Assembly (NCBI GenBank): GCA_964399675.1
Contig: CAYNRK010000001.1
Coordinates: forward strand, 137,221 to 201,220
Source: an uncultured Gammaproteobacteria bacterium
GTDB taxonomy: Bacteria > Patescibacteriota > Patescibacteriia > UBA9934 > GWF2-40-263
Length of the DNA: 64,000 nucleotides
Reading direction: 5' to 3'
Part shown: piece by piece, positions 1-64,000 of the stretch
Numbering within the stretch: the first letter of the stretch is position 1
Layout: each line of letters begins with the position of its first letter
The notes under the pieces: generated by a model
Told to the model about the DNA's origin: nothing
Database searches by the model: none
Seen by the model: only the letters and a program-made list of their open reading frames with translations
Program-made: the position numbers and the translations under genes

Positions 1-6
1 ATAACC

Positions 7-909
7 GTGCGTACATTCGTTCATTTCTTTGCAGTATCCATTCTTCTCCTCGGCCTGGTTGGTTGTACCGAGGTGATCAAACCTGTTCGTTCCGCCGGGG
101 CCATGGGTTCGGATGGTGGCGCTGCCGAGGGAGAGGGCGAGGGAGAAGGTGAGGGCGAGGGGGATGTTGTCGCTGTGGGCGTGTGTGATGTTGTGGGCGT
201 GGGCGTCGGTGTGGGGGAGGGCGAGGGAGAGGGGATTGCCGAGGGCGAAGGCGAAGGCGCTGCCGAAGGTGAAGGCGAAGGCGAAGGCGAAGGCTCTGCC
301 GAGGGCGAAGGCTCTGCCGAAGGTGAGGGCGAGGGCGAAGGCGAAGGCGCTGCCGAGGGAGAAGGAGAAGGAGAGGGCTCTGCCGAAGGTGAGGGCGAAG
401 GCGAAGGTGAAGGCGCTGCCGAGGGAGAAGGTGAAGGAGACCTCCCTGATCCGCTGCCCGACAGCTTCGTTCTTGTAGGCATCTTCGGTGGCTACCCGGC
501 GATCCAGCTCAATGTCGAGCCTTACAGCTCGGCGAACGTGCTCGGTCGGGGCTGGCTCGAGTCTGCACAGGTGCTCAACGGTGATGAGGTCGTGGTCGAC
601 CTTTTGGCCGACGTGTACCCGCCAGACACCCTGTGTGGCATTCGCCTCAACGCATCCTTCTATCACGACGCAGGGGACGTGAACCAGGACAACGAGATTA
701 TTGGCGAGCCCGAGAGCTGGCTCTGTGAGGTCATCTCACCGGGCGAGGAGAACCAGCGCTTGGTGCTCGAAGCAGCCGCCTGGAGCGAGGTCAGGGTCAA
801 CAATCTCGAATACTCCCTTGATGACATGGTGCCATACCAGGTTCCCGGCGAGGCCGGTTGCTCGGCCTTGCTCATCATCAGCGAGAATGGGCTCTGCGCC
901 CTGAACTGA
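7..909 (+). CDS. Secreted lipoprotein with an N-terminal (Gly-Glu)n low-complexity repeat region. GTG start; the product is unknown.
   Basis: Signal peptide [20 protein letters not shown] with lipobox L-V-G-C. Residues 40-140 are [14 protein letters not shown] repeats encoded by GAAGGC hexamer tandem repeats. About 60% GC. Confidence 0.5.
120..440 (+). repeat. Tandem hexanucleotide (GAGGGC/GAAGGC)n array inside the lipoprotein gene. It is likely hypervariable.
   Basis: Directly visible runs of ggcgaaggcgaaggc with periodic gctgccgag punctuations. Confidence 0.7.
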
Positions 910-980
910 GCAACAACACCCTTTTGCTCAACCACCCGTCACTCGGGTGGTTTTCAAATTGAAAAATTTTGCCAATTACC

Positions 981-1009
981 TTGACTTCTTTGTTTTTTTC
1001 TGGTATTAT
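981..1009 (+). promoter_or_regulatory. Sigma70-like promoter TTGACT-17-TATTAT upstream of the 1037 CDS.
   Basis: ttgact at 981-986, a 17-nt spacer, tattat at 1004-1009, then AGGAG ribosome-binding site at about 1025 and ATG at 1037. Confidence 0.55.
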
Positions 1010-1036
1010 CATTTGTTTCCCAAAAGGAGTAGGGCC

Positions 1037-1537
1037 ATGAGAACAGCGCAAAGTGCATCTCGGGTTCTCTCCAACAGGGAACTCGTACAATTCGTTCATC
1101 TTCCAACAGGACTGACAGGCGAAGAGGTTCGTGATCGTCTTGATGCAGCCGAGCGGTTCATTGATTTCGATGACACGCTTTGGCTGGTTGATAGAGGATT
1201 TGCGCGAATGGATTTTTGTGGGAAGCCTCTTGCCAGGTTTCTTGCAGAGCGTCCATTTGTGATGCAGACCTGGAATCCAGAAGATGCCTCACGGTTTTTT
1301 CTGGAATCTCCTGGTTTGGCACAACCTCTTCTGGTAGTCGAACCGCCAACACTGCAGGTACGAGTCGAAGATCTCGACTTTGATCCTTGCACAGCTGACT
1401 CTAACTTTGACGGTCTTTTCTGGGTTTGGAAAGACCTTTCAGCTTTGGGGGTTCATGGAAAAGAAGTCTTCGACGACGACCCAGATCATCTCTTCGCGCC
1501 AGGGTGTCGAGTAGTGACAGAATTCGACCCTTGGTAA
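1037..1537 (+). CDS. Hypothetical protein (166 aa, about 50% GC).
   Basis: ORF preceded by promoter-like and AGGAG ribosome-binding motifs. No recognisable family motif. Confidence 0.5.
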   Translation: MRTAQSASRVLSNRELVQFVHLPTGLTGEEVRDRLDAAERFIDFDDTLWLVDRGFARMDFCGKPLARFLAERPFVMQTWNPEDASRFFLESPGLAQPLLVVEPPTLQVRVEDLDFDPCTADSNFDGLFWVWKDLSALGVHGKEVFDDDPDHLFAPGCRVVTEFDPW

Positions 1538-1562
1538 AACGGGCAGCTCATGCCCGTTTTTC
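1537..1562. terminator. Bidirectional rho-independent terminator aaaacgggcagctcatgcccgttttt between convergent genes.
   Basis: GC stem gggc/gccc flanked by an A-run and a T-run. Confidence 0.6.
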
Positions 1563-1578
1563 AATTTAATAAGAAAAG

Positions 1579-1598
1579 ACGAGTCAGATGACTCGTCA
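1579..1598 (-). terminator. Perfect 9-bp inverted repeat gacgagtca-gat-gactcgtc immediately 3' of the minus-strand GNAT gene.
   Basis: Inverted repeat followed on the minus strand by a U-rich tract tcttttctt. Confidence 0.5.
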
Positions 1599-1600
1599 GT

Positions 1601-2239
1601 TTAGGCGGCATAGGCCAGACGTTCTGGTTGACCCATGCGGATCCAGGTTTCGCGCGTTACGCGAACCTTGCAGAGTTGATCCTTGATTCGACAGTGCACG
1701 GGGCCATCAACACCGGTCTTGTCTGCAGGACAAATGCAACTGGCTATACGCACTGCATCAGGCAGTTGGCCAAAGCGGATCATTTGCATGTTATGCCGAC
1801 GACCAGTCTTGATTGCCTTGTGATTGGTCGTGGTTCCCAGGATGTTCTTGTCCTGGTGAGTTGCCAGAAGGCGGCTGTAGAGTTCGTCGCCAATTGGAAG
1901 TCCTGAAGTAGCGAATCGATATTCAGGAATCACCAGAAAAGTCCCAAGCTCATACCACATTGCACCTTGAGAATCTTCAGCAAGTTCCCACAAGACAATG
2001 CAGCCAATCACGCGGTTGCTAACCCCCCTTTTCTCCCCCCTTGAAAAGGGGGGAGAACTTCGGTCGAGTGCAATGATGACACGGTTGTCAAGTACCGTAG
2101 GTTCAAGATCATCTCGCGTCTTGGTGAGTAGGTGAGCTTCTGCGCGCGTGATTACTTCGACTTGTGTGTACCAAGATTCATCAAGTGTACACAAATCATG
2201 GCCGGACACGTAAACGATCTCCGGCTTCGGAATTGGCAT
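1601..2239 (-). CDS. GNAT-family N-acetyltransferase-like protein with a Cys-rich C-terminal region. It carries an in-frame PPF repeat insertion (SPPFSRGEKRG).
   Basis: GNAT-like core RVIGCIVLW...WYELGTFLVIPEYRFATSGLPIGDELYSRLL. AGGAG ribosome-binding site 7 nt before ATG at 2239. Repeat at 2021-2056. Confidence 0.5.
   Translation of the reverse strand: MPIPKPEIVYVSGHDLCTLDESWYTQVEVITRAEAHLLTKTRDDLEPTVLDNRVIIALDRSSPPFSRGEKRGVSNRVIGCIVLWELAEDSQGAMWYELGTFLVIPEYRFATSGLPIGDELYSRLLATHQDKNILGTTTNHKAIKTGRRHNMQMIRFGQLPDAVRIASCICPADKTGVDGPVHCRIKDQLCKVRVTRETWIRMGQPERLAYAA
2021..2056 (-). repeat. PPF palindromic repeat element, copy 1 (reverse orientation), in-frame inside the GNAT gene.
   Basis: taacccccctttTctccccccttgaaaaggggggag is the reverse complement of the CCCCCCTTTTCAAGGGGGG.CAAAAGGGGGGTTA consensus seen at five other sites. 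Confidence 0.8.
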
Positions 2240-2263
2240 TTCTCTCTCCTTAAAGTTACACAA

Positions 2264-2296
2264 ACAAAACAACCGCCTGCGGGCGGTTGTTTTGTC
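2264..2296. terminator. Strong hairpin aacaaccgcc-tgc-gggcggttgtttt, with an A-run on one side and a T-run on the other, in a divergent intergenic region.
   Basis: 9-bp perfect stem. Member of a recurring AACAACC..GGTTGTTTTG hairpin family (also 6101-6133 and 12075-12098). Confidence 0.5.
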
Positions 2297-2405
2297 GTAC
2301 GAAATTCGTGATCAAAAAAACCTACCCAGCGGGCAATGTCTTTTTGTCTTTCTTTGTTGCAAGAATGAATCTCATACGCTATCTTTGTATCAATTGCATG
2401 AGCTT

Positions 2406-3293
2406 ATGTCAATAAAAGAAATCAAAGAAAAAATTTGGGAAATCAAAACCAACCAACCTGGAAAAACAGTTTGCATTCTTGGTGGCACACACGGAAACGA
2501 ACTAACCGGTATTGAGGTTGTAAAAAAATTTGTTAGCGAGTTTGAAAACGAAAAGCTCAAACTAGAAACCGGTAGATTAATTTTTGCACTTTCAAATCCA
2601 AAAGCAATTGAACGCAACACAAGAGGTGCTGAAGATCACCAAGATTTAAATCGAAGTTTTTTTCTTGATGTTATTGAAAGGCCAGGCAATGAAACTTACG
2701 AAGACAAGCGCGCAAAAGAGTTGGCTCCTTTTTTAAAACAGTCAGACATCTCAATAGACATTCATTCAACAAACAAACCTTCTGAGCCAATGTTTTGTAT
2801 GAAGGACGATCAAGAACACAAAGAAATTGCAAAATGGTTTGAATGCCCGAGAATTCTAGATGATCCAAAATTGGTGATCGGTCAGGGGGTCAATGTAACA
2901 ACGGATGAATATGTAGATAATAATGGTGGAATTGGTATTGCGTATGAATCCGGGGCTGTGAGCGATCTTTCAAAAATCGGAGAAGTTTACAAAAGCATTT
3001 TAAACATTTTTCGATCTGAAAAAATGATCAACGACGGGGTTCTTGTTAAAGATCCTCAAGTAAAATGGGAATCATTTCAAATGGAACAAGCAATTCTTTT
3101 GGATAAAAGAGGGTTCAGTTTTGCAAAGGACCGAGGTGTTAGTTCGTTTGAACCATTTTCCAAAGGTGATCTGCTCGGGTATTATGGACAAGACGAACTG
3201 ATCGCTCAATTTGATGGAGTTATCATGTTTCCCAAAGTAAAAGAATTATTCAAAATCGGAAAGCCAGTTGTATATTTAGCAAAACAAAAATGA
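2406..3293 (+). CDS. Succinylglutamate desuccinylase/aspartoacylase (AstE/AspA, M14-like) family zinc hydrolase.
   Basis: ILGGTHGNELTG zinc-binding HGNE motif near the N-terminus, with the later H and E ligands. Start chosen at MSIKEIK; the ORF track extends to 2292. Confidence 0.6.
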   Translation: MSIKEIKEKIWEIKTNQPGKTVCILGGTHGNELTGIEVVKKFVSEFENEKLKLETGRLIFALSNPKAIERNTRGAEDHQDLNRSFFLDVIERPGNETYEDKRAKELAPFLKQSDISIDIHSTNKPSEPMFCMKDDQEHKEIAKWFECPRILDDPKLVIGQGVNVTTDEYVDNNGGIGIAYESGAVSDLSKIGEVYKSILNIFRSEKMINDGVLVKDPQVKWESFQMEQAILLDKRGFSFAKDRGVSSFEPFSKGDLLGYYGQDELIAQFDGVIMFPKVKELFKIGKPVVYLAKQK

Positions 3294-4564
3294 TTATGCA
3301 CTATTCAAAACAATTCGGAAAAACAAACAAGGAAGCACCGCATGATGCGGATTCCATAAACGCACGCTTGCTAACACAAGCCGGTTTTATAAACCAGACA
3401 ATGGCTGGAGTGTTTTCTTATCTACCACTTGGCTTGCGTGTTCTTAACAAAATTCAAAACATTGTTCGTGAGGAAATGAATGCGCTTGGTGCAAGTGAGA
3501 TTTACATGCCAGCACTTCATCCAAAAGATTTGTATGACAAAACAAACAGGTGGGACAAGATTGATGTGATATTTAAATTAGAGGGACATGGAAAAAAAGA
3601 ATACGCACTGGGCTCCACGCACGAGGAAGTTGTTACACCTTTGGTAAAACAGTACGTGAAGTCATACAAAGATTTGCCTTTGTCGGTTTATCAAATTCAA
3701 GACAAGTTTCGAAATGAACCGCGTGCAAAGTCAGGTCTGCTTCGCGGAAGGGAATTCTCAATGAAAGATCTTTACAGTTTTCATTTGGATGAGAAAGATT
3801 TTAATGATTTTTATGAGAAGTCTAAAGGAGCATACTTGAATGTGTTTAAGCGATGTGGTTTGGAAGCACTTGTTGTAGAAGCTGATGGTGGAGTGTTCTC
3901 AAAGTTCTCACATGAGTTTCAAGTTGAAACACCAAACGGCGAAGATATTATTTTTACTTGCAAGTGTGGTTTTGCGCAAAATAAGGAAATTGCAAAAGTT
4001 AAAGATGGAGATGATTGCCCTTCATGTAAAAAAGGAAAAGTTCAAGAAACAAAATCAATTGAGGTTGGAAATATTTTCCCTTTAAAAACCAGATTCTCTG
4101 AAGCGTTTGGTTTTAAAGTAAATGGATCTGACGGAAAGCTGGTTGATATTTTAATGGGGTGTTATGGAATTGGACCATCTCGTGTTATGGGTTCAATTGT
4201 TGAAGTTCACTCTGATGAGAATGGAATGATCTGGCCAAAGTCAGTAGCTCCAGCGCATGTGCATTTGGTTTCTCTTGCCAGCAAGGATTCTAAAGTTGTC
4301 AATAAGATTACAAAAGTGTGCGAAGGACTGCATAACGATTTAGAAGCTGCTGGTGTGGAAGTTTTATGGGACGACCGCGAGGACGTCTCCGCAGGCGCAA
4401 AGTTTGCTGACGCAGATTTAATTGGAATTCCAGTGAGGCTTGTTGTATCCGAGAAAACGTTGAAAGAAGATTCGGTGGAATGGAAAGAACGGAGTGAAAA
4501 AGATAAGCGGCTTGTTAAGTTAACGGATGTTATCGAGGAGGCAAAAGAGTTTATTAGCAGCTAA
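3290..4564 (+). CDS. proS: Prolyl-tRNA synthetase. Short form lacking the editing insertion, with a Cys-cluster insertion.
   Basis: Class II motifs: motif 2 FRNEPRAKSGLLRGREFSMKDLYSFH, and the GCYGIGPSR motif 3 region. The anticodon-binding C-terminus is present. Confidence 0.9.
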   Translation: MIMHYSKQFGKTNKEAPHDADSINARLLTQAGFINQTMAGVFSYLPLGLRVLNKIQNIVREEMNALGASEIYMPALHPKDLYDKTNRWDKIDVIFKLEGHGKKEYALGSTHEEVVTPLVKQYVKSYKDLPLSVYQIQDKFRNEPRAKSGLLRGREFSMKDLYSFHLDEKDFNDFYEKSKGAYLNVFKRCGLEALVVEADGGVFSKFSHEFQVETPNGEDIIFTCKCGFAQNKEIAKVKDGDDCPSCKKGKVQETKSIEVGNIFPLKTRFSEAFGFKVNGSDGKLVDILMGCYGIGPSRVMGSIVEVHSDENGMIWPKSVAPAHVHLVSLASKDSKVVNKITKVCEGLHNDLEAAGVEVLWDDREDVSAGAKFADADLIGIPVRLVVSEKTLKEDSVEWKERSEKDKRLVKLTDVIEEAKEFISS

Positions 4565-4565
4565 T

Positions 4566-4640
4566 CCTTGCGTCTTTGCGAGGAGGCCCGTTTGACGGGC
4601 CGACGAAGCAATCTCCGTACAGGAGGTTGTTTTGTTTTTT
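4566..4640. repeat. GC-rich intergenic palindromic element related to the TGTCAT family.
   Basis: It contains ggcccgtttgacgggccgacgaagcaatc. The hairpin ggcccgtYWgacgggcc and the cgaagcaatc block recur at 16340, 23556 and 62941. Confidence 0.5.
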
Positions 4641-4686
4641 TGAAAAGAAAGAACCGATCGTAAGACCGGTAGTGTGGACGAGAGGT

Positions 4687-5877
4687 CTACTCAACACCCT
4701 CTCTTTTTTTGGGCCCTTCGACATCGATGATAGAGCCTCCCGGAAGCCCGACCTCCGGGAGACGATCCCTTCGAACGAGGGTGGGCTTAACCCAGACGGT
4801 TTTTTCAGCGGTCGGGTCGTTGCCTTTGCCCCGAGGTCTACGCCAATGCGCACGTCGCCAATGAGGAGCAACTTCCCCACCTGAAGCTGATGCTTTGCCC
4901 TCGAGGGCGTCCCATTCAGCTTGGGTGAGTCGAAATCGATTACGGACGACGGTTATGTCGGCACCTGTCGTTATCGCCTTCGGGTCGATTGTTTCCACCT
5001 TCGCGCTTTTCACGGCTGTGGCATGTCGGCTCTTGGGTTGAAGCGAGGCAAGGTACTGACAAAGACTCGCAACGATTCGGAAAACACCTTGTGAGCAGCG
5101 TATTGCTTCGAGCCTTTTTTCGTCGAGATCAACACCTGAGGAGAGCTTGCGGTTTGAGAGCCAATCTGCGCTTTCAACGACTCTCGTGTTATCGGTTGCG
5201 CCGAAATGGAGTCTCGTTGGGGCTCTTGTCTTGTATCGACGGATAGTTGCCAACAACGTTCGGCCCGCTTTTGAGAGGCGTTTTTTTCGAATCGACTTTG
5301 CTATAGCCCGAAACTTTGCCTCGGGTATCATCTGGAAGCTAGCTTTTGGCGGCCCATACGCGCTGATGAGTGTAAACCACCCATCATCTTCGAATTCAAG
5401 TCGACACACGACAATACAATCGCAGCTGAAATTATCGTCGATAAGAAGCGGTTCTTCTAGCGTGATCGCAAACGAATCAAATGGCCAAAGAACCTCTGAC
5501 CAGGAGAGTGTGTGCAGAGAGGTGCCCCGAAAGATGCTTGAGACTTCTCTGTTAAGGTGGAATACTTTTCTTGAAGACTGGGTCCACCCAAAAAGCGCCA
5601 ATGCGTCATAGTCTTCGGGGCTCATGTGTTCGTTCAACGTGTCGGAATAAAAGAAGCGACTCTTGTCGAAGTCTGTTTCCGGTCTGGTGCGAAGGAGAAA
5701 CTTACGAAAGGCTCGCCAGTTCCTTACAGGTCCGCTTTTTCGAGTTAGCTTATCTGGAAGATTTTGACCCACTACTGTCTGGCTAAGCCCAGTGAAGCGC
5801 GCTTCCTGCTCCCAAGTTTGGAGCACCTGATCGATTCTGGTGATAGGAATTTTGTATCCCGACACTTTGCACCCCAC
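4687..5877 (-). CDS. Hypothetical protein on a high-GC island (about 56% GC). GTG start.
   Basis: Long ORF in a GC-rich segment. No recognisable motif. Several overlapping antisense ORFs are GC artefacts. Confidence 0.45.
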   Translation of the reverse strand: MGCKVSGYKIPITRIDQVLQTWEQEARFTGLSQTVVGQNLPDKLTRKSGPVRNWRAFRKFLLRTRPETDFDKSRFFYSDTLNEHMSPEDYDALALFGWTQSSRKVFHLNREVSSIFRGTSLHTLSWSEVLWPFDSFAITLEEPLLIDDNFSCDCIVVCRLEFEDDGWFTLISAYGPPKASFQMIPEAKFRAIAKSIRKKRLSKAGRTLLATIRRYKTRAPTRLHFGATDNTRVVESADWLSNRKLSSGVDLDEKRLEAIRCSQGVFRIVASLCQYLASLQPKSRHATAVKSAKVETIDPKAITTGADITVVRNRFRLTQAEWDALEGKASASGGEVAPHWRRAHWRRPRGKGNDPTAEKTVWVKPTLVRRDRLPEVGLPGGSIIDVEGPKKREGVE

Positions 5878-6100
5878 TCTTGAAAGGAACGCAAGATATC
5901 AATTTAAGACCATTATTGGTATCTTGTCAAGTCATAAACAACCATTGACAAACACCCAAAAACAAGCAACAATACTCAAGTATGCAACAACCTTGCTACC
6001 TAATTACAGATATGAAATTCGCCGGACAAGTTTCTCCGGCTAATTTTCGTTTCTCGGGTAGCAAAGTGTTGATGTAATATTTTTCTTAGATATCAATACT

Positions 6101-6133
6101 AAAACAACCCGGGAAACCGGGTTGTTTTGTTGT
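6101..6133. terminator. Hairpin aaaacaacccgggaaaccgggttgttttg.
   Basis: Stem cccgg/ccggg with flanking AACAACC/GGTTGTT extension and a T-run. Confidence 0.5.
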
Positions 6134-6226
6134 GTAAAAGCAACATCAATAACTCAATGAGCTCAAACGGATCGTGATCGAACTGATCCGGTTGGTTTGA
6201 GCTCGCTAAATCTAAGCCGGCGTCGG

Positions 6227-6250
6227 ACCCAGGCTAAAGCCTGGGGCTAC
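6227..6250 (+). repeat. GPSL element copy (acccaggctaaagcctggggctac), intergenic.
   Basis: Matches the 25-mer cgcccaggctaaagcctggggctac found inside truB and rpsE with a single base difference. Confidence 0.75.
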
Positions 6251-6266
6251 TGCAACAGGAGATCAA

Positions 6267-7439
6267 ATGTCAGCTAGGAGAATCTACTACACTTTCTCAG
6301 CACTGATGTGTTTGGGAATGGGAGCGACTGTAACGGTTTACGCACCGTTCCTGCTTTCGATTGGCCTGACACTTGGAGAGGTGGCTTTGGTCAACTCAGT
6401 CTTCTGGGCAGTCATGATCTTGGCCGAGCTACCAACCGGAATGCTCGCTGACGGAAGATCCCGTGCGTGGTCACTCAAGGTTGGTGTTGTGCTGCAGTCG
6501 ATCGGGGCTGTTGTGTATCTAAGTGCTGTTGGTTTTTGGACAGCTGCTCTTGCAGAAGCAATTGTTGCTGTTGGCATGGCGTTTCTTTCAGGGGCGCAAT
6601 CCGCCTGGATCGCAGACGCGCTTACAAGGGAAGGCAAGTTCGATGACCTAAGGCATGTGTACGCAACCGAGCTCTTGATTCGCACGCCAATGTTTCTGGT
6701 GGGCGGAGCTATTGGAGCGCTTTTGGCACTAGTGTCGTATCGTCTGATCTGGGTGCCCCTGATTGTCATGGGAATTGTTACCGCACTTACGGCACACAGA
6801 TTCATGAACGGCCAAGGTGAACCGCTTGAACAAGTAACGGAAAAGGAAGCCTTGCTTTTGAGTCTCAGACATCTTCGCTCAAGCCGTGCGCTAAAGTGGG
6901 TGATCGCAACAATGATTGTGTTTGGATGTGTTGTATCCTTTAACCACTTTTGGGCGCCGTTTTTTGAGCCAAAGGTTGGTACACTCGGACTCTCATGGGT
7001 TTGGGCAATCATCTACCTTTCATTCATCCCATCTGGGTGGATGGTAAGAAAACTCGGAATCGGTGCCGGACAAGAAGGGAAGTACATTGTACTCTCGATT
7101 CTTATGAGTGGTCTTGGGCTTATGCTGATCGGTGTGACCGACGTGCTTGTTGGATCGCTTGTGATAGCCATGTTCCATGAGTTTGGTAGAGGCATGTTCC
7201 AACCGCTCACAGATTCGTTTGTGCAGCATCGGGTCAAGAGTGCGTATCGCGCAACGTTTGGATCACTTCAATCGTTTCTTGGAAAGATCGGCTTTGCTGT
7301 GGTGCCATTTGTAGTATGGCTCCTCATTCTTGGAAAGCCTGACACGCCCGAGACCATTACAAAAGTCTGGGTAGTGTGTGGTGCGATCATGGTGGTTGGC
7401 TCTCTTGCGCTATTCGTGCTTCGGCCGAAAAAGAACTGA
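6267..7439 (+). CDS. MFS-type transporter (about 12 TM helices). High GC (about 55%).
   Basis: Hydrophobic helices throughout. LAELPTGMLADGRSR-like loop 2-3 motif typical of MFS. Confidence 0.6.
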   Translation: MSARRIYYTFSALMCLGMGATVTVYAPFLLSIGLTLGEVALVNSVFWAVMILAELPTGMLADGRSRAWSLKVGVVLQSIGAVVYLSAVGFWTAALAEAIVAVGMAFLSGAQSAWIADALTREGKFDDLRHVYATELLIRTPMFLVGGAIGALLALVSYRLIWVPLIVMGIVTALTAHRFMNGQGEPLEQVTEKEALLLSLRHLRSSRALKWVIATMIVFGCVVSFNHFWAPFFEPKVGTLGLSWVWAIIYLSFIPSGWMVRKLGIGAGQEGKYIVLSILMSGLGLMLIGVTDVLVGSLVIAMFHEFGRGMFQPLTDSFVQHRVKSAYRATFGSLQSFLGKIGFAVVPFVVWLLILGKPDTPETITKVWVVCGAIMVVGSLALFVLRPKKN

Positions 7440-7493
7440 ACGCATCTTCGGGTGCGTTCTTTCAAATAGAAAGGATCGCCTTTTAGAAGACGA

Positions 7494-8132
7494 TCAGGCG
7501 CTTGATCTGCTCAAGCGTAGAGAGTTGCCTTTGCAGGCAGCGATCATGCGGGCGCGAGTTCGCTTGACCCAGCGATCCGCTTTTGCTTTTGTGGGAAAAG
7601 CGGCAAGCAGTACTTCGGTAAACCGATTTCCTGTCTTTGGCTCACCATCAGGCCGGATAAGGCAGGTTCGATCTGGCGACTCGTACTTGGGGTCAGGGAA
7701 CAGGGGGCCGAAGTTGGACCAGCTGACTTGGATCAAGTCTTCTTTGAAGGTAAGGTTGCTGTAACCTTCTTCATCAGGTGTTACGCTGAATCCGAGCCTG
7801 TCTGCTGAGCGTTCGATGTGTTTACCGATGCGCTCTGTATCTACACAGACCGATGTGCCCACAGGGATGAAGCGGAACGTGTAACCGTTCATTGTGAACG
7901 AATGTTCAGCCGAAGCTGGGCCAACGTGCACAACAGGCAAATCATGCTCTTCACGCAAGCTGCCTGACGTGTAGTCGTCAATGGTCCATGTTGGAACACA
8001 CACCATGCCGACCCACGCTTTTGCGGTCTTGCGCGCAAGACGCGGTTTGGTAACGCGACGGTGATACATCGCCCTTGCCATAGCAAGGTGCACCTCAAGA
8101 CCTTCGTCACGATCCTTAGGTTTAGTAGGCAT
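7494..8132 (-). CDS. Hypothetical protein, high GC.
   Basis: ORF with an AAGGGGGTG ribosome-binding site before ATG at 8132. No family motif recognised. Confidence 0.45.
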   Translation of the reverse strand: MPTKPKDRDEGLEVHLAMARAMYHRRVTKPRLARKTAKAWVGMVCVPTWTIDDYTSGSLREEHDLPVVHVGPASAEHSFTMNGYTFRFIPVGTSVCVDTERIGKHIERSADRLGFSVTPDEEGYSNLTFKEDLIQVSWSNFGPLFPDPKYESPDRTCLIRPDGEPKTGNRFTEVLLAAFPTKAKADRWVKRTRARMIAACKGNSLRLSRSSA

Positions 8133-8207
8133 GGGACACCCCCTTATATATTTAGTATTTCATAACAAAAAAAATCGCCAATAGCATTTGACGAAATTTT
8201 CGACAAC

Positions 8208-8237
8208 AAAAAATAGACCCTATGGCCTATTTTTTTA
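8208..8237. terminator. Bidirectional terminator aaaaaatagaccctatggcctattttttt (3' of the HU gene).
   Basis: Stem tagacc/ggccta with an A-run on one side and a T-run on the other. Confidence 0.55.
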
Positions 8238-8244
8238 TCTCTAG

Positions 8245-8535
8245 TTAAATACTTCGTTTTCCTTTCAGTGTATCCTTTAATGCTTTTCCAGCTTTGAACT
8301 TTGGAACAACAACAGATGGGATTTGGATTTTTTCAGAAGGGTTTTGTGGATTAACACCCATACGTCCTTTGCGTTCGCGTGAGCTAAATGTTCCAAAACC
8401 GGCAATCGTAACATCATCCCCGCGCACAAGTGTGCGTGTAACAATTTCTTCAAAAGCTTCGATAAAATCTTCGCTTAATTTTTTTGAGACATCGAGTTTT
8501 TCCGCAATTTGTGCGGCAAGATCAGCTTTGTTCAT
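8245..8535 (-). CDS. hup: HU family DNA-binding protein.
   Basis: MNKADLAAQIAEK...GFGTFSSRERKGRMGVNPQNPSEKIQIP is the canonical HU/IHF signature. Confidence 0.9.
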   Translation of the reverse strand: MNKADLAAQIAEKLDVSKKLSEDFIEAFEEIVTRTLVRGDDVTIAGFGTFSSRERKGRMGVNPQNPSEKIQIPSVVVPKFKAGKALKDTLKGKRSI

Positions 8536-8574
8536 ACTTAGTTTTAATTTGTACTTGAAGTAATGTTAGCACAA

Positions 8575-10140
8575 TTATCTTGCGTATTCAATGACGCGTG
8601 TTTCACGAATGATAGTAACCTTAATCTCACCGGGATAACTAAGTTCTGCCTCGATTTTATTGGCAATATCTTTAGCCAATCTGTAGGCTGTTAGGTCATC
8701 AATTTTTTCAGGTTGAACAAAGATGCGTATTTCACGGCCGGCTTGGATAGCATAAACTTTTTCCACTCCCTCAAAAGCTGAAGCAGTTCGTTCAAGTTCT
8801 TCCATGCGTTGAATGAATTGTTCAAGCGATTGCTTGCGTGCTCCGGGACGAGCTCCACTAATAGCATCCGCAGCTTTGATTATTGCACCTTCAATTGTTC
8901 GCGGCCTGTCTTCATGATGGGCAACGGATTGATAGCAAATCTCTTCTGGGAAACCAAATTTTTTCATGATGTTGTAACCGATCTCCGGATGAGCACCTTG
9001 CATATCATGGTCAACCGCTTTTCCAATGTCATGGAACAGTCCACCTTTTTTACACACAAAAACATCAGCCCCAAGTTCTTCCGCAATCATCCCTGACAGC
9101 ATTCCAACTTCAATCGAGTGCTGAAGCGCATTCTGTCCGTAGCTTGTTCGATATCTCATGCGACCCAAAATAGAAATAAGTTTTGGATCAACGGATGAGA
9201 CTGGAATTCCAAGTTGATACAAAGCGTCTTCTCCAACTTTTCGAAGATCCTTTGCAAGAGATTTCTTTGCTGTTTGAACGGCTTCTTCAATACGTGCCGG
9301 ATGGATTCGTCCATCTTTAATAAGTGCATCAAGAGACCGCTTGGCAACTTGACGTCGGATCGGTGAAAAACCACTTACAGTGATCATCTCCGGAGTGTCG
9401 TCAACTATGATTTCTGTTCCTGTAAGCATTTCAATTGCTTTGATATTTCGACCTTCTTTTCCAATAATGCGTCCTTTCATTTCGTCATTTGGGAGTTGAA
9501 CAGATGTTGTTGTTGTGTCAGTTGAAACAGAAGAAGCAAATCGTGTTAATGCAAGAGAAAGAACTTTGCGAGATTTTTTCTCCAGTTCTTCTTCGTTCTC
9601 CTGTTCCAATTTTCTTAAGCGGCTCATAAGAGCGACTTGAGATTCCTTTTCAACAGCTTTAAGCAAACGTTCTTCTGCTTGCTCACGACTGAGCCCTGCC
9701 ACCTCTTGGAGTTTTTTAACCTGTTCTTCTTTTATGGAATGAATTTTTTCTTTGACTTCCTCTAACTGTTTGAGCTTTTCATCAAGTTTGTTTTTCTTGT
9801 CCTCAAACTCGTTCAGTTTTTGATCAAACATGTTCTCACGCTTTTCAATGCGTTTTTGTTGATCTTGTATGTCCCTGCGTCGTGTTTGTTCTTCTCGCTT
9901 TGCCTCATCAATAATTTTGATGGTTTTTTCTTTGGCAGCTAACAGAAGTTCTTGCTGCTTGGTTTTTGTTTCTTGCAGCACTTGGTGTTGTTTTGTTTTT
10001 GCTTCGGAGATCAATTTTTCAGCGCGTGCTTCAGAAGCATCAGCCATTTTTTTAGCTTGAGCTTTTCGGAATACATATCCAAGCACACCACCGATCAAAA
10101 GACCAAGAGCAATTGCAACAATAAGGTCAGTTGATAACAT
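8575..10140 (-). CDS. rny: Ribonuclease Y (N-terminal TM helix, KH domain, HD domain).
   Basis: TM helix LIVAIALGLLIGGVLGY, then a coiled coil, then KH GKEGRNIKAIE and HD HHEDRP...HDIGK. ATG at 10140; the ORF track starts at an upstream TTG. Confidence 0.9.
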   Translation of the reverse strand: MLSTDLIVAIALGLLIGGVLGYVFRKAQAKKMADASEARAEKLISEAKTKQHQVLQETKTKQQELLLAAKEKTIKIIDEAKREEQTRRRDIQDQQKRIEKRENMFDQKLNEFEDKKNKLDEKLKQLEEVKEKIHSIKEEQVKKLQEVAGLSREQAEERLLKAVEKESQVALMSRLRKLEQENEEELEKKSRKVLSLALTRFASSVSTDTTTTSVQLPNDEMKGRIIGKEGRNIKAIEMLTGTEIIVDDTPEMITVSGFSPIRRQVAKRSLDALIKDGRIHPARIEEAVQTAKKSLAKDLRKVGEDALYQLGIPVSSVDPKLISILGRMRYRTSYGQNALQHSIEVGMLSGMIAEELGADVFVCKKGGLFHDIGKAVDHDMQGAHPEIGYNIMKKFGFPEEICYQSVAHHEDRPRTIEGAIIKAADAISGARPGARKQSLEQFIQRMEELERTASAFEGVEKVYAIQAGREIRIFVQPEKIDDLTAYRLAKDIANKIEAELSYPGEIKVTIIRETRVIEYAR

Positions 10141-10445
10141 AAAACTTCTCAATGGCTTGAGAAGTCAACAGCAGGCTCGCGCTTGCGAGCTAAACGAAAT
10201 CAGATTTTAGGCAGCACGCTTTTATAACAAAAAACCTCGCTTGATATACAAGAGAGATGAATTGATTGTAGTTGATAAAGCGTTTATTTGCATAAAATGT
10301 CTGCTTTCGAGCAAGGTCTGTTGATGCCTCCCAAGTCAGATAATCAATAATTACGTGCGCTTAGCTTAGCAAAAAGTCGGATATATGTCAAAGGCTTTAA
10401 TTTATCTTAAATTCGTCCAATTATTGATTGAAATGAAAAAGGGTG

Positions 10446-11849
10446 TCACCGTTTGGCAGCACCCGAGCAAAGACGCAGTGTTTCAAGATGCGATGGATCA
10501 TCGTTGATTCCCGCGCAGAGAGGTTCTTCGTATTCGATCCATGTTCCGGCTGGATGTGGGATTTTGTAACGCACAATCCCTTCTTCGGGAATGACATCCA
10601 TTTCGATCGCCCACAGCGAGTGGAAGGACAGGTTGAGGTTTCCTTCGGCTCTTGGAAGGAGCAAGGCAAAGGACGTTGGACGGGCGATATCTGAATCCGT
10701 CTGGTGTCGATCGTGAACACGGCGCCATAGTTCTATTGCTGAGATCAGCGGAACGCCGCCCTGCATATCCAAGATCCATTTGTAACTCCTCGTACCTATG
10801 ACTAACGCGAGGAGACGATCGAGTTGACGAAGTGTTTTCTCCGTCCTGTCCAGATCATCAATCCAGAAGTTCACTCCTGGCTCAAGTGGACACTGTGGAA
10901 GGAGTTCGATTCCGGCATTGATCAGCTGTCGTGCAAAGTGTGCAGACTCAGGTGTCACGTGCTCTGGATGAGAGACATGGGCTGAGAGCTTGATCTGGAC
11001 ACCGGTCTCATCACGAAACCCGGTAAGCAAGCGAACGAACTCTTCGTCAAACCGGAATGGAAGCCCAAGAAAGAGTGCTCCTGTGCAGATTCTGAAGCTC
11101 CGCAGGTACTTGGCTGTCTTGAGTTCATTGAGGATGCTTCTCCAGACGTTGTTCGACAGAAGCATTGGTTCGCCGCCAGAGAAGAGAATGTCATACACTC
11201 CGGAGAACTCCGGCCTTGTATTCCATTCTTGCACCAGCCATGCTGTCTGTTGAACCGGCTGTGGGATCCAAACAGTCTCTGACCTCCCATCCTTATGGAT
11301 TACTCGAAGCGGCTCTTGGAAACGCGTTTGCGGACCACGATAGCAACCTGCGCAGCCGATAGGACAGGATACGCGTCCTGCACCTCTACCAAGAATCGGG
11401 AGGAATGAGGCATATCCCGGTTTGTGCGTTGCTAGGTAAAACTTCCTGTGTCCTCCGTCGCGCAAAACGACTGAATTCGCCCTTTGGACACCGTAGGGAT
11501 CTGGAGCGGGTTTTAGTCCGAGTCGAGGAAGAAACTTCCTCACCCCTTCGTGTTGAAGGAGATTGAGCGGGAGAAGACTGAGGTCGAATGAACTCAGATA
11601 TTCTCTTAGCAGATCCTCTTTGCCTCGGAATTCCGGAAAGAGGTTAAGAAAGGAATCAAGGTCGCTGGACGTCAAGCGATTCTTGACATGCCATTTCCAA
11701 TCGCCCCAAGAAGATTCCTTGTCTCCAGTGTGCGAGGATTCGATTCCGATTCCGTTCCGGCCACAGAGTATTGCAGCCTCGGAATCGAGATGACGCGCCA
11801 TCCAGGCGTTGCGAGCTTGTCGCAAAGTCTCGGTTAAGAAGGTGCACAT
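10446..11849 (-). CDS. KamA-family radical-SAM aminomutase-like protein (lysine 2,3-aminomutase/EpmB family), on a high-GC island.
   Basis: N-terminal W-K-W-H-V-K-N-R motif. CPIGCAGCYRG is a CxxxCxxC 4Fe-4S site. FSGGEPML and SFRICTGAL correspond to KamA ISGGDGLL and RIGTRAP. AGGAG ribosome-binding site before ATG at 11849. About 57% GC. Confidence 0.65.
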   Translation of the reverse strand: MCTFLTETLRQARNAWMARHLDSEAAILCGRNGIGIESSHTGDKESSWGDWKWHVKNRLTSSDLDSFLNLFPEFRGKEDLLREYLSSFDLSLLPLNLLQHEGVRKFLPRLGLKPAPDPYGVQRANSVVLRDGGHRKFYLATHKPGYASFLPILGRGAGRVSCPIGCAGCYRGPQTRFQEPLRVIHKDGRSETVWIPQPVQQTAWLVQEWNTRPEFSGVYDILFSGGEPMLLSNNVWRSILNELKTAKYLRSFRICTGALFLGLPFRFDEEFVRLLTGFRDETGVQIKLSAHVSHPEHVTPESAHFARQLINAGIELLPQCPLEPGVNFWIDDLDRTEKTLRQLDRLLALVIGTRSYKWILDMQGGVPLISAIELWRRVHDRHQTDSDIARPTSFALLLPRAEGNLNLSFHSLWAIEMDVIPEEGIVRYKIPHPAGTWIEYEEPLCAGINDDPSHLETLRLCSGAAKR

Positions 11850-11977
11850 GTGTACTCCTAAGCCAAGTGGCACGTTCTTCTTATCAGAGATTGTTTTTGA
11901 AATCAATTTTTCAAACCAAACCAGCCGCTTTTACACGGCTGGTTTGTTGGTCCCAGATGGCCTGCCTGTCGGCAGGT

Positions 11978-12054
11978 TGGTGGACCCGACCGGATTCGAA
12001 CCGGTAATTCTCGGTGCTAACGCGAACGGGGTTACCAATTACCCCCACGGGCCC
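11978..12054 (-). tRNA. tRNA-like sequence. The acceptor stem with a G3:U70 pair (Ala-like), the D-arm, the T-arm GGTTCGAATCC and a CCA end are canonical. The anticodon arm is aberrant, so this is possibly a pseudo-tRNA or an integration-site remnant.
   Basis: Minus-strand read GGGCCCGTGGGGGTAATTGGTAACCCCGTTCGCGTTAGCACCGAGAATTACCGGTTCGAATCCGGTCGGGTCCACCA. The anticodon stem TTCGC/CCGAG has a C-C mismatch, and the loop GTTAGCA has a non-purine at position 37. Confidence 0.4.
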
Positions 12055-12098
12055 AGATCCAATCTGGGTTATGAAACAAAAAACAACCTCGTTCGAGG

Positions 12099-12183
12099 CG
12101 TCTTTTGTTAGCACCGAGATAGACCCGTGTGGATCCCCACTCGCTTATAGAAGATTGTAGCAACAAAATCGTGTTTTGTCAAA
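12099..12183 (+). repeat. About 85-bp direct repeat, copy A, upstream of the TylF-like methyltransferase gene.
   Basis: The sequence ...cttatagaagattgtagcaacaaaatcgtgttttgtcaaac is identical to 13166-13206. The left part gttagcaccgagat is an inverted copy of tRNA-like nt 12009-12021. Confidence 0.7.
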
Positions 12184-12250
12184 CTGATTCAAGAGAATTG
12201 ATTTAGCGAGAAAAATTGAAAAACAAATTTGAGAACGATACAATAGGTTT

Positions 12251-13000
12251 ATGAAAAACTACAGATATACTGCCCTGCAAAGGGTTGGCAAAAATATTTA
12301 CCGCAAGTTTTTTCCAGTTCCAAAGTCTCCGTGGACTGCTGGACATGTAGAAGATATTTGCAAAGTTAATCTCGTGCCTCCTGAAAAGCTCGTGGAGTTT
12401 TTTAAGGGAGCCATCAAAAAACTTCGTCATTTAAAAGAAGATGACATTGGTGATTATCTTGAGTTTGGGGTATTCAATGGAAATTCTATTGGGAGCATGC
12501 ATATAGCGAAAAAAAGTATGGGTGAAACATCAATGCGCCTCTTTGGGTTTGATGCCTTTGAAGGATTGCCTGCTGGTGCAGAGAATGAAGATGATGGTGT
12601 GTGGAAGAAAGGATTTTATTCATGTTCATTTGAAGAAATGAAAGAATGTCTTCGACGAAGAGGGGTTGATCCAGAAGATATTACTTGGGTATGTGGTTGG
12701 TATGATTCAATGCTTACAAAAGAGACTGCCAAAAAGTATAAGTTGGATAATCTCGGGATTGTTTTTGTTGATTGCGACACCTACAGTTCATCAAAGTCAG
12801 CTCTTGATTTTATTGGTCCGCTCATTACCAAACCTGTGATTATTTGTTTTGATGATTGGAAGCTCAATAATCTTGATCTAAAAGGAATGGGTGAATACAA
12901 ATCTTTTAATGAATTCTTAGATTTAAATTCTCACCTAAAGGCCGAGGAGATAAAATCCTGCAATCGAAAATCAAAATCGTTTCTTGTAACTCTGAAGTGA
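12251..13000 (+). CDS. Class I SAM-dependent O-methyltransferase, TylF/MycF (macrocin-O-MT) family-like.
   Basis: LEFGVFNGNS (Gly-rich SAM loop) and VFVDCDTYSS...ICFDDW acidic motifs typical of the TylF family. Confidence 0.55.
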   Translation: MKNYRYTALQRVGKNIYRKFFPVPKSPWTAGHVEDICKVNLVPPEKLVEFFKGAIKKLRHLKEDDIGDYLEFGVFNGNSIGSMHIAKKSMGETSMRLFGFDAFEGLPAGAENEDDGVWKKGFYSCSFEEMKECLRRRGVDPEDITWVCGWYDSMLTKETAKKYKLDNLGIVFVDCDTYSSSKSALDFIGPLITKPVIICFDDWKLNNLDLKGMGEYKSFNEFLDLNSHLKAEEIKSCNRKSKSFLVTLK

Positions 13001-13121
13001 GATTAGTCAAACCAAACTAACCCCTCCGGAACAATCCTAACGATCGTTAGGATTGTTCCGGAGAGTATTGAAGCAGTTCTTAATCAAAAACTCCCCACCG
13101 CAATAAACGAAAGGGAGCTTT

Positions 13122-13206
13122 TTGTTGGCACCAAGATTTCGATCCGTGTGGACCCAACTTGCTTATAGAAGATTGTAGCAACAAAATCGTGTTTTGTCAA
13201 ACAGTT
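13122..13206 (+). repeat. About 85-bp direct repeat, copy B, flanking the other side of the methyltransferase gene and abutting the truB 3' end.
   Basis: About 85% identical to 12099-12183, including an identical 41-bp core. Confidence 0.7.
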
Positions 13207-13893
13207 TTAGAGCTGCGAAAGGAAGTCTTTGACTGGCAAAATTTTTAATTCAATATTTTCTTTTGTAAGTTTCTCAAGAGAGTAAGCGTTCTTTAAAAAG
13301 TAAGGGCCAATGCTGGTGCGTTTAAGTTCCTGGACATAACCACCAGTGCCAAGTTCTTTTCCAAGGTCGCGTGCAATCGCTCGGATGTAAGTTCCAGAAG
13401 AGCAATGGATTCTAACTCGCAACGGTGTTTCTGAAACCAGTTCTAAATTAAATATCGTTACCAAACGCGACTTGGCTTTAATAGGCTTTCCTTTGCGAGC
13501 AGCTTCATACATTTTTTGGCCTTTGATTTTTATGGCTGAGTAAGCCGGTGGAATTTGTTCAATCTTTCCCACAAATTGTTGTAATGCTTTTTTGATTTCT
13601 TTTTCGCCCAGGCTAAAGCCTGGGGCTACCTTTTCGAGTGTTCCGGTTCGATCGTCAGTATCAGAACTTGCACCCAACACAAACTCTGCTTCATATTTTT
13701 TATCAAGCCCAACAAGTTTTGACATCTCACGTGTTGCAGCACGTCCAATGCCAACAATAAGCAACCCTGTTGCAAACGGATCTAAAGTTCCGGCGTGCCC
13801 AACACGTTTCTCATTGGTTAAACGCCTTATGCGTGCGACCACATCATGTGAAGTCATACCATCCGGTTTGTCTGTAAGAAGAAACCCTTCCAT
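13207..13893 (-). CDS. truB: tRNA pseudouridine(55) synthase TruB, with an in-frame GPSL element (VAPGFSLGE).
   Basis: LLTDKPDGMTSHDVVARIRR...GHAGTLDPFATGLL is the catalytic Asp motif. The element is at 13605-13630. Confidence 0.9.
   Translation of the reverse strand: MEGFLLTDKPDGMTSHDVVARIRRLTNEKRVGHAGTLDPFATGLLIVGIGRAATREMSKLVGLDKKYEAEFVLGASSDTDDRTGTLEKVAPGFSLGEKEIKKALQQFVGKIEQIPPAYSAIKIKGQKMYEAARKGKPIKAKSRLVTIFNLELVSETPLRVRIHCSSGTYIRAIARDLGKELGTGGYVQELKRTSIGPYFLKNAYSLEKLTKENIELKILPVKDFLSQL
13605..13630 (+). repeat. GPSL element copy inside truB, in-frame, encoding APGFSLGE.
   Basis: cgcccaggctaaagcctggggctac is identical to the reverse complement of 60284-60308. Confidence 0.8.
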
Positions 13894-13943
13894 ATATTGA
13901 CCAGTTTATGAATTTAAGCTAAACTTTGACCAGTTTTTCTTCT

Positions 13944-15977
13944 ATGAATATAACCGAACTTGCAAGAAGACTCAAAGTCAGACCAGAAGAACTTAGGCAA
14001 AAACTTCCTGAGCTTGGATTTAGTGTTGGGAAAAAGGCAATCAAAATCGACGGTCGTCAGGCAAATCGTATTATGGTTGCATGGTCAGAAATGAAGCGAA
14101 AAGAACGTCTTGCAGAAAAAGCTGAGCGACAAAAAAACATGGGGCGCCAGGAGAAAGATGAGAACATAGAGCGAAAGCCTATTAATCTTCCATCCATTAT
14201 TACTGTTCGTGATTTTGCTTCCAAGCTTGAGCTCCCTGTTCCGCGCGTTATGCAAGAACTTATGCGAAATGGAATTTTGGCTTCGCTTAATGAACGTATT
14301 GATTTTGACACAGCTTCCATTATTGCAGAAGACCTTGGGTTTAAAGCAACGCTGGAGGGTGAAGAAGTACAAGAGGATGAAGAGGGTCTCGACAAGATTA
14401 GAAAACGTGTTGAAAAAGATGATAAGACAAGCCTAAAGGAACGGCCGCCGGTTGTTGTTGTAATGGGTCATGTTGATCATGGAAAAACACGACTTTTAGA
14501 TGCGGTTAGACGTACAAACGTGATGGACTCAGAGGCTGGGGGAATCACTCAGCACATTGGAGCTTACCAGGTTAAGCGCAAGAACACTGCTCTTACATTT
14601 ATTGATACTCCAGGTCACGAAGCTTTTACTGTTATGCGATCCCGTGGTGCAAAGGTGGCTGACATTGCAATTCTGGTTGTGGCTGCTGATGATGGAGTGC
14701 AACCGCAAACAAAAGAAGCAATCGACATTATCACCTCAGCCAAACTTCCATATTTGGTAGCACTCAACAAGATCGATCGCAAAGAGGCAAACGTTGATCG
14801 TGTAAAAGGTGAGCTTGCCGAATATAAGTTAGTATCAGAAGACTGGGGCGGTAAAACAATAATGGTGCCGATCAGTGCTAAAGAGGGAACGAACATTGAT
14901 GATTTATTGGATCACCTTTTGCTTGTTGCTGATGTGGAAAAGGAACACATTGTTGCCAATCCAGACGATCGAGCTATTGGAACAGTGATTGAATCTAATG
15001 TAAATCCAAACTCTGGTCCTGTGGCAACGGTTTTGGTTCAATCAGGAACACTTCGTATTGGAGACATTCTTGGTGTTCGGGCTTCGCTTTTTGGCCGTGT
15101 GCGCGCAATGCAAAACTGGAAGGGTGATGAAATTAAAGCAGCTCCTCCATCAACCCCTGTTCGTATTATTGGATGGAAGTTGGCTCCAACAGTTGGTGAT
15201 ATAATGGAGGTGCCATTGAATGTAAAGGATCTTAGAAAAATTAAGTCAACAGATATTTCAACAAAAGCAACAGAAGAAGTGGCTGCGATCAAGCAAGTTG
15301 TAAATGTGGAAGAGGGAGAAGAAGGGGAAGAGGTGAAAAAGGAAATGTTGAACTTGGTTATTCGCACAGACGTGCTCGGATCGCTTGAGGCGATTTTGGG
15401 AATGCTTGATAAGATTAAGCATGAAGACATTGGAGTGAAGGTTGTACAAAAAGGATTGGGCAACATTACAGAGACAGATGTGCTCACAGCAGAAGCAACA
15501 AAAGCAATTGTTTTGGGATTTAATGTGCAGAGCATAGGAGCTGCTGAGGAGCTTGCGCGTGACAAGGAGGTTGATGTGCGTCGGTTTAAAGTGATTTATA
15601 AGTTATTTGAGGAAGTGATTGATGAGCTGCAAAAGCGTTTGCCGTCAGAAACCGTGATTACAGAAATGGGTAAGTTTGAAGTAATTAAAAATTTCAAAAA
15701 AGATGATAAAGGTTGGATTGTTGGCGGAAAGGTTAAAGAAGAAAAAATTATTCCAAAGGCAAAAGTGCGACTATTGCGAAATGGGGAGTATGTTGGTGAA
15801 GGGGAAATCCTTACATTACAGCTGGGTAATGCTCAACTTAAGGATGGAAAACCTGGGCAGGAAGTTGGAATGATGTACAAAGGAAAAGTGAAACCAGAGG
15901 AAGGGGATGTGTTTGAGACATATGTTGAACAGAGAAAATCTCGTGAATTAAAATTGGAGGGTATTGACCTTCGCTAA
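13944..15977 (+). CDS. infB: Translation initiation factor IF-2.
   Basis: G-domain [22 protein letters not shown]. Full C-terminal domains are present. ATG at 13944; the ORF track starts at a TTG at 13926. Confidence 0.9.
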   Translation: MNITELARRLKVRPEELRQKLPELGFSVGKKAIKIDGRQANRIMVAWSEMKRKERLAEKAERQKNMGRQEKDENIERKPINLPSIITVRDFASKLELPVPRVMQELMRNGILASLNERIDFDTASIIAEDLGFKATLEGEEVQEDEEGLDKIRKRVEKDDKTSLKERPPVVVVMGHVDHGKTRLLDAVRRTNVMDSEAGGITQHIGAYQVKRKNTALTFIDTPGHEAFTVMRSRGAKVADIAILVVAADDGVQPQTKEAIDIITSAKLPYLVALNKIDRKEANVDRVKGELAEYKLVSEDWGGKTIMVPISAKEGTNIDDLLDHLLLVADVEKEHIVANPDDRAIGTVIESNVNPNSGPVATVLVQSGTLRIGDILGVRASLFGRVRAMQNWKGDEIKAAPPSTPVRIIGWKLAPTVGDIMEVPLNVKDLRKIKSTDISTKATEEVAAIKQVVNVEEGEEGEEVKKEMLNLVIRTDVLGSLEAILGMLDKIKHEDIGVKVVQKGLGNITETDVLTAEATKAIVLGFNVQSIGAAEELARDKEVDVRRFKVIYKLFEEVIDELQKRLPSETVITEMGKFEVIKNFKKDDKGWIVGGKVKEEKIIPKAKVRLLRNGEYVGEGEILTLQLGNAQLKDGKPGQEVGMMYKGKVKPEEGDVFETYVEQRKSRELKLEGIDLR

Positions 15978-15982
15978 TCGTT

Positions 15983-16315
15983 TTGGAAACCATGCTTATG
16001 CTACACATTGAGTTAACCTCTGAAAATTTTGACGAGTCTGTTCTTCAAGCAGACAAACCTGTTCTTGTAGATTTTTGGGCGCCGTGGTGTGGTCCGTGTA
16101 AAATTGTTGGTCCGATTATTGAGGAGCTTGCCAGTGAAATGGACACAGCAGTTATTGGTAAAGTAAATGTGGACGACCACTCGGCTGTTGCACAGCGATA
16201 TAATATTCTTTCGATCCCAACTTTTATTATTTTTAAAGGCGGGCAAGTGGTTGAACAATTTTCTGGTTCAATGAGCAAGGAGGATTTGAAAGCTAAGATT
16301 GAAAAACATTTATAA
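15983..16315 (+). CDS. trxA: Thioredoxin.
   Basis: WAPWCGPCK active site. Confidence 0.9.
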   Translation: METMLMLHIELTSENFDESVLQADKPVLVDFWAPWCGPCKIVGPIIEELASEMDTAVIGKVNVDDHSAVAQRYNILSIPTFIIFKGGQVVEQFSGSMSKEDLKAKIEKHL

Positions 16316-16324
16316 AATTATTTT

Positions 16325-16456
16325 TGTCATCCCGAGCGAAGGCCCGTCAGACGGGCCGAAGCCGAGGGATCTCGAATTATTTATGCGAGATCTCTCCGCT
16401 CGCGGAGCCTGCCCTGAGCGAACGAAGTGAGTCGAATGGGCTCGGTCGAGATGACA
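16325..16456. repeat. TGTCAT-family GC-rich palindromic intergenic element (tgtcatcccgagcgaag...ggtcgagatgaca), copy 1.
   Basis: Terminal inverted repeats TGTCATCCCGAG/CTCGGTCGAGATGACA. Internal nested palindromes ggcccgtcagacgggcc and gagatctc. About 60% GC in an AT-rich context. Confidence 0.75.
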
Positions 16457-16462
16457 GTGTTT

Positions 16463-17401
16463 ATGAACACTCAAAACGTAACCATAATCGGTTCTGGTCC
16501 GGCAGGGTATACTGCTGCCATTTATTGCGCGCGAGCTGAGCTTGCGCCGCTTTTGTTTGAAGGTCGTCAGCTTGGTGGTCAGCCAGGTGGCCAACTCATG
16601 CTTACAACAGAGGTTGAAAATTTTCCTGGGTTTCCAGATGGGCTAATGGGGCCTGAGATAATGGAAAAGTTTAAAAAGCAAGCTGAGCGATTTGGAACAA
16701 AAATTATCACAGACGATATTGTTGAGGTTGATTTTTCCGCACGTCCGTTTGTACTCAAAACCAGTGATCAAGAATTCAAGTCACAGACAGTGATAATCTG
16801 CACAGGGGCTCAAGCAATGTGGCTTGGTGTGCCTGGCGAAGAAAAGTATAAAGGGAATGGTGTTTCAGCTTGTGCCACTTGTGATGGATTCTTTTTTAAA
16901 GATAAACAGGTGGTTATTGTTGGTGGTGGTGATGCAGCGATGGAAGAGGCAAATTTTCTCACCAAGTTTGCAAGTAAGGTTACTGTAATGGTCAGACGCG
17001 ATGAACTTCGAGCTTCAAAGATTATGCAAAAGCGTGCAATGGACAACGAGAAGATTGAGTTTGTTTGGAACACAGAAGTACAAGAAGTTCTGGGTGATGA
17101 GCAAAAAATGACTGGCGTGAAACTACTTAACAACAAAACAAACGAAACTTCAGAGTTTTCAGCAGACGGACTTTTTGTAGCTATTGGTCACAAGCCAAAT
17201 ACGGACATTTTTAAAGGCCAGCTTGATCTGGATAAAAAAGGATATATAACAGTTGAACCTGGAACAACCAAAACCAGCATAGAAGGAGTATTTGCAGGAG
17301 GCGATGTGATCGATTATAAATATCGCCAAGCAATAACAGCCGCTGGAACCGGATGCATGGCAGCACTGGACGCAGAACGTTGGCTGAGTTCAAGGGGATA
17401 A
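16463..17401 (+). CDS. trxB: Thioredoxin reductase.
   Basis: [17 protein letters not shown] motif, CATCDGFFF redox-active CxxC, and [17 protein letters not shown] motif. The ORF-track N-terminal extension overlaps the repeat element. Confidence 0.9.
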
Positions 17402-17411
17402 TCCGAATATT

Positions 17412-17450
17412 TCCCCCCTTTTCAAGGGGGGATTAAGGGGGGTTAGCATA
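17412..17450 (+). repeat. PPF element copy, intergenic, between trxB and the high-GC lipoprotein gene.
   Basis: ttcccccctttTcaaggggggattaaggggggttagcataa is nearly identical to 45633-45675. Confidence 0.8.
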
Positions 17451-17463
17451 ATTGCTAATTGAC

Positions 17464-17488
17464 AAATAGCCCTAAACGGGCTATTTTT
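17464..17488 (+). terminator. Terminator hairpin aaatagccctaaacgggctattttt after trxB.
   Basis: Stem atagccc/gggctat plus a T-run. The same stem recurs at 18186-18211. Confidence 0.6.
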
Positions 17489-17514
17489 GGTTGTCATCCT
17501 AAAAGGAGAAATGG

Positions 17515-18189
17515 ATGAAGCTTTCAGTCCTTTTCATCATCTCGCTCATATCTGCGACCGGTTGCATTTCCATGCGGCCAATTCCTGATGACTCGCAGGT
17601 CTCTTACTACGAGCCAAGGGTCGAGCGCATATTCAAAAGGCTGAAGGCCGAGTTGCCGGCAAATAGTCCCCGAATGACCTATCAGATCTGGGACTCCTCG
17701 TCTGTTCCAGAAGGAAAAAGACTTTTCGAAGCTAATCTGGACACGAACACGGTCTACATACGTGTCTTGGTTCTCAGATCCTTTAGTGAAGATACTCTTG
17801 CCTTCGGGATCGCTCATGAGATAGGTCATCTTGTGGAACACGAACGCCGTCACTCTCAGATGAGGTTGGCTTGGATCGGTGGCTCAGGAGCGATCGGTGC
17901 TGCAGTGGGTTACGCAACGGTCTGGTGGGCAGGAGCAATCTCCGGAGGTGTGGCACTTTTGGTGATTGGTCCTCCTGTCTTACTCGGTATGTTGCGTTCA
18001 GGTGAAACCGATATTGATCGATTCGCAGTTCAGCTCACCAAACGAGCTGGATTCGATGCCACGCGCGCTGTTGAAGAATGGTGCGACCTTTTCGAAGCTC
18101 TTGAAGTTTCATCTGGCCAAACTCCAGTCACTCATCCGCCTGCGCAGAAGCGATGCCCTGACTTGCAAAGAGCTCTTCATCAACCTTAG
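17515..18189 (+). CDS. Lipoprotein with an HExxH zinc-metalloprotease motif and two C-terminal TM helices (M48/M56-like). Higher GC (about 52%).
   Basis: Signal peptide with lipobox ISATGC. HEIGHLVEHE motif. Hydrophobic WIGGSGAIGAAVGYATVWWAGAISGGVALLVIGPPVLLGML. Confidence 0.5.
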   Translation: MKLSVLFIISLISATGCISMRPIPDDSQVSYYEPRVERIFKRLKAELPANSPRMTYQIWDSSSVPEGKRLFEANLDTNTVYIRVLVLRSFSEDTLAFGIAHEIGHLVEHERRHSQMRLAWIGGSGAIGAAVGYATVWWAGAISGGVALLVIGPPVLLGMLRSGETDIDRFAVQLTKRAGFDATRAVEEWCDLFEALEVSSGQTPVTHPPAQKRCPDLQRALHQP

Positions 18190-18211
18190 CCCTTACGGGC
18201 TATTTCTTTTT
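18186..18211 (+). terminator. Terminator hairpin ttagcccttacgggctatttcttttt.
   Basis: Stem tagccc/gggcta plus a T-run. Near-duplicate of 17464-17488. Confidence 0.6.
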
Positions 18212-18272
18212 GTAATTCTTGAGCTAAAGAAAATTCTCAAGTACCATGTGGGCATTACATTATCAAAATTGT

Positions 18273-19496
18273 ATGCCAAACCCATTTGAAAACGCTCTAA
18301 AGCAACTTGATCGCGCAACAGCAATTCAATCGTTTGATCAGGACTTTTTAGATAAATTGAAAAAACCAAATCAAGAAATTAGAAAAATTGTTCAACTAGA
18401 AATGAATGATGGTTCAAAAAGAGATATAGAGATTTATCGCGTTCAACACAACAACTCGCGCGGACCTTACAAAGGTGGAATTAGGTTTCATCAAGACACT
18501 GATATCGAAGAAGTCAAAGCTCTTGCGTTTTGGATGACTTTGAAAACCGCAGTAGCCAACATCCCAATGGGCGGAGGAAAAGGTGGGGCAACAATCAATC
18601 CAAAAGAATTATCAAAAGCAGAGCTTGAGAGATTGTCTCGCGCATGGATGCAAGCAATGGTCGAGCATGTTGGCCCTCAAAAAGATGTTCCAGCTCCGGA
18701 CGTAAATACAACTCCAGAAATTATGAAATGGATGGCAGACGAGTTTGAGAAAATTACAGGTGACTCAAGCGGTGCTGTGATTACAGGAAAGCCAATTGAA
18801 AATGGTGGATCAGAAGGTCGGGGAGTTGCAACAGCGCTTGGAGGGTTTTATGTTTTTGAAGCACTTAAAGATAAATTAAATCTTCCAGAACAATGTCGGG
18901 TTGTGATTCAAGGATTTGGAAATGCAGGTCAGTATGCTGCAAAGTTTTTTAAAGACGCAGGACACAAAGTGATTGCTGTTTCAGATTCTCGTGCTGCAAT
19001 TCATAACCCTGATGGACATCACGTTGATTCATTAATGGAACATAAAAGTTCAACCAGAGCAGTTACAGATTTTTCCGGCGCTAGTCAAATCGAACACGAT
19101 TCTTTGCTAGAGCTTGAGTGTGATGTTTTAATTCCTGCTTTTATTGAAAATCAGATTACAAAAGAAAATGCTGACCGTATTAATACAAAAGTTGTTCTTG
19201 AGCTTGCTAATGGTCCAATAACCCCAGAAGCTGATGACATTTTGTTTGCTAAAGGAATTCAGGTGATTCCTGACATTTTGGCAAACAGTGGGGGGGTGAC
19301 TGTTTCAACTTTTGAATGGGAGCAAAATGTAAAAGGTGAGCATTGGTCTGAAAAAGAAGTTCTGGATAAACTTAAAGAAAATATTCAACGCGAAGCTTTG
19401 AATATTTATAATCGCGCACAAGAGCTAAACACTGACATGCGTTGCGCAGCTTTTATTGTGGCTCTAGAGCGGCTTGAGCAAGCACAGCAAAACTGA
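18273..19496 (+). CDS. gdhA: Glutamate dehydrogenase.
   Basis: KGGIRFH...GGGKGG catalytic Lys/Gly-rich motif and C-terminal Rossmann GFGNAG. Confidence 0.9.
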   Translation: MPNPFENALKQLDRATAIQSFDQDFLDKLKKPNQEIRKIVQLEMNDGSKRDIEIYRVQHNNSRGPYKGGIRFHQDTDIEEVKALAFWMTLKTAVANIPMGGGKGGATINPKELSKAELERLSRAWMQAMVEHVGPQKDVPAPDVNTTPEIMKWMADEFEKITGDSSGAVITGKPIENGGSEGRGVATALGGFYVFEALKDKLNLPEQCRVVIQGFGNAGQYAAKFFKDAGHKVIAVSDSRAAIHNPDGHHVDSLMEHKSSTRAVTDFSGASQIEHDSLLELECDVLIPAFIENQITKENADRINTKVVLELANGPITPEADDILFAKGIQVIPDILANSGGVTVSTFEWEQNVKGEHWSEKEVLDKLKENIQREALNIYNRAQELNTDMRCAAFIVALERLEQAQQN

Positions 19497-19513
19497 TAAT
19501 ATCTCGATATTCT

Positions 19514-20344
19514 ATGCCAGAAACCCCAATTCCATTTGAGAAAAGTAGAGAAGTTGAAAAAAGAAGTCTTTCTTTTGCAACAATTGAAATGATGGGTTCT
19601 AAAACAACTCAGCAAGATGCACATAGAATTAGAGAAATTGAAATAGATGGACGGCCTGCTGTTATGGCAGTTGTGGCAGATGGTCATGGACCAGATGGTG
19701 ATTTTATTGCACAACGTACATGCGAAGTTTTAACAAGACAGGATCCTGAGTTTGTGGATCCGGAATTAATAAGACAACTCTTTGAAAAAGCAGCAACAGA
19801 ATTTCAAGATTCAGACAGCGGAACAACAGCCAGTATGGTTTTTGTCTCACAAGAAAAAGCTTTGATAGGATATGTGGGCGACAGCGAGGCCTGGCTTGCA
19901 AAAAAAGATGGCAGCTCTCAAACACTTACAACACCTCACAGATATGGTAGAAACCCTAAAGAAACAGAAAGATTAGATGATTCTGGTGCAAATATATGGG
20001 GTAGTTCTGAATTAGACGATGAAAGAAAAACAACAGGACGTATTCAAGTTGCAGGACGAACGCTTGCAGTCTCTCGGTCAATTGGAGATGTGTACTATTC
20101 AGAGTTTGTTGGTTCTGAGCCAGAAATTATTGAGCAAGATTTGTCTGATAATGATAAGTTCTTAATTGTTGCTTCTGATGGGTTTTGGTATTTTTTTGAA
20201 GACAGACGCGGACAAAAGATATTAAAAGAAGTGCTAGAGTCGTCAGAAAATGCTGAACAAGCAAAAGAAAAATTTACAGAATTATTAGAACAATGGGATC
20301 TTTTTGACAATGTAACAGTCATCGTCGTAGATGTATCAAAATAA
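19514..20344 (+). CDS. PP2C-family (PPM) serine/threonine protein phosphatase.
   Basis: Metal-binding motifs AVVADGHG, GYVGDSEA, LAVSRSIGD, ASDGFW. Confidence 0.75.
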   Translation: MPETPIPFEKSREVEKRSLSFATIEMMGSKTTQQDAHRIREIEIDGRPAVMAVVADGHGPDGDFIAQRTCEVLTRQDPEFVDPELIRQLFEKAATEFQDSDSGTTASMVFVSQEKALIGYVGDSEAWLAKKDGSSQTLTTPHRYGRNPKETERLDDSGANIWGSSELDDERKTTGRIQVAGRTLAVSRSIGDVYYSEFVGSEPEIIEQDLSDNDKFLIVASDGFWYFFEDRRGQKILKEVLESSENAEQAKEKFTELLEQWDLFDNVTVIVVDVSK

Positions 20345-20346
20345 AT

Positions 20347-22827
20347 ATGCCATACAATCATTTAGAAATTGAAAAAAAGTGGCAAGATAAATGGGAAGAC
20401 TCAGGTCTCTTTCATGCCAAAGATAATTCAGACAAGCAAAAGTTTTACTGTTTGATTGAATTTCCATATCCATCAGGTGTTGGACTTCATATTGGTCATT
20501 TGCGCAGCAACACAGCAATGGACATAATTGCTCGCAAACGCCGAATGGAAGGATTTAATGTTTTGTATCCAATTGGTTGGGATGCGTTTGGACTTCCAAC
20601 AGAAAACTACGCAATCAAAACTGGTCGCAAACCACAAGATGTTACAAAAGAAAATGTTGCAACTTTTAAGCAACAACTCCAGTCAATTGGTTTTTCTTTT
20701 GATTGGTCTCGAGAAATCAACACAACTGATCCGGATTATTACAAATGGACGCAGTGGATGTTTTTGGAGTTTTACAAAGCCGGCTTGGCTTACAAAGACA
20801 AGGTACGAATTAATTGGTGTTTGTCTTGCAAGATTGGTTTGGCTAATGAGGAAGTGGTTGAAGGTAAGTGTGAGCGTTGTGGAGGGGAGATTGAAAAGCG
20901 CGACAAAGAGCAATGGATGATTGCAATTACAAAGTACGCTGATCGTTTGCTCGAAGATTTGGAAACCGTTGACTACTTGGACAAGATTAAAACTCAGCAA
21001 GTAAATTGGATTGGAAAAAGTGAGGGGGCTGTTGTGAAATTTGAAGTTCTCCCCCCTTTTCAAGGGGGGACAAAAGGGGGGTTATCAGTTGGCAAAGAGC
21101 TCGAAGTTTTCACAACTCGCCCCGATACTTTGTTCGGAGCAACCTACATGGTTCTCGCACCTGAGCACCCTTTAGTGGATCAGATTACAACCGATGAGCA
21201 ACGCGTAGCTGTTGAACAATACGTAAAAGAAGCAAAAGCGCAGACAGACATTGATCGACAAAATATTGAAAAAGAAAAGACGGGGATATTTACTGGTGCT
21301 TATGCAATTAATCCAGTTAACGAGGAGGAGATTCCAATTTGGGTAGCTGACTATGTGATGATGGGTTATGGAACAGGAGCCATCATGGCAGTTCCAGCTC
21401 ATGATGAAAGAGACTCTGAGTTTGCGAAGAAGTTCGGTCAAAAAGTTATAAAGGTTATTGCAGGCGAAACGATAGGAAAAGAAGTTTATACAGGAGACGG
21501 TAAACTTATCAATTCAAGTTTCCTTAACGGTTTATTGGTTTCGGAAGCTAAAGAAGCGATAATTGAATGGCTTGAGGAAAATGGAAAAGGAAAGCGTTCA
21601 ACAAGTTACAAACTCCGTGATTGGGTTTTTTCTCGTCAAAGATATTGGGGAGAACCTATACCTCTTGTTTTTTGTGAACAATGTGCAAAACAAGAGGTAA
21701 ATTCCAAATCACAAATCACAAATTCCAGAAATGCAGGATGGGTTCCAGTTGAGGATTTGCCAGTTGAGCTTCCTGAAGTTGAAAAGTATGAACCAACTGA
21801 TACAGGCGAATCACCACTTGCTGCAATTGAAGATTGGGTGAACACAACTTGTCCAAAATGTAAGGGTCCTGCAAAACGAGAAACAGACACAATGCCAAAT
21901 TGGGCTGGATCAAGCTGGTACTTTTTGGCTTACATTATGAAAGGCATTAGCGAGAATTACCAATTTTCAATAACCAAATACCAATCTCAATTGAAAAAAT
22001 GGATGCCGGTTGATTGGTACAACGGTGGAATGGAACACACGGTTCTTCATCTTTTATATTCTCGATTTTGGAATAAGTTTTTGTTTGACCAAGGTCATGT
22101 GCCAACCAGTGAACCTTATGCAAAACGCACAAGCCATGGATTAATTTTGGCAGAGGATGGATCAAAGATGTCAAAGTCAAAGGGCAATGTTGTAAATCCA
22201 GATGAGTTGGTAACTGAGTACGGCGCTGATGCTGTGCGACTCTATCAAATGTTCATGGGGCCATTTTCAGAGCCAGTGCCATGGAGTATGAACGGCTTGA
22301 TTGGAATGCGACGATTTTTGGAAAAAGCCACAAACCTTTCTGGTCTCGTTAAAGACACTGAATCCAAAGACGTTACAAAGTCTCTTCATCAAACAATTAG
22401 AAAAGTTACAAACGATATTGAAAAGATGCGGTTCAACACAGCTGTTTCGCAGATGATGATTTTTGTGAATCTTGTAAAAGAGCAGGGGAGTATTACAAAA
22501 GAAAGTCTTGTAACATTTTTGACAATCCTGTGTCCATTTGCGCCCCATCTTACAAACGAGCTTTATGAATCTTTGGGTGGAAAAGAATTTTTGGAAACAT
22601 TAAGTTGGCCAGAGTTTGACGAAAAGCTTGCAAAGGAAGAGTTGGTTGAAGTTGCTGTGCAGATAAATGGAAAAGTTCGAAGTTCAATTATGATCGCGCC
22701 AGAGGCTGATGAAGAAGCTGCAAAAGAATTAGCACTTGCAGACGAAAATGTTATTAAGCATCTGGACGGAAAAGAAATCAAAAAAGTAATTTACGTTCAG
22801 GGGAGAATTTTAAACCTTGTTGTCTAG
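20347..22827 (+). CDS. leuS: Leucyl-tRNA synthetase. It carries an in-frame 13-aa PPF-element insertion (LPPFQGGTKGGLS) at the entry to the CP1 editing domain.
   Basis: HIGH (PYPSGVGLHIGH), KMSKS, and editing domain TTRPDTLFGATYMVLAPEHP. Confidence 0.95.
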   Translation: MPYNHLEIEKKWQDKWEDSGLFHAKDNSDKQKFYCLIEFPYPSGVGLHIGHLRSNTAMDIIARKRRMEGFNVLYPIGWDAFGLPTENYAIKTGRKPQDVTKENVATFKQQLQSIGFSFDWSREINTTDPDYYKWTQWMFLEFYKAGLAYKDKVRINWCLSCKIGLANEEVVEGKCERCGGEIEKRDKEQWMIAITKYADRLLEDLETVDYLDKIKTQQVNWIGKSEGAVVKFEVLPPFQGGTKGGLSVGKELEVFTTRPDTLFGATYMVLAPEHPLVDQITTDEQRVAVEQYVKEAKAQTDIDRQNIEKEKTGIFTGAYAINPVNEEEIPIWVADYVMMGYGTGAIMAVPAHDERDSEFAKKFGQKVIKVIAGETIGKEVYTGDGKLINSSFLNGLLVSEAKEAIIEWLEENGKGKRSTSYKLRDWVFSRQRYWGEPIPLVFCEQCAKQEVNSKSQITNSRNAGWVPVEDLPVELPEVEKYEPTDTGESPLAAIEDWVNTTCPKCKGPAKRETDTMPNWAGSSWYFLAYIMKGISENYQFSITKYQSQLKKWMPVDWYNGGMEHTVLHLLYSRFWNKFLFDQGHVPTSEPYAKRTSHGLILAEDGSKMSKSKGNVVNPDELVTEYGADAVRLYQMFMGPFSEPVPWSMNGLIGMRRFLEKATNLSGLVKDTESKDVTKSLHQTIRKVTNDIEKMRFNTAVSQMMIFVNLVKEQGSITKESLVTFLTILCPFAPHLTNELYESLGGKEFLETLSWPEFDEKLAKEELVEVAVQINGKVRSSIMIAPEADEEAAKELALADENVIKHLDGKEIKKVIYVQGRILNLVV
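21051..21086 (+). repeat. PPF element copy inside leuS (in-frame).
   Basis: ccccccttttcaaggggggacaaaaggggggtta. Confidence 0.85.
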
Positions 22828-22830
22828 CTG

Positions 22831-22907
22831 TGTCATCTCGACTAAGGCCAAAGGCCGCACGGAGAGATCTCGTATATTCGAGGTCTCTCGGTAAGCTCGA
22901 GATGACA
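22831..22907. repeat. TGTCAT-family element, copy 2 (tgtcatctcgactaaggcc...ctcgagatgaca).
   Basis: Terminal inverted repeats. It sits between the leuS stop and the NUDIX gene start, and its right inverted repeat supplies a candidate ATG. Confidence 0.7.
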
Positions 22908-23477
22908 AAATATATGATTCCAGAGAATGCAAAAAAAGTTTTTGAGGGCGTGATATTTGATGTTTATCAATGGGAGCAAGAAATGTATGACGGAAGCTTT
23001 TCAACGTTTGAGATGCTAAAGCGACCTGGTACGGTTGAGATATTAGTTGTGACTGATAAAGGAAAAATCATGATTCAACATCAGCGGCAACCCGACAAAG
23101 ATGAGTCATTTTTGTGTCCAGTCGGTGGACGTGTAGATCCTGGAGAAGATCCTCTTACAGCGGCAAAAAGAGAAATGTTAGAAGAAACAGGATATGAAGC
23201 TGATGAATGGGAGCTATTGCATGAAGTAAATCCAATGAGTAAGATTGATTGGAAGATGTCAGTATTTATTGCTCGTAATATCAAGCAGGTGAGCGAGCAG
23301 CACTTGGACGCTGGCGAGAAGATTGATTTATTGGAAGTTGATTTTGATGAGTTTATTCAACTTGTTGATCAAGCTAAAATACGACGCATTGAACAGGATT
23401 TGCGAACCATGTGCGTTCGCGCTGTTTACGACAAAGATAAGTATCAAGAATTAAAGCAAAAAATATTTGGGGGCTAG
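22902..23477 (+). CDS. NUDIX hydrolase.
   Basis: Nudix box GGRVDPGEDPLTAAKREMLEETG. The start is ambiguous (22902 within the repeat, or 22914). Confidence 0.75.
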   Translation: MTKYMIPENAKKVFEGVIFDVYQWEQEMYDGSFSTFEMLKRPGTVEILVVTDKGKIMIQHQRQPDKDESFLCPVGGRVDPGEDPLTAAKREMLEETGYEADEWELLHEVNPMSKIDWKMSVFIARNIKQVSEQHLDAGEKIDLLEVDFDEFIQLVDQAKIRRIEQDLRTMCVRAVYDKDKYQELKQKIFGG

Positions 23478-23519
23478 CAAAGCCCTCATTTAATTAAAAT
23501 GATATTCAAAACTAATTTG

Positions 23520-23605
23520 TGTCATTGCGAGGGAGCAAAGCGACCGAAGCAATCCTCGTATACGAAGATTGCCACGTCGGCCTGTGGGCCTCCTCGCAAT
23601 GACGC
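23520..23605. repeat. TGTCAT-family element variant (tgtcattgcgaggg...cctcgcaatgacgc), copy 3.
   Basis: Terminal inverted repeats TGTCATTGCGAGG/CCTCGCAATGAC. Shares cgaagcaatcctcgt with 62941. Confidence 0.7.
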
Positions 23606-23614
23606 AAGAGTTGT

Positions 23615-24931
23615 ATGAACATTATAATGATCGGGACCGGATACGTCGGTCTAACAACCGGAGTAGGATTTGCCGAACTTGGGCACAAGGTCGCGTGCGT
23701 TGATATTGATCAGCAAAAAATTGCACAGCTTGATCTTGGTAAGTGTCCAATTTACGAACCCGGTCTTGAGGAGCTTCTCAAAAAAAATCAAGAGAATGGC
23801 AATATTGTTTTTACAACCAATTTGTCTTTGGTTATCGGCCAGGCAGAAGTTATCATCCTTGCGGTTCAAACTCCTCCAAAAGCAAATGGCGAATCCAATC
23901 TTGATTACATAATGAAAGCAGCAGAGCAGATTGGTGAACTCTTGGATCACGAAGCAATTGTTATTGTTAAAAGCACTGTGCCGGTTGGAACCAACAGAAA
24001 GATTATTGAGTGTATAAGAAAAGCACTTGAAGAAAATGGAAAAAGCGATCTCACAACAGTGGTGCAAATTGCTTCAGTTCCGGAATTTTTGCGCGAAGGG
24101 TGTGCAATGAAAGATTTTTTCAAATCAGATCGCGTGGTTATTGGAACTGATGACGAAATAGTATCTGCGATTGTGGAGCAAATGCACAGCGGAATTGAGG
24201 CTCCGGTTTTAAAAACAACACTAGAATCAGCTGAGCTCATTAAGTCAGCTTCAAATGCATTTTTGGCAACAAAGATTTCTTTCATTAATGAAATGGCAAA
24301 CATTGCAGAAATGTCTGGTGCTGATGTGCGTGAAATTGCAAAAGGAGTTGGTATGGATAGTCGAATCGGTTCAAAGTTTTTACAAGCTGGTATAGGTTAT
24401 GGCGGTTCTTGTTTTCCAAAAGATGTTTCAGCGCTTAAGGTTTTGGCAGGAGTGCGTGGATACGATTTTCATTTACTTAAAGCAGTTATTGAGGTTAACA
24501 ACAAACAAAGAGAACTTTTTTTTAAAAAGGTTCAAAAAGCCCTAAGCCCATTGAAAGGTCGTCGTATTGGTGTTTGGGGAATTACATTTAAACCAGACAC
24601 AGATGACATTCGTGATTCAGCATCAATGGATATTGTTAAGCAACTTATTGCACATGGGGCTGATGTTAGTGTTTATGATCCAAAAGGAATGGAGCATGCC
24701 AGACACGTGCTTCCGGATCACATCACCTTTGCCCCAACTCCGATTGATGCGGCAAATGGTGCGGATGCATTACTTGTTCTTACAGAATGGCCAGAGTTTA
24801 AAGACGTTTCTTTTCCAACACTTAAAGCTCGCATGATAGGCACTCAGATTTTTGATGGGCGTAACTGTCTTGCTGATTTGCATCTTGATCAATTCGGCTT
24901 TGAGTATTGTGGAGTTGGGTTGTGTACTTAA
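23615..24931 (+). CDS. ugd: UDP-glucose 6-dehydrogenase (nucleotide-sugar dehydrogenase family).
   Basis: N-terminal GTGYVGL Rossmann motif, catalytic GGSCFPKD, and C-terminal UDP-binding domain. Confidence 0.85.
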   Translation: MNIIMIGTGYVGLTTGVGFAELGHKVACVDIDQQKIAQLDLGKCPIYEPGLEELLKKNQENGNIVFTTNLSLVIGQAEVIILAVQTPPKANGESNLDYIMKAAEQIGELLDHEAIVIVKSTVPVGTNRKIIECIRKALEENGKSDLTTVVQIASVPEFLREGCAMKDFFKSDRVVIGTDDEIVSAIVEQMHSGIEAPVLKTTLESAELIKSASNAFLATKISFINEMANIAEMSGADVREIAKGVGMDSRIGSKFLQAGIGYGGSCFPKDVSALKVLAGVRGYDFHLLKAVIEVNNKQRELFFKKVQKALSPLKGRRIGVWGITFKPDTDDIRDSASMDIVKQLIAHGADVSVYDPKGMEHARHVLPDHITFAPTPIDAANGADALLVLTEWPEFKDVSFPTLKARMIGTQIFDGRNCLADLHLDQFGFEYCGVGLCT

Positions 24932-24933
24932 AC

Positions 24934-26406
24934 ATGATTGCCAACTCGCGATCCAAAACACTTGCCAGCATTCTGGCGGTTTTTTGTTTGGGGATTTTAA
25001 TTGGTCCTTTGTTTTTATTTGTACCGCAAGAAGTTTTCTTGATACTAATCATTTTGGGACTTTCAATTCTTTTTTTTAGATTTACTAAACCAACTCGTCT
25101 CATTATATTTATTTTGCTTGCTCTTTTGGTTGGGTTGTGGAGGTATGGGCAAAGTGAGATTCCTAAAAACATTTCAACTGTTCAGGATCATGTTGGTGTT
25201 GCAACACAAGTTTCAGGCACTGTCTCCTCAGAAGTGGAAAAACGTATTTCGTATCAACAATTGATTATTGATGATGTTTCTGTTGCCGGCTCTGTTTCTT
25301 ATGGAAAAGTATTGCTACGAGCACCACTTTATCCTGAGGTTTTTTATGGCAATAATGTTCAGTTTAATTGCAAACTTGAAAAACCGGAACCATTCAATGG
25401 ATTTGCTTATGACAAATTTTTGCAAACTAAAGGCGTGCTTGCTGTTTGTGCTTTTCCTCAATACTTAGACGTGATCTCAAACGAAAAGCCTTCCATGATC
25501 GGAATGTTGCTTTCTTTAAAACGTAATCTTGTTCATAGACTTCGAGAGCTTGTGCCCGAACCGCACGCTTCATTTTTATCAGGTCTTGTCTTTGGCGGAA
25601 GTTCATCATTGTCAAAAGACATTAAGGATGATTTTGCAAGAACCGGCACGTCTCATATTTTGGCAGCTTCAGGTTTTAATGTTTCACTTTTCTCGCTTAT
25701 ATTTCTTGGTTGGCTTTTAAGGAGTCCACTTGGAAGAAAAAAATCACTTGTGCTCACTGTTGGATTGTTGTTTGTATATTTGGTTTTAGCAGGAGCAACT
25801 CCAGCCGTGCTGCGTGCAACACTTATGGGGCTTTTGGTTTTGGCTTCGCAATGGGTAAAGCGAAAACCGTATTATCTTAATCTGATTCTTTTGACTGCTG
25901 CGTTCATGCTTTTTATCAACCCAAGGATTCTTCTTCATGACGTTGGGTTCCAACTATCATTTGCTGCAACCATTGCACTTATCACAATTCCACAAAAATG
26001 GGACAAAGCCTTTTCGTTTATTCCAAACAGGCTCAGGCTTAGAACGTCTTTTGTTGCATCTCTTGCCGCAATTGTTGTCACACTTCCAATTGTGCTATGG
26101 CATTTTGGAACCATCTCAGTAGTCGCACCGATTGTGAATCTTTTTGTGCTTCCGCTTGTGCCGTACGCAATGGCGATCGTGCTTGCAATGCTTGCTGTTA
26201 GTTTTGTTTCAGGCGCATTGGGATTGGTTATTAGCCTTGGAGCTTGGGCGTTCTCTTTTATCATGCTTTCAATTATTCACCTTTTCGGTCAGTTGAATTT
26301 TGCATTGGTTGAAGTTGAATACGCACAAATTTTAGGGAGCGTCATCGCAGTAATTATCGCCAGCTTTTTTCTCCGAAAACACTTATACAAAACTTCTCGA
26401 TCGTAA
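24934..26406 (+). CDS. comEC: ComEC/Rec2 competence-channel membrane part (DUF4131 plus competence domain).
   Basis: Multi-TM. GTSHILAASGFNVSL corresponds to the ComEC HLLAISGLH motif. Confidence 0.7.
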   Translation: MIANSRSKTLASILAVFCLGILIGPLFLFVPQEVFLILIILGLSILFFRFTKPTRLIIFILLALLVGLWRYGQSEIPKNISTVQDHVGVATQVSGTVSSEVEKRISYQQLIIDDVSVAGSVSYGKVLLRAPLYPEVFYGNNVQFNCKLEKPEPFNGFAYDKFLQTKGVLAVCAFPQYLDVISNEKPSMIGMLLSLKRNLVHRLRELVPEPHASFLSGLVFGGSSSLSKDIKDDFARTGTSHILAASGFNVSLFSLIFLGWLLRSPLGRKKSLVLTVGLLFVYLVLAGATPAVLRATLMGLLVLASQWVKRKPYYLNLILLTAAFMLFINPRILLHDVGFQLSFAATIALITIPQKWDKAFSFIPNRLRLRTSFVASLAAIVVTLPIVLWHFGTISVVAPIVNLFVLPLVPYAMAIVLAMLAVSFVSGALGLVISLGAWAFSFIMLSIIHLFGQLNFALVEVEYAQILGSVIAVIIASFFLRKHLYKTSRS

Positions 26407-26423
26407 ACAAAATTATAAGAGTT

Positions 26424-27305
26424 ATGATGCAAGTTAGGGTTAAACCAAAAAGGTCACAAATAAAATTTGAGTTTATTTTTATTGGCTTAGTTTGTTTTTT
26501 TACAATTGGTTTGTTTGTTTTTAAAACCTTGCCAACTCATGGCGAATTTCGTGTTTGGTTTTTTGATGTGGGCCAAGGTGATGCAACGCTTCTCATCAGT
26601 CCAAAAGGCGAGCGGCTTCTTATTGATGGTGGACCAGATCAATCTGTGTTGAGCAAGCTTGGTACGATTCTTCCTCCTTGGGATCGTCGTATTGATGCCG
26701 TTCTTTTGACACACCCTGATGCAGATCACATGCTTGGGCTCATCTCTGTTTTGGAATTTTATGATGTGCAACAAGTTTATGTTTCCGGAGAGGAAGCGCA
26801 GAATGCTTTTTTTAAGGCTTGGAGTAAGAGGCTTCAAGAGGAGCAGGCAACAGTGATTAAATTAAAGCAGGGAGAGGAGTTTAAGTTTGGTGGTTTGGAT
26901 GTTCATGTTCTTTGGCCAAGAGCTGACAGAGAGGATTTCAGTCGTAACAACCAGTCGATTGTTTTGGATGTTCATTATGGTGATACGTCCATTCTTTTGA
27001 CAGGAGATCTTGAAGAAGAAGGTGAAACAGAACTCTTGGCAATTGTTAAGCCAATTGATGTGCTCAAGGCCGGACATCATGGCAGTCTTTCTTCCTCCTC
27101 TTATGCTTTTGTTCAAAAAACAAAATCTGATTTCTCGATTATCTCAGCCGGTCTGGATAATCGTTATGGTCATCCTCACCCAACAGTTCTTGAGCGTTTA
27201 AAAGATGTTGGCAGTCGCATTTTTCGAACAGATCTGGATGGTGACATTTTGCTTTCCAGTTTTGGGGGCGAACCAGTTGTTAAGGAAAAACCCTTGCCAT
27301 TTTGA
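26424..27305 (+). CDS. ComEC-associated metallo-beta-lactamase domain protein, encoded as a separate ORF.
   Basis: N-terminal TM, then MBL motifs DVGQGDATLL, HPDADH, GHHGS. Confidence 0.65.
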   Translation: MMQVRVKPKRSQIKFEFIFIGLVCFFTIGLFVFKTLPTHGEFRVWFFDVGQGDATLLISPKGERLLIDGGPDQSVLSKLGTILPPWDRRIDAVLLTHPDADHMLGLISVLEFYDVQQVYVSGEEAQNAFFKAWSKRLQEEQATVIKLKQGEEFKFGGLDVHVLWPRADREDFSRNNQSIVLDVHYGDTSILLTGDLEEEGETELLAIVKPIDVLKAGHHGSLSSSSYAFVQKTKSDFSIISAGLDNRYGHPHPTVLERLKDVGSRIFRTDLDGDILLSSFGGEPVVKEKPLPF

Positions 27306-27344
27306 TTGTTTAATGTTAGCCTTTCGCTATTAACGAACAAATTT

Positions 27345-27812
27345 ATGTCACAAATAGAAAAAACAGTGGTTCTTCTAAAACCTGATGCATTGCAAAGAGA
27401 TTTGCTTGGAAGCATTGTGTCTCGTTTTGAGAGAAAGGGTTTAAAAATAATTGCAATGAAGTTTATTAGATTGTCTGATGAGCTTTTAGATGAGCATTAT
27501 TCTCATCATGCTGACAAGTCATTTTTTGGTGATCTAAAAAAGTTCATGATGCAAACACCGGTTGTTGGAATGGTTTTTGAAGGACACGATGCTATTTCCG
27601 AAGTGAGAAAAATTGTTGGTTCAACTGATCCTAGAAAAGCAGATGCAGGAACTATTCGCGCTGACTTTTCAATGAACATGCCATCAAATCTGATTCACGC
27701 ATCAGACTCATTAGAAACCGCACAAACAGAAGTTGAGCGATTTTTTAAAGAAGACGAGTTGTTCTCATACGAGAAAATAACCGATAAGTACATTTTTGGA
27801 GAGGGGATTTAA
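27345..27812 (+). CDS. ndk: Nucleoside diphosphate kinase.
   Basis: EKTVVLLKPDALQR...NLIHASDS active-site His region. Confidence 0.9.
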   Translation: MSQIEKTVVLLKPDALQRDLLGSIVSRFERKGLKIIAMKFIRLSDELLDEHYSHHADKSFFGDLKKFMMQTPVVGMVFEGHDAISEVRKIVGSTDPRKADAGTIRADFSMNMPSNLIHASDSLETAQTEVERFFKEDELFSYEKITDKYIFGEGI

Positions 27813-27844
27813 GAGAAAATAAAAAACAGACCGCAGAGGGCCTG

Positions 27845-27889
27845 CCCGCCCGCCGAAGCTCTGAAAGAGCGAAGGCGGGTTTTTTTTTG
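27845..27889 (+). terminator. Rho-independent terminator after ndk (cccgcc...ggcgggttttttttt).
   Basis: GC stem with a nested gctc/gagc stem, followed by nine T. Confidence 0.65.
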
Positions 27890-27961
27890 GTTTGGATATT
27901 TAAGATTGACTTTTTTGAGATTTTTGATTATCGTGACATTCGCCTGGCATTGAGGAGGGGT

Positions 27962-29095
27962 ATGTATAGCTGGCAGGAACTTCAGCGACTGCATTCAGAC
28001 TGGGTGAAGATTCATAAAGGAGCAATCGACAAACGAAGAGCACTGCTTGATAGCGCGTCGTTTATGGATCGTTGGTTGTTCATCAACGCGATCCAGACCG
28101 TGCGAACAGGTCGCATGCGACTTGTTACCAACTGCGCGTACGGCTTTGCCGATCAGCTCTATCTGGATGCTAGTGTTGCTGCAACACCTCATCTTGATAG
28201 GTTGCTTGATCTGGCACTAAAGCCTGGGCCAGATGGTCAACCCGATCCTCAAAGGTGGTTTGAGGGCATTAGCCTTTTCGATCAAGCAATCGCAATTACT
28301 AAGATCGAAAAAGAAGAACCGCTTGAGAGAATTGGTCGCGTTCTTGACATGTTTGTTGATCTGCTTGAGCGAGAGATCTTCACTGGAGAGTTCAACAAGA
28401 TCGACTTCTACGCATACCATGATCCAGAACAAGAGTTTGTGGTAGCGCGTGAGAATGTTGGGATTGGCAAACACCTTACTCGTCCAGGACTTCAGAGACG
28501 CAAGTCCAGACTCGCTTGTAGGCAGGTGCAAAAAGGAAGCATTGCCTACATGCATCACAGGATCAAGGATCCCTTTCTGACATGGCTCAAAATGCAGCGT
28601 CAATGCAAGTTGGCCAGGAAAGAGGATGTCTTCAGCATTAATGATCGTTGCGGCTTGACCAAGGTTGTTCCAACCCAGCAAGATGTTCTGGCCTTGTGGG
28701 GAAGCATACGTCGGCTTGTTGTGGTTAGTGGTGGAACCATCACACAAGAACTTCGCGCTAACTACAACATTGGTGAACCACTTGATGAGGAAAACGGTTC
28801 TTCATCAAGCAAGTATCGATTTGCTCAGGCGTGTTTTGTTTGGCAGGGAGTGGAAATCGAACTTCAGTTCATGACTTTCCACGACTACTTCACAAGCCTT
28901 CGATCACTCTCAGAAGCAAACCACGAACTCTACAAAATCCGTCAGGCTTACAACCACACCTTTCCTCTTATTTGGCCGGTTCAAATCTACGAAGTGAATT
29001 GGTCAAATCCTTACGTTCGTCATCAGATGTCAGCTTGGAAACAGGCGCAACTTGGTTGGCGGGTCAACGGGGACTCTTCGGAACGCTCAAGCTAA
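27962..29095 (+). CDS. Hypothetical protein (about 50% GC).
   Basis: GGAGG ribosome-binding site immediately before ATG at 27962. No family motif recognised. Confidence 0.45.
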   Translation: MYSWQELQRLHSDWVKIHKGAIDKRRALLDSASFMDRWLFINAIQTVRTGRMRLVTNCAYGFADQLYLDASVAATPHLDRLLDLALKPGPDGQPDPQRWFEGISLFDQAIAITKIEKEEPLERIGRVLDMFVDLLEREIFTGEFNKIDFYAYHDPEQEFVVARENVGIGKHLTRPGLQRRKSRLACRQVQKGSIAYMHHRIKDPFLTWLKMQRQCKLARKEDVFSINDRCGLTKVVPTQQDVLALWGSIRRLVVVSGGTITQELRANYNIGEPLDEENGSSSSKYRFAQACFVWQGVEIELQFMTFHDYFTSLRSLSEANHELYKIRQAYNHTFPLIWPVQIYEVNWSNPYVRHQMSAWKQAQLGWRVNGDSSERSS

Positions 29096-29122
29096 GGGCG
29101 TTTCTTTCTTTTGCCCGATTGG

Positions 29123-30199
29123 TTAATAAGACACAAAATTTTTAAGGAATTCGAAAATTTCTAGCATGTCAGCCAAGTTTGCTTCTTCTGTATATTGATG
29201 GGCATTATAGTAGCCAGAACCAATTGGCACGCAAGTGATGCCATTGGCATTAAAAACGTTTGCATCAGATCCGCCAAACGTTTCAAAGTAGTTTGGTTTC
29301 AGATTTATTTTCTTAAAAGTTTCTTCCAGGAGTTCAAAGAGTTCGTGATCTTGTGTTAGCTGGTAACCCTCGAATTCGAGTTGTTGATCGATCTTGCATT
29401 CTGCATTGTGCTTTGCAATTACATCTTTGATTGTTTTTTCAATGCGCTTGCCTTCGCTTACAACTTTGTCAGTGTCAAAACTTCTAAGCTCTGCTTTGAA
29501 CTTTGCAGATCCCGGCACGCTGTTGCGCGCTGTTCCTGATTCAAACATTCCAACATTCCATGTCACACCTTCGGCGCTGTGTCCCCATGGCAAGGACATC
29601 AAAGCATCACTCATTGCATGCAACGCATTGATGCCGAGTTCTGGTTCTCGAGGGTGAACAATCTTTCCAATACACTCAGCATCAATTTTAACAAAGGCTG
29701 GTGCTCGCGTAACAACTTGTGTGACAGGACCATCTTCATCAAGTACAAGTCCGATTTTTGCAGTGAGAAGATTATAGTCAGCCTTTAATGCTCCAAACAG
29801 CCCAGTCTCTTCTCCACGAGTTAGCAAAACCTCAATCGGCCTGTGTGTGGAATGATCTTGGTCTGCCATGTAGATTAAAAATTCAATTAAAACAGCAAGT
29901 CCTGTTTTTGGATCAGCACCTAGAATACCGGTTCCATTTGAGCGAATTACATCACCATCAATTGTGTAATCTGGATTTGGAAGCGATTCAGGAATATCAA
30001 GATGCGTGGAAAGTAAGATTGCTTTGCCATTGCCTGGGATTTTGGCAATGATATTTCTAAAGCCATCTTGCTCATGATTAACATTCGCCTCAGTGAGGCG
30101 ATTTTGCGTATAAGTAATTATTTCTTTTTCGTTTGGGTAGATCTCGTTAATGTGAACTAGATCCAGAAAAGTTTTTTTGAGTTGGTTTTTTGTAATCAT
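29123..30199 (-). CDS. Peptidase M20 family (PepT-like tripeptidase).
   Basis: STHLD, GADPKTG and RGEETGLFGA match the M20 metal-ligand and catalytic motifs. Confidence 0.7.
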   Translation of the reverse strand: MITKNQLKKTFLDLVHINEIYPNEKEIITYTQNRLTEANVNHEQDGFRNIIAKIPGNGKAILLSTHLDIPESLPNPDYTIDGDVIRSNGTGILGADPKTGLAVLIEFLIYMADQDHSTHRPIEVLLTRGEETGLFGALKADYNLLTAKIGLVLDEDGPVTQVVTRAPAFVKIDAECIGKIVHPREPELGINALHAMSDALMSLPWGHSAEGVTWNVGMFESGTARNSVPGSAKFKAELRSFDTDKVVSEGKRIEKTIKDVIAKHNAECKIDQQLEFEGYQLTQDHELFELLEETFKKINLKPNYFETFGGSDANVFNANGITCVPIGSGYYNAHQYTEEANLADMLEIFEFLKNFVSY

Positions 30200-30263
30200 A
30201 TTGTCATGTGCATACTTTTATGATTGCACAAAAGTCTGCACACGAGAAGAAGAAAGAAAGGGT

Positions 30264-30296
30264 GTGAGGCGGCAGACAGCCCGTCTGCCGCCTCAC
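30264..30296 (-). terminator. Perfect 14-bp inverted repeat gtgaggcggcagac-agccc-gtctgccgcctcac. It is the terminator of the high-GC minus-strand operon and the left island boundary.
   Basis: 14-bp perfect stem overlapping the stop codon, followed on the minus strand by a U-rich tract. Confidence 0.6.
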
Positions 30297-31123
30297 GTCG
30301 TTGTTGAGTTGCCAAGCCACCAGGTTGACCGGGCAATCATGCCCAGCTCGCCTGTGTCTAGCTTGTAGTAGGGATTGAGATCGGTTGCCTTGCCGCACGA
30401 ATGTACGGGCATGCCAACCCTTGCGAAGTGGTCGACGACCTGATCGTCACCCAAGATGAGCTTTTGGTACGCACCGCGCCAGACCTTGCGGTCGGTAGCG
30501 CGGTCGGTGACCTTGACATTGATTGTCATGATGCCTGTTGTTGGGTCAAAGCGTGGGGTGCGTGCGTCGTTGACAGGGGTGCCGTCGAGTTCAGCTTGCC
30601 AGACAACAGTTTTCCCAACACGACATCGATCAAGGTAGCCTTGTCCGATGAAGTCCATGAGAAACGCTCCGTCTTTTGCCAGCGGATCGATCATGCCGCG
30701 CGTGATGCGCAGCAGGAGATCCGGATCAACAACATCACCGAAGGAGTTGCCAAGCAAGATACTCGCATCGAAGCGTTCATTAGTGCGCCATGTGGTGAGA
30801 TCTCCAATGTGGAGTTGGACACGTGGATCTTGGCCGTGGCTTTTGAGAGCCTTGGCCACGCACTTTGGCGAAAGATCTACACCAACGATTCGTTGAACAC
30901 CGGACCACAGCAGAGCGTTGATGTGTCTGCCCGTGCCAAAACAGGGCAGGAAGACGCTCCTGGGTACGTGGCCAATAAGTCGGATGGCAGTTCCGACTTC
31001 AGCCCAGGCAAGCGCGCTGTTGTCATGGACATCTCTATCGAGCTGTTCCATCACGTCATAGTGACGCGCAACATCGAACTGGGCCGGAGGTTCTGTTCTG
31101 TGTTGATGAGCGGTAGCTTGCAT
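30293..31123 (-). CDS. Class I SAM-dependent methyltransferase (high GC, about 60%).
   Basis: LPCFGTGRH...VGVDLS SAM-binding motif I and post-I acidic residue. Its start overlaps the stop of the upstream gene (TGATG). Confidence 0.65.
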   Translation of the reverse strand: MQATAHQHRTEPPAQFDVARHYDVMEQLDRDVHDNSALAWAEVGTAIRLIGHVPRSVFLPCFGTGRHINALLWSGVQRIVGVDLSPKCVAKALKSHGQDPRVQLHIGDLTTWRTNERFDASILLGNSFGDVVDPDLLLRITRGMIDPLAKDGAFLMDFIGQGYLDRCRVGKTVVWQAELDGTPVNDARTPRFDPTTGIMTINVKVTDRATDRKVWRGAYQKLILGDDQVVDHFARVGMPVHSCGKATDLNPYYKLDTGELGMIARSTWWLGNSTTT

Positions 31124-33051
31124 CACTCCCCTTGGTAGATGACCGGACCCTCTTCAGCGTCGTCAGCGCCGTGGATTCGGAAGCTACCGGTTCGCAGGGT
31201 CATGGTGGATCCAACAAGATCGACATGACCATCCGTTTCCGCGTCCCCTGAGAAGAGGAAGAACGGAGTCAGACGCGTGCGCGCACCACGATCGAGCCGG
31301 ACGTTGCCATCACTGTCGCGGTAGGCCACGGTGTAGCGATGCGAAGCAATGATGTGCTGGGCCACAACCGGGTGGGGGAGTCTGGCTCGCACAGCAAGCT
31401 CTTTTTCCCATTTCATCTGATTCTGAGCCTGGCTGCCAAGCGAAAGGCTGCGTGCACCCCAGGACTTGTTGTCGCCGTCCCAGGCACCGAACTTGGTCAG
31501 CCAGAGATGTCGCTCGTCTCTCACTTGTGGGAGAACACGATCGAGCAGACGCGTCTCTGCCACACAGTTATGCAATGTGGTGAGCGCTGCGGGATCGCGG
31601 CTTTTGATCCAGTGCATCACGTTCGGGTGCCAGAGCGCGGCCATGAGAGCCTTGTTTTCCAGACAGTGCCAGAGCGGGTTCATCATGAAGGTATCTTGGC
31701 TGTCCCAGGCGACCAGTTGATCCAGTCCTCCTGTGTTGACGAAGTTGTCGAAGTAGCCGAAGCGGAAGACAACTGTGTTCGGACCGAGCGTTTGAGGGAA
31801 ACCCTCGTCGCTGCCGTGAACGAATTCGTCGAACCCGAGCGCTTTGAGACGCCCCAGGAAGTCGCTGTTCCATGTGGCCTTGGCTGCATCAGACATGTTG
31901 TCGTGTGGCCACCAGCCTTTCCGTGTCAGCTTTGAGGGGCCGCCGCGCTGGCGAACCGCATCGTGGATCTGTTGAAGGGGCGTGTCGAACCAGATCTCGG
32001 CATCAAGGCCGCGCTCGCGAAGAGCAGCAACGAAGACGGCCTGATCCCACACGTACTCAGCCCATTCGTTGGTGGCGAACACGATGAGTTTGCGACCATC
32101 CAGTAGACGGACGTAACCGTCCAGCATGGTTGTGTCCAGTCCGTAGCCGAGCTCCATGGCGTGCGACATACCCTGTCCGGCAGGGCAAGATTCGAACTCA
32201 GTGATGACCGGGCGGAGTACGCCAGTCACCGGGTCCTTGACCACTACGATGTCCGGTCGCATGAGCATGACCGGGCCGCCTTGCATGAGTGCGGGAATAC
32301 GATCCGGGCGGCCATGATTGAGGATGTGCTGGACGCCGGGATTGCTTTTGTGCAGCGCATGGATCGCCTTGAATGCGAGTGCAAGCGCTTGCCCAAGCTC
32401 TCCCAACTTGTCCAGGAAGTACGTGGGCAGGGTGAAGGGATCGATGAGCTGGCGCCAGGAGACGCCACTGAGCCCTTTGTACCCAATACCAGTCTTGTTC
32501 ATGCGAACGCGCGCGGCCTCGACCTTGTCGCCGGCCGGTTGATTGACTCGGCGGACATGGGGTCCAGCGGCTTCTGCTTCTTGCCAGCCGTCAACGAGCT
32601 CAGGCTCGATGAGCAGGGCATCAGCCAGGTTGAGGCCATGGCCTCCAACTGTGGGCATGTTCTGGATGTCTACCCAGCGGCGCTCGATCGGATGCTCCAG
32701 GGGGCGACCTCGCCTGCCTTTTGTGTCGGTTCGACTTCCTGTTGTCCAGTCAAAACCGAGCATTGCGAACTTCACCTTCAGCGCGTCCAGGATAGGTCCG
32801 TTCTTGGGCCAGGTATCTGACTGTGCTGGAATGGCTACTCCGTTGTCTGGTAGTGTGCTGCCGCTGAGCACCTTGTTGCGCCATTCCCTTGTGGAGCGCT
32901 TGACACCGGATCCTCTCTCAGGACCACTGAGACCATGCTTGCGTCGCATCTCAAGCACCCTTTCGGGCACCACGACCGTGCTCTGGCCTCGTCGGCGTCT
33001 GGTGTTCCAAGTTGCGCCAGTTGTCTGGGAGGTCCTCGTGACTGAGTGCAT
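31123..33051 (-). CDS. Large protein carrying a glutathionylspermidine-synthase-like (GSP_synth/YgiC-YjfC family) ATP-grasp amide-ligase domain in residues about 250-600. The first ~200 residues are Arg-rich and of unknown function.
   Basis: RPDIVVVKDPVTGVLRPVITEFES (compare YgiC [22 protein letters not shown]), ENKALMAALWHPNVMHW (compare [20 protein letters not shown]), and WLTKFGAWDGDNKSWGA (compare VVKPIFSREGANV). GGAGAAAG ribosome-binding site before ATG at 33051. About 62% GC. Confidence 0.55.
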   Translation of the reverse strand: MHSVTRTSQTTGATWNTRRRRGQSTVVVPERVLEMRRKHGLSGPERGSGVKRSTREWRNKVLSGSTLPDNGVAIPAQSDTWPKNGPILDALKVKFAMLGFDWTTGSRTDTKGRRGRPLEHPIERRWVDIQNMPTVGGHGLNLADALLIEPELVDGWQEAEAAGPHVRRVNQPAGDKVEAARVRMNKTGIGYKGLSGVSWRQLIDPFTLPTYFLDKLGELGQALALAFKAIHALHKSNPGVQHILNHGRPDRIPALMQGGPVMLMRPDIVVVKDPVTGVLRPVITEFESCPAGQGMSHAMELGYGLDTTMLDGYVRLLDGRKLIVFATNEWAEYVWDQAVFVAALRERGLDAEIWFDTPLQQIHDAVRQRGGPSKLTRKGWWPHDNMSDAAKATWNSDFLGRLKALGFDEFVHGSDEGFPQTLGPNTVVFRFGYFDNFVNTGGLDQLVAWDSQDTFMMNPLWHCLENKALMAALWHPNVMHWIKSRDPAALTTLHNCVAETRLLDRVLPQVRDERHLWLTKFGAWDGDNKSWGARSLSLGSQAQNQMKWEKELAVRARLPHPVVAQHIIASHRYTVAYRDSDGNVRLDRGARTRLTPFFLFSGDAETDGHVDLVGSTMTLRTGSFRIHGADDAEEGPVIYQGE

Positions 33052-33151
33052 TCAACTTTCTCCGTCTGAATCTGTGTTCTGGTTTTCCGCTCGCAAAACC
33101 GTTTTTAAGTGACAGTATTGTGAGCAGGAAACAGAACAAGATCCAGAAAAG

Positions 33152-33183
33152 AAAATCGCTACGGGTTTTTCCGTAGCGATTTA
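33152..33183. terminator. Hairpin aaatcgctacgg-gttttt-ccgtagcgattt at the right boundary of the high-GC island.
   Basis: 12-bp perfect stem. A-rich upstream and U-rich on the minus strand. Confidence 0.5.
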
Positions 33184-33770
33184 TCTGACTGTTTGTTTAA
33201 ACAGTTTAAAGCTTATGCATACGGAAAGAAATTGGAGTCATAACAAAAAGAACGCGGATAGATCGCATCCAATATGTCAAACAAAGATTTTCTTTCTTTC
33301 CGATTGAAATCATACTCAAATAAGGCTATACGATCTTAAATTAGTTGTCAAATAGTTTATTTGTTCAAGAGAACAAGCTTGTGAATGATCCTGTGGAAAA
33401 AAAGTGGACAGATACTCCTTTTCAAACTTGCGAAATTCTGTCAGGATGATAAGTTTAATATGCCTTTCGGATAGATGGGTTCGTCTCAAAATTACAAATA
33501 ACACTTTGGTCTGGGAATGCTCGGTTTCGACAGGGCAACAGGACCTAACGGTTTTTCTGAGAATCGCTGACGACATGGTGGGTACGACAAGCTGCCATCA
33601 TCGCAACGCTCTTGGATCGGAACAGTCTTGAGCTGATCTGGAAAGATTTGTACCAAAACCGGATGATATTCCAAAAATCAATTGGGACACCCATTTATCC
33701 GTCAGGCACCAAAAAATTATGAAAAATGATAAGATGAGTTGAGTCAATCAACTTTTTTTTAATACCGACT

Positions 33771-34223
33771 ATGCAGATAACAAGCCCGGCTTTTAATCAT
33801 AAAAAACAAATCCCACCTTTGTTTACTTGTGATGGAGAAAATACAAGCCCACCACTTGAGTTTCATAATGTGCCAGAGGGAACAGAATCGCTTGCGCTCA
33901 TAATGGAAGATCCGGATGTGCCAAAACATTTGCGAGAAGACGGGATGTGGGATCATTGGATTATTTGGAACATGCCAGCCAACACAACAGTGATTGAAGA
34001 AGGATCAAAACCAAACGGTGTAGTTGGTCTTTCAACAAGGCAAGTAAACGAATACGGTGGTCCGTGTCCACCAGATAGAGAACATAGATATTTCTTTTAT
34101 TTGTACGCACTTGACAGCAAACTTGATCTTCCTGAATCATCAACAAAAGCAGATTTACTTTCTGCAATGAAAGGTCATGTTATTGAAAAAGCAGAATTAA
34201 TGGGAAGGTATGAAAGACAATAA
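33771..34223 (+). CDS. YbhB/YbcL (PEBP/Raf-kinase-inhibitor-like) family protein.
   Basis: DPDVP...HRYFFYLYALD is the PEBP signature. Confidence 0.8.
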   Translation: MQITSPAFNHKKQIPPLFTCDGENTSPPLEFHNVPEGTESLALIMEDPDVPKHLREDGMWDHWIIWNMPANTTVIEEGSKPNGVVGLSTRQVNEYGGPCPPDREHRYFFYLYALDSKLDLPESSTKADLLSAMKGHVIEKAELMGRYERQ

Positions 34224-34590
34224 AACACCTTCAATGGTTTACTTGAGAATTTTTGTTCATACTCTAATAGCATGGACAATTGTGTTGGTTGTGCAATTGT
34301 TGTTAATAGACGCATCTTCTTGGCTTTTTGTTTTAGGCCACTATATTGCTGCAGTAATTGTTTTTGGTTATTCATTTCGTCTCTTTTTCAAAACAGAAAA
34401 AAAACTTACCTCATATCATGTCACCCTTGTTGCATTGACGTTTTTTCTATTTGCAGAGGCGGTTTATTGGATTGGGTTTTATAATGGAGAACAGAATTAC
34501 TTGAATTTTGTTAATTGGATGTTGCCGGCATTTTTAATTGTCAGCACGATTTATATGGTTGGTTTTACAAAGCAAAAGAAATTATTTTAA
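34210..34590 (+). CDS. Small 4-TM membrane protein (paralog A).
   Basis: Shares HTLIAW...YLNFVNWMLPAFLIVSTIYMVGF with 37784-38137 (FLNYVDWIVPIFIAASSIYFIGI). Confidence 0.5.
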   Translation: MKDNKTPSMVYLRIFVHTLIAWTIVLVVQLLLIDASSWLFVLGHYIAAVIVFGYSFRLFFKTEKKLTSYHVTLVALTFFLFAEAVYWIGFYNGEQNYLNFVNWMLPAFLIVSTIYMVGFTKQKKLF

Positions 34591-34595
34591 GCGCT

Positions 34596-34970
34596 ATGGC
34601 CAAGCCAATATTTTTATTTGATGCAGACTGTGAGTTTTGTCAATATTGGAAAAATCGCTGGCAAAAAACTGTTGGAGAAAGTGTTGATTTTCAATCAATA
34701 CAAAGTGCAGCCGATCGCTTCCCTCAAATTTCAAAAAAAGATCTTGAAAACTCCTCGCAGTTTATTGATGAAAAAGGTATTGTTTATTCAGGAGCAAAAG
34801 GTGTGTTTGAGATGTTAGCTTGTTCTCCAAAAAAACAATGGCCAAAATGGTTGTATGATCGCATTGCGTTTTTTAGATTAGTTTCAGAATTTGTTTACAA
34901 GAAAATATCTTCATGCAAAATTTGTGCTACAAAATTTATGAAATTCTTTTTAAGAAAAAAACATTTATAA
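34596..34970 (+). CDS. DCC1-like thiol-disulfide oxidoreductase (DUF393).
   Basis: FLFDADCEFCQYW is the CxxC motif characteristic of the DCC family. Confidence 0.6.
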   Translation: MAKPIFLFDADCEFCQYWKNRWQKTVGESVDFQSIQSAADRFPQISKKDLENSSQFIDEKGIVYSGAKGVFEMLACSPKKQWPKWLYDRIAFFRLVSEFVYKKISSCKICATKFMKFFLRKKHL

Positions 34971-34976
34971 AAATAT

Positions 34977-35177
34977 ATGACTCAACAAAGCTATTTAAAA
35001 ATTTCCGGTTTCCTTTTTGTGATCGTGGCCATTGTGCATGGTGTACGTATCTTTAATAGTTGGCCAATGGTGTTTGGGCCATATCAGATTTCAATGTGGT
35101 TTTCTTGGGTTGCTGCAATCATAACCGGCATCCTGGGCTTGCATGCGCTTTGGTACGCAAGTCGGTATAAATATTAA
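34977..35177 (+). CDS. Small 2-TM membrane protein.
   Basis: Two hydrophobic helices. Compact 6-nt spacing after the previous gene. Confidence 0.4.
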   Translation: MTQQSYLKISGFLFVIVAIVHGVRIFNSWPMVFGPYQISMWFSWVAAIITGILGLHALWYASRYKY

Positions 35178-35295
35178 TGGCAGTTTTTTATAAGAGGCTG
35201 AAAAACAGTCTCTTTTTTGGTTTCATCCACAAAAAGGGTTAACTGAAATCAAAATTTATGGTAAACTTTTGCCCGTTTTTAATATAAGAAATTTT

Positions 35296-36693
35296 ATGTT
35301 TACTATTCTTCAAAAAGTTCGATCTCAGAAAAAGCTTTACATAATCTCACTCGCCTTTTTGCTCGCAATTGTTGCTTCTCAACTTTTTGCTTCAAGTGGT
35401 ACTGAGGGCCATGGTGCAAGCACAACAATCCTTTGGATCGCAGTCGTTCTCATTGCTGCCAAACTTGCAAGTCTGGTTGAGCGAATCGGCCAACCCGCTG
35501 TTTTAGGGGAGCTTGTTATGGGAGTGATTCTTGGAAATTTGTTTTTGTTAGGCATTGATTTGTTTGAACCACTTAAGCACGACAGCATTCTCAAATTTCT
35601 TTCTGAACTTGGTGTGATCATTTTGTTATTCCAGATTGGGCTTGAGTCAAACATTCAAGAAATGAAAAAAGTTGGTGTGCGAGCTCTTCTGGTTGCCATT
35701 ATTGGAGTAGTTGCTCCGTTTGTGCTTGGAACGTATATTGTTGGACCTTGGCTTATGCCAGGACTTGAAAGCACGGCTTATTTATTTTTAGGAGCAGCAC
35801 TTACTGCAACATCTGTTGGAATCACTGCACGTGTGTTTAAAGATCTTGGAAAGTTGCAGATTCCAGAAGCGCAAATCGTTCTTGGGGCAGCTGTGTTTGA
35901 TGATGTTTTTGGATTGATTATCTTGGCGGTTGTTAGCGCGATTGCAACTGTTGGAGCAGTTAGCTTTGGAATAGTCAGTTGGATTGTTGCAAAAGCAATT
36001 TTGTTTTTGGTTGGATCAATTGTTTTGGGTGCGCTTGGTGCACCAACTCTTGGAAAGTTTTTTTCAAAGGTTCACACAGGCGTTGGAATGAAGTTCACAC
36101 TTGCTGTGTCGTTTTGTCTTGTGTTTGCCTATGTGGCAGGATTGATCGGGTTAGCTCCAATTATTGGAGCGTTTGCAGCCGGGCTTGTTCTTGATCCAAT
36201 GCACTTCCGTTATTTTAAAGCACCAAAAATGGTTCGCGATGTTCGAAAGGTTGTCAATGAGCACGTTAAAGAACACGATGATGATAATCATTTGAAAAAG
36301 GAAATGAACAAGGCGATTGAACATCATTCACATCGTCATATTGAAGATTTGATTGAGCCGCTTGCATACTTCTTGGTTCCGATCTTTTTCATCCTAACCG
36401 GGACTGAAGTGTCACTTGCAACTTTTGGAAATGTAAGCATCCTTTGGGTTGCGCTTGCAATCACACTTGTTGCAATCATTGGAAAGTATGTTGCGGGTTG
36501 GGTTGCTGGTCCTGTAAATAAAGCAATTGTGGGAGTTGGTATGATTCCTCGTGGAGAAGTTGGACTTATTTTTGCAGCAATTGGAAAAGGTTTGGGAGTG
36601 CTTTCAGATGATTTGTTTTCAGTGATTGTTGTGATGGTGATTCTAACAACACTTCTTGCCCCACCAGTACTTGCAAGGCAACTCAAGAAGTAA
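35296..36693 (+). CDS. Cation:proton antiporter (CPA1/CPA2 Na+/H+ exchanger family).
   Basis: About 12 TM helices. The sequence contains GELVMGVILG, ELGVIILLFQIGLE and IPRGEVGLIF. Start could be 35269. Confidence 0.75.
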   Translation: MFTILQKVRSQKKLYIISLAFLLAIVASQLFASSGTEGHGASTTILWIAVVLIAAKLASLVERIGQPAVLGELVMGVILGNLFLLGIDLFEPLKHDSILKFLSELGVIILLFQIGLESNIQEMKKVGVRALLVAIIGVVAPFVLGTYIVGPWLMPGLESTAYLFLGAALTATSVGITARVFKDLGKLQIPEAQIVLGAAVFDDVFGLIILAVVSAIATVGAVSFGIVSWIVAKAILFLVGSIVLGALGAPTLGKFFSKVHTGVGMKFTLAVSFCLVFAYVAGLIGLAPIIGAFAAGLVLDPMHFRYFKAPKMVRDVRKVVNEHVKEHDDDNHLKKEMNKAIEHHSHRHIEDLIEPLAYFLVPIFFILTGTEVSLATFGNVSILWVALAITLVAIIGKYVAGWVAGPVNKAIVGVGMIPRGEVGLIFAAIGKGLGVLSDDLFSVIVVMVILTTLLAPPVLARQLKK

Positions 36694-36713
36694 AAACAAC
36701 CCCGATAGATTAT

Positions 36714-36929
36714 ATGGCAAAAAAGAGACCAAAGGTCAGTTACGATTCAGATGCAAAGATTCTTTCTATAAGAGTTTCGTCTAAAAAAAGTGTGGATTCA
36801 GATATTCATGGTAATGTTGTTGTTGATTATGGAAAAGACGGACAACTTGTGAACGTTGACATTATGGACATATCGCTCTCGGAGTTTAAACGAGAACCAG
36901 TTATTAGAAAAATAATCGCCACAGTATAA
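36714..36929 (+). CDS. DUF2283-family small protein.
   Basis: YDSDAKILSIRVS...GNVVVDYGKDGQLVNVDIMD pattern typical of DUF2283. Confidence 0.5.
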   Translation: MAKKRPKVSYDSDAKILSIRVSSKKSVDSDIHGNVVVDYGKDGQLVNVDIMDISLSEFKREPVIRKIIATV

Positions 36930-36950
36930 AAGTTTTTTAATAAAAAAATC

Positions 36951-36977
36951 AAAAAACCGGCCTTAGGTCGGTTTTTT
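36951..36977 (+). terminator. Terminator aaaaaaccggccttaggtcggtttttt.
   Basis: GC stem with A/T flanks. Confidence 0.5.
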
Positions 36978-37075
36978 AAATTGGATTTTTTTGATATAAT
37001 AATTTCTGTCCAAACACCGGCTTGGTTGCGCATAGCCAAGAAGGGCATTGAACAACGAGCGACAAGGAGGACACC

Positions 37076-37645
37076 ATGCGAGCACTCTTGCCTGACAGAG
37101 GGCGAGTCATCGGGTTCTGCGTCCTGATCAGCGCGATGCTGTTGCTGGCCGCAGTACCGGCAACCGCGGAGGTGAAGGCGACCGACCAGTCCCACGACGC
37201 GGACTCGGGGGTCATCTGCTTCCTGAACAACGACGCCAGCCAGGAGCTGACCTGCATCAACCGACGCGCAGAGTCGGACATGTGGGCGATCACCTGCGCG
37301 CTGCGGGACGGCGGCAAGTGCCTGAGCCGAGACAGCGAGCTCATCCTCGTGGACGGCAACCGCTTCATCATGCGAGACGGTCAGCTCATCCTCTGTGACG
37401 GCAACCGCTTCATCATGCGGGATGGGCAACCGCCGTTCATCATGAGGACACCAGCAACAGCTATGCTCCTGCTCAAGGAGATCGGGATGAACCACCCGGC
37501 GGTGGCGCTCCTGATCATGATGCGCGACGAGTTCATCATGCGCACGCCAACAACGCTCGCGCTCAAGAAGTGGCGCGGCGCAACCCAAGCGGTGTCCAAG
37601 GCCGAACTCACGGACGGGACCGCTCCGTTCTCGTTCTGCGTGTAG
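37076..37645 (+). CDS. Secreted/exported protein with tandem FIMRDGQ repeats, on a very high-GC (about 62%) island.
   Basis: Signal peptide MRALLPDRGRVIGFCVLISAMLLLAAVPATA. Repeat LIL(V/C)DGNRFIMRDGQ x2 plus FIMRTP x2. Confidence 0.45.
   Translation: MRALLPDRGRVIGFCVLISAMLLLAAVPATAEVKATDQSHDADSGVICFLNNDASQELTCINRRAESDMWAITCALRDGGKCLSRDSELILVDGNRFIMRDGQLILCDGNRFIMRDGQPPFIMRTPATAMLLLKEIGMNHPAVALLIMMRDEFIMRTPTTLALKKWRGATQAVSKAELTDGTAPFSFCV
37333..37422 (+). repeat. 45-bp perfect-ish tandem duplication (ctcatcctc[gt]tg[gt]gacggcaaccgcttcatcatgcg[ag]ga[ct]gg[tg]ca[ga]) x2.
   Basis: Directly visible at 37333-37377 and 37378-37422. Confidence 0.75.
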
Positions 37646-37783
37646 CGCGACCCCGGCGCAACGCACGAGACAACGGCTCCACACTCAAGGGTGTAGAAAA
37701 GCTGACTTCGGTCGGCTGCTCCTGCATCCTTTTTCATTTTCTTGTGTTTCCAAAGAGCTTTCTGTACATTGAATAGCACAACT

Positions 37784-38137
37784 ATGCCACTTATTGCCAA
37801 TATTCTTCTGGTTTGTTTTCACACACTTATTGCCTGGGTGCTTGTTGAAATTTTTGTGAATTTGTCGCATCGTCTAAAACGTTACGTGTTTATCATCTCT
37901 CACTATTTGTTTGTGGCGTTTGCTTTTACATCAACCTTTTTTCTCTACAACACTTTCTTTGTTACGTTTACCGCGTTTACCACCATGGCCATTGCCATGC
38001 TTTTTGTTTTCTTTCTTGAAATACTTGTCTTTAAATATATGTACAGTGGTGATAGATGGTTTTTGAATTATGTTGATTGGATTGTCCCGATTTTCATTGC
38101 TGCATCATCTATTTATTTTATAGGAATATTGGTTTGA
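37784..38137 (+). CDS. Small 4-TM membrane protein (paralog B of 34210-34590).
   Basis: Shared motifs HTLIAWVLV and NYVDWIVPIFIAASSIYFIGI. Confidence 0.5.
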   Translation: MPLIANILLVCFHTLIAWVLVEIFVNLSHRLKRYVFIISHYLFVAFAFTSTFFLYNTFFVTFTAFTTMAIAMLFVFFLEILVFKYMYSGDRWFLNYVDWIVPIFIAASSIYFIGILV

Positions 38138-38170
38138 CGAAATGAGTCAAAAGAGTATTCTATCGACGGT

Positions 38171-39472
38171 ATGCCTGATACATTTCATATAACAGGAGGA
38201 CGTCCACTTAACGGAGAGGTTGTTCTGTCAGGAGCAAAAAATGGTGCGTCCAAAATGATGATTGCAAGTCTGCTTACTAACGAGCCGGTTGTTTTGAATA
38301 ATGTTCCTGTACAGCAGGAAACAAAAATCACACAGGAAATTATTGAAATGATTGGTGCACAAGTTGATTGGGTAGAAGATCATCGGTTGGATATTCATAC
38401 ACCAACCATAAAATCGACTTCTGTTCAAAACATTTCACGAAAAAATCGCATTAGCATTCTTACACTTGCACCACTTCTTCATAGAGCCGGCGAAGCATTT
38501 GTTGCGCTTCCTGGAGGGGATGATATTGGGCCTCGTCCTGTTGGTTTTCACATTACCGCTCTTCAAAAAATGGGTGCAAAGATAGAGGAAACAAAAGAAG
38601 GATTTCAGGCTTCTGTAAAAGGTCGTCTTAAAGGCGCTTTGATCGAACTTCCGTTTCCATCGGTTGGTGCAACTGAAACTTCAATCCTTGCAGGTGTGTT
38701 AGCAGATGGCCGTACCACTATTCGAAACGCAGCTATTGAGCCGGAAATTCAGGAGCTTGTAATGATGCTTCAGAAGATGGGGGCAATTGTTCAAATTAAT
38801 GCAAATCGGTCTATTGAAATTTTAGGGGTTGATCAGTTGCACACCACAACAGCTCGAGTTATGCCTGACCGAATTGAAGCTGCGTCATATGCTTCAATGG
38901 CACTTGGAACAAAAGGAGAAATTTTTGTGCGCGATGCTGAGCACAAACACATGATCACTTTTTTGAACACTGTTCGTAGACTTGGTGGTAACTATGAAGT
39001 AAAAGAAGACGGCATCCTTTTTCAAGGATCAGACGAATATAAAGGGATTGAACTTGAAACAGACACTCATCCCGGTTTTATGACCGATTGGCAACAGCCG
39101 TTTGTTGTTGCACTAACTCAAGCAAAAGGAACTTCGGTTGTTCACGAAACAGTATATGAAAAACGTTTTGGTTATACAGAAGCATTAAATAAAATGGGCG
39201 CTGACATTACTCTTTTTAAAAAATGTCTTGGCGAAATTGAATGCAGATTTAAAGGTGAAAATTATAAGCACTCTGCTGTTATAAACGGGCCAACCAAGTT
39301 GCATGCAACAGATGTAGAAGTGCAAGACATAAGAGCAGGGCTTGCGCTTGTAATTGGTGCGCTTGTTGCAGAGGGCACATCTGTTTTAACAAATATTAAA
39401 CATTTGGATCGCGGTTACGAGCGTCTTGAAGAAAAACTAAAAGGTGTTGGTGCTGTGATAGAACGCAAATAA
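38171..39472 (+). CDS. murA: UDP-N-acetylglucosamine 1-carboxyvinyltransferase.
   Basis: ITGGRPLNGEVVLSGAKNGASK N-terminus, EPSP-synthase fold repeats, and catalytic-loop region. Confidence 0.9.
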   Translation: MPDTFHITGGRPLNGEVVLSGAKNGASKMMIASLLTNEPVVLNNVPVQQETKITQEIIEMIGAQVDWVEDHRLDIHTPTIKSTSVQNISRKNRISILTLAPLLHRAGEAFVALPGGDDIGPRPVGFHITALQKMGAKIEETKEGFQASVKGRLKGALIELPFPSVGATETSILAGVLADGRTTIRNAAIEPEIQELVMMLQKMGAIVQINANRSIEILGVDQLHTTTARVMPDRIEAASYASMALGTKGEIFVRDAEHKHMITFLNTVRRLGGNYEVKEDGILFQGSDEYKGIELETDTHPGFMTDWQQPFVVALTQAKGTSVVHETVYEKRFGYTEALNKMGADITLFKKCLGEIECRFKGENYKHSAVINGPTKLHATDVEVQDIRAGLALVIGALVAEGTSVLTNIKHLDRGYERLEEKLKGVGAVIERK

Positions 39473-39476
39473 CTTT

Positions 39477-39551
39477 TGTCATCTCGACTAAGCGAGCTTT
39501 GCGAGCGCACGGAGAGATCTCTCGGCTCGCTGGTGCTCGCTCGAGATGACA
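39477..39551. repeat. TGTCAT-family element, copy 4 (tgtcatctcgactaagcg...ctcgagatgaca).
   Basis: Terminal inverted repeats. Internal ggagagatctctc palindrome. Confidence 0.7.
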
Positions 39552-39567
39552 CGTATAATTTATAATT

Positions 39568-40251
39568 ATGCTTCTTAGTATTCTTTTTTCATCACCAGCT
39601 ATTGCTCTTGTATGGGTTGTTGCGATTTTTACTTCTCTTACCATTCATGAATTTTCTCATGCTCTTGCTGGAAAATTGCGTGGTGACAGAACAGCAGAAC
39701 GAGAAGGTCGTCTTACACTTAACCCTCTTGCGCACATTGATTTGATGGGGCTTATCCCTCTTTTTATTTTTGGGTTTGGTTGGGCAAAGCCTGTTCCGTT
39801 TAATCCGTATAATTTAAAAAATCCAAAATGGGATTCTGTTTTGATCGCGCTTGCGGGCCCTGCATCAAATTTAATTTTAGCAATCATTTCAGCAATAGCA
39901 TTTCGCATTCTGATTGGCACTGGTGTAATTGAAGGAATTAATCTGCTTGCAATCTTTTTATTCTTTTTGATTCTTTTAAATTTGTTTTTGTTATTTTTTA
40001 ACATTGTTCCAATCCATCCACTTGATGGCTCAAAACTTTTCTTTGCTTTGTTTGATAAACCACAGTACGCACAGTTGCGACAATGGGTTGCAGTCCGCGG
40101 CCCTCAAGTTTTAATGATCGCAATCGTAATAGCGATTCTCACAAACATAAACATTTTCTTTTTTGTCTCAGCTCCATCTTTTGCAACTTGTAATGCTTTA
40201 ATTGGAGGAAGTTGCAGTGGTTTTTTTGGAGCGATTTTTTCTCTTATTTAG
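39568..40251 (+). CDS. M50-family (site-2 protease-like) zinc metalloprotease.
   Basis: HEFSHA HExxH in a TM helix and second ligand region LDGS. Multi-TM. Confidence 0.7.
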   Translation: MLLSILFSSPAIALVWVVAIFTSLTIHEFSHALAGKLRGDRTAEREGRLTLNPLAHIDLMGLIPLFIFGFGWAKPVPFNPYNLKNPKWDSVLIALAGPASNLILAIISAIAFRILIGTGVIEGINLLAIFLFFLILLNLFLLFFNIVPIHPLDGSKLFFALFDKPQYAQLRQWVAVRGPQVLMIAIVIAILTNINIFFFVSAPSFATCNALIGGSCSGFFGAIFSLI

Positions 40252-40256
40252 CACCT

Positions 40257-40329
40257 TGTCATCTCGAGCTTGTCGAGAGATCTCGAAAACGCGAGATCCC
40301 TCGGCTCCCGTTGGTTGCTCGGGATGACA
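40257..40329. repeat. TGTCAT-family element, copy 5 (tgtcatctcgagcttg...ctcgggatgaca).
   Basis: Terminal inverted repeats. Confidence 0.7.
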
Positions 40330-40335
40330 GGGGTG

Positions 40336-40372
40336 CGTGAAACTCCACCGGCTCTGCCGGTGGAGTTTCACG
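40336..40372. promoter_or_regulatory. Perfect 16-bp inverted repeat cgtgaaactccaccgg-ctctg-ccggtggagtttcacg immediately upstream of the rpsL promoter region.
   Basis: 16-bp perfect stem with a 5-nt loop and no T-run. Putative -35 TTGACG about 20 nt downstream. Confidence 0.5.
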
Positions 40373-40432
40373 CAAAGCATTCACAATAAAAGTATTGACG
40401 GTTTAAAAGGCTCATGTTATCCTTTCCGCGCT

Positions 40433-40852
40433 ATGCCTACAGTAAACCAGCTGATCCGCAAGGGTCGAAAAACAAAAGCAGATAAAAGCAAATCACCAGC
40501 AATGCAATATACGCTGGATTCTTTGCATCGCAAACGTACATCTTTGAAAAAAGGAAGCGCTTTTAAGCGAGGTGTTTGTGTGAAAGTCACAACAAAGACT
40601 CCAAAGAAACCAAACTCAGCTATTCGAAAAGTTGCTCGTGTGCGCTTGTCAAACGGAACAGAAGTCAATGCTTATATTCCAGGTGAGGGTCACAACTTGC
40701 AAGAGCACTCAATCGTAATGATCAGAGGTGGGCGTGTGAAAGATTTGCCGGGAGTTCGTTACCACATTGTTCGTGGTGTTTATGACACTCAAGGTGTTGA
40801 CGGAAGAAAACAGAGTAGGTCAAAGTACGGAGTGAAAAAGCCAAAAAAATAA
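40433..40852 (+). CDS. rpsL: 30S ribosomal protein S12.
   Basis: [13 protein letters not shown]...[16 protein letters not shown]. Confidence 0.95.
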
Positions 40853-40858
40853 ATCCTT

Positions 40859-40993
40859 TGTCATCCCGAGCGAAGCCGAGGGATCTCGCATATTCGAGAT
40901 TTCTCCACTCGCGGAGCCTGTCCTGAGCGAACGAGGTGAGTCGAATGGGCTCGGTCGAAATGACATTAGTAAACAGGCTCGGTCGAGATGACA
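40859..40993. repeat. TGTCAT-family element, copy 6, with a duplicated right terminus (..gtcgaaatgaca...ggtcgagatgaca).
   Basis: About 90% identical to 16325-16456 over about 110 bp. Confidence 0.75.
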
Positions 40994-41061
40994 CGTTAAA
41001 AAACGATGGAGTACCTCGACCATGTCCGGGGGAATAGATTCCATTAGACTAAGTCAAAACT

Positions 41062-41529
41062 ATGCGTGGGAAAAAAGCAACAAAACGTCAGATTATCCCT
41101 GATCCAAAGTTTGGCAATGTACAAGTTGCCAAGCTTATTAATTATGTGATGAAAGATGGAAAGAAGACTACTGCTCAAAAAGTGATTTACGATACTCTTG
41201 ACATCATTTCAGACAAAACAAAACAAGACGCACTTGATGTATTTGAACAAGCTCTCAAAAATGTCATGCCAACACTTGAGGTGAAATCAAAACGTGTTGG
41301 TGGAGCCAACTATCAAATCCCAATGTCTGTTCGTGGCGACCGTCGATATGTTCTTGCATATAGATGGATCATCACAGCAGCAAGAACAAAGAAAGGCCGT
41401 CGCATGGCTGAAAAACTTGCAGACGAACTCATTGCAGCTTCAAACAACGAAGGCGATGCTATTAAAAAGAAAAACGACGTGCAAAAAATGGCCGAGGCCA
41501 ATAGAGCATTTGCACATTTTGCAAGGTAA
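41062..41529 (+). CDS. rpsG: 30S ribosomal protein S7.
   Basis: Conserved S7 sequence. Confidence 0.95.
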
Positions 41530-41634
41530 GTATAAAAAGAAACTAATAGAAATAAATTGAAATAGATGGAAATAGGTTGAATACAACTTTATTTCTACAT
41601 ATTTCTACTATATTTCAACCTATTTCTACAAAAT

Positions 41635-43728
41635 ATGCCTAGATCATACTCACTTGATAAAATTCGCAACTTTGGAATTTTTGCGCACATTGATGCCGGA
41701 AAAACAACCGTGTCAGAGCGCATCCTGTTTTACACAGGAAAGAAACACAAAATTGGAGAGGTGCATGAGGGAGAAGCAACAATGGACTGGATGGAACAAG
41801 AGCAAGAGCGTGGGATCACTATCACATCTGCTGCAACCACAGCATTTTGGAAAGATCACCGTTTAAATCTTATTGATACTCCGGGTCACATTGATTTTAC
41901 TGTTGAGGTAAAACGTTCAATGCGAGTTCTTGATGGAGGTGTTGCTGTGTTTGATGGTGTTGCAGGTGTTGAACCACAGTCTGAAACCAACTGGCGATAT
42001 GCGGATGAATATAAAGTTCCAAGACTTGTTTTCATTAACAAACTGGATAGAACCGGAGCAGATTTTTACAAGGACCTAGATTCTGTTCACGACCGATTAA
42101 CAAAAAACGCACATCCGATTCAACTTCCTATTGGTGCTGAGGCAAATTTTTCAGGTGTGATTGATCTTATTAAAAATAAGGCTTTTATTTATAAAGATGA
42201 TCTTGGGCGTGAAATTGAAGAAACAGAAATTCCAGATGATATGAAAGCATTGGCAGAAGAGTGGCGAGGAAAACTTTTTGAAGCTGTTGCAGAAAACGAT
42301 GAAGCATTAATGAATAAATATCTTGGAGGCGAAGAGCTTGATATTAAAGAAGTGAAAGCTGTTATTAGAAAAGCAACAATTGCAAATGATTTTATTCCAG
42401 TGCTTTGTGGGACTGCTCTAAAAAATAAAGGAGTACAGCTTTTGCTTGACGCTGTTGTAGATTATTTGCCAAATCCATTGGAAGTACCACCTGTTCAAGG
42501 TATTGATCCGGATGATGAGGAAAAGGTACTTACACGAAAGGCAGATGACAATGAGCCTTTTGCTGCTCTTGCTTTTAAAATTGCTGCAGATCCGTTTGTT
42601 GGAAAGCTTGCATTTTTCCGCGTGTACTCAGGTATGGTCAAAGCTGGTTCTTATATTTTGAATTCATCAACAGGAAAAAAAGAACGTGTTGGACGCATTG
42701 TGCGCTTGCACGCAAATTCACGTGAAGAAGTGCCTGATGTGTTTGCCGGAGAAATTGCTGCAATGGTTGGACTTAAAGAAACATTTACCGGACACTCGCT
42801 TTGTGATCCGGATCATCCAATAATTCTTGAGGCCATTACATTTCCAGAGCCGGTTATCTCGATTGCGATTGAACCAAAAACAAAACCAGACCAAGAAAAA
42901 ATGGCTATTGCACTTCAAAAGCTTGCTGAAGAAGATCCAACTTTCCGTGTTCGAACAGACGAGGAAACAAATCAGGTTATTATTTCAGGAATGGGAGAGT
43001 TGCATTTGGATATTATTGTCGAACGTCTTAAGCGCGAGTTCAGTGTTGAATGTAATGTTGGAACACCGCAAGTTTCTTATCGAGAAACAATCAAGGGAGA
43101 TTCAGAAGGAGAAGGAAAGTATATTCGACAAACTGGTGGTCGCGGACAGTATGGTCATTGTCAGGTCAAAATTGAAAAGTTAGAACCAGGTTCTGGAATC
43201 GAATTTGAAGAAAAGATTAAGGGAGGCTCAGTTCCGCGCGAGTACTTTAATGCAATTGAAAAAGGGTACAGAGAAGCAACCGAACGTGGTGTTATTGCTG
43301 GGTATCCAATTCTGGATGTAAAAATGACTTTGCTTGATGGAAGTTATCACGAAGTTGACTCTTCAGAAGCTGCCTTTAAGATTGCCGGTTCTATGGCATT
43401 CCAGGATGCTGCAAAGAAAGCAGGTCTTGAGTTGCTTGAGCCAATGATGAAAGTTGAAGCTATAACACCGGAAGATTTTATGGGAACTGTTGTGGGAGAT
43501 TTAAATGCAAAGCGAGGACAGATTCAGGAAATGTCGGATCGGTCCGGGGCAAAGGCGATTTCAGCTTTTGTGCCGCTTGCAGAAATGTTTGGTTATGCAA
43601 CAACACTTAGATCGCTTACCCAAGGTAGAGCAAGTTATTCCATGGAATTTGATCATTACAGTGCAGTGCCATCAAATGTTGCAAAAGAAATTATTGAAAA
43701 ACGTGGAGGTGGTGGTTCGAAAAAATAA
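41635..43728 (+). CDS. fusA: Elongation factor G.
   Basis: [22 protein letters not shown] and domains II-V. Confidence 0.95.
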
Positions 43729-43740
43729 AAATTGAAAAAG

Positions 43741-43769
43741 AAAAATGAGGCCCAGGCCTCATTTTTTGT
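43741..43769. terminator. Bidirectional terminator aaaaatgaggcc-cag-gcctcattttttg.
   Basis: Perfect 9-bp stem with symmetric A and T runs. Confidence 0.7.
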
Positions 43770-44298
43770 ATGTCACAACATCACCCAAATCTTGTTCAGG
43801 TTCCCAATCCGGAAACTTAAAAGCATTAGAAATAATCCGCCCACCTTCTTTAAGTTCTTGCATTACCTTTTTTTCAATTCCTTTCATAGAGAAAGGAATT
43901 TGATACAAGAGAATCACATCAACATCAGATAAGTCAGCTTTCCAAAACGATTTCTTTTTGATTTCAATTTTATCCTCAAGTCCCAGTTTTTTTATGTGTC
44001 TTCTGGAAAGTCTTACAAGCCCTGGGTGAACTTCATATCCAACTGCTGATTTTGCTCCTGCCTTAATGGCAGCAACCAGCAACCGACCGTCTCCTGAGCC
44101 CAAGTCCACAACATGATCGGTCTCTTTTATTTTTGCAAGCTTGATCATCCTTTTTACTTTTGCAGGTTCTGTTGCAACATAAGGCGCTCCTCGATTAATG
44201 AGCGGGATCAACATGCCGCCAAACCAATAGAGCACTACTAAAGCCACTATTAAAATGACAAGCAAGAAAAAAAGAAGTAAAAATGTGATAGGATCCAT
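43759..44298 (-). CDS. Membrane-anchored class I SAM-dependent methyltransferase.
   Basis: N-terminal TM helix, then VVDLGSGDGRL SAM motif I. Confidence 0.6.
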   Translation of the reverse strand: MDPITFLLLFFLLVILIVALVVLYWFGGMLIPLINRGAPYVATEPAKVKRMIKLAKIKETDHVVDLGSGDGRLLVAAIKAGAKSAVGYEVHPGLVRLSRRHIKKLGLEDKIEIKKKSFWKADLSDVDVILLYQIPFSMKGIEKKVMQELKEGGRIISNAFKFPDWEPEQDLGDVVTYKK

Positions 44299-44303
44299 AA
44301 AGT

Positions 44304-45341
44304 ATGACTGTTTCAAAAAAGGTATTAGCTCAATATGAGATTGGAAAAGTGAAGTCAGTAAAGCCAGTTGAATCTGGTTTGGTTCATAATACGTTTGCAA
44401 TCAAAACATCTACCGGTGATTATATCATTCAAAAGCTTCATCCCATACTTTCTGATCAAGGAACAGCCAGAGATTTTTTGGCTGTGGCTGAACATCTTGA
44501 AAAGGAAGAATTTTTAGCACCCAAGTGTGTGCTTAGTAAAACAGGGAAAGTTTTAGCTCGTGAAGGAAAAGAGGTTTGGAGAATGCAAACAAAATTGTCA
44601 GGCAACACATACGACGTTATAAAGGATCTTTCAATGCTCAGAGAAGCTGGAAAAATTTATGCGCAGTTTCACAAGACAATGGACCACATGGATTATAAGT
44701 TTAAATCAAAATTGGTTTTGCACGAGACAGAGAAGATTTATAAGAAGTTTTTAAAAATTCTCCCCCTTTTCAAGGGGGAGTTAGAGGGGGTTAGTAATGA
44801 GGTTGAGTTTATAAAAAAAGAATTTCCAAAATATTTTTTGCCAAAAAGTTTGCCGCTTAGAGTAATTCATGGAGATCCAAAAGTATCGAATATTTTGTTT
44901 AAGAAGGTCCCCCCCCTTTTCAAGGGGGGGTTAGGGGGGGTTACCGCTGCTGCAATTATTGATTTGGATACTTGTAGTCGCAGTTCGATTCTGGTTGAGC
45001 TTGGCGATGCGTTTAGATCCTGGTGTGGTAATGAAGAAGATGATCCAAAGAACAGGTTTTGTCTTCGCAAGTTTCGTTCAGCTTGGTCTGGGTATAAAAA
45101 AGGCTCTGATGGGTTTTTAACAGCCAGAGAAAAAAGTTTGATTCCAAAGTGTATTGGTACAATCACACTTGAACTAGCTTGTAGATTTTTAACAGATTAT
45201 TTTGAAGATAGTTATTTTGGTTGGGACTCAAAGCGTTACAAATCCAGAAAAGAACATAACTTGGCGCGATGCCGCGGACAGATAAAAGAGTTTCAAGATT
45301 ATAAAAAAAAGCTTTCGAAAATAAGAAGAGTGGTCAATTGA
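44304..45341 (+). CDS. APH/choline-kinase-like phosphotransferase (protein-kinase-like fold), with two in-frame PPF-element insertions.
   Basis: Catalytic HGDPKVSNILF (HGDxxxxN) and IIDLDTC (DxD). Insertions LPLFKGELEGVS at 44757-44792 and PPLFKGGLGGVT at 44903-44945. Confidence 0.6.
   Translation: MTVSKKVLAQYEIGKVKSVKPVESGLVHNTFAIKTSTGDYIIQKLHPILSDQGTARDFLAVAEHLEKEEFLAPKCVLSKTGKVLAREGKEVWRMQTKLSGNTYDVIKDLSMLREAGKIYAQFHKTMDHMDYKFKSKLVLHETEKIYKKFLKILPLFKGELEGVSNEVEFIKKEFPKYFLPKSLPLRVIHGDPKVSNILFKKVPPLFKGGLGGVTAAAIIDLDTCSRSSILVELGDAFRSWCGNEEDDPKNRFCLRKFRSAWSGYKKGSDGFLTAREKSLIPKCIGTITLELACRFLTDYFEDSYFGWDSKRYKSRKEHNLARCRGQIKEFQDYKKKLSKIRRVVN
44757..44792 (+). repeat. PPF element copy (in-frame, phosphotransferase gene), first.
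   Basis: ctcccccttttcaagggggagttagagggggttagt. Confidence 0.8.
44903..44945 (+). repeat. PPF element copy (in-frame, phosphotransferase gene), second.
   Basis: gtcccccccctttTcaagggggggttagggggggttacc. Confidence 0.8.
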
Positions 45342-45374
45342 CATAAAGTTTCCATATGGAAACTTTATGTCAAT
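45337..45374. repeat. 38-bp perfect palindrome attgacataaagtttccat|atggaaactttatgtcaat overlapping the phosphotransferase stop codon.
   Basis: 19+19 perfect dyad symmetry with no mismatches. Confidence 0.8.
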
Positions 45375-45634
45375 GTGTTAGCAAAAACAAAACAACTCCC
45401 GATTGAGAGTCGTTTCTTGTCCACCGAAGCCTCTTGGCGAAGGTGGATACATCTGAATGTTGAGATTTCGTTTCAGGCTTGCAGTGTTACTTTATCCTGT
45501 TCATCAACCTCTTTCCTGTGCAGCTATAGTTCAGATGTCTTCTGTTTGGACTAATCCAGACAGGTATCACGTGATTGCACAAGAGGGAATACTACCATAT
45601 ATAGGCGATTTTGTCAACCCCAAAGAGTCATTTC

Positions 45635-45672
45635 CCCCCTTTTCAAGGGGGGATTAAGGGAGGTTAGCATAA
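45635..45672 (+). repeat. PPF element copy, intergenic, at the left edge of the 45.7-49.4 kb high-GC island.
   Basis: tccccccttttcaaggggggattaagggaggttagcataa. Confidence 0.8.
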
Positions 45673-45719
45673 AATAAAGCAAATTGAAAAGCCCGCCTTT
45701 TGAGCGGACTGAGTGGCTG

Positions 45720-47057
45720 TTAGGCCGGGAGTTCGTAGCGGACTACGTGGAAGGTATTGTCGACTACGAACCAGCTCATCACAGCATGACCATCGACCTC
45801 AGTGAGGCGATCGAAGTCTGAGTAGAGCGGGAAGGTGCCGACCCCAGAGATCGAGTAAGGAGGCATCCTGGACCAGGAGAAGATGTCCGAAGAACCGCCT
45901 GCCCACATGGTCAATCCATCGTGGAGCCGGCGATATATGGGAATGTGTCTGGTGGTAACCGCTGGAGTGACGAGCGACTCAACGCCGTCTTCTGAGAACC
46001 ACACGACAGGTCTGGCCTGGTTTCCATCGGCTTCGTGTCCGATGATCGCGACGCCATTGGGGAGCACAACAATGTCTTCAACGGACAAGATGCGTTTGTG
46101 AGGGAGTCGGCGATTGCTGGCTGAATGCTCGCGCAGGGTGAGCGTCTTCCCATCATCTGAATGTACCCAGAACGTCCTGCCATCTTTCGCGAAGATCTTG
46201 TCATTGCGACAGAATCCATTCCCACCCATCCCATTGGGGGTATGGGAGTTCAGGTAGTTGCCATCAGTTGTGCTGACATGCAACACACCGTCATCATCAA
46301 GGAACAGGCTGTTTGGGATGATCCGATCTTCGTTCCTGAGCTTGATCACCTGACGGCCAAACAGAACCTCTTTGTAGTCTGAACAGCGATGTACAATCGC
46401 AGGAGTGTTATCGCTTCTTGCGACCTTGAGAACGGTTCGTTCGTCCTTTGCCCAGAGAACATCTTCTTCAAAGACCAAGCGGCGGTGTTCCTCACTTTGG
46501 CAGAAGACCCGCACAAACTGTTGGCGATCGTCGGATCTGTCATTTCCTGGGTCAAAGGAAACTGCACACCACTTCGAGCACCCTGCTGTCCAGAAGGTTG
46601 GCGCTTCGATCGGGGTCAGATCCAGATCGAATTCCCAGTCGCCCCAACGAACACCGAAGTGCTCAGCTTCTGCATCTGTGTAAACGAACGCCAGTTTGTT
46701 GCTTCCCTCAGGGAAGTGCGGGTACAGAAGATTGTCTGTATTGTCGATCGGTTCAGAAAGACCCGAAGTAGCTGTCCAGGTTCGAACACCCCGCTTTTGA
46801 TCCCCCACGGCACTGCAGACAAGCGCGATCGTTCCGTCGTGTGCAATGCACACGCTGTCATGGATCACGTTGACTCCTGGCGGGAGTCGAAATGCGTGCG
46901 TTACGTGCGGAGGCAGGCCGATGGGCTTTCCAGCAAGAACTTTGACCGCCTGTTCAAGTCTACCTGGACTGACCTTGCCTGGATGAGCACCAAGGTATAC
47001 AAGGATTTGCGCAAGCGCTTTTTCTCTTCGTGTTGGTCCTACTACTGGACTTGCCAT
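45720..47057 (-). CDS. Hypothetical protein (445 aa), high GC (about 58%).
   Basis: Long ORF. No motif recognised. Confidence 0.5.
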   Translation of the reverse strand: MASPVVGPTRREKALAQILVYLGAHPGKVSPGRLEQAVKVLAGKPIGLPPHVTHAFRLPPGVNVIHDSVCIAHDGTIALVCSAVGDQKRGVRTWTATSGLSEPIDNTDNLLYPHFPEGSNKLAFVYTDAEAEHFGVRWGDWEFDLDLTPIEAPTFWTAGCSKWCAVSFDPGNDRSDDRQQFVRVFCQSEEHRRLVFEEDVLWAKDERTVLKVARSDNTPAIVHRCSDYKEVLFGRQVIKLRNEDRIIPNSLFLDDDGVLHVSTTDGNYLNSHTPNGMGGNGFCRNDKIFAKDGRTFWVHSDDGKTLTLREHSASNRRLPHKRILSVEDIVVLPNGVAIIGHEADGNQARPVVWFSEDGVESLVTPAVTTRHIPIYRRLHDGLTMWAGGSSDIFSWSRMPPYSISGVGTFPLYSDFDRLTEVDGHAVMSWFVVDNTFHVVRYELPA

Positions 47058-47202
47058 GATGAAAGGTCCTTTGCCCGGTCAAAAGACTTACATTTGCGCC
47101 GAAGTTTTCCCCGGACGCACTTGATTGCTTTTGCCGAACTTTAGTGATTGCCACGGGATTGTGACGAAGTTATCTCAACACAATCCATATTTTGAGTCAA
47201 TA

Positions 47203-47246
47203 AATTAAATTGAAAAGCCGTTCGTCACCAGGTGGTGTCGAACGGC
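47203..47246 (-). terminator. Terminator gccgttcgacaccacctggtgacgaacggc plus cttttcaattt (minus-strand sense), 3' of paralog 1.
   Basis: 8-bp GC stem with a nested cacc/ggtg stem. Duplicated at 48401-48444. Confidence 0.6.
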
Positions 47247-47278
47247 TCGTGAGTGGTTGTTGCCCTGAAAGGGCTTGT

Positions 47279-48217
47279 CTACGGCGTGGCCGCGGCCGGC
47301 TCGGGCTCGCTCGCGGTCGGGTCGCCGTTGGTCGGCTTGGCCTCGGCTTCGGGTTCCTCCGCGGTCTCGTCCGCTTCGGACTCCTTGATCTCGGGCGCCA
47401 GGTGCGCGTGCAGGTCCTCGATGCCGTAGGTGGGCGCGGCTGCGCTGAGCTCGGTGAACACGCTGCGCACGACCGTGTCGAAGATCTCGTCCTGCCGCCG
47501 CTCCCACAGCTCGTTGAGCCACTCCTGGAACTCGTGGAGCAGTGCATCGTAGTACGAGCCGGTTGGGTCGAAGCACGCGATCGGGATGTTGTGATCCTCG
47601 CGAGCCACCTGCTGGGCACGCTCGTGCTCGTGCTGGTATACCCCCATGTCTTTGTCGCTGGCGTTGGTCACCACCGTGAGCTGGTTTCGGTGGAGGCCGG
47701 TCAGCGCCTCTATCGCTCCCATCGGGCCGTTGTTGCCGACCGCGATCAGTTGCACGCCGTGTGCATCAAGGGCGCGGTCGTTGTTGAGACGATCGAAGAA
47801 GATCGCACGGATCAGCGGAACGAGCCGCTTGACCAGCGGTTCCTCCTTGCGCCAGCCGTACTCGAGCTCGCTGCTCAGTTCCTCGCGCAGATCCACGAGC
47901 GTGCTGCGCAGGGTCTCGGTCAGGAGCTCCCTGGTCGCGGCCGCGTGCTTCTTCCTGGGCGAGCGTACGAACACCATGCCGGCGTCCACGCTGTGATGCA
48001 GCTCGTAGAGGCCGCTACAGAGCGGACCGTCGTGATCCACGACTGCGGTTTCAGCCAACACCTGGATCCTGCCCGTGGTGGCTGAGTTGAACATGGGTGT
48101 GGTGTTGCACACCACGACCACGCCGGTGTCGGCATCAATCTCCACGCAGATCCGTACTGCCGCGGTGATCGGGTCTGCTGCCACGTCCCTCAGTGACTGT
48201 GTGCTAACGTCTGACAT
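47279..48217 (-). CDS. Hypothetical protein, paralog 1 (312 aa). Acidic Pro/Glu-rich C-terminal tail. High GC (about 63%).
   Basis: About 35% identity to 48475-49401 over the N-terminal 230 aa. The last ~75 aa are nearly identical (FDTVVRSVFTELSAAAPTYGIEDLHAHLAPEIKESEADETAEEPEAEAKPTNGDP). Confidence 0.5.
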   Translation of the reverse strand: MSDVSTQSLRDVAADPITAAVRICVEIDADTGVVVVCNTTPMFNSATTGRIQVLAETAVVDHDGPLCSGLYELHHSVDAGMVFVRSPRKKHAAATRELLTETLRSTLVDLREELSSELEYGWRKEEPLVKRLVPLIRAIFFDRLNNDRALDAHGVQLIAVGNNGPMGAIEALTGLHRNQLTVVTNASDKDMGVYQHEHERAQQVAREDHNIPIACFDPTGSYYDALLHEFQEWLNELWERRQDEIFDTVVRSVFTELSAAAPTYGIEDLHAHLAPEIKESEADETAEEPEAEAKPTNGDPTASEPEPAAATP

Positions 48218-48400
48218 CTTAGCCCCTATGTTTCAGTATTGGCGAGAGACCATCCAGGTTTGCCAGGTTCCTGGAATAGAAACGGACATAGTTGTCCGCA
48301 ACGAACAGAATATAGCAGAGATTTGGGCGGATGTCAATGGTTGAACTGAGCATATTTAACTAAAGAATTGAGAGATTTTGAGAGTAATTACTTAAATTGA

Positions 48401-48444
48401 AAAGCCGTTCGTCACCAGGGTGGTGTCGAACGGCTCGTGTGTTG
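48401..48444 (-). terminator. Duplicate of the 47203-47246 terminator, 3' of paralog 2.
   Basis: Same hairpin, with one extra G. Confidence 0.6.
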
Positions 48445-48474
48445 TCGTTGCCCTGAAAGGGCTTATAGCTCAGG

Positions 48475-49401
48475 CTAGCCCGGCGAAGCGGCGGTCTCGG
48501 CCTCGGGCTCGCTCGCGGCTGGGTCGCCGTTGGTCGGCTTGGCCTCGGCTTCGGGTTCCTCCGCGGTCTCGTCCGCTTCGGACTCCTTGATCTCGGGCGC
48601 CAGGTGCGCGTGCAGGTCCTCGATGCCGTAGGTGGGCGCGGCTGCGCTGAGCTCAGTGAACACGCTGCGCACGACCGTGTCGAACAGGGTCGGAGCGTGC
48701 TCGACCCAGAGCTCGTTCAGGTAGTTCTGGAACTCGCGGAGCAGCGCGTCGAAGTACGTACCGGTCGGGTCGAAGCAGTGCACTGCGATGTTGTTGTTCT
48801 CGACCACCTCGCTCGCACGTCGCTTCTGTGCCTCGCGTGCCTGGCTGCTTCCGCATTCGCAGCCGGGAGGGCAGCCGCCCTCGAGCATCGCCATGATGCC
48901 TTCGGGGCGACCCTGACCCACGGCCACGAGCTCGATCGCGTTCCTGTTGAACGGCCGCCCTTCCTTGATGCGGTCGAAGATCACGCGTCGCAGCTGGCCG
49001 GGCAGCCACTCGAGCAGCCGTTCTTCGCTGACCCACCAGTCGGTGAGCTCTTGGGCGAGCTCGGCGTGCAGACCGGGCAGCAGGCTGATGACCAGTCCGG
49101 TCAGCATCTCTCTGGTGCTGGCCGCGTGCGTCTTCCTGGGTCCCTGGATGAACACGATGCCACCCTCGATGCTGTACCGCATCGTGTAGTCGCCGCTGCA
49201 GAGCGGAGCCTCGTGCTGTCCGGCCTCTCGTGTGAGCTTGTCCGTGATCTTGTCCGCGGTCGACCACGCCATTGCTGGCTCGGTGGCCACAACCACGACC
49301 TCGCGTCCTTCGGCCCTGACCCTGAAGGTCAGCTGCACGCAAGCGTGGATCGGTTCGTCAGCGACCTCTCTGGGGCTGGGGAAGCTGATGTCTATCGACA
49401 T
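48475..49401 (-). CDS. Hypothetical protein, paralog 2 (308 aa).
   Basis: See paralog 1. It contains a Cys cluster GGCPPGCECGSS that is absent from paralog 1. Confidence 0.5.
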   Translation of the reverse strand: MSIDISFPSPREVADEPIHACVQLTFRVRAEGREVVVVATEPAMAWSTADKITDKLTREAGQHEAPLCSGDYTMRYSIEGGIVFIQGPRKTHAASTREMLTGLVISLLPGLHAELAQELTDWWVSEERLLEWLPGQLRRVIFDRIKEGRPFNRNAIELVAVGQGRPEGIMAMLEGGCPPGCECGSSQAREAQKRRASEVVENNNIAVHCFDPTGTYFDALLREFQNYLNELWVEHAPTLFDTVVRSVFTELSAAAPTYGIEDLHAHLAPEIKESEADETAEEPEAEAKPTNGDPAASEPEAETAASPG

Positions 49402-49547
49402 GGTGTCTTTGCCTTTTCATCTTGTATTGGCAGGTTGGTCTAGGCTTGCCAATAACCTAGACAAGAAGCAGACGAACATGTCCGCAACGCACGAATGCTA
49501 CAGCAAAACACATAAATTGTCAAGGGTTTCTGGAATAAAAAATTTGC

Positions 49548-49575
49548 TTGACAGTCCAATAAAATAAGCTAAAAT
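49548..49575 (+). promoter_or_regulatory. Sigma70 consensus-like promoter TTGACA-16-TAAAAT, 10 nt upstream of the 49585 ATG.
   Basis: ttgaca at 49548 and taaaat at 49570. Confidence 0.6.
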
Positions 49576-49584
49576 GCTCGCACT

Positions 49585-50037
49585 ATGAACAATCAATTTC
49601 AAAGAATTCTAAATCTTGTAAAAAAGACCGGCGATAGGCTTGTTGTAACTGATCAAGACGGTGAAAATACCTATGTGGTCATGGATATTGATGACTACGA
49701 AATGCTTGTTGATTCAGAAAACATGCCTCTTTTTGATGAGGACGATTATGAAGACTTTGATCTTCATGATGAAGTTGAGCCAGAAGAAGGCCAAACAAAA
49801 GAAATATCTGAGCCTCAAGACATCTGGAATGTTATGCAGTCTGCAGAAGATGGGGGAGAAACATGGGATCCATCAACTCTCTCAGAGGAAGAACTTTCAG
49901 ATTTGGAAGAGCAATATCAAAAATTTGCCGCTCGAAACATAGAACAAGCAATTGAAGAAGTGGTCCCTGAAGCTCCTAAAGTTGAGGAAAAACCAGACAT
50001 TGCAGAAGAGGAATTTTACCTTGAGCCAATTGAGTAA
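49585..50037 (+). CDS. Highly acidic hypothetical protein (150 aa, pI about 3.5).
   Basis: Strong promoter. N-terminal 40 aa mixed, then D/E-rich. Confidence 0.45.
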   Translation: MNNQFQRILNLVKKTGDRLVVTDQDGENTYVVMDIDDYEMLVDSENMPLFDEDDYEDFDLHDEVEPEEGQTKEISEPQDIWNVMQSAEDGGETWDPSTLSEEELSDLEEQYQKFAARNIEQAIEEVVPEAPKVEEKPDIAEEEFYLEPIE

Positions 50038-50113
50038 TTTGGCTAACTTTAGCTACCTGATACTTGCTACCTGATACTTGCTACTTGTTGTGAACAACCT
50101 GTGCCCCAGACAC

Positions 50114-50142
50114 TTGCGCGTTTTATGGCATTTTGCTATACT
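50114..50142 (+). promoter_or_regulatory. Promoter-like TTGCGC-17-TATACT upstream of tuf.
   Basis: Hexamers at 50114-50119 and 50137-50142. Confidence 0.45.
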
Positions 50143-50199
50143 TTCGCACGTCTCTAAATAAACAAATATTTACTAAGATAAGTTAATTTTATAAAGAAT

Positions 50200-51393
50200 A
50201 TGGCTGAAGTCTTTGACCGAACAAAGCCACACGTTAATGTGGGAACCATTGGTCACGTTGATCATGGAAAAACAACATTAACGGCAGCTATTTTGGTTGC
50301 GTTAAAAGAAAAAGGTTTGAGTGCCCAAACAAAGGGTGTTGATGACCTTGATAAAGCCCCTGAGTCAAAAGCTCGTGGAATTACTATTGCCACAGCTCAC
50401 TGTGAGTACGAGTCTGCAAATCGTCACTATGCTCACGTTGACTGTCCAGGACACGCTGACTACATTAAAAACATGATTACCGGTGCCGCTCAGATGGACG
50501 GTGCGATTTTGGTTGTAAATGCTGCAGATGGCCCAATGCCACAAACTCGAGAGCACATCTTGCTTGCAAAACAAGTTGGTGTACCGGCAATGGTTGTCTT
50601 TCTTAATAAAACAGATCAAGTGGATGATCCAGAGCTTATTGATCTTGTTGAAGAGGAAGTTCGAGATCTTTTGAAAAAATATGAATTTCCTGGAGATGAG
50701 GTTCCAGTAATTCGTGGATCTGCTTTGAAAGCTCTTGAGAACCCAACAGATGAAGAGGCAGTAAAACCAATTCTAGAGCTTGTTGAAAAACTTGATACAT
50801 ATATTCCAGAGCCGGTTCGTGAAACAGACAAGCCATACCTCATGCCTATTGAAGATGTGTTTTCAATTGAAGGTCGTGGAACTGTTGTTACAGGTCGAAT
50901 CGAGCGTGGAATCGTCAAGGTGGGAGAAGAAATTGAAATCGTTGGGATCAAAGAAAAAGCAAAGAAAACAACAGTGACAGGAGTTGAAATGTTTAACAAG
51001 TCACTTGAAGAAGGGCGTGCTGGAGACAATGCTGGAATCTTGCTTCGTGGTATTAAGAAAGAAGAGGTTGAGCGCGGAATGGTTTTGGCTGCACCTGGAT
51101 CCATTACTCCACACACAGAAATCGAGGCAGAAGTATATGCTTTGACAAAGGAAGAAGGTGGTCGTCATAAACCATTCTTCAAAGGCTACAAGCCGCAGTT
51201 TTATATCCGAACCACAGATGTAACAGGTGATGTGACTCTTCCGGAAGGAACTGAAATGGTCATGCCGGGAGATACGGTCAATTTAACGATCAAGCTCATT
51301 CATCCGGTTGCTCTTGAAGAAAAGATGTCTTTTGCTATCCGAGAAGGTGGGCGAACTGTTGGGGCAGGAATCGTAACTAAAATTATCAATTAA
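50200..51393 (+). CDS. tuf: Elongation factor Tu.
   Basis: [22 protein letters not shown]. Full length. Confidence 0.95.
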
Positions 51394-51397
51394 CCAA

Positions 51398-51440
51398 TGG
51401 GAGGGGTGACTAGTCACTCCTCCTTTTCGTTCCTTTTTTA
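51398..51440 (+). terminator. Hairpin gggaggggtgac-tag-tcactcctcc plus a T-rich tract after tuf. Terminator or attenuator before rpsJ.
   Basis: 11-bp stem with one mismatch, then ttttcgttcctttttt. Confidence 0.55.
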
Positions 51441-51445
51441 CGCTT

Positions 51446-51787
51446 GTGACTAACACAACTACAACAAAGAAAAAAGAAGAAGAAAAGACACGCATCCGCA
51501 TTAAGATCAAGGCGTACGATAGTAAACTTATCGATCAAGCAACGCAAACGATCATGAAAACTGCAGAGCGATCCGGTGCAAAGATTATTGGCCCTGTTCC
51601 GCTTCCAACAGAGAAGCGTAAGTACACTGTCAATAAATCAACCTTTGTGCACAAAGATTCGCGTGAGCAATACGAGATGCGCATCCATAAACGGTTAATT
51701 GATATTACTGATCCAACCGAACGGACAATTGATTCTCTTATGAGTCTTAATTTGCCAGCTGGTGTAGACGTGGAAATCAAAACTTAG
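51446..51787 (+). CDS. rpsJ: 30S ribosomal protein S10.
   Basis: IRIKIKAYD...Conserved S10. Confidence 0.9.
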
Positions 51788-51985
51788 TAATCCAAGCAAC
51801 TCTTGGACATAGAAGAAAGATCCTGTGAGCAAAGGCCGCAGACCATTGGGGAAAACCTTCTAGAGATCTATAAAGTTGCTAAAGGAGAAATCGCCAATTA
51901 CATAACCTACAATTCCTTCAGTTAATTGAAGGTCAGAAGCTGTTTTCTAACGTCTTATTTGGGAAACAACTTCTGGCTTTTATAT

Positions 51986-52612
51986 ATGCCATTTATTATC
52001 GGACGCAAAATTGAAATGACACAAAAGTTCCAAGACAATGGAACGGTTGTTGCGGTTTCTCTTGTAAAAGTGGAACCAAATACTGTTACTCAGATTCGTG
52101 ATCTTGAAAAAGATGGCTATGTTGCTGTGCAACTTGGAACTGGAAAAGCAAAGCATTTAAAAAAGCCACAAGCCGGTCATCTTAAAGATTTGTCTGAGCT
52201 TCGAACTCTTCGCGAGTTTCGTGTAGACGAAACAGATTTGAAGCGAGGGGATATAGTTGATGTAAATGCGTTTGAACCAGGAACAAAAGTTGATGTTACA
52301 GGGTTTTCAAAAGGCCGTGGTTTTGCTGGTGTGATGAAACGATACAACTTTAAATGTGGACGAGCTACACATGGAAACAAAGATCAGCAACGCATGCCAG
52401 GTTCCATTGCTTCTCATCCACAAGGAAAAGTGATTAAGGGACAGAAAATGCCAGGACGCATGGGAAACGATCGTGTGACTGTAAAGAATTTGGAAGTTGT
52501 TTCAGTAGATCCAGATAAAAATATCATTGCAATAAAAGGCGCTATTCCAGGTGCTCGTGGTGGAGTTATTTTGATTAAAGCGCGTGATGGAAAATCAATA
52601 TGGCAACAGTAA
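51986..52612 (+). CDS. rplC: 50S ribosomal protein L3.
   Basis: IGRKIEMTQKF...Conserved L3. The ORF track extends to 51926. Confidence 0.9.
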   Translation: MPFIIGRKIEMTQKFQDNGTVVAVSLVKVEPNTVTQIRDLEKDGYVAVQLGTGKAKHLKKPQAGHLKDLSELRTLREFRVDETDLKRGDIVDVNAFEPGTKVDVTGFSKGRGFAGVMKRYNFKCGRATHGNKDQQRMPGSIASHPQGKVIKGQKMPGRMGNDRVTVKNLEVVSVDPDKNIIAIKGAIPGARGGVILIKARDGKSIWQQ

Positions 52613-53235
52613 AGATTTACAATATAGAAGGTCAAGAAACAGGAACAGTTGAACTGAGTGCTGCTTTATTTGAAGTGTCAGTAAATCCAGCGTTGGTGCA
52701 TGAAGCTGTTGTTGCTCAAAGTGCCAATGCTCGCGATGTGATTGCGCATGCCAAAGATCGGTCAGAAGTTCGTGGTGGTGGAAGAAAGCCTTGGAAACAA
52801 AAAGGAACAGGACGAGCTCGGCACGGATCTCGTAGATCACCGATTTGGTCTGGTGGTGGAGTAACTTTTGGTCCTCAAAAGATTCGAAATTTTGCAAGAA
52901 AGATCAATGCCAAAGCAAAGCGCAAAGCACTTGCAATGGTTCTGTCCGATAAGGTGAGTAGCAATCAGTTTGTTGTTGTTGAAAAACTTGATGTGGTTGA
53001 CGCAAAGACAAAGCAGCTTTCAGGTTTTGTGAAGAAACTTCCTATTGAAGGAAAAAAGATGCTTTTGATTGCAAAACCAGAAAATACATCAGTTGCACTT
53101 GCTGCACAGAATATTCAAAATGTCTCAACACTTCCATCAAACAGTTTGAATGTGATTGATCTTCTCAGACACGACTCAGTGGTTGTGACAAAATTAGCTC
53201 TTGAACAAATTGAAGAGATTTACGGCAAAAAGTAA
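52600..53235 (+). CDS. rplD: 50S ribosomal protein L4.
   Basis: Conserved L4. Confidence 0.9.
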   Translation: MATVKIYNIEGQETGTVELSAALFEVSVNPALVHEAVVAQSANARDVIAHAKDRSEVRGGGRKPWKQKGTGRARHGSRRSPIWSGGGVTFGPQKIRNFARKINAKAKRKALAMVLSDKVSSNQFVVVEKLDVVDAKTKQLSGFVKKLPIEGKKMLLIAKPENTSVALAAQNIQNVSTLPSNSLNVIDLLRHDSVVVTKLALEQIEEIYGKK

Positions 53236-53236
53236 T

Positions 53237-53722
53237 ATGGGAATCTTGAAGAAATTTACAAAGAAAGCAGACAAGAAAGTGTTTGAAGAAAAAAAGAATG
53301 ACACGCAGAAACCAACTGTGCTGGCTTCAGTTCCCAAAAAAGTAGATAGCAAAAAGAAAGTAGAAAAACCCGCCCGGCCATTAGGCCGTTCGGACGGGAA
53401 GCCGGTTGTAAAGAAATCATCTAAAACAAAATCAACCTTTTATCTTACTGAAGCGGTTTTGTATCCAGTGGTTACCGAGAAATCAGCAGTACTTGCATCA
53501 AGCAACAAGTATGTGTTTGCGATTGATAAGAACGCAAATAAGATTCAAGTACGTTCAGCAATCAAAGCAATGTACGGAATCACACCTGTTTCTGTGAATA
53601 TCCAAAACATGAAAGGAAAAAAGGTTCGACATGGTCGAAAGTTTGGAAAGCGAAAAGATTGGAAAAAAGCGATTGTGACTTTGCCTGAAGGAAAAACTAT
53701 TGATGTTTACGAAGGAGTCTAA
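53237..53722 (+). CDS. rplW: 50S ribosomal protein L23 with a ~65-aa lysine-rich N-terminal extension.
   Basis: The L23 core is [49 protein letters not shown]. Basic extension [14 protein letters not shown].... Confidence 0.8.
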
Positions 53723-53723
53723 T

Positions 53724-54572
53724 ATGCCGATTCGAAAATACAAACCAACAACTCCAGGACGTCGCATTTCCAGTGTGGACACTTTTGAAGATGTAACAGC
53801 AAAGAAACCACACAAGAAACTCACCAAGATCCGAAAGCAACATGCTGGTCGTACAAAAGGAAAGATTACAGTACGACACAGAGGTGGCGGTGCAAGGCGA
53901 CGAGTTCGACTCATTGATTTCAAACGAGACAAGTTTGATATTCCCGCAAAAGTTGCAACAATTGAGTATGATCCAAATCGAGGTGCACGTGTAGCATTAC
54001 TTAATTATGCTGATGGGGAAAAGCGATACATGCTAGCACCTGTTGGTTTAAAAGTTGGCGATACAGTTGTTTCTTCAAAGAAGAAGGGCGAGATTCACAA
54101 AGGAAACCGTTATCCATTAGAGTTGATTCCAATCGGCATGCAGGTGTACAACATTGAGTTGTTGCCTGGAAAAGGTGGTCAGCTTGTTCGTGGCGCTGGA
54201 GCCAGTGCACAGCTTATGGCAGTTGAAGGAGCTCATGCAACATTTAAGCTTCCATCTGGTGAGGTTCGTATGGTACTCAAAACATGCATGGCAACACTTG
54301 GACAATCATCAAATCCCGATTACCGATTGATTCGTTGGGGAAAAGCTGGTAGAACAAGACATCGAGGCATTAGACCAACGGTTCGCGGAAAAGCAATGAA
54401 TCCATGTGATCACCCTCACGGAGGTGGAGAAGGCGGATCACCAATTGGGCTCAAGCGTCCAAAGACACCGACTGGAAAGGCTGCGCTTGGTGTAAAGACC
54501 AGACGAAAAAGAGGAAGCGATAAACTAATAATCAAACGTCGAAAAAAAGGTAGGTTCGTAGGCGGAAAGTAA
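53724..54572 (+). CDS. rplB: 50S ribosomal protein L2.
   Basis: Conserved L2 (GRNxxGxITxRHRGGG). Confidence 0.9.
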
Positions 54573-54573
54573 T

Positions 54574-54849
54574 ATGTCTAGAAGTTTGAAAAAAGGACCT
54601 TACGTCCACCCAAAATTACTCAAAAAGCTCTTAAAGATGAAGCAGGGTGATCAGACCCCGATTAAGACTTGGGCACGGGCATCAACAATCACACCACAAA
54701 TGGTTGGATTCATCTTTGCTGTTCATAACGGCAAGGACTTCATCAAAGTAAGAGTCGTTGAGAACATGGTTGGTCACAAGCTTGGTGAATTTTCACCAAC
54801 AAAGAAGTTTGTCCGCCATGGTGGTAAGTTGGCCAAAGGTCAAAAATAA
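54574..54849 (+). CDS. rpsS: 30S ribosomal protein S19.
   Basis: Conserved S19. Confidence 0.9.
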
Positions 54850-54852
54850 AAG

Positions 54853-54925
54853 TGGAACTGGGTTCTGGGGCCTGGGAACTGGGAATGAAATCCCAGCGCC
54901 TAGCCCCCAGTCCCTAGTACCAATA
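54853..54925 (+). repeat. r-operon intergenic element (ggaactggg repeats, then a hairpin ctgggaatgaaatcccag, then ccagtccctagt).
   Basis: About 75% identical to 58119-58192. Confidence 0.7.
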
Positions 54926-54932
54926 AGTTACT

Positions 54933-55343
54933 ATGCAAGTTAAAGCAAAAGCACGGTTTATCCGCATGTCCCCCCGAAAAGTTCGACTCGTTGTCGACCA
55001 GATTCGTGGCATGCAGGTTGCTGGTGCGCAGACTCAGCTTAAGTTCATGAACAAGGCAGCTGCTCAACCTGTGCTAAAGCTTTTAGATTCTGCTATTGCA
55101 AATGCTAAGAATAACTTTGGACTGGATGAGACAAAGCTTTTTGTAAAAGCGATTGCTGCTGATGAAGGTCCAACACTTCATAGATGGAAACCAAGAGCGT
55201 TTGGACGAGCAACACCAATTAGAAAACGTTCAACTCACATCTCGATTATTTTGGAAGAAAAAGGGACAAAGGTAGAAAAGGTAGAGAAGGTGGAAAGGAA
55301 AGAGAAGAAGGTAGAGAAAGCAAAACCAATAACTAACAAATAG
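54933..55343 (+). CDS. rplV: 50S ribosomal protein L22 with a C-terminal (KVE)n repeat tail.
   Basis: L22 core plus KGTKVEKVEKVERKEKKVEKAKP. Confidence 0.9.
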   Translation: MQVKAKARFIRMSPRKVRLVVDQIRGMQVAGAQTQLKFMNKAAAQPVLKLLDSAIANAKNNFGLDETKLFVKAIAADEGPTLHRWKPRAFGRATPIRKRSTHISIILEEKGTKVEKVEKVERKEKKVEKAKPITNK

Positions 55344-55345
55344 AT

Positions 55346-55996
55346 ATGGGACAAAAAGTACATCCACGATCATTCCGCATCGCAGTCACCAAAGGGTGGG
55401 ATGGAATTTGGTTTGCAAATAAAAAGGCTTACAGAGACAACCTGCAGGAAGACATTCGTATTCGGGCGTTTTTGAAAGAGCTTTTAAAAGAAGCTTTGAT
55501 TGATCGAATTGAAATTGGGCGTTCAAGAGAAGAAGTCAAATTTACAATTCATGCTGCAAAGCCGGGAATAATTATTGGACGTGCTGGTTCTGGTATTGAA
55601 GAGATTAATAAAAAATTAAAGAAAAATTTTTTCCGAGGTCGCAGAGTCAAAGTGAGTATCAATGTGAAGGAGTTGCAAAAGCCATCATTATCAGCACATG
55701 TGGTTGCACAGCAAATCGTGGCTGATCTTGAACGTCGTATGCCGTTTCGTCGTGTGATGAAAGGTGCTATTGAACGAGTTTTAAAGGCTGATGCTGTAGG
55801 GGTAAAGGTGACCGTTGGTGGTCGTCTAAACGGAGCAGAAATTGCTCGATCAGAAACCATTTCAAAAGGTAAGATTCCTTTGCACACTCTTCGCGCTGAT
55901 ATTGACTTTGCTTCTGTGATGGCACGAACCATCTGGGGAGCTATTGGAATTAAAGTTTGGATTAATCGCGGCGAAGTCTTTGAGAGCAAGAAGTAA
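55346..55996 (+). CDS. rpsC: 30S ribosomal protein S3.
   Basis: KH domain. Conserved S3. Confidence 0.9.
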
Positions 55997-55998
55997 TT

Positions 55999-56421
55999 AT
56001 GTTGATCCCAAAGAAAGTAAAACATAGAAAATGGCACAAAGGTCGCGGTCGCGGCAAGCGTTTGGCTACTCGCAAGACTCGAATTGCGTTTGGTCAATTT
56101 GGTTTGAAGGCTACTACTGAGTGTTGGGTAACTTCACGACAGATTGAGGCAGCACGTCGAGCAATGACCCGTGCGGTTAAGCGTGGTGGAAAAATTTGGA
56201 TTAGAATTTTTCCAGACAAACCAGTAACTGCAAAAGGTTCTGAAATGCCAATGGGAAAAGGAAAAGGTGCTGTTGATCATTATGTCTGTGTTGTAAGACC
56301 TGGGACGGTTATGTTTGAAATGGCTGGAATCGAAGAAGACCTTGCAAGAAAGGCGTTAACACTTGCGGCACATAAACTGCCAGTGAAGACAAAAATAATC
56401 AAAAAAGGGTTGGGGAATTAA
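55999..56421 (+). CDS. rplP: 50S ribosomal protein L16.
   Basis: Conserved L16. Confidence 0.9.
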
Positions 56422-56428
56422 TAGAAGT

Positions 56429-56626
56429 ATGGATGCAAAAACATTAAGGACAAAAACTGTGCAAGGACTCGAGCGTGAGTTAGAAGAAGCACAAGAGCAA
56501 TTAAAAGAGCTCAGATTCAAGTTGTCTTCTCATCAACTCAAAAACGTGCGAGAAGTGCGAAAGGTTCGTCAGGGTATTGCGCGGATTAAAACAGTTTTAA
56601 AAGAGTTGGCGCAAAAAAGTGAATAA
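56429..56626 (+). CDS. rpmC: 50S ribosomal protein L29.
   Basis: Conserved L29. Confidence 0.85.
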
Positions 56627-56627
56627 T

Positions 56628-56873
56628 ATGACAGAACAAACACGAACAATCCGAAGAACGCTTACCGGAAAAGTGGTTTCAACGAAAATGAATAAAACCA
56701 TTGTGGTTCAGGTTGACCGAACTGTTGTGCATCCAAAGTATAAGAAGCGATATCTGCAAAGTAAGAAGTTTCATGTACATGATGAAGAAGGAAAAGCTAA
56801 AGTTGGTGATAAGGTAACTTTCCGTGAGTGCAGACCAGTGTCTAAGACTAAGCGATGGAGACTAGTTAAATAA
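56628..56873 (+). CDS. rpsQ: 30S ribosomal protein S17.
   Basis: Conserved S17. Confidence 0.85.
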
Positions 56874-56874
56874 T

Positions 56875-57246
56875 ATGGTACAGGAAGAATCAGTGCTCAA
56901 AGTTGCAGACAACTCAGGTGCGAAAAAGCTCAAAGTCATTCGCGTTCTGGGTGGGTATAAGAAACGATATGCTTTTATCGGAGATTTGGTGACCGCAACT
57001 GTCAAAGAGGCAATCCCACACGCAAACGTAAAAAAGAGTGATATTGTAATAGCTGTAATTGTGCGATCACGAAAAGAAACTCGACGTAAAGATGGAACTT
57101 ATATACGATTTGATGAAAATGCGGCAGTTATTATTGATAAGAAAACCAAGGAGCCAAGGGGAACACGAATCTTTGGACCAGTCCCCAGAGAATTAAGGGC
57201 ATTGGGTTATAACAAAATAGTCTCACTTGCTCCCGAGGTGCTTTAA
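56875..57246 (+). CDS. rplN: 50S ribosomal protein L14.
   Basis: Conserved L14. Confidence 0.9.
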
Positions 57247-57252
57247 TTGAGT

Positions 57253-57576
57253 ATGAAAATCAAAACAGGCGACAATGTAAAAATCCTCGCAGGAAAGGAT
57301 CGAGGAAAAGAAGGAAAAGTGCTTCAGGTATTTCCAAAGCACCAGCGTGTTGTGGTTGAGGGAGTAAACTTGATGACAAAGCATTTGAAAAAGCGCGGAA
57401 ATCATCCCGGACAAAAAATTCAGTTTTCATCCCCGGTTCACATTTCAAATGTGAAATTGATTTCACCAAAGTCAGGAACAAGTGGACGGGTTGGATTCAA
57501 GTCTATTGAAAAGGAAGGGTCAAAGCAAAAAATTCGCGTTATTCGATCAAAAGGTAAAGTAGAAGATATTGATTAA
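57253..57576 (+). CDS. rplX: 50S ribosomal protein L24.
   Basis: KOW motif MKIKTGDNVKILAGKDRGKEGKV. Confidence 0.85.
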   Translation: MKIKTGDNVKILAGKDRGKEGKVLQVFPKHQRVVVEGVNLMTKHLKKRGNHPGQKIQFSSPVHISNVKLISPKSGTSGRVGFKSIEKEGSKQKIRVIRSKGKVEDID

Positions 57577-57577
57577 T

Positions 57578-58117
57578 ATGGATTTCAAACAGTTCTACAA
57601 TAAAGAAGTTATTCCAAAGCTCAAGAAAGAATTTGGGTATAAGAATGTTAACGCTGTCCCAACTATTAAGACAATAACGCTTAATGTTGGTTTGGGCCAA
57701 GGGCTTAAGGATGCTCGATATCTTGAGACTGCTGAAAATACCCTCAGTCGCATAACAGGGCAAAAGCCTGTTATGACCAAAGCAAGAAAGTCTATTGCTG
57801 GATTCAAAATTCGAGAGGGCAATACCGTTGGAATGAAAGTTACTCTGCGTGGAAAGCGAATGTGGGACTTTTTGGAAAAGCTAATCAAAGTATCCCTGCC
57901 GCGTGTGCGAGACTTTCGAGGGCTTCCACCAAAAGCTTTTGATCGTTCAGGAAATTATTCCATAGGATTTAAAGAGCACATGGCTTTTCCAGAGATCAGA
58001 AGTGATGAGATTGAATTGGTTCACGGGTTACAGGTAACGATCGGTACAACAGCAAAGAATAGTCAGGAAGGAAAAGCACTGCTAAAAAATCTAGGACTTC
58101 CATTAAAGAAAAAATAA
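57578..58117 (+). CDS. rplE: 50S ribosomal protein L5.
   Basis: Conserved L5. Confidence 0.9.
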   Translation: MDFKQFYNKEVIPKLKKEFGYKNVNAVPTIKTITLNVGLGQGLKDARYLETAENTLSRITGQKPVMTKARKSIAGFKIREGNTVGMKVTLRGKRMWDFLEKLIKVSLPRVRDFRGLPPKAFDRSGNYSIGFKEHMAFPEIRSDEIELVHGLQVTIGTTAKNSQEGKALLKNLGLPLKKK

Positions 58118-58118
58118 A

Positions 58119-58192
58119 AGGAACTTGGAACTGGGTTCTGGGAACTGGGAATTCAAATCCCAGCACCCAGCACCCATGTCCTAGTCCCCAAT
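58119..58192 (+). repeat. r-operon intergenic element, copy 2.
   Basis: ggaacttggaactgggttctgggaactgggaattcaaatcccagcacccagcacccatgtcctagtcccc. Confidence 0.7.
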
Positions 58193-58196
58193 ACCT

Positions 58197-58382
58197 ATGG
58201 CCACGGAAAATCAAATAGCAAAATCAAAGAAACGACCAAAGTTTTCATCACGGAAGGTGAACCGTTGTTGGAAATGTGGACGAAATCGTGGGTACATGCG
58301 TGCATTTGACATGTGTCGTATCTGCTTCCGTGAGCTTGCTAACCGTGGTGAGATTCCAGGTATTCGAAAATCAAGTTGGTAA
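58197..58382 (+). CDS. rpsN: 30S ribosomal protein S14, Zn-ribbon type (type Z).
   Basis: [20 protein letters not shown] has four Cys. 61 aa. Confidence 0.85.
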
Positions 58383-58383
58383 T

Positions 58384-58776
58384 ATGATGACAGATCCAAT
58401 TTCAGACATGCTTACACAAATTCGCAATGCGCAGGCTGTGAAAAAACCTGACATAACTTTGAATTATTCAAAGGTCAAATTTCACATTGCAAAAATTTTG
58501 GAAAAAGAAGGTTTTGTAGTGGGTGTAAAACAGGTGACAGAGGCAAAGTTTCCAAAATTACACATCGGACTTAAGTACAGTGGCAGCAAGCCGGCAATCT
58601 TGTCACTGAAGCGTATTAGTAAGCCTGGTCGACGAATTTATGCAAAGTCAACAGAACTTCCTCGTGTTTTATCTGATATGGGAATTGCCATTATCTCCAC
58701 ACCAAACGGTCTTATGACTAATAAAGAAGCCCGTGCCAGAAAGCTTGGCGGTGAGGTTATTTGCGAAATCACCTAA
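58384..58776 (+). CDS. rpsH: 30S ribosomal protein S8.
   Basis: MMTDPISDMLTQIRNA. Conserved S8. Confidence 0.9.
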   Translation: MMTDPISDMLTQIRNAQAVKKPDITLNYSKVKFHIAKILEKEGFVVGVKQVTEAKFPKLHIGLKYSGSKPAILSLKRISKPGRRIYAKSTELPRVLSDMGIAIISTPNGLMTNKEARARKLGGEVICEIT

Positions 58777-58780
58777 ACCT

Positions 58781-59338
58781 ATGTCTAGAGTAGGAAAAAA
58801 ACCAATTGAAATTCCTTCAGGCGTTGATGTGAAATTTGAGAATAATCACATAAATGTTAAAGGTCCAAAAGGAGAACTTGCACGTGATGTTCATCCGTTG
58901 GTTTCGGTTGCTATTGAAGATGTAGATGGTGCAGAACAAGTGGTCTTGACTATTGATGATCTAAATGACAAACAGAAAAAAGCTCAATGGGGGACTGCAA
59001 GAGCAAATATTGCAAACATGGTGCACGGTGTTACAGAAGAGTTTGAAAAAAAGTTGGAAGTTAATGGTGTTGGATATCGTGTGAATTTGCAAGGTCGCGA
59101 GGTTGTGTTAAATGTTGGTTTCTCTCATGAGGTTCGATTTGCACTTCCAGAAGGAGTGGACGCAGTAATTGAAGGAAATCTTATTACTCTTTCCGGAATC
59201 GATCGACAGTTGGTTGGTGAAGTTGCTGCAAACATTCGTAAAGTTAAAAAGCCAGAGCCTTATAAAGGAAAGGGAATTAAATATGTTGATGAGGTGATTC
59301 GCCGCAAGGCAGGTAAGGCTCAAAAGAGTGCAGAATAA
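58781..59338 (+). CDS. rplF: 50S ribosomal protein L6.
   Basis: [15 protein letters not shown]. Conserved L6. Confidence 0.9.
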
Positions 59339-59339
59339 T

Positions 59340-59696
59340 ATGACACGAAAAATTAAGGACAAACCAACACTAAAATCTCGCCGAGCAATTAGGACTCGTG
59401 CGCGACTTCATGGTACAAAGAAACGACCAAGACTCAGTGTTTCAAGAAGCTTGCGTGCTATCTCAGCGCAACTCATTAACGATGATAAGGGCGAGACATT
59501 AGCCGCTGTTTCTGACAAAGGGTTGGCTTCAGCACTTAAACCGGTTGAAAGGGCTAAAGAGGTTGGAAAGAAAATAGCAGAGATTGCAAAAGAAAAAGGA
59601 ATTGAATCTGTAATCTTTGACAGAGGATCGAATCGATATCACGGGCGTGTTGCAGCAGTTGCAGAGGGCGCTAGAGAAGGTGGACTCAAAATTTAA
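59340..59696 (+). CDS. rplR: 50S ribosomal protein L18.
   Basis: Conserved L18. Confidence 0.85.
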
Positions 59697-59700
59697 TGAT

Positions 59701-60387
59701 ATGACAGAACAAACTATAAAAACAGCAACCAAGAAAGGTTCAGCCACCAAGACCAAAAAGAATGAAAAAGGTAAGGGGCGTGGGCGCGGACGTGGCAAGG
59801 GCCGAGGGCGTCAAAGAGAAGTTCGAGAGTTCGAACAAAAGATTTTGGATTTATCCCGTGTTACTCGTGTGACTGCTGGTGGAAAGAGAATGTCATTCCG
59901 CTGTGCTCTTGTTATTGGAGATAAAAAAGGACGTGTTGGACTTGGTGTTGCAAAAGGAGCTGATGTGCAAATTTCAGTTGAAAAAGCTTATAAGCAAGCC
60001 AAACGAAATTTGGTAACAGTGCCACTTGTTAATGAAACAATTCCACATCTGATTTGGGTAAAGTATGGTGCAGCTCTTGTTATGCTCAAACCAGCTCCAG
60101 AAGGAACCGGGCTTAAATCTGGTGGTGCAATGCGTATGGTGCTTGAGTTTGCTGGTGTTCCAAATGCTGTGACCAAGATTGTTAATTCAAGTAATAAGAT
60201 TAATATCGCTCGGGCAACATTAGAGGCGATTAAGCAGTTGAGGAAGGTGGAAAAGGTGGAGAAGGTAGAAAAGGGAGAAAAGGTAGCCCCAGGCTTTAGC
60301 CTGGGCGAAGAAGTCAAAGAGGTCAAAGAAGCCCGAGAGGTGAAAGAGGTTGAAGAGGTTAAAGAAGCGAAGGAGAAAGTAGAATAA
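59701..60387 (+). CDS. rpsE: 30S ribosomal protein S5 with a basic N-terminal extension and a (KVE)n/KE-rich C-terminal tail. The tail contains an in-frame GPSL element (VAPGFSLGE).
   Basis: S5 core REFEQKILDLSRVTRVTAGGKRMSFRCALVIGDKKGRVGLGVAKG. Tail KVEKVEKVEKGEKVAPGFSLGEEVKEVKE. Confidence 0.85.
   Translation: MTEQTIKTATKKGSATKTKKNEKGKGRGRGRGKGRGRQREVREFEQKILDLSRVTRVTAGGKRMSFRCALVIGDKKGRVGLGVAKGADVQISVEKAYKQAKRNLVTVPLVNETIPHLIWVKYGAALVMLKPAPEGTGLKSGGAMRMVLEFAGVPNAVTKIVNSSNKINIARATLEAIKQLRKVEKVEKVEKGEKVAPGFSLGEEVKEVKEAREVKEVEEVKEAKEKVE
60284..60308 (-). repeat. GPSL element copy (reverse orientation) inside the rpsE 3' tail.
   Basis: The reverse complement is cgcccaggctaaagcctggggctac, identical to the truB copy. 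Confidence 0.8.
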
Positions 60388-60391
60388 TTGT

Positions 60392-60841
60392 ATGTCATTA
60401 ACACTTCACAATATTCAGCCAAAAAAAGGTTCCAAAAAGACCAAGAAACGAATTGGTCGTGGTTTGGCTAGCAAAGGTAGATATTCAGGACGGGGTCTTA
60501 AAGGGCAGCGTGCGCGTTCTGGTGGAAAGTCAGGTTTGAAATTGAGGGGTTTGCGTCAGGTCATGTTGGCAACGCCAAAGAAACGTGGTTTTAAGAGTCA
60601 AAAACCAAAGCCGGAAGCAGTTAACTTGGCGACAATTGCAAAGTATTTTGCAAATGATGCTAAAATTACTCCAAAGATTTTGATTTCCCGCGGCCTTGTT
60701 GATAAATCACCGGCCGGTGTAAAGATTTTGGGTCGTGGAAATATTACAATCAAGCTTACAGTCTCAGATTGTTATTTGTCTGCAGAGGCAAAGAAGAAAA
60801 TCAAAGCGGCCGGTGGAACAGTCATTGAAAAAACAAAATAG
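60392..60841 (+). CDS. rplO: 50S ribosomal protein L15. No L30 gene precedes it.
   Basis: Conserved L15. rpsE to rplO is a 4-nt gap. Confidence 0.85.
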   Translation: MSLTLHNIQPKKGSKKTKKRIGRGLASKGRYSGRGLKGQRARSGGKSGLKLRGLRQVMLATPKKRGFKSQKPKPEAVNLATIAKYFANDAKITPKILISRGLVDKSPAGVKILGRGNITIKLTVSDCYLSAEAKKKIKAAGGTVIEKTK

Positions 60842-60844
60842 GAT

Positions 60845-62107
60845 ATGAATACGTTAATCCGCATCTTTAAAACCAAAGATGTTCGAAACAGCATTCTTTT
60901 CATTATTGGGATGTTGATAATTTTTCGTATTTGCGCACACATTCCAGTTCCCGGAGTTGACGCAGAGGCTTTGAAAGAGATTTTTTCTGGGAATCAATTT
61001 TTTGGTCTTTTGAATATTTTCTCAGGTGGAACACTTGAGAATTTTTCAATTGTGGCAATGGGAGTGATGCCGTACATTACATCTTCGATTATTTTCCAGT
61101 TGCTTGGCATGACTATTCCGGCTCTTGAAGAAATGCAAAAAGAAGAACAAGGACGACAAAAGATAAATCAATGGACACGACTTCTTACCATTCCGCTTTG
61201 TGTAATTCAAGCATATGGACTCATTTTACTTCTTTCACAACAAAGTCAGTTTTTCCAAAACACAGAAATAACAACAGTTTTGTTTGCAATGACCAGCATG
61301 ACGGCCGGAACGATTTTCTTAATGTGGATTGGAGAATTGATTTCTGAAAAAAATGTTGGAAACGGAATTTCCATTCTGATTCTTGCGGGAATTATTGCCG
61401 GTCTCCCAACTTTTCTTAGTCAGTCGCTTACAGTTTATGACAAGAGCCAACTTGTAACATTGATCCTATTTGTGGTTGCAGCAATCATTACTGTTGTGTC
61501 GATCGTTGTTATGAATGAAGCGCAGCGGAATATACCAGTGCAATATGCACGTCATGTACGAGGCTCGCGATTGTCAGGTGCGGTAAGTTCACATATTCCA
61601 CTTCGATTAAATATGGGTGGAGTGATTCCAATTATCTTTGCGATTTCAATCATTTTGTTTCCAACTGTTATTGCGCAGTTTTTTACAAATGCAAAAACAG
61701 AATTTTTAAGAAGCGCAGCAACCTGGGTAGTGCAAGTATTTCAAAATCAATTATTTTACGGAATCATTTATTTCTTGTTGGTATTCGTATTCGCATACTT
61801 TTACACAGCCGTCATCTTTCATCCTAATCAGGTTGCAGAGAACGTTCAAAAACAAGGCGGATTTATTCCCGGTATTCGTCCTGGGAAAAACACAGCGGAT
61901 TTCTTAGGCTGGGTTTCAAATCGACTGCTTCTTGTTGGAGCCACATTCTTGTCCCTTGTTGCTGTTTTACCACTTATTGTCCAGCAGTTTACCGGAAACG
62001 CAAATCTGGTGATTGGTGGAACTTCGATTCTAATTATCGTGGCAGTGGTCATTGATTCGGTCAAACAAGTAGAGGCGCAATTGACAATGAGAGAATACGA
62101 TTTATAA
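60845..62107 (+). CDS. secY: Preprotein translocase SecY.
   Basis: 10 TM helices. Conserved SecY. Confidence 0.9.
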   Translation: MNTLIRIFKTKDVRNSILFIIGMLIIFRICAHIPVPGVDAEALKEIFSGNQFFGLLNIFSGGTLENFSIVAMGVMPYITSSIIFQLLGMTIPALEEMQKEEQGRQKINQWTRLLTIPLCVIQAYGLILLLSQQSQFFQNTEITTVLFAMTSMTAGTIFLMWIGELISEKNVGNGISILILAGIIAGLPTFLSQSLTVYDKSQLVTLILFVVAAIITVVSIVVMNEAQRNIPVQYARHVRGSRLSGAVSSHIPLRLNMGGVIPIIFAISIILFPTVIAQFFTNAKTEFLRSAATWVVQVFQNQLFYGIIYFLLVFVFAYFYTAVIFHPNQVAENVQKQGGFIPGIRPGKNTADFLGWVSNRLLLVGATFLSLVAVLPLIVQQFTGNANLVIGGTSILIIVAVVIDSVKQVEAQLTMREYDL

Positions 62108-62301
62108 GCAATAAAGAAAAACCAACGTTAAGCGTTGGTTTTTATAATACCTACAAGGAAAAATTTTCTTGCTGCGGAACTCGTGCTTTTTTACTGTCTG
62201 TTTTATAAGTAAGCACTCAAACAGTCCTCGCTGCTAAAATTTTCCCTTGTAGGCATTATTAGTTCTCGACGAAATCGCCCATTTTGCTATACTACTGCCG
62301 T

Positions 62302-62940
62302 ATGAATAAAATATTTATTATGGGTCCACAAGGATCCGGAAAAGGAACACAAGCCGAGCTTCTTTCAAAAAAACTTGGTATTCCAGCGTTTGCCATGGGG
62401 CAGTTGATAAGAGACGAAGCTGCAACCGGTTCAGAGCTTGGAAAAAAGATTGACGAGATAATTAACAGAGGCGAGCTTGTTTCTGATAAAGATGCAGCCA
62501 ATCTTTTGAAATTACGTCTTGCAAAACCAGATGTCAAAAACGGATATATTCTTGATGGTTATCCGCGCAACATGGAGCAATTTAATGCTTTTGATTTTGA
62601 TGCTCCAACCCATGTGGTTTTGATTGAGATTCCACGAGACATCTCACTAAAGCGTTTGTCAAATCGATTGACATGTTCTGCTTGCAGTAAAATTGGTAGA
62701 ACAAAAGATGGGATTAAAGCAGGGGATGCTTGCGATTGTGGAGGAAAGTGGCACCAGCGAGTGGATGATAAGCCAGAGGCAATTGAAAGACGACTTGAAA
62801 TTTATGAAAAGGATACAGCGCCTGTGATTGCACAGTATGATGATAAAGGGATTGTCTATCGTGTTGATGGTGCAGGAGATATTGAAGAAGTAAATGCAAG
62901 AGTTGAACAAATTTTTAACCTGTGTCATTGCGAGCGCTAG
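62302..62940 (+). CDS. adk: Adenylate kinase with a Zn-binding lid. Its last six codons lie inside a TGTCAT-family element.
   Basis: GPQGSGKGTQ P-loop. Lid CSAC...CDCGG. Confidence 0.9.
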   Translation: MNKIFIMGPQGSGKGTQAELLSKKLGIPAFAMGQLIRDEAATGSELGKKIDEIINRGELVSDKDAANLLKLRLAKPDVKNGYILDGYPRNMEQFNAFDFDAPTHVVLIEIPRDISLKRLSNRLTCSACSKIGRTKDGIKAGDACDCGGKWHQRVDDKPEAIERRLEIYEKDTAPVIAQYDDKGIVYRVDGAGDIEEVNARVEQIFNLCHCER

Positions 62941-62996
62941 CGAAGCAATCCTCGTGCACGGAGATTGCTTCGTCGCTTCGCTCCTCGCAATGACGC
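62923..62996. repeat. TGTCAT-family element variant, copy 7 (tgtcattgcgagcgc...cctcgcaatgacgcg).
   Basis: About 80% identical to 23520-23605. Confidence 0.7.
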
Positions 62997-63002
62997 GACT
63001 GT

Positions 63003-63785
63003 ATGGCTCTAACTAAAACAAAAAAGGAAATAGAATCGCTTCGCAAAGGCGGAGCACTTTTATCGTCTGCTCTTAAAGCGGCAATTGATACTGTTGGTAT
63101 TGGTGTGTCAGTAAAGGATGTTGATGCAATTGCCGAAAAAGTGATTCGTGATGGCGGCGGCACACCTTCTTTTAAAGGGTATAAAGAAAAAGAAGCAGAT
63201 CCACCATTTCCAAGCACTGTTTGTGTTTCAGTAAACGAGGAGGTTGTTCATGGTTCAGGCCAGAGAGACATTGTTTTAAAAGAAGGTGATGTTGTTGGTT
63301 TGGATATTGGTTGTTGGTATGAAGGGTTGTGTACTGACATGGCGGCAACTGTTCCGGTTGGAAAGGTGGGTGATGATGCGCTTAAGCTTATGGAAGTAAC
63401 AAAGCAAGCTCTTCTTGCCGGGGTTGCAGCGGCAAAAGTAGGTGGAGATATTAAAGATATATCGCAAGCTGTTGAAGGTGTTGTAAAACCCAATGGCTAT
63501 GGAATTGTTCAAGCTCTTGTTGGGCACGGTGTTGGTCACGAAGTTCATGAAGCTCCTCATGTTCCAAACTTTATTTCAGATCGTTATCCAAATGTTGAGA
63601 TTTTGAACGGCATGGTTCTTGCGATTGAGCCAATGCTTGGTCTTGGGGGTGATCACAGAATAGAAACAACAGATGATTGCTGTCGGGGCATCTTGATGAA
63701 AGACAGGACAACTGGTTCGCATTTTGAAGTCACAATTGCTATTACAAACGAGGGCACAGAAATTTTAACACCATTGCCAGTTTAA
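63003..63785 (+). CDS. map: Methionine aminopeptidase type I.
   Basis: Pita-bread fold. Metal ligands D..D..H..E..E in conserved positions. Confidence 0.9.
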   Translation: MALTKTKKEIESLRKGGALLSSALKAAIDTVGIGVSVKDVDAIAEKVIRDGGGTPSFKGYKEKEADPPFPSTVCVSVNEEVVHGSGQRDIVLKEGDVVGLDIGCWYEGLCTDMAATVPVGKVGDDALKLMEVTKQALLAGVAAAKVGGDIKDISQAVEGVVKPNGYGIVQALVGHGVGHEVHEAPHVPNFISDRYPNVEILNGMVLAIEPMLGLGGDHRIETTDDCCRGILMKDRTTGSHFEVTIAITNEGTEILTPLPV

Positions 63786-63791
63786 AGGCCC

Positions 63792-63906
63792 TGTCATTTC
63801 GACCGAGCCCATTCGACTCACCTCGTTCGCTCAGGACAGGCTCCGCGAGTGGAGAAATCTCGAATATGCGAGATCCCTCGGCTCGCTGTGCTCGCTCGGG
63901 ATGACA
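63792..63906. repeat. TGTCAT-family element, copy 8 (reverse orientation of the 40859 copy).
   Basis: ctgtcatttcgaccgagcccattcgactcacctcgttcgctcaggacaggctccgcgagtggagaaatctcgaatatgcgagatccctcggctcgc...gggatgaca is the reverse complement of the 40861-40960 sequence. Confidence 0.75.
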
Positions 63907-63917
63907 AAGGAAAAATT

Positions 63918-64000
63918 ATGAAAATTCTTGGAATTGATTATGGACTTAAAAAAATCGGACTTGCTTTTGGGGATAGTGAAATAAAGGTTGCTGTTCCTTT
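63918..64000 (+). CDS. ruvX: YqgF/RuvX-like putative Holliday-junction resolvase/pre-16S nuclease (5' partial, runs off the window).
   Basis: MKILGIDYGLKKIGLAFGDS N-terminal signature. Confidence 0.5.
   Translation, partial: MKILGIDYGLKKIGLAFGDSEIKVAVP

Follow-up and report, generated by a model that had tools for sequence, protein, structure and literature searches.

A conserved CPR gene cluster with a predicted circularly permuted ATP-grasp ligase, a methyltransferase, a PepT-like peptidase and a putative attenuator leader

The DNA analysed here (the window) is a stretch of 64,000 nucleotides from a Patescibacteriota genome. Its minus strand carries a ligase gene and a methyltransferase gene, which overlap, followed by a peptidase gene. 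The genes, the two parts of the ligase and the hairpin behind the pair are located as follows:

31123-33051, minus strand: ligase gene, 642 aa (from the ORF listing)
32482..32970, minus strand: N-terminal domain of the ligase, residues ~28-190, found in the CPR clade only
31126..32481, minus strand: catalytic region of the ligase, residues ~191-642, predicted circularly permuted ATP-grasp fold
30293-31126, minus strand: gene for a class I SAM-dependent methyltransferase, 277 aa from GTG or 276 from ATG
30264..30296, minus strand: terminator hairpin of 14-15 bp that takes in the methyltransferase TGA and has a T-rich tail
29123..30199, minus strand: gene for a PepT-like M20 metallopeptidase, 358 aa, GC 0.40 (host-like)

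An earlier note on this DNA had described two genes overlapping at TGATG between perfect hairpins, and these observations were confirmed. The junction of the two minus-strand genes (642 and 277 aa) reads GGGGAGTGATGCAAG and they overlap at GTGATG: the A of the ligase TGA is common to the methyltransferase ATG, and four nucleotides are common with the GTG listed as start. The arms of the 3′ hairpin (30264-30277/30283-30296) are 14 nt long and 100% complementary, as are the 12-nt arms of the hairpin upstream of the ligase (33153-33164/33171-33182), which has a T-rich tail on the minus strand. The same note had taken the pair for a self-contained two-gene operon. This part was not upheld, since every locus has the M20 gene next in the same orientation, and a conserved small ORF with a terminator precedes the ligase.

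The order ligase, methyltransferase, M20 was found in all 13 loci that have both ligase and methyltransferase. Loci with the ordered trio are L001/9, L002-4/16, L005 and L010-L015, to which L021, L022 and L025 were added by tblastn. M20 is always the next gene downstream of the pair; a strong terminator stands between them, and the base composition of M20 differs from that of the pair. A strong hairpin lies directly past the methyltransferase stop in 8 of the 9 loci examined, its sequence in the window being partly common with L001 and L002 (GTGAGG[C/T]GG). In L006, a short ligase adjoins M20, and both the methyltransferase and the ligase N-terminal domain are absent; in L023, an M20 orthologue (52% identical) is present without the pair. 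Gene order and both hairpins are thus conserved across CPR lineages, and the pair belongs to a cluster conserved in CPR bacteria instead of forming a two-gene island. Divergence of ligase and M20 is only weakly correlated (Spearman rho 0.27), too weakly to serve as proof of strict vertical inheritance.

The pair is GC-rich, as had been noted, although the figure of 61% given there was slightly high: GC is 0.60 for the ligase and 0.56 for the methyltransferase (58% for the pair, ~40% for the genome), and GC3 is 0.68 and 0.60. Flanking genes, leader and spacer have GC 0.36-0.41 and GC3 0.26-0.34. Further GC-rich islands are present elsewhere in the window. The pair had been called horizontally acquired, and one could regard it as a recently acquired foreign cassette without an integrated role. 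GC3 values of 0.60-0.68 against ~0.30 in the host, proteins with more Arg than Lys, contrary to host proteins, and the additional GC-rich islands would fit such an origin. However, GC changes precisely where the CDSs begin and end, with a leader of 36% GC, and the excess is restricted to both coding sequences in 12 of 12 loci compared. Arrangement and GC excess recur in these 12 loci, which span at least five named CPR groups (hosts of the layout include Uhr-, Magasanik-, Kerfeld-, Woyke- and Jacksonbacteria), and position, order and leader are repeated in 12-13 loci at 37-57% ligase identity. A GC excess stably confined to two CDSs across lineages argues against a GC island born of recent transfer. 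The mobile-element search gave no phage match and a single, remote Streptomyces plasmid match, hence no close relative on plasmids or phages. The claim of a recent, private acquisition is not sustained and we consider the foreign cassette most improbable, close to negligible.

The same composition creates an annotation trap. In the 3 of 3 pair-bearing loci that were reached via M20, stored gene calls show long antisense ORFs in place of the ligase, a replacement due to the GC-richness of the genes. The ligase is masked in these calls, and surveys of called proteins therefore under-count the family. A metagenome scan with the M20 protein returned two short contigs only.

The ligase family comprises ~500 cluster representatives. 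None of the 100 members scanned has a Pfam model, homologues are labelled ‘hypothetical protein’ or nameless in source databases, and literature searches retrieved no description of the family or of such a CPR system, in agreement with the novelty proposed earlier. The first ~27 residues of the window protein are Arg-rich, not conserved and predicted to be disordered, and an identical protein in a JGI call is 616 aa long, i.e. 26 residues shorter (96% query coverage). The N-terminal domain that follows carries the conserved motifs RRKHGF, PKN, NxPT(V/I)GG and DGY. With no RRE-like match and no structural precedent, it is, as modelled, a clade-specific domain of novel fold.

Of the motifs read earlier in the catalytic region, R-x-D, the K467 motif and K-x-x-G-x-W-x-G are present and conserved (R265-P-D267, ENKALMAALWHPN and K520-F-G-A-W-D-G), but the Mg motif, given as E-x-N, actually reads E285-F-E287. 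D267, E285 and K467 do not vary among 127 relatives, and R265, K520 and R593 hardly do. These six ligase residues follow the same order as six of the seven triphosphate/Mg residues given for LmTSA/EcGSPS, which in LmTSA are R328/D330/E344/N346/K513/K548/R613 (PMC2427367). In an alignment of low probability, R265, D267, E285, K467 and K520 fall on GspS R316, D318, E330, K498 and K533, N332 of GspS falls on E287, and for the last Arg both R593 and R620 are candidates. An NKA(L/I)(L/M) motif is common to the ligase family and GspS. With hhalign, the family profile is collinear with single GspS or YgiC sequences at a probability of 2.5-4.7% (GspS 4.7%); given this low formal probability, the residue mapping rests on order, motif likeness and fold match.

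The predicted match to an ATP-grasp or GSP_synth HMM failed to appear for the window protein: it hits no Pfam family at E<=1, PF03738 (GSP_synth) included, and no NCBIfam, PADLOC or PDB entry (PDB searched by phmmer and profile). Searches with GspS and YgiC against the ligase family by phmmer gave only E>0.1. Among 91 distant relatives, three match PF03738 below threshold (best E 9.7e-6) and one matches CP_ATPgrasp_2. The surroundings of distant relatives suggest small-molecule chemistry: a Streptomyces cluster holds a radical SAM protein, TauD, an extra valS and a methyltransferase, and there is also an MttB/DAO neighbourhood. The fold, which had been set beforehand as the second test of the ATP-grasp claim, clearly supports it: the predicted structure is a circularly permuted ATP-grasp. 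Structurally it comes closest to Cp1B and glutathione synthetases, not GspS, and all strong matches are small-molecule ligases. As judged from the model, the ligase is a divergent circularly permuted ATP-grasp enzyme of the glutathione-synthetase/GspS/YgiC/Cp1B type with its putative Mg/ATP-binding residues intact.

Each of these relatives differs from it. Cp1B is a small-molecule acid-amino acid ligase (PMC12568646); this fungal ATP-grasp enzyme of E-64 biosynthesis (PDB 9cjn) is 14% identical to the window ligase, lacks the extra N-terminal domain and has as partners an amide-bond synthetase and an Fe/2OG oxygenase, in place of the methyltransferase and M20 peptidase seen here. For the glutathione and homoglutathione synthetases of eukaryotic type, identity is 9-11%, no HMM match was obtained and the operon context is different. 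In a narrower form of the earlier reading, the ligase would be a true GspS/YgiC-type enzyme that joins a polyamine to glutathione or a peptide. We find this improbable: GspS, trypanothione synthetase and YgiC/YjfC belong to PF03738, which the window ligase does not match, the GspS N332 is E287, and GspS is not among the best structural matches. Moreover, bifunctional GspS/TryS carry a CHAP amidase, whereas the window ligase has none, and its N-terminal domain is unrelated and of predicted novel fold.

The second gene product matches Methyltransf_25 (PF13649) with 32.9 bits (cutoff 27, E 1.1e-7), which together with the gene overlap bears out the tightly coupled class I methyltransferase proposed earlier. 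It has the Gly-rich SAM motif LPCFGTGRH, then VGVDLS. The nearest solved structures are small-molecule N-methyltransferases, namely ToxA (7e-6), the TylM1/DesVI types and glycine sarcosine N-methyltransferase. From its sequence, the protein is a class I enzyme closest to this group. These matches, like those of the ligase, speak against a protein-modifying ligase of RimK or tubulin-tyrosine-ligase type, whose basic N-terminal domain would dock protein or RNA while the methyltransferase would modify the same macromolecule. Nor does any linked gene suggest itself as the source of a target, and we hold this explanation to be highly improbable.

In the M20 protein, the Pfam domains M20_dimer and Peptidase_M20 are both matched. 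Against TIGR01883 (PepT-like), it scores 222.7 bits over its full length (E 6.6e-66), under the 274.25 cutoff, and it matches PDB 3gb0 and 3rza at ~1e-40.

Upstream of the ligase, the hairpin that the earlier note had read as insulating the operon appears to be the terminator of a structured leader with a small ORF and an alternative antiterminator. The leader features are the following:

33346..33351, minus strand: promoter-like -35 box TTGACA, with a -10-like TATAGC ~15 nt downstream (inferred)
33206..33313, minus strand: small leader ORF, 35 aa, MISIGKKENLCLTYWMRSIRVLFVMTPISFRMHKL (by translation)
33292..33307, minus strand: region 1, forming the 5′ side of P1 and spanning small-ORF codons 3-8
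33216..33228, minus strand: region 2, 3′ strand of P1, candidate antiterminator
33153..33182, minus strand: predicted intrinsic terminator with a perfect stem of 12 bp, a loop of 6 nt and the tail TCTTTTCT

In an alignment of the window, L001 and L022, ATTTGACAA is invariant, and a TTGAC box stands at the equivalent site in 11 of 13 loci checked. A generic promoter scan did not detect a leader promoter; promoter and transcription start are placed here, from the sequence, as putative elements. The ATG of the leader ORF lies ~12 nt past the -10-like box, so that the ORF would be near-leaderless, and its stop is 24 nt ahead of the terminator. An equivalent ATG ORF of 30-42 aa, with its stop 20-33 nt ahead of the terminator, is present in all 13 ligase-methyltransferase loci; the background rate of this arrangement is 1.4%, giving p ~1e-12 or lower (binomial tail for 10 of 12 loci, ~2e-17). 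No such small ORF was found in L006. Between the terminator and the ligase ATG there are 101 nt. L001 and L022 have the same terminator stem as the window; in all three, the gene on the far side of the leader is transcribed divergently, and the hairpin therefore terminates no annotated gene. Hairpins of other sequence occupy the same position in L005, L010, L011, L012, L013, L014, L015, L021 and L025, and in L002 a hairpin was recognised by eye. Rfam gave no family in the leader (window at E<=1, and nine loci).

The leader may adopt alternative structures. The 1:2 duplex has an energy of -13.3 kcal/mol compared to -8.0 in shuffled sequences (p 0.018; Fisher over 9 loci ~5e-4), and the P1 stem is recovered in the consensus fold. 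Region 2 could pair as well with the terminator at its 5′ arm and loop, which makes it a candidate antiterminator: UUUCCGUA pairs with UACGGAAA (duplex p 0.024 in the window). Tested against 500 shuffles, this 2:3 duplex is significant at one and the same ORF site in five of nine loci (p 0.002-0.024) and individually non-significant in the other four, with a combined Fisher value of ~8e-6; the best duplex is at this site in seven of the nine, two of them non-significant. Duplex sequences differ among loci and the arms covary. The leader fold has z = -6.14, with 11 compensatory pairs (3 sequences). The 1:2, 2:3 and 3:4 pairings are mutually exclusive, as in an attenuator, and the short ORF, according to its predicted translation, ends just ahead of the intrinsic terminator.

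The leader peptides contain no run or cluster of any one regulatory codon. A single Trp is found in 12 of 13 and a single His in 13 of 13, internal Met is recurrent, and the peptides, of cationic or hydrophobic character, contain few acidic residues. Such peptides might be substrates rather than sensors. In this RiPP-like system, the ligase would amidate the C-terminal carboxylate of the peptide with an amine, the N-terminal domain serving as recognition module, the methyltransferase would N-methylate the peptide and M20 would trim it; the hairpin after the ORF would keep the precursor:enzyme ratio high. The small ORF indeed accompanies the pair in 13 of 13 loci and is lacking in L006, which has neither methyltransferase nor N-terminal domain. 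The scarcity of acidic residues leaves the C-terminus as the sole carboxylate common to all. The related YgiC and YjfC are peptide-spermidine ligases, and the best NCBIfam match of the methyltransferase is, weakly, a daptide RiPP methyltransferase (26 bits vs a cutoff of 175). However, the C-termini, and any core, vary between loci, and the N-terminal domain has no RRE-like match. We regard the whole reading as distinctly unlikely.

There is, in our estimation, a little better than an even chance that the cluster comprises a promoter, the leader ORF of 35 aa, a terminator acting as a switch, ligase, methyltransferase, a second terminator and the PepT-like M20, with an attenuator-type mechanism. 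Transcripts would begin ~300 nt ahead of the ligase, and translation of the small ORF would decide whether region 2 pairs with region 1, and the terminator forms, or with the 5′ arm of the terminator, leading to read-through. A ribosome stalled early or midway in the ORF would thus turn the operon on, a switch logic as in the trp attenuator. Past read-through, coupled translation would yield both enzymes. The ligase would convert a carboxylate to an acyl-phosphate and couple this with an amine or an amino acid, the methyltransferase, probably N-directed, would methylate substrate or product, and the tripeptidase-like M20 neighbour would hydrolyse, recycle or supply the same class of small peptides. 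The three enzymes may act on one compound; the most likely function, judging by sequence, would be to make and N-methylate a small peptide-like metabolite under the control of an attenuator.

Known leaders with a short 5′ ORF, exclusive pairings and an intrinsic terminator before the genes include the trpL/hisL attenuators and the arrest-peptide sensors TnaC and SpeFL. The window leader resembles the trpL/hisL type in its short ORF, four mutually exclusive pairing regions and intrinsic terminator, but it has no single-codon run, its ORF would be near-leaderless and the gap from terminator to gene is ~100 nt. On the enzyme side, carnosinase is an M20 dipeptidase, and the logic of the cluster may be likened, by analogy and without homology, to carnosine synthase, N-methyltransferase and carnosinase. 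The carnosine system makes, methylates and hydrolyses a small dipeptide with an ATP-grasp ligase and a SAM N-methyltransferase, classes also present in the cluster (PMC3660329; PMC6271292). Its synthase has a classical ATP-grasp domain, its methyltransferases are of other families and its genes, unlike those of the window, are unclustered.

A bolder proposal, which we rate as unlikely, is that the leader encodes either (a) a sensing nascent peptide or (b) the precursor of a new RiPP class. If (a) were true, a new metabolite- or amino-acid-sensing peptide would control a CPR-specific pathway to an N-methylated peptide-like metabolite, a rare case of regulated secondary-type metabolism in reduced CPR genomes. 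If (b) were true, a GspS-like ATP-grasp ligase would amidate the peptide C-terminus before N-methylation, which would give doubly cationic peptides that parallel daptides but are chemically unrelated to them. In either case, the GC-rich, rare-codon CDSs would be part of the control, for example through starvation-tuned translation.

To our knowledge, CPR/Patescibacteria have tiny genomes, little recognised biosynthesis and almost no characterised regulation. The locus offers an unannotated enzyme family with predictable chemistry (ATP-dependent amide ligation), a domain predicted to be without structural precedent, and a putative cis-regulatory switch of leader ORF, antiterminator and terminator; this leader-peptide/terminator switch, conserved in several CPR lineages, would be one not seen before.

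The ligase and the methyltransferase are part of a conserved, regulated three-gene cluster, whose third member is a gene for an M20 metallopeptidase (M20). Its features in the window are as follows:

29123-30199, minus strand: PepT-like M20 metallopeptidase, same strand as the pair and next gene downstream
30264-30277/30283-30296: perfect inverted repeat with 14-nt arms, overlapping the methyltransferase stop codon
30293-31126, minus strand: methyltransferase ORF, 277 aa
31123-33051, minus strand: ligase ORF, 642 aa
33153-33164/33171-33182: perfect inverted repeat with 12-nt arms, on the upstream side of the pair

The junction of the two ORFs reads GGGGAGTGATGCAAG, so that the ligase TGA overlaps the methyltransferase ATG by one base, or a GTG start by four. 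On the minus strand, each inverted repeat is followed by a T-rich tail. The earlier note had described the pair and its bracketing hairpins accurately: ORFs, overlap, perfect repeats and high GC were all confirmed.

The ligase had no match in Pfam, NCBIfam or PADLOC, nor in the PDB, whether searched with its sequence or with a profile. A word-indexed search gave 25 homologues, none with a Pfam domain and every named one from Patescibacteria MAGs. A survey of 185,579 species-representative genomes yielded eight ligase loci, from Uhr-, Magasanik-, Kerfeld-, Woyke- and Jacksonbacteria, and one ligase locus lies on a 3.6-kb contig labelled Gammaproteobacteria, which may be mis-binned. By exhaustive profile search the family grew to 497 cluster representatives, of which many are 420-480 aa long and lack the first ~160 residues; a Pfam scan of ten such short relatives gave 0/10 matches. 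The earlier assignment to GspS/YgiC-like ATP-grasp amide ligases thus fails as HMM family membership, the window ligase matching neither PF03738 nor any other Pfam model, but is right for fold and chemistry, as judged from the fold match, the catalytic residues and a transitive link through distant relatives.

In the fold comparison, a GshA-type ligase (score 11.3) and classical ATP-grasp enzymes (8.6) ranked below the top matches. In 127 family members D267, E285 and K467 do not vary, and R265, G294, Y303, R430, K520, R593 and T618 are nearly invariant. Seven triphosphate/Mg-binding residues have been listed for TryS and GspS (PMC2427367); in the E. coli GspS sequence the triphosphate/Mg residues were located in GRMDF, YEYN, GNKAIL, AVKPIA and CLRGDE. 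A collinear profile alignment places ligase R265/D267/E285/E287/K467/K520 opposite GspS R316/D318/E330/N332/K498/K533, and 'ENKALMAALW' opposite 'GNKAILPILW'; its formal probability is low, and the mapping is therefore to be read jointly with the fold match. The Mg motif, previously given as E-x-N, is in fact E285-F-E287. Among 91 distant relatives, three match PF03738 (best E 9.7e-6) and one CP_ATPgrasp_2, which at the level of sequence is the transitive link. The protein is an ATP-grasp amide ligase whose catalytic residues are intact. Within a known enzyme superfamily it forms a new branch that has lacked annotation, and it carries a novel domain. In its opacity to sequence searches it resembles Cp1B, the fungal acid-amino acid ligase of E-64 biosynthesis, likewise once a 'hypothetical protein' without sequence-detectable relatives (PMC12568646).

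The methyltransferase of 277 aa belongs to class I (Methyltransf_25, over cutoff), and its closest relatives of known structure are N-methyltransferases of small molecules: ToxA, the sugar N,N-dimethyltransferases TylM1/DesVI, and glycine sarcosine N-methyltransferase. The order ligase-methyltransferase-M20 was kept in every homologous locus recovered via the ligase. When the search was reversed, starting from M20 orthologues on long contigs and looking upstream by tblastn, the pair was found again in three loci (L021, L022, L025), and in two short contigs methyltransferase fragments adjoin M20. In one locus (L006) a short ligase without the N-domain adjoins M20 directly, the methyltransferase being absent, and one Moranbacteria M20 (52% identical) occurs without the pair. 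Features of other loci, including a Woesebacteria variant (L024) and a remote Streptomyces homologue (L028), are:

L021 2668-4989 and 5255-5929: antisense calls of 773 and 224 aa; pair on the other strand (tblastn)
L022 3304-4917: antisense call of 537 aa; ligase on the other strand (tblastn)
L025 3662-5059: antisense calls of 195 and 256 aa; ligase on the other strand (tblastn)
L024 1606-5088: variant cluster of a 1160-aa protein, a methyltransferase-like gene and an M20 orthologue
L028, Streptomyces plasmid NZ_CP109170.1, 612074-624218: remote ligase homologue, annotated hypothetical

Similarity of the L024 1160-aa protein to the ligase is confined to a 122-aa segment (30% identity); the following methyltransferase-like gene is 27% identical, and all genes of this variant are at normal host GC. 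The stored calls lying antisense over the ligase in L021, L022 and L025, and over the methyltransferase too in L021, are a systematic mis-annotation of the ligase family, and probably contribute to the imbalance between M20 orthologues (149 at E <= 1e-60) and ligases (25) in the search listing. At another site of the window, a 402-aa ORF (27887-29095, plus strand, GC 0.47, intermediate) without Pfam or NCBIfam match lies between NDK and M20; the syntenic L022 carries a 376-aa unannotated gene at the equivalent site, on the strand opposite to M20, and L001 has no counterpart there.

A strong hairpin directly 3' of the methyltransferase stop codon recurs in 8/9 loci examined, its sequence partly common to the window, L001 and L002; a terminator separating the pair from M20 has therefore been conserved. 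After this terminator, a second stem-loop just upstream of the M20 start codon (window 30200-30263, with equivalent spacers in L001, L002, L005, L013, L014 and L015) may serve to control M20 separately.

Upstream of the ligase start, mostly at about 90-180 nt, lies a hairpin with a T-tail, whose stem is identical in the window, L001 and L022 and differs in nine other loci (L005, L010-L015, L021, L025). In the three loci with the identical stem the upstream gene is divergent, which leaves the hairpin no annotated gene to terminate; rather than the insulator first proposed, it is the end of a structured, ORF-bearing leader. About 170 nt upstream of the hairpin stand a conserved TTGACA box and a -10-like hexamer; an ATG 10-14 nt past the latter opens a 30-42-aa ORF, which stops 20-31 nt before the hairpin (about 31-33 nt in L002, by eye). 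This arrangement, whose frequency at random positions of these sequences is 1.4%, occurs in 10/12 loci (binomial tail 2e-17, or 8.5e-13 when only 8 lineages are taken as independent), and in 13/13 once L012, L013 and L025 are added. The window leader folds far more stably than its shuffles (z -6.14), and the consensus fold of three relatives consists of the long stem P1, the small hairpin P2 and the terminator, and contains 11 compensatory pairs; an Rfam search of the leader gave no matching family. A segment 6-26 nt before the small-ORF stop is complementary to the terminator 5' arm and varies with it between loci (CCGUA, CGCGGU, GCGGUGG, GGUGGCU, UGCAGCA), duplex energies beating 500 shuffles in 5/9 loci (Fisher's method, about 8e-6). 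The segment pairs with small-ORF codons ~2-8 as well (Fisher about 5e-4). The leader thus has the predicted layout, in four regions, of an attenuator coupled to translation. In a rival reading, compatible with the same facts, the small ORF would encode a precursor peptide and have a leaky terminator behind it; we rate it lower because the C-termini of the small ORFs vary between loci and the covarying antiterminator would be left without purpose. Common features of the leader peptides are few: Trp (12/13), His (13/13), an internal Met and basic residues.

The earlier figure of 61% GC for the pair was slightly too high, although GC is indeed high (ligase 0.60, GC3 0.68; methyltransferase 0.56, GC3 0.60; GC3 of neighbouring genes 0.26-0.34). 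In the window it steps exactly at the CDS borders, from 0.36 in the leader to 0.60 and 0.56 in the pair, then 0.38 in the spacer and 0.40 in M20. Ligase GC3 (0.50-0.87) exceeds M20 GC3 (0.32-0.53) in 12/12 loci compared, where pair GC is 0.49-0.64 against 0.41-0.54 for the remainder of each locus, at a mean ligase identity between loci of 44%. Since this excess is kept across loci and no close relative was found on plasmids or phages, a recent foreign insertion is unlikely. The earlier interpretation is partly supported: the GspS/YgiC-like fold and chemistry are retained, whereas horizontal acquisition in the sense of a recent event and PF03738 membership are not. The GC excess is a long-maintained property of the two coding sequences; it could, speculatively, reflect rare-codon usage adapted to the condition in which the operon is expressed. 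Five further islands in the window (7-909, 36827-37684, 45720-47057, 47279-48217, 48475-49401; GC 0.54-0.66, GC3 up to 0.86, in a genome of ~40% GC) may share this behaviour. Their ORFs, of ambiguous coding strand, have no Pfam match, one showing a weak TrAA12-like similarity (E 0.009, far under cutoff), and several overlap long opposite-strand ORFs. Elsewhere (11978-12054, minus strand), ARAGORN reports a 77-nt tRNA-Ala with anticodon AGC starting at position 37; bacteria normally decode Ala via UGC and GGC anticodons, and an A34 Ala tRNA would be unusual.

The Streptomyces homologue (26.6% identity over 193 aa) lies in an apparent biosynthetic cluster, among TauD/TfdA, radical SAM, arginine-deiminase-family, extra valS, alpha/beta hydrolase and class I methyltransferase genes. 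To one side of the nearest short homologue are genes of the DAO and Fe-ADH families, and to the other a gene of the MttB family. In CPR loci an Asp/Glu racemase, an amine oxidase, a dipeptide-epimerase-like gene and additional peptidases are found among the neighbouring genes. The surroundings of distant relatives speak for small-molecule chemistry. In L025 (7086-12211), the three-gene cluster is followed downstream by genes for a cupin, an M24 peptidase and another M20 paralogue, a dipeptide-epimerase-like MR_MLE gene and an AstE_AspA-family gene, a set reminiscent of peptide or murein-peptide recycling. The cluster joins to the ligase, in fixed gene order, a small-molecule-type methyltransferase and a tripeptidase-like hydrolase, behind a structured ORF-bearing leader. 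The three enzymes would act on one peptide-like metabolite, and translation of the leader would gate expression of the cluster. By analogy of logic only, ligase, N-methyltransferase and M20 hydrolase together mirror the carnosine/anserine/carnosinase metabolism of animals (PMC3660329). The main interest of the locus lies in its putative leader switch, its novel domain and its unexplained, stable GC excess.

Follow-up and report, generated by a model that had tools for sequence, protein, structure and literature searches.

The 6.5 kb that lie between fusA and tuf in an uncultured Uhrbacteria-like bacterium of the candidate phyla radiation (CPR) probably consist of two layers of different age, namely an inherited gene architecture and a variable slot whose cargo is exchanged by recombination. 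In the first layer, which is shown by synteny, a CPR clade including Uhrbacteria (EF-G 64–85% identical) carries a small acidic gene between fusA and tuf, and a conserved promoter of its own serves tuf. The closest subclade additionally has a minus-strand methyltransferase gene, an APH-family kinase gene and a free-standing minus-strand sRNA of approximately 200 nt after fusA. In the second layer, the slot between divergent promoters contains different content from genome to genome, which is a 3.9-kb island of three genes (I, J and K) here. The window denotes the whole stretch of 64,000 nucleotides that was analysed, and the promoter, terminator and sRNA calls are computational predictions throughout.

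Separation of fusA and tuf

The fusA gene (41635–43728, plus strand) encodes an EF-G of 697 aa with the Pfam domains GTP_EFTU, EFG_III, EFG_IV and EFG_C (E ~1e-62, down to 8e-63). The tuf gene (50200–51393, plus strand) encodes an EF-Tu of 397 aa with Pfam EF-Tu domains (E ~1e-62) and is followed by rpsJ and the S10 operon. The distance from the end of fusA (43728) to the start of tuf (50200) was 6471 bp, in agreement with the approximately 6.5 kb of the original prediction. The gap was compared across 52 species-representative loci with both genes. The 49 other bacteria without the acidic gene were taken as the reference set, for which the median gap was 120 bp and the maximum was 255 bp. The gap in the window was far above expectation. 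The features that had been listed within it were all found, with small corrections to some.

A predicted intrinsic-terminator hairpin, AAAAATGAGGCCTGGGCCTCATTTTT, was located at 43741–43766. It has an 11-pair stem with an A-run on one side and a T-run on the other, and therefore can act in both directions, as had been proposed for the end of fusA. The hairpin is common to fusA (plus strand) and the methyltransferase gene (minus strand).

Variable Cargo Slot and High-GC Island

The slot spans a few tens of bases between the divergent promoters of the sRNA and the acidic gene, which stand back to back in the genomes where it is empty. The sRNA abuts the acidic gene in L001, L098, L091, L094 and L096, whereas 3–9 kb of different cargo fill the slot in L089, L104, L109, L111 and L116. 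Between the APH and acidic genes, the cargo amounts to 3.2 kb in L104, 3.1 kb in L109, 3.0 kb in L111, 9 kb in L116 and 6.2 kb in L089, where the sRNA is within that stretch; in the window, the island takes up 3.9 kb of 4.2 kb. The cargo of the relatives includes PGA_cap/Memo, lumazine synthases, an Asn-synthase-like gene, a class-III aminotransferase, a NUDIX protein and several orphans. Some families recur at this locus. Family I is shared by the window and L111, and J/K by the window and L087, where it is likewise present as two tandem copies; L111 and L116 have a 316-aa family in common, and the aminotransferase occurs in L104, L109 and L116. The GC3 of the cargo was clearly above that of the genome's own tuf in four of the five other genomes checked. 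The local integration hotspot that had been proposed is thus real but narrower, confined to the stretch that separates the promoters of the sRNA and the acidic gene; the methyltransferase, APH and acidic genes belong to the inherited architecture, as indicated by synteny.

The GC content was 0.51–0.67 at 45500–49500, whereas that of the flanks was ~0.40. The genome-specific high-GC island was placed at ~45618–49547 (~3.9 kb); its presence had been predicted, with an extent of 3.7 kb. It is made up of three minus-strand orphan genes, i.e., gene I (445 aa) and the paralogs J (312 aa) and K (308 aa), which encode soluble orphan proteins of strongly foreign composition. The GC3 values were 0.58, 0.85 and 0.86 for I, J and K, respectively, against a window median of 0.335 (IQR 0.30–0.39). 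Gene I (45690–47057, GC 0.54) comprises the CDS at 45720–47057 and a terminator at 45710–45690, and its predicted promoter is weak, whereas those of J and K are near-consensus. The gene J cassette (47216–48337) consists of the promoter TTGACA-17-TATATT (48337–48309), a 5′ UTR, the CDS (47279–48217) and a terminator (47247–47216). The gene K cassette (48403–49523) has the same layout, with the promoter TTGACA-17-TAGCAT (49523–49495), a 5′ UTR, the CDS (48475–49401) and a terminator (48435–48403). An intrinsic terminator was predicted after each of the three genes.

J and K are tandem paralogs that align in frame with 49% aa identity. The 3′ end of J (47300–47482, minus strand) shares 98% identity with that of K (48502–48684). 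Clustered SNPs at 47380, 47386 and 47389 make J of the window match K, and a different version of J is held by three JGI assemblies. Gene conversion keeps the 3′ ends of J and K alike.

Gene I had no match in Pfam, PHROG, NCBIfam or PADLOC, none in phages, plasmids or viral contigs, and only a self match among 5.8e9 proteins. Its one homolog (30% identity over the full length) is in L111, immediately upstream of the acidic gene and divergent from it. The AlphaFold model of gene K (pLDDT 73.8, pTM 0.70) had no match in PDB or BFVD. The sole distant relative, P0004 (E 6.8e-8), is on L087, upstream of the acidic gene and tuf and divergent from them.

Origin of the Island

The most likely course is that related CPR genomes gained and lost the cargo by recombination among themselves, or that it derives from an unsampled pool of GC-rich genes. 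Flanking homology is the mechanism proposed for chromosomal hotspots of this type, which lack an integrase and lie between core genes. The homology arms here would be the conserved flanks, with fusA on one side and the acidic gene plus tuf, or the sRNA, on the other. Transfer from a GC-rich source is suggested by composition alone, because families I and J/K had no homolog outside this locus among 5.8e9 word-indexed proteins, and J/K had none in a full HMMER scan of 1.84e9 representatives. The polarity, i.e., gain here or loss in L001, rests on parsimony and composition, with L001 as the only close species-level relative in the genome set.

AT-rich spacers with promoters and terminators of host style separate the island genes; the simple transfer of one block from a GC-rich donor would not lead to this expectation. 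The recurrence of I and J/K at the same locus in genomes with EF-Tu only 85–87% identical fits ancient residence with differential loss as well.

According to a second explanation, which is unlikely but carries some weight, the island genes were old residents of the slot in the ancestor of the window, L087 and L111, evolved fast and were lost in L001-type genomes. The high GC content would have been maintained in place, for instance by GC-biased gene conversion among the tandem paralogs or by selection. The restriction of both families to this locus in three genomes, the directly visible J/K conversion, the tandem paralogs in L087 and the host-like spacers are consistent with long residence. 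However, a GC3 of 0.85 is very remote from the equilibrium expected of an old resident, given the value of 0.31 in tuf nearby, and gene I is GC-enriched even though it is single copy. The conversion tract covers only ~183 nt and the terminator, whereas the whole CDS is GC-rich. Moreover, GC enrichment extends to 12 of the 62 ORFs in the rest of the window, a sign of general import.

A site-specific mobile element, such as an integron-like cassette array, a phage remnant or a MITE-mobilised segment, is a less likely route for the cargo than recombination and is improbable overall. The cassette-like layout of three units would suit such an element, as would the motif GGCTTTTCAATTT in all three terminator tails and a copy of a dispersed 33-nt element exactly at the left junction. 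However, TTTTCAATTT is common window-wide (10 copies vs. 1.4 expected). No integrase, transposase or phage gene was found in the gap of the window or among the cargo genes of five other genomes, and no integrase or att-type repeat was associated with the slot. The island has no attC-type core and no flanking direct repeats, and its cassettes are restricted to this one slot, without a match in phage, plasmid and viral-contig collections.

The dispersed element (33–38 nt) has the core CCCCTTTTCAAGGGG and the hairpin CCCCCCTTTTCAAGGGGGG. It occurs in 6 copies in the 64 kb, is translated within three ORFs, with every reading frame represented, and is limited to this species among the 157 loci examined. 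The copy at the left edge of the island is at 45631–45668 (plus strand). Two repeat insertions had been described in the APH gene, where two copies were indeed found on the plus strand. The copy at 44908–44945 is a clean in-frame insertion of 11 codons relative to the L001 ortholog, whereas that at 44758–44795 replaces a variable loop with no net insertion. The G7 run of the former is G6 in assembly L081, by which APH is frameshifted there.

Inherited Genes Between fusA and tuf

The separation of fusA and tuf is a lineage trait, and most of the gap is old, because the same order occurs without the island in the closest species representative, because related loci have the acidic gene before tuf, and because the tuf promoter is kept in nine genomes. 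The representative (L001) is a Candidatus Uhrbacteria genome with an EF-G 83% identical, in which fusA, the methyltransferase gene (minus strand), APH, the sRNA (minus strand), the acidic gene and tuf follow each other with a fusA–tuf gap of 2.4 kb. The acidic gene was directly upstream of tuf in 27 of the 27 related CPR loci carrying both fusA and tuf (24 metagenome loci plus L001, L002 and L016), with gaps of 615–8493 bp. Synteny in the closest relatives also extends to the methyltransferase, the APH-like kinase and the sRNA candidate. Approximately 2.5 kb of the 6.5 kb was thus inherited vertically. The original prediction had named a similar separation in related genomes as the sign of a lineage trait; this was observed for the inherited layer, but not for the 3.9-kb island, which is absent from L001.

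In that prediction, the whole 6.5 kb was regarded as recently integrated accessory DNA breaking an intact str operon, which is now very improbable. The unusual size of the gap relative to other bacteria, its repeats and its palindrome speak for this reading, but a recent insertion of the whole gap is contradicted by the synteny of the methyltransferase, APH, sRNA and acidic gene in L001 and many metagenome loci. Both the acidic gene and the tuf promoter persist throughout the clade, down to an EF-G identity of ~64–70%, and the GC3 of the methyltransferase, APH and acidic genes is host-like (0.29–0.33).

The methyltransferase gene (43759–44298, minus strand) encodes 179 aa from the ATG at 44298, and the ORF is open to 44400. 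A membrane methyltransferase had been expected, and the product indeed combines class-I SAM methyltransferase domains with a single transmembrane segment at the N-terminus (KD19 3.49). The Pfam scores for PrmA (32.8 bits) and Methyltransf_31 (31.9 bits) were both over the cutoff, whereas the NCBIfam match to a protein-lysine N-methyltransferase (E 1.6e-25) was under its cutoff. Syntenic orthologs were found in L001, L089, L098, L100, L104, L109 and L111. The start codon of the divergent APH gene (44304–45341, plus strand) is 5 nt from the start of the methyltransferase gene. Its kinase-like product (345 aa; PF01636 57.5 bits, E 2.2e-15) shows the HGDPKVSN and IDLD motifs and is 57% identical to the L001 ortholog. 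A perfect palindrome of 38 bp, which had been noticed before, was located at 45337–45374 (19+19 nt, 100% complementary). It lies where the APH and sRNA units converge, overlaps the stop codon of APH, is single copy in the window and was seen in this strain only.

The candidate sRNA unit (45385–45617, minus strand) has the promoter TTGACA-17-TAGTAT (45617–45589) and a predicted transcript at ~45582–45385, with a terminator hairpin at 45416–45389 and a conserved core at 45451–45538. It was found by nhmmer or a covariance model in 17 related loci, in one copy each and always on the minus strand of the locus, opposite to the acidic gene. The fold z-score was −3.6. In the four helices, 79% of the cells were paired compared with 70–71% in shuffles, both sides were changed in 15 pairs, and the permutation test for the long-range helix gave 0/20000. 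The indels relative to L001 were 1, 2 and 4 nt and therefore indicate a non-coding sequence. Rfam had no match to it at E ≤ 1. These results point to a previously undescribed, structured sRNA candidate of ~200 nt with covariation support.

The acidic gene (CDS 49585–50037, unit from 49548, plus strand) encodes a Phd/YefM-like protein of 150 aa. The acidic character (pI 4.05; 47 D+E vs. 9 K+R) and the consensus promoter that had been predicted were confirmed; the promoter TTGACA-16-TAAAAT (49548–49575) matches 11 of 12 consensus positions. Its −10 element ends 9 nt upstream of the ATG, from which the mRNA is probably nearly leaderless. The protein ends in the conserved tail motif EEFYLEP(V/I)E. 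A 14-bp tandem repeat reported at 50050–50090 (x2.5) exists, with the extent corrected to 50052–50084 (GCTACCTGATACTT x2.4, 100% matches), and is not kept in relatives. The promoter-like motif noted before tuf corresponds to the predicted promoter TTGCGC-17-TGcTATACT (50114–50142, plus strand), which is conserved in 9/9 aligned genomes and is followed by the conserved block TTCGCACGTCT. This conserved promoter suggests that independent transcription of tuf is an old feature of the lineage.

Coding Capacity and Assembly Support

I, J and K are coding, because J and K align in frame, the third codon position of the minus strand is the richest in GC, the K model has a pTM of 0.70, and protein-level homologs occur in genomes of different GC content. 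The island is not an assembly artefact. Gene I is carried by 15 contigs from JGI, ENA, Logan and NCBI samples, and four long retrieved contigs (JGI, ENA) match the window over the right junction with an identity of at least 99.96%. L081 is the one long contig spanning both junctions, and two short contigs (ENA, Logan) cover the left edge only. An assembly chimera, contamination or a non-coding stretch, which the abrupt composition change and the long antisense ORFs (called as genes by one pipeline in L084) might suggest, is hardly credible against this coding evidence, a right junction common to independently assembled contigs of different projects, the host-like spacers and an Rfam search that found nothing in the high-GC stretch.

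Comparison With Known Systems

The canonical str operon is rpsL-rpsG-fusA-tufA, as in E. coli. The order rpsL, rpsG, fusA ... tuf, rpsJ and the S10 operon is the same here, and all these genes share one strand. Unlike the canonical operon, however, fusA and tuf are widely separated here (6471 bp vs. a median of 120 bp), a terminator follows fusA, tuf has its own conserved promoter, and a lineage-specific acidic Phd-like gene is its fixed neighbour. Over its first ~45 residues, the acidic protein is similar to the N-terminal domain of Phd/YefM type II antitoxins (PF02604), with a score of 25.0 bits that is under the Pfam gathering cutoff of 29.8. Unlike these antitoxins, its C-terminal half is a long acidic tail, and its gene has tuf downstream rather than an adjacent toxin gene.

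Rickettsia palindromic elements are short repeats that insert in frame into genes. The dispersed element may be comparable, being translated inside ORFs and having a hairpin, but is much shorter and confined to this species. The island resembles integron gene-cassette arrays in its tandem single-gene units, foreign composition and orphan proteins. Unlike such arrays, it has neither IntI nor attC sites, J and K have their own near-consensus promoters, and all three cassettes have an intrinsic terminator.

Chromosomal hotspots in which genes are gained and lost between conserved core genes without an integrase are a concept reportedly described by Oliveira et al. in 2017. The slot resembles such hotspots in its conserved flanks, its content varying across related genomes, its compositionally atypical cargo and its lack of a recombinase. 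Unlike other hotspots of this kind, it is located inside a highly conserved translation operon between back-to-back promoters, and its orphan cargo families are known from this slot alone.

Separation of fusA and tuf

The genes rpsL, rpsG, fusA, and tuf were arranged in str-operon order on one strand according to the ORF map and Pfam. The full EF-G and EF-Tu domain sets were encoded by fusA (41635–43728, plus strand) and tuf (50200–51393, plus strand), respectively (Pfam). The two genes did not adjoin as in a str operon but were 6471 bp apart, and the features listed between them by the original prediction were all present. The genome has a GC content of about 40%, and its EF-G was 83% identical to that of L001, the closest species representative and a Candidatus Uhrbacteria genome. 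Both genes were held by 52 species-representative loci, 49 of which were without the acidic gene, i.e., the Phd/YefM-like gene directly upstream of tuf. In these 49 loci, the fusA–tuf gap reached 255 bp at most (median 120 bp), and it was about 96 bp in another Patescibacteria genome among them. The separation of fusA and tuf is genuine and, across bacteria as a whole, rare.

The original prediction had treated the split itself as a recent event, a view that did not survive the comparison of synteny, because fusA and tuf were separated in the relatives also. The gene order in L001 was fusA, methyltransferase (minus strand), APH, a 240-bp spacer, the acidic gene, and tuf; the gap was 2.4 kb in total and contained no GC-rich block. 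A metagenome search based on an acidic-protein alignment retrieved 70 loci, 24 of which also carried fusA and tuf. The acidic gene was directly upstream of tuf in all 24, with fusA–tuf gaps of 615–8493 bp. The same arrangement, with the acidic gene before tuf, was observed in two further genome loci (L002 and L016). In L148, L141, L144, and L130, fusA and the acidic gene were only 18–110 bp apart, with no other gene in between, and the order fusA, acidic gene, tuf looks like the simplest state of the locus. Judged by these gene orders, the split is a lineage trait and is mostly not recent.

The promoter-like motif proposed for tuf was recovered at 50114–50142 (plus strand) as CTTGCR-17-TGnTATACT followed by TTCGCACGTCT, and it was conserved in an alignment of the acidic–tuf spacer from 9 genomes. 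This conservation suggests that the clade has inherited an independently transcribed tuf. The tandem 14-bp repeat described beside the promoter was found as 2.4 copies at 50052–50084 and was not conserved in the same alignment. The bidirectional terminator expected after fusA corresponded to a hairpin at 43741–43766, which was common to fusA and the methyltransferase gene and was bounded by an A-run and a T-run on opposite sides. This predicted terminator, the four intervening units in convergent or divergent orientation, and the conserved tuf promoter argue against co-transcription of fusA and tuf. The str operon is permanently interrupted in this CPR clade, with tuf as a predicted independent transcription unit. 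Operon-based annotation is affected, as is the use of fusA–tuf adjacency as an assembly and binning check.

Genes Flanking the Island

The predicted membrane methyltransferase was encoded on the minus strand; it was a SAM methyltransferase with a single membrane segment at its N terminus. Its membership in the class I SAM-dependent domain group was indicated by Pfam scores of 32.8 for PrmA (cutoff 22) and 31.9 for Methyltransf_31 (cutoff 27). The score against a protein-lysine methyltransferase equivalog was 89.8 bits, which was under the cutoff of 200; hence, a protein-lysine substrate class is only a lead. The adjacent APH-family kinase-like gene (44304–45341, plus strand) belonged to PF01636 (57.5 bits vs. 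a cutoff of 23.2), and the HxDxxxxN and DxD motifs were present as HGDPKVSN and IDLD. The start codons of the two genes were divergent and 5 nt apart (44298–44304), as in L001, so each promoter must sit within the coding region of the other gene. The anticipated 38-bp palindrome was perfect and was located at 45337–45374.

Two repeat insertions had been proposed in APH. Compared with the ortholog, the second copy was a clean insertion of 11 codons, whereas the first copy replaced a variable loop and was not a net insertion. A G7 run in the second copy (44924–44930) was read as G6 in L081, a JGI assembly, which gave ORFs of 209 and 125 aa; the difference is due to phase variation or to an error in the homopolymer. 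Three other assemblies ended at the APH repeat, where breakage is expected for a dispersed repeat. Copies of a dispersed 33–38-nt element were located at 2037–2051 (minus strand) and at 17415–17429, 21053–21067, 44763–44777, 44913–44927, and 45636–45650 (plus strand). In the element, a G-rich tail came after the hairpin CCCCCCTTTTCAAGGGGGG, and its 6 copies in the window compared with 0.01 expected. Four of the six were within ORFs in the sense direction and used all three frames (PPFSRGEKRG, PPFQGGTKGG, PLFKGELEG, and PPLFKGGLGG). The element was absent from 151 of 151 loci of other genomes, and it was like in-frame palindromic elements such as those of Rickettsia.

The acidic protein had a pI of 4.05 and was preceded by the consensus promoter TTGACA-16-TAAAAT, as originally described. 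Its scores were under the Phd/YefM thresholds (PF02604, 25.0 vs. 29.8 bits; TIGR01552, 15.6 vs. 20.8). A cognate toxin gene was not found beside it, and the downstream gene was tuf in every locus that extended far enough. The −10 element ended 9 nt before the ATG (49570–49587), and a Shine-Dalgarno sequence was not visible; on these grounds, the transcript probably has almost no leader. The conserved pair of acidic gene and tuf, with a promoter of its own, and the sRNA candidate described below were the most useful by-products of the analysis.

Structured sRNA Candidate

A structured sRNA candidate was predicted at 45385–45617 on the minus strand, between APH and the island. Its promoter (TTGACA-17-TAGTAT with TG upstream, 45617–45589) and terminator hairpin (12 pairs, 45416–45389) were both on the minus strand, were separated by about 200 nt, and were conserved in relatives. 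The block differed from that of L001 by indels of 1, 2, and 4 nt, which are not multiples of three, indicating that the block is non-coding. The predicted folds of the window and L001 versions were better than those of shuffled controls, with z-scores of −3.6 and −4.5, respectively. According to nhmmer and a covariance model, the sRNA was single-copy in each of 17 related loci and always on the strand opposite to the acidic gene; the copies included L001 13686–13894, L089 7532–7728, L098 9739–9910, and L111 7081–7260, all on the minus strand. In genomes without cargo at this place, the sRNA and acidic-gene promoters were back to back.

The core of the sRNA was composed of four covarying helices. 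In a plain MAFFT alignment, 79.7% of the cells were paired, compared with 71.1 ± 1.5% for shuffles and 26–41% for slid partners. The model-fitted alignment agreed, and about 79% of the cells were paired in both alignments vs. 70–71% when shuffled and 25–42% when slid. Changes on both sides were observed in 15 of 20–22 pairs. The long-range helix was formed by different sequence pairs in different genomes, namely, ACAUCUGAA/UUCAGAUGU, GGUCUGAA/UUCAGACC, CUAGAU/AUCUAG, GUUUGAGAC/GUCUCAAAC, GUCGAAAG/CUUUCGAU, and GCGUAG/CUACGC. With windows set by sequence anchors only, the cognate partners of this helix exceeded swapped partners in 20000 of 20000 permutations. The 5′ pairing P1 (UCUUGUG:CACAGGA) was conserved with zero compensatory changes, and it may form a candidate pseudoknot with the long-range helix.

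No match to the sRNA was obtained in Rfam 15 at E ≤ 1 for the window region and 7 related loci. Judged by eye, the candidate was not an SRP RNA, 6S RNA, tmRNA, or RNase P RNA, and a box C/D-like kink-turn (UGAUGA ... CUGA) gave no clean fit. The literature on Uhrbacteria, CPR, the str operon, and structured RNA yielded nothing relevant. The predicted sRNA combined the general marks of a structured non-coding RNA, that is, covariation, a dedicated promoter and terminator, and the lack of a coding signal. We regard it as a new candidate sRNA family supported by covariation.

Island Genes I, J, and K

The high-GC island of the original prediction was present as a GC-rich block of about 3.9 kb (45618–49547). 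This block occupied the interval from the −35 element of the sRNA promoter to the ATG of the acidic gene, which in L001 was only about 47 nt. It contained three minus-strand genes, namely, I (45720–47057, 445 aa), J (47279–48217, 312 aa), and K (48475–49401, 308 aa). Each was followed by a hairpin terminator with a tail reading GGCTTTTCAATTT. The promoters of J and K were near-consensus (11/12 and 10/12 matches) and were accompanied by similar 5′ UTR hairpins; the promoter of I was weak. The GC3 values of I, J, and K were 0.58, 0.85, and 0.86, respectively; the 62 long ORFs of the window had a median of 0.335 (IQR 0.30–0.39). The three genes are coded on the minus strand, as established by the GC peak at codon position 3, the strand of the terminators, the in-frame alignment of J with K (49% identity), and the AlphaFold model of K. 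This model was a confident alpha/beta fold with a disordered acidic tail (pLDDT 73.8, pTM 0.70).

A cassette of about 1.19 kb is duplicated in tandem as J and K. The last 183 nt of their coding regions were 98% identical. At the clustered SNPs 47380, 47386, and 47389, J in the window carried the version of K (48502–48684), whereas three JGI assemblies kept a different J version. These differences directly show that gene conversion between the tandem paralogs is ongoing and that it has turned J in the window into the K version. The near-identical 3′ repeat had also prompted consideration of a diversity-generating retroelement, which was rejected because no RT domain was found by Pfam among the ORFs of the gap and the J-variant differences (T/C, A/G, and A/G on the coding strand) each matched K, as in gene conversion. 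Assemblies from JGI, ENA, Logan, and NCBI together contained 15 contigs with gene I. Four long contigs were retrieved and were at least 99.96% identical to the window, including the right junction, and L081 alone spanned both junctions. The island is real and not an artefact.

Searches of Pfam, PHROGs, NCBIfam, and PADLOC gave no credible match to I, J, or K; the only two matches, both to J (E 0.008 and 0.04), were at chance level. No match was obtained for the island proteins in the PDB by sequence, and the K model had no fold match in the PDB or BFVD. No relative of I was found in viral contigs, phage records, or plasmid records, and none of J/K in viral contigs. Among 5.8e9 proteins, self matches and P0004 were all that two word-indexed searches and a profile search recovered. 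P0004 was the one distant J/K relative in a full HMMER profile scan of 1.84e9 representatives (E 6.8e-8). It was encoded on L087 upstream of the acidic gene and tuf, in divergent orientation, with another, partial paralog after it. In L111, the gene adjoining the acidic gene encoded a 505-aa homolog of I, and the two proteins were 30% identical along the full length. The sole known relatives of I and J/K occupied the same locus in other CPR contigs. Both were GC3-enriched relative to their own tuf, with values of 0.68 vs. 0.47 for P0004 and 0.84 vs. 0.52 for the I homolog.

Cargo Slot and Origin of the Island

The integration hotspot of the original prediction was retained as a variable slot within the gap, i.e., the spacer between the divergent sRNA and acidic-gene promoters. 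The slot was empty in L001, L098, L091, L094, and L096, where the sRNA directly abutted the acidic gene. It was filled in L089 (6.2 kb) by PGA_cap/Memo, two lumazine synthases, and an Asn-synthase-like gene; in L104 (3.2 kb) and L109 (3.1 kb) by a class-III aminotransferase and orphans; in L111 (3.0 kb) by the I-like gene and a 316-aa orphan; and in L116 (about 9 kb) by a NUDIX protein, an aminotransferase as in L104 and L109, the 316-aa family, and orphans. With the 3.9 kb of I, J, and K in the window, at least six cargo sets and five empty sites were located between APH (or the sRNA) and the acidic gene, and the flanks were conserved. The cargo was also atypical in composition, with GC3 values of 0.58–0.86 in the window and cargo exceeding tuf in 5 of 5 other genomes (marginally in L104). 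L016, L126, L131, L142, and L153, which were without the methyltransferase and APH genes, carried 2–5 kb of other genes at the corresponding place. In L016 (3084–3940), the fusA-to-acidic interval was occupied by small units of high GC content that had TTGACA promoters and terminators of their own, including an 82-aa ORF and the 33-aa peptide MKDFTEKIALINDNYDNFDGITACIDGAGSINA. A true variable hotspot exists within the split, and it now holds a real, compositionally foreign, orphan three-gene island.

No integrase or transposase domains were found by Pfam in the gap or in the cargo of the relatives. The attributes of a genomic island or integrative element were absent, with no recombinase domain, no tRNA nearby, and no direct repeat flanking the island. 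An integron cassette array was rejected, because neither IntI nor attC was found, J and K had near-consensus promoters of their own, and the downstream sequences were plain terminator hairpins. The terminator tail AAATTGAAAAGCC was considered as a recombination site and was set aside because TTTTCAATTT was generally enriched in the window (10 copies vs. 1.4 expected; 9 of 10 on the minus strand). The sites 45681–45690, 47207–47216, and 48394–48403 were the terminator tails of I, J, and K, and that at 43729–43738 was just downstream of the hairpin of fusA and the methyltransferase gene. Given the very conserved flanks, homologous replacement through them would be the most economical mechanism of cargo exchange.

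The island genes could instead be old residents that diverged rapidly during long residence, were differentially lost, and became GC-enriched in place, perhaps via gene conversion. Both orphan families are known from this slot only, and the AT-rich spacers with host-style signals between the island genes are not predicted by simple block import from a GC-rich donor. However, 12 of the 62 long ORFs were GC-enriched, so the import of GC-rich genes seems to be genome-wide and not particular to the slot, and we consider long residence rather unlikely. Beyond I, J, and K, GC-enriched ORFs (GC3 0.51–0.68) occurred at 7–909, 1601–2272, 4687–8132, 10446–11906, 30293–33051, and 36827–37684, and most of them were without a Pfam domain. 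The segment 34590–37727 (Na/H exchanger, DUF2283, and a GC-rich ORF) had no counterpart in L001. A tRNA-Ala with anticodon AGC (11978–12054, minus strand; ARAGORN) adjoined the ORF 10446–11906. This anticodon is unusual in bacteria.

Import by homologous replacement remains the preferred reading, and about one-fifth of the long ORFs in the 64-kb window had elevated GC relative to the 40% background. Their source, if found, may point to partners or viruses of the uncultured episymbiont, or it could alternatively show a biased process that builds GC-rich genes in place. In a joint reading that we consider distinctly improbable, the whole gap would be a CPR-specific control module for translation elongation. 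It would comprise the acidic Phd/YefM-like protein fixed beside tuf and, transcribed back to back with it, a possibly pseudoknotted sRNA of a new class; the kinase–methyltransferase pair would modify EF-Tu/EF-G or ribosomal proteins, and the slot would repeatedly capture GC-rich orphans (I and J/K, with a predicted new fold) from the GC-rich partners or viruses of the episymbionts. If this were true, the slot would be a readable record of host association. The locus provides new testable elements, namely, a structured sRNA without an Rfam family, a Phd-like acidic protein locked to tuf, and two slot-only orphan families. In its overall pattern, the slot resembles the integrase-free hotspots that lie between conserved core genes.

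Follow-up and report, generated by a model that had tools for sequence, protein, structure and literature searches.

The window analysed here, the whole stretch of 64,000 nt of DNA, contains three large ORFs between fusA and tuf, all on the minus strand and, according to the predicted signals, separately transcribed. Two of them are related: paralog A (47279..48217, an ORF call of 312 aa) and paralog B (48475..49401, 308 aa), both with a pI of 4.7. Each had been called in a first-pass annotation and each is indeed present, on the minus strand and with the same ends. The 312-aa start of A is favoured by an AGGGG Shine-Dalgarno sequence and by the alignment of its N-terminus with those of B and of P0006, a homologue from a related organism (L010); the JGI annotation of A uses a shorter start, giving 301 aa. 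No signal peptide was seen in B. The third ORF (45720..47057, minus strand) encodes a protein of 445 aa and is preceded by a Shine-Dalgarno sequence of its own, AAAGGA; no sequence or profile collection searched yielded a relative of this protein. Its gene is followed by a terminator-like hairpin (45690..45710, minus strand) that ends in GGCTTTTCAATTT, a 13-mer common to the terminator ends of A, B and the 445-aa gene.

One complete transcription unit, with promoter, two-hairpin leader, coding sequence and terminator, is present in tandem as A and B. The promoter-like site of A (48309..48337, minus strand) consists of TTGACA, a 17 nt spacer and TATATT, with the TG of an extended -10 (11/12 matches), and that of B (49495..49523, minus strand) of TTGACA, 17 nt and TAGCAT (10/12 matches). 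The 5' leader of A (48218..48302, minus strand, around 85 nt) carries two hairpins, the first a stem-loop at its predicted 5' end and the second formed by UCCAGG...CCUGGA. The leader of B (49402..49488, minus strand) is homologous and has the same two hairpins; in the second of these (UCUAGG...CCUAGA) pairing is preserved by one change on both sides. The promoter of B stands back-to-back with that of a plus-strand gene (promoter at 49548-49575, gene at 49585..50037) for an acidic protein of 150 aa with a pI of 4.05. This acidic gene lies directly upstream of tuf, is divergent from B or from P0006, and is kept in both organisms. Its product has a Phd/YefM-like N-terminus, but at sub-threshold scores (25 bits where Pfam requires 29.8, and 15.6 where TIGR01552 requires 20.8). 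A type II toxin-antitoxin pair was therefore rejected, also because the neighbour is divergent from B and is followed by tuf, and because no toxin family matches A or B.

The coding strand deserves comment, since one public annotation of the locus puts the genes on the wrong strand: the ENA annotation of L007 calls opposite-strand ORFs of 277, 83 and 291 aa. GC-rich DNA bears long ORFs on both strands, and in principle the true products could be those of plus-strand ORFs at 47210-48085 and 48604-49443, or the region could be chimeric; this is very improbable. In the plus-strand frames GC1 is 0.83-0.85 and GC3 0.64-0.67, the mirror image of a true GC-rich frame, while A and B show the codon pattern GC3 > GC1 > GC2 on the minus strand (GC1/2/3 of 0.66/0.47/0.86 for B, which fits its frame). 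Furthermore, it is the minus-strand products that have a syntenic homologue at the protein level, P0006, and promoters, Shine-Dalgarno sequences and terminators are all placed to fit the minus strand. An assembly artefact is rejected as well: nine contigs from three independent assembly sources (JGI, ENA and Logan) agree, junctions included, and are 99.9-100% identical over the 4.3-kb region.

Overall, A and B are 49% identical by BLASTP (E = 1e-86), but this value averages over two very different parts. Over codons 1-245 identity is 39% in protein and 55% in DNA, which bears out the paralogy proposed earlier on an estimate of about 35% for the N-terminal part. Over codons 246-305 both protein and DNA are 98% identical. 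The tract in A (47300..47482, minus strand) and its counterpart in B (48502..48684, minus strand) span 183 nt, or about 61 codons, with 3 mismatches and a longest perfect run of 134 nt. A single drop in identity at 47483 separates the tract, at 98% or more, from the adjoining 200 nt upstream, where identity is 60-77%. Among codons for residues identical in A and B, 57 of 59 are also identical in DNA within the tract, as against 58 of 92 upstream of it (P ~1e-9). Beyond the tract, A and B diverge in their final 7-9 codons and around the stop codon (47277-47299), with a length difference of 12 nt. Near-identity then resumes in the 3' UTR: that of A (47199..47276, minus strand) is about 93% identical to that of B (48386..48464, minus strand), compared with about 76% by column in the upstream alignment, which takes in promoter, leader and first codons. 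The 3' UTR of A contains a small hairpin directly 3' of the stop codon and an intrinsic terminator with 15-bp arms at 47216-47230 and 47233-47247 followed by TTTT (fold z = -6.7); the terminator arms of B lie at 48403-48417 and 48421-48435 (fold z = -4.9). The near-identical ends reported in the first-pass annotation are thus real for the tract, 3' UTR and terminator, but they cover some 61 rather than 75 codons and are interrupted at the stop region.

Gene conversion is the best reading of this arrangement, because the identity extends to synonymous sites and the 3' UTR, its boundary is sharp, and a polymorphism of three clustered bases among strains falls within the tract; on the same grounds the earlier suggestion of a recent conversion holds. 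A and B are probably tandem units with around 39% protein identity whose 3' ends have recently been re-homogenised by non-allelic gene conversion, and which, like the 445-aa gene, are lineage-restricted accessory genes. The whole transcription unit would have been duplicated and its copies would have diverged to about 39% protein identity; RecA-type copying of the sequence of one paralog into the other would have re-homogenised 61 codons, the 3' UTR and the terminator. Since the diverged stop-codon region lies between two near-identical blocks, either two tracts or later indels have to be assumed. Concerted evolution by gene conversion is exemplified by tufA and tufB of Salmonella, and cases in duplicated bacterial genes were reportedly reviewed by Santoyo and Romero in 2005. 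A and B resemble such pairs in having a sharp-edged block of near-identity within otherwise diverged genes, in the inclusion of silent and non-coding sites, and in the proximity of the copies on the same replicon. They differ in that only the 3' 183 nt and the 3' UTR are homogenised, and in being an orphan family rather than housekeeping genes. The pair would be a clean natural case of partial concerted evolution in a tandem arrangement, and one found in a small-genome, uncultivated bacterium.

The tail shared by A and B is acidic and rich in Pro and Glu, and residues 272-308 are predicted to be disordered in an AlphaFold2 model built from 3 sequences. Some C-terminal export signals are likewise acidic, Pro/Glu-rich and disordered. 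Together with the lack of a visible N-terminal signal peptide, and with the pattern of proteins that have a variable N-terminal and a constant C-terminal part, this could suggest that tail and terminator are kept by selection, as a secretion or targeting signal or as a portable 3' cassette joined to variable N-terminal domains. Such an explanation, which the first-pass annotation had put forward beside conversion, is improbable. Selection on the peptide would not explain identity at synonymous sites and in the 3' UTR, and with identity at the DNA level no such selection is needed. The extreme C-terminus, where most export signals reside, is precisely the part in which A and B differ (the last 7-9 residues). 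The C-terminus of P0006 is unrelated to the A/B tail and non-acidic, strains vary by three amino acids within the tail, and the tail/terminator cassette has no further occurrence in the 64-kb window. If recent copying of the 3' end is accepted, the shared acidic tail would be a by-product of DNA copying and not a conserved functional module of the A/B family. This carries a caution for annotation, as an apparent “conserved C-terminal module” can be an artefact of DNA copying.

Over 20.9 kb the window differs from the JGI contigs only at 47380, 47386 and 47389, so the sole strain-level variation in 21 kb between them lies within the homogenised tract of A. The three differences fall within 10 nt, all are non-synonymous (I to V, K to E and S to P), and at each the window allele is that of B; with 47375 added, four positions in the tract are variable among strains. 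Transfer from B to A would account for the window allele. Alternatively, a quasi-repeat lying 27 nt further downstream within that tail agrees with all three JGI-specific bases (16/21, against 13/21 for the window allele), so that the JGI allele could be the derived one, arising through local templated mutation; the polymorphism would then be something other than a B-to-A event. The polarity of this strain-level event is ambiguous as to both donor and direction.

P0006 is 24-29% identical to A and B and is the sole other match accepted as a relative in searches of 1.8 to 5.8 billion protein clusters; it was found with E = 2e-6 against 1.84 billion proteins and also by a profile match. In L010 it occupies the corresponding position, next to and divergent from the acidic gene that precedes tuf and with the same layout of back-to-back promoters, and it lacks the acidic tail. 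The ORF after P0006 aligns weakly but in register. The relative is fairly distant, with an EF-Tu that is 87% identical and a tuf gene 77% identical in DNA. Judged by these sequences, the A/B family is old at the locus beside the acidic gene and tuf, and very fast-evolving. No established family could be named for A and B in the first-pass annotation, and a search for clear homology to a well-characterised family has left them there: neither has a significant match in Pfam, NCBIfam, PHROG, PADLOC, PDB or BFVD. The PHROG scan covered A, B and the 445-aa protein, without a match; PADLOC gave none at E < 0.01 for these three or for P0006.

Two weak resemblances were considered. Residues 16-84 of A cover 69/77 profile positions of Pfam DUF7259 (PF23920), but at 14.6 bits against a cut-off of 27 (E = 0.03), and neither B nor P0006 gives a match; the assignment was rejected. 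Foldseek returned weak matches of about 95-107 N-terminal beta/alpha residues to RNase PH-like domains (PDB 2ba1_G, 3m7n_H and 6h25_C) with probabilities of 0.6-0.84. Here E was 0.14-0.9, TM-scores were around 0.2 with rmsd of 5.5-6.8 Å, the superposition was not significant and there was no Pfam match, so the fold was not accepted; the modelled resemblance may serve as a lead and does not indicate membership. The AlphaFold2 model has a mean pLDDT of 70. A guess, and a doubtful one, is that A and B are soluble, acidic proteins with an N-terminal beta-beta-alpha-beta-beta domain, long helices and the disordered tail, which are strongly expressed and take part in a fast-evolving interaction, for example with a host cell or phage.

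The composition of the locus is unusual. The host looks like an uncultivated CPR/Patescibacteria-like bacterium with around 40% GC. A and B are 65-66% GC and the 1-kb intervals over 47001-49000 are 60-61%, in line with the island of about 61% GC described earlier; the 445-aa gene is at 54% and the spacers are at 41-46%. Neighbouring host genes have 38-43% GC, and 1-kb intervals elsewhere in the window range over 33-60% owing to further GC-rich blocks. Host genes have a GC3 of 0.26-0.34, against 0.85 for A and B and 0.58 for the 445-aa gene; codon usage in A and B looks foreign, with a preference for CTG, GGC and GAG, and R exceeds K. The GC-rich coding sequences of A and B would most likely derive from a GC-rich gene pool, an interpretation of sequence that conflicts with the synteny. 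With high GC3 confined to the coding sequences, host-like flanks and a related gene at the corresponding site of L010, the locus could inform the evolution of composition or gene acquisition in CPR-like genomes.

It is possible, though not the likelier course, that a GC-rich donor such as an actinobacterial host or its phage recently supplied the whole of 45720-49401 by horizontal transfer, with A and B duplicated later and their 3' ends least diverged. A GC3 of 0.85 against about 0.3, the codon preferences and the other GC-rich blocks of orphan genes in the window would accord with this, and genomic islands and horizontal transfer are reported to be common in Patescibacteria (PMC12455944). 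Like those islands, the region is an atypical block of hypothetical genes beside translation genes, in a small genome without an L30 gene, as in CPR. Unlike them, it has no mobility genes (no integrase or transposase ORF) and no flanking direct repeats within the window, in which the only tRNA gene, at 11978, is not adjacent; it is GC-rich in its coding sequences only, spacers and promoters being host-like. No donor was found: A and B have no relatives elsewhere in any genome, phage or plasmid collection searched, nor in any GC-rich organism. In L010, the one relative's locus compared, the site is occupied by a B-type gene despite the distance in tuf, which makes a single recent insertion doubtful. 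Furthermore, the GC-richer copy sits in the AT-richer of the two genomes, where amelioration would produce the reverse, and the step from 55% to 98% identity is unlike uniform divergence after duplication.

Vertical inheritance is the other course, with the high GC3 arising from GC-biased conversion or from selection for GC-rich mRNA and with conversion between A and B driving the extremes. The locus is syntenic in two lineages and the enrichment is limited to coding sequences, and a link between recombination and GC is documented in bacteria (Lassalle et al. 2015, PMC4450053). The highest GC3 of the window coincides with the converting pair, with values of 0.9-1.0 in the 3' third, the part that shows conversion, whereas P0006 and its next ORF, with almost no mutual similarity, have 0.63-0.68; this comparison rests on two loci. 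Even so, this course is unlikely, since high GC is also seen in the 445-aa gene, which is single-copy, and in unrelated single-copy blocks, GC3 is already 0.77-0.87 in parts of A and B too diverged to convert, and the strain patch, if B-to-A, went towards AT. In a more speculative and improbable combination, self-contained, GC-rich expression units from an unsampled gene pool would repeatedly land or be exchanged, in this clade, beside the acidic gene that precedes tuf; A, B and P0006 would form a family with a new fold, made up of fast-evolving proteins that interact, for example, with a host cell. Their extreme GC3 would be kept up actively, by biased conversion or mRNA selection, rather than being a relic of recent transfer.

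The first-pass annotation also had the GC-rich region entered via a PPF element. Such a short palindromic repeat does lie just downstream of the terminator of the 445-aa gene (45636..45671, plus strand), but the association is positional only, as the opposite end carries neither a corresponding element nor a repeat; it is one of six copies in the window, and two of the five others lie inside the neighbouring kinase gene.

The two paralogs A (47279-48217, 312 aa) and B (48475-49401, 308 aa) lie on the minus strand, together with a gene for a 445-aa protein (45720-47057), within the str/S10 ribosomal cluster of a window whose GC content is around 40% and whose plus strand carries most of the host genes. 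The gene order runs from fusA (41635-43728) through a minus-strand methyltransferase gene, an APH-type kinase gene, the three minus-strand ORFs and a gene for an acidic 150-aa protein to tuf (50200-51393) and rpsJ. Nine contigs drawn from JGI, ENA and Logan assemblies carry this 4.3-kb region at 99.9-100% identity, which shows that its junctions are genuine and that the organism forms a near-clonal population. In the same window the L15 gene starts 4 nt after the S5 gene with no L30 gene between them (59617-60841), an absence that fits a genome of the CPR/Patescibacteria type.

A and B align at 49% identity (E = 1e-86), which bears out the first-pass annotation in calling them a paralog pair. 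Protein identity over codons 1-245 is 39% and nucleotide identity is 55%, a level at which silent sites are saturated; over codons 246-305 both figures are 98%. Long ORFs occur on both strands here, as expected of GC-rich DNA, and the gene calls on one public ENA contig (L007, 7004-9237) are ORFs of 277, 83 and 291 aa opposite in strand to A and B. It is clear, however, that the minus-strand frames are the real ones: their GC1/2/3 values are 0.67/0.43/0.85, with the mirror pattern in the plus-strand frames, a protein homologue elsewhere was found for the minus-strand products only, and Shine-Dalgarno sequences, promoter-like sites and terminators all agree with the minus strand. The plus-strand ORFs of the L007 annotation were rejected on these grounds; such wrong-strand calls keep the true A and B proteins out of some protein databases.

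Each paralog is predicted to be a complete transcription unit. The promoter-like site of A (48337-48309, minus) has TTGACA, a 17-nt spacer and TATATT with an extended -10, and that of B (49523-49495, minus) has TTGACA, 17 nt and TAGCAT; the transcripts, predicted to be monocistronic, would begin near 48302 and 49488. The leaders, about 85 nt each, are homologous: each is predicted to form a stem-loop at its 5' end and another hairpin, in which a change on one side is matched by one on the other between A and B, so that pairing is preserved. The 3' UTRs (47199-47276 in A, 48386-48464 in B) are about 93% identical; each holds a strong terminator as well as a small hairpin, and folding gives z-scores of -6.7 (A) and -4.9 (B). 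Since promoter, leader, coding sequence and terminator are all found in each paralog, the whole unit of about 1.19-1.20 kb was probably duplicated first, and its 3' end re-homogenised afterwards by conversion. The 445-aa gene is equipped with a Shine-Dalgarno sequence and a terminator of its own, and the terminators of all three genes end in the 13-mer GGCTTTTCAATTT.

The near-identical block spans 47300-47482 in A and 48502-48684 in B; of its 183 nt, 3 are mismatched and 134 form one unbroken match. Identity falls off sharply at 47483, and the final 7-9 codons and the stop region differ, a 12-nt length difference included. The near-identity of C-termini and terminators noticed in the first-pass annotation thus stands, but the shared stretch is about 61 codons long, not about 75, and the extreme C-terminus has diverged. 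Either gene conversion or a modular C-terminal cassette, perhaps a secretion signal, had been proposed to account for it. Within the tract, 57 of the 59 identical residues use the same codon, compared with 58 of 92 upstream (P ~1e-9). Such identity at the codon level and in untranslated sequence is predicted by copying of DNA and not by selection on the peptide; furthermore, the acidic tail is absent from P0006, the one accepted relative of the pair. The module or secretion-signal reading is therefore unlikely, and gene conversion is well supported as the origin of the shared 3' ends, to judge from the sequence. The window contains neither the cassette nor an A/B protein in a third copy.

Differences between strains cluster in the same stretch. 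The window and the JGI contigs agree over 20.9 kb except at 47380, 47386 and 47389, and contig L004 differs also at 47375; all four positions are inside the tract of A, and the window allele matches B at every one. All three JGI differences alter the encoded residue (I to V, K to E and S to P). Clustering of this kind would be the mark of a templated event, for which B is the simplest donor. Alternatively, the derived state could be that of the JGI contigs, since all three of their bases match a quasi-repeat 27 nt downstream (16/21, against 13/21 for the window allele).

With two known loci, the family appears to be effectively an orphan. Neither A, B nor the 445-aa protein had a match in Pfam or NCBIfam at curated thresholds, or in PHROGs or PADLOC at E below 0.01. 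Word-indexed searches of 5.8 billion clusters with A, the 445-aa protein and a profile of A, B and P0006 returned only the proteins themselves, and phmmer, run exhaustively with B on 1.84 billion representatives, added one credible relative, P0006; two further matches, P0007 and P0008, are repeat proteins and were judged spurious. No relatives were found in DNA scans of GTDB genomes and IMG/VR, or when phage and plasmid records were searched by tblastn with B, P0006 and the 445-aa protein. JGI metagenome contigs also gave none, a result of little weight as that collection missed the source organism too. Neither A/B nor the 445-aa protein is paralogous to the window's other GC-rich ORFs.

P0006 (340 aa, 24-29% identical, without a match in Pfam, NCBIfam or PADLOC) is encoded on L010, a 4.4-kb ENA contig derived from ERR2281804, where its divergent neighbour is the acidic gene's homologue, with tuf and rpsJ next in order. 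The back-to-back TTGACA promoters of the window recur there, and P0006 has its own terminator. Between the two organisms EF-Tu identity is 87% at the protein level and 77% at the DNA level, so the conserved synteny indicates that the locus is old and the family fast-evolving. The ORF following P0006 has a strong Shine-Dalgarno sequence and can be aligned to the family in register, though weakly (hhalign E = 0.007); the tandem pair may therefore be ancestral at this site. The acidic gene (49585-50037, plus strand; with its upstream region 49548-50037, and 2245-2875 in L010) encodes a protein of pI 4.05 with a Phd/YefM-like N-terminus below threshold, and directly precedes tuf in both organisms. 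Its promoter-like site stops about 10 nt short of the ATG, and its mRNA may thus be leaderless. The conserved divergent pairing may reflect co-regulation with the A/B family.

The locus is a new instance of known processes, namely tandem duplication, partial concerted evolution and a block of atypical composition, and the last of these is harder to explain. A and B favour CTG/CTC, GGC, GAG and GTG codons and arginine over lysine, the opposite of host genes, and GC3 is 0.77-1.0 along their entire length. Foreign origin is a possible, if doubtful, part of the explanation; acquisition of one GC-rich fragment in a single recent event conflicts with the synteny, with the lack of any donor homologue in the collections searched, and with the spacers between the units, which are 41-46% GC and have host-type promoters. 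The enrichment in GC is confined to coding sequences, at a syntenic site. P0006 also has a raised GC3 (0.68, against 0.47-0.56 in its genome), a smaller enrichment although its genome is the GC-richer of the two. Forces acting in place are an improbable contributor: ancient vertical descent is at odds with a GC3 of 0.85 beside host silent sites near 0.3, and biased conversion between A and B leaves the GC-rich single-copy 445-aa gene and the other GC-rich orphan blocks unaccounted for. Those blocks (50-62% GC; 7-909, 4687-8132, 10446-11906, 30293-33051 and 36827-37684) are mostly on the minus strand and mostly without a Pfam match, none is related to A, B or the 445-aa gene, and they include a GEGE-repeat protein (7-909) and a 642-aa protein beside a methyltransferase.

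No clear homology to a well-characterised family emerged from BLAST-type, profile or structure searches, in keeping with the earlier suggestion of novelty. A sequence search of the PDB gave no match. AlphaFold2 reached a pLDDT of 38 with B as a single sequence, and of 70 (pTM 0.57) with a three-sequence alignment. The latter model predicts a beta-beta-alpha-beta-beta unit (residues 21-86), two long helices (93-146), a small beta/alpha segment around a disordered loop (166-184, Cys-rich in B only), long C-terminal helices and a disordered tail (272-308). Foldseek with this model found nothing significant in the PDB or BFVD; the best PDB matches were RNase PH-like exosome subunits over about 100 residues (E = 0.14-0.9, TM-scores ~0.2). 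A and B are both acidic (pI 4.7), with neither a signal peptide nor a membrane segment seen in their sequences. The near-consensus promoters, protective 5' and 3' hairpins, rapid divergence, retention of duplicates and restriction to one lineage would be compatible with a soluble, strongly expressed protein that takes part in a rapidly evolving interaction, a guess that we hold with low confidence.

The GC-rich island had also been described as entered via a PPF element, a palindromic repeat of about 36 nt with the core CCCCTTTTCAAGGGGG followed by a GGGGGGTTA-like motif. Six copies are present, where 0.5 would be expected by chance, at 2036(-), 17415(+), 21053(+), 44763(+), 44913(+) and 45636(+). 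As the copies are scattered through the window and there is no partner at the far end, the repeat was rejected as an island boundary. Two copies lie in frame within the APH-like kinase gene (44304-45341), encoding PLFKGELEGV and PPLFKGGLGGV. In one JGI assembly (L005) the G7 run at 44930, within the copy at 44913, is one G shorter, splitting the gene into ORFs of 125 and 209 aa; this could be real homopolymer-length variation or sequencing error.

Rfam gave no family in the A/B/445-aa region. A candidate small RNA of about 200 nt (45385-45582, minus strand), without an Rfam match, occupies the 380-nt gap between the kinase and 445-aa genes, with a promoter-like site (TTGACA, 17 nt, TAGTAT with TG; 45617-45589), a terminator (45416-45389) and a fold z-score of -3.4. 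The sole tRNA gene of the window (11978-12054, minus strand) was called as tRNA-Ala with AGC as its anticodon, an unusual one in bacteria.
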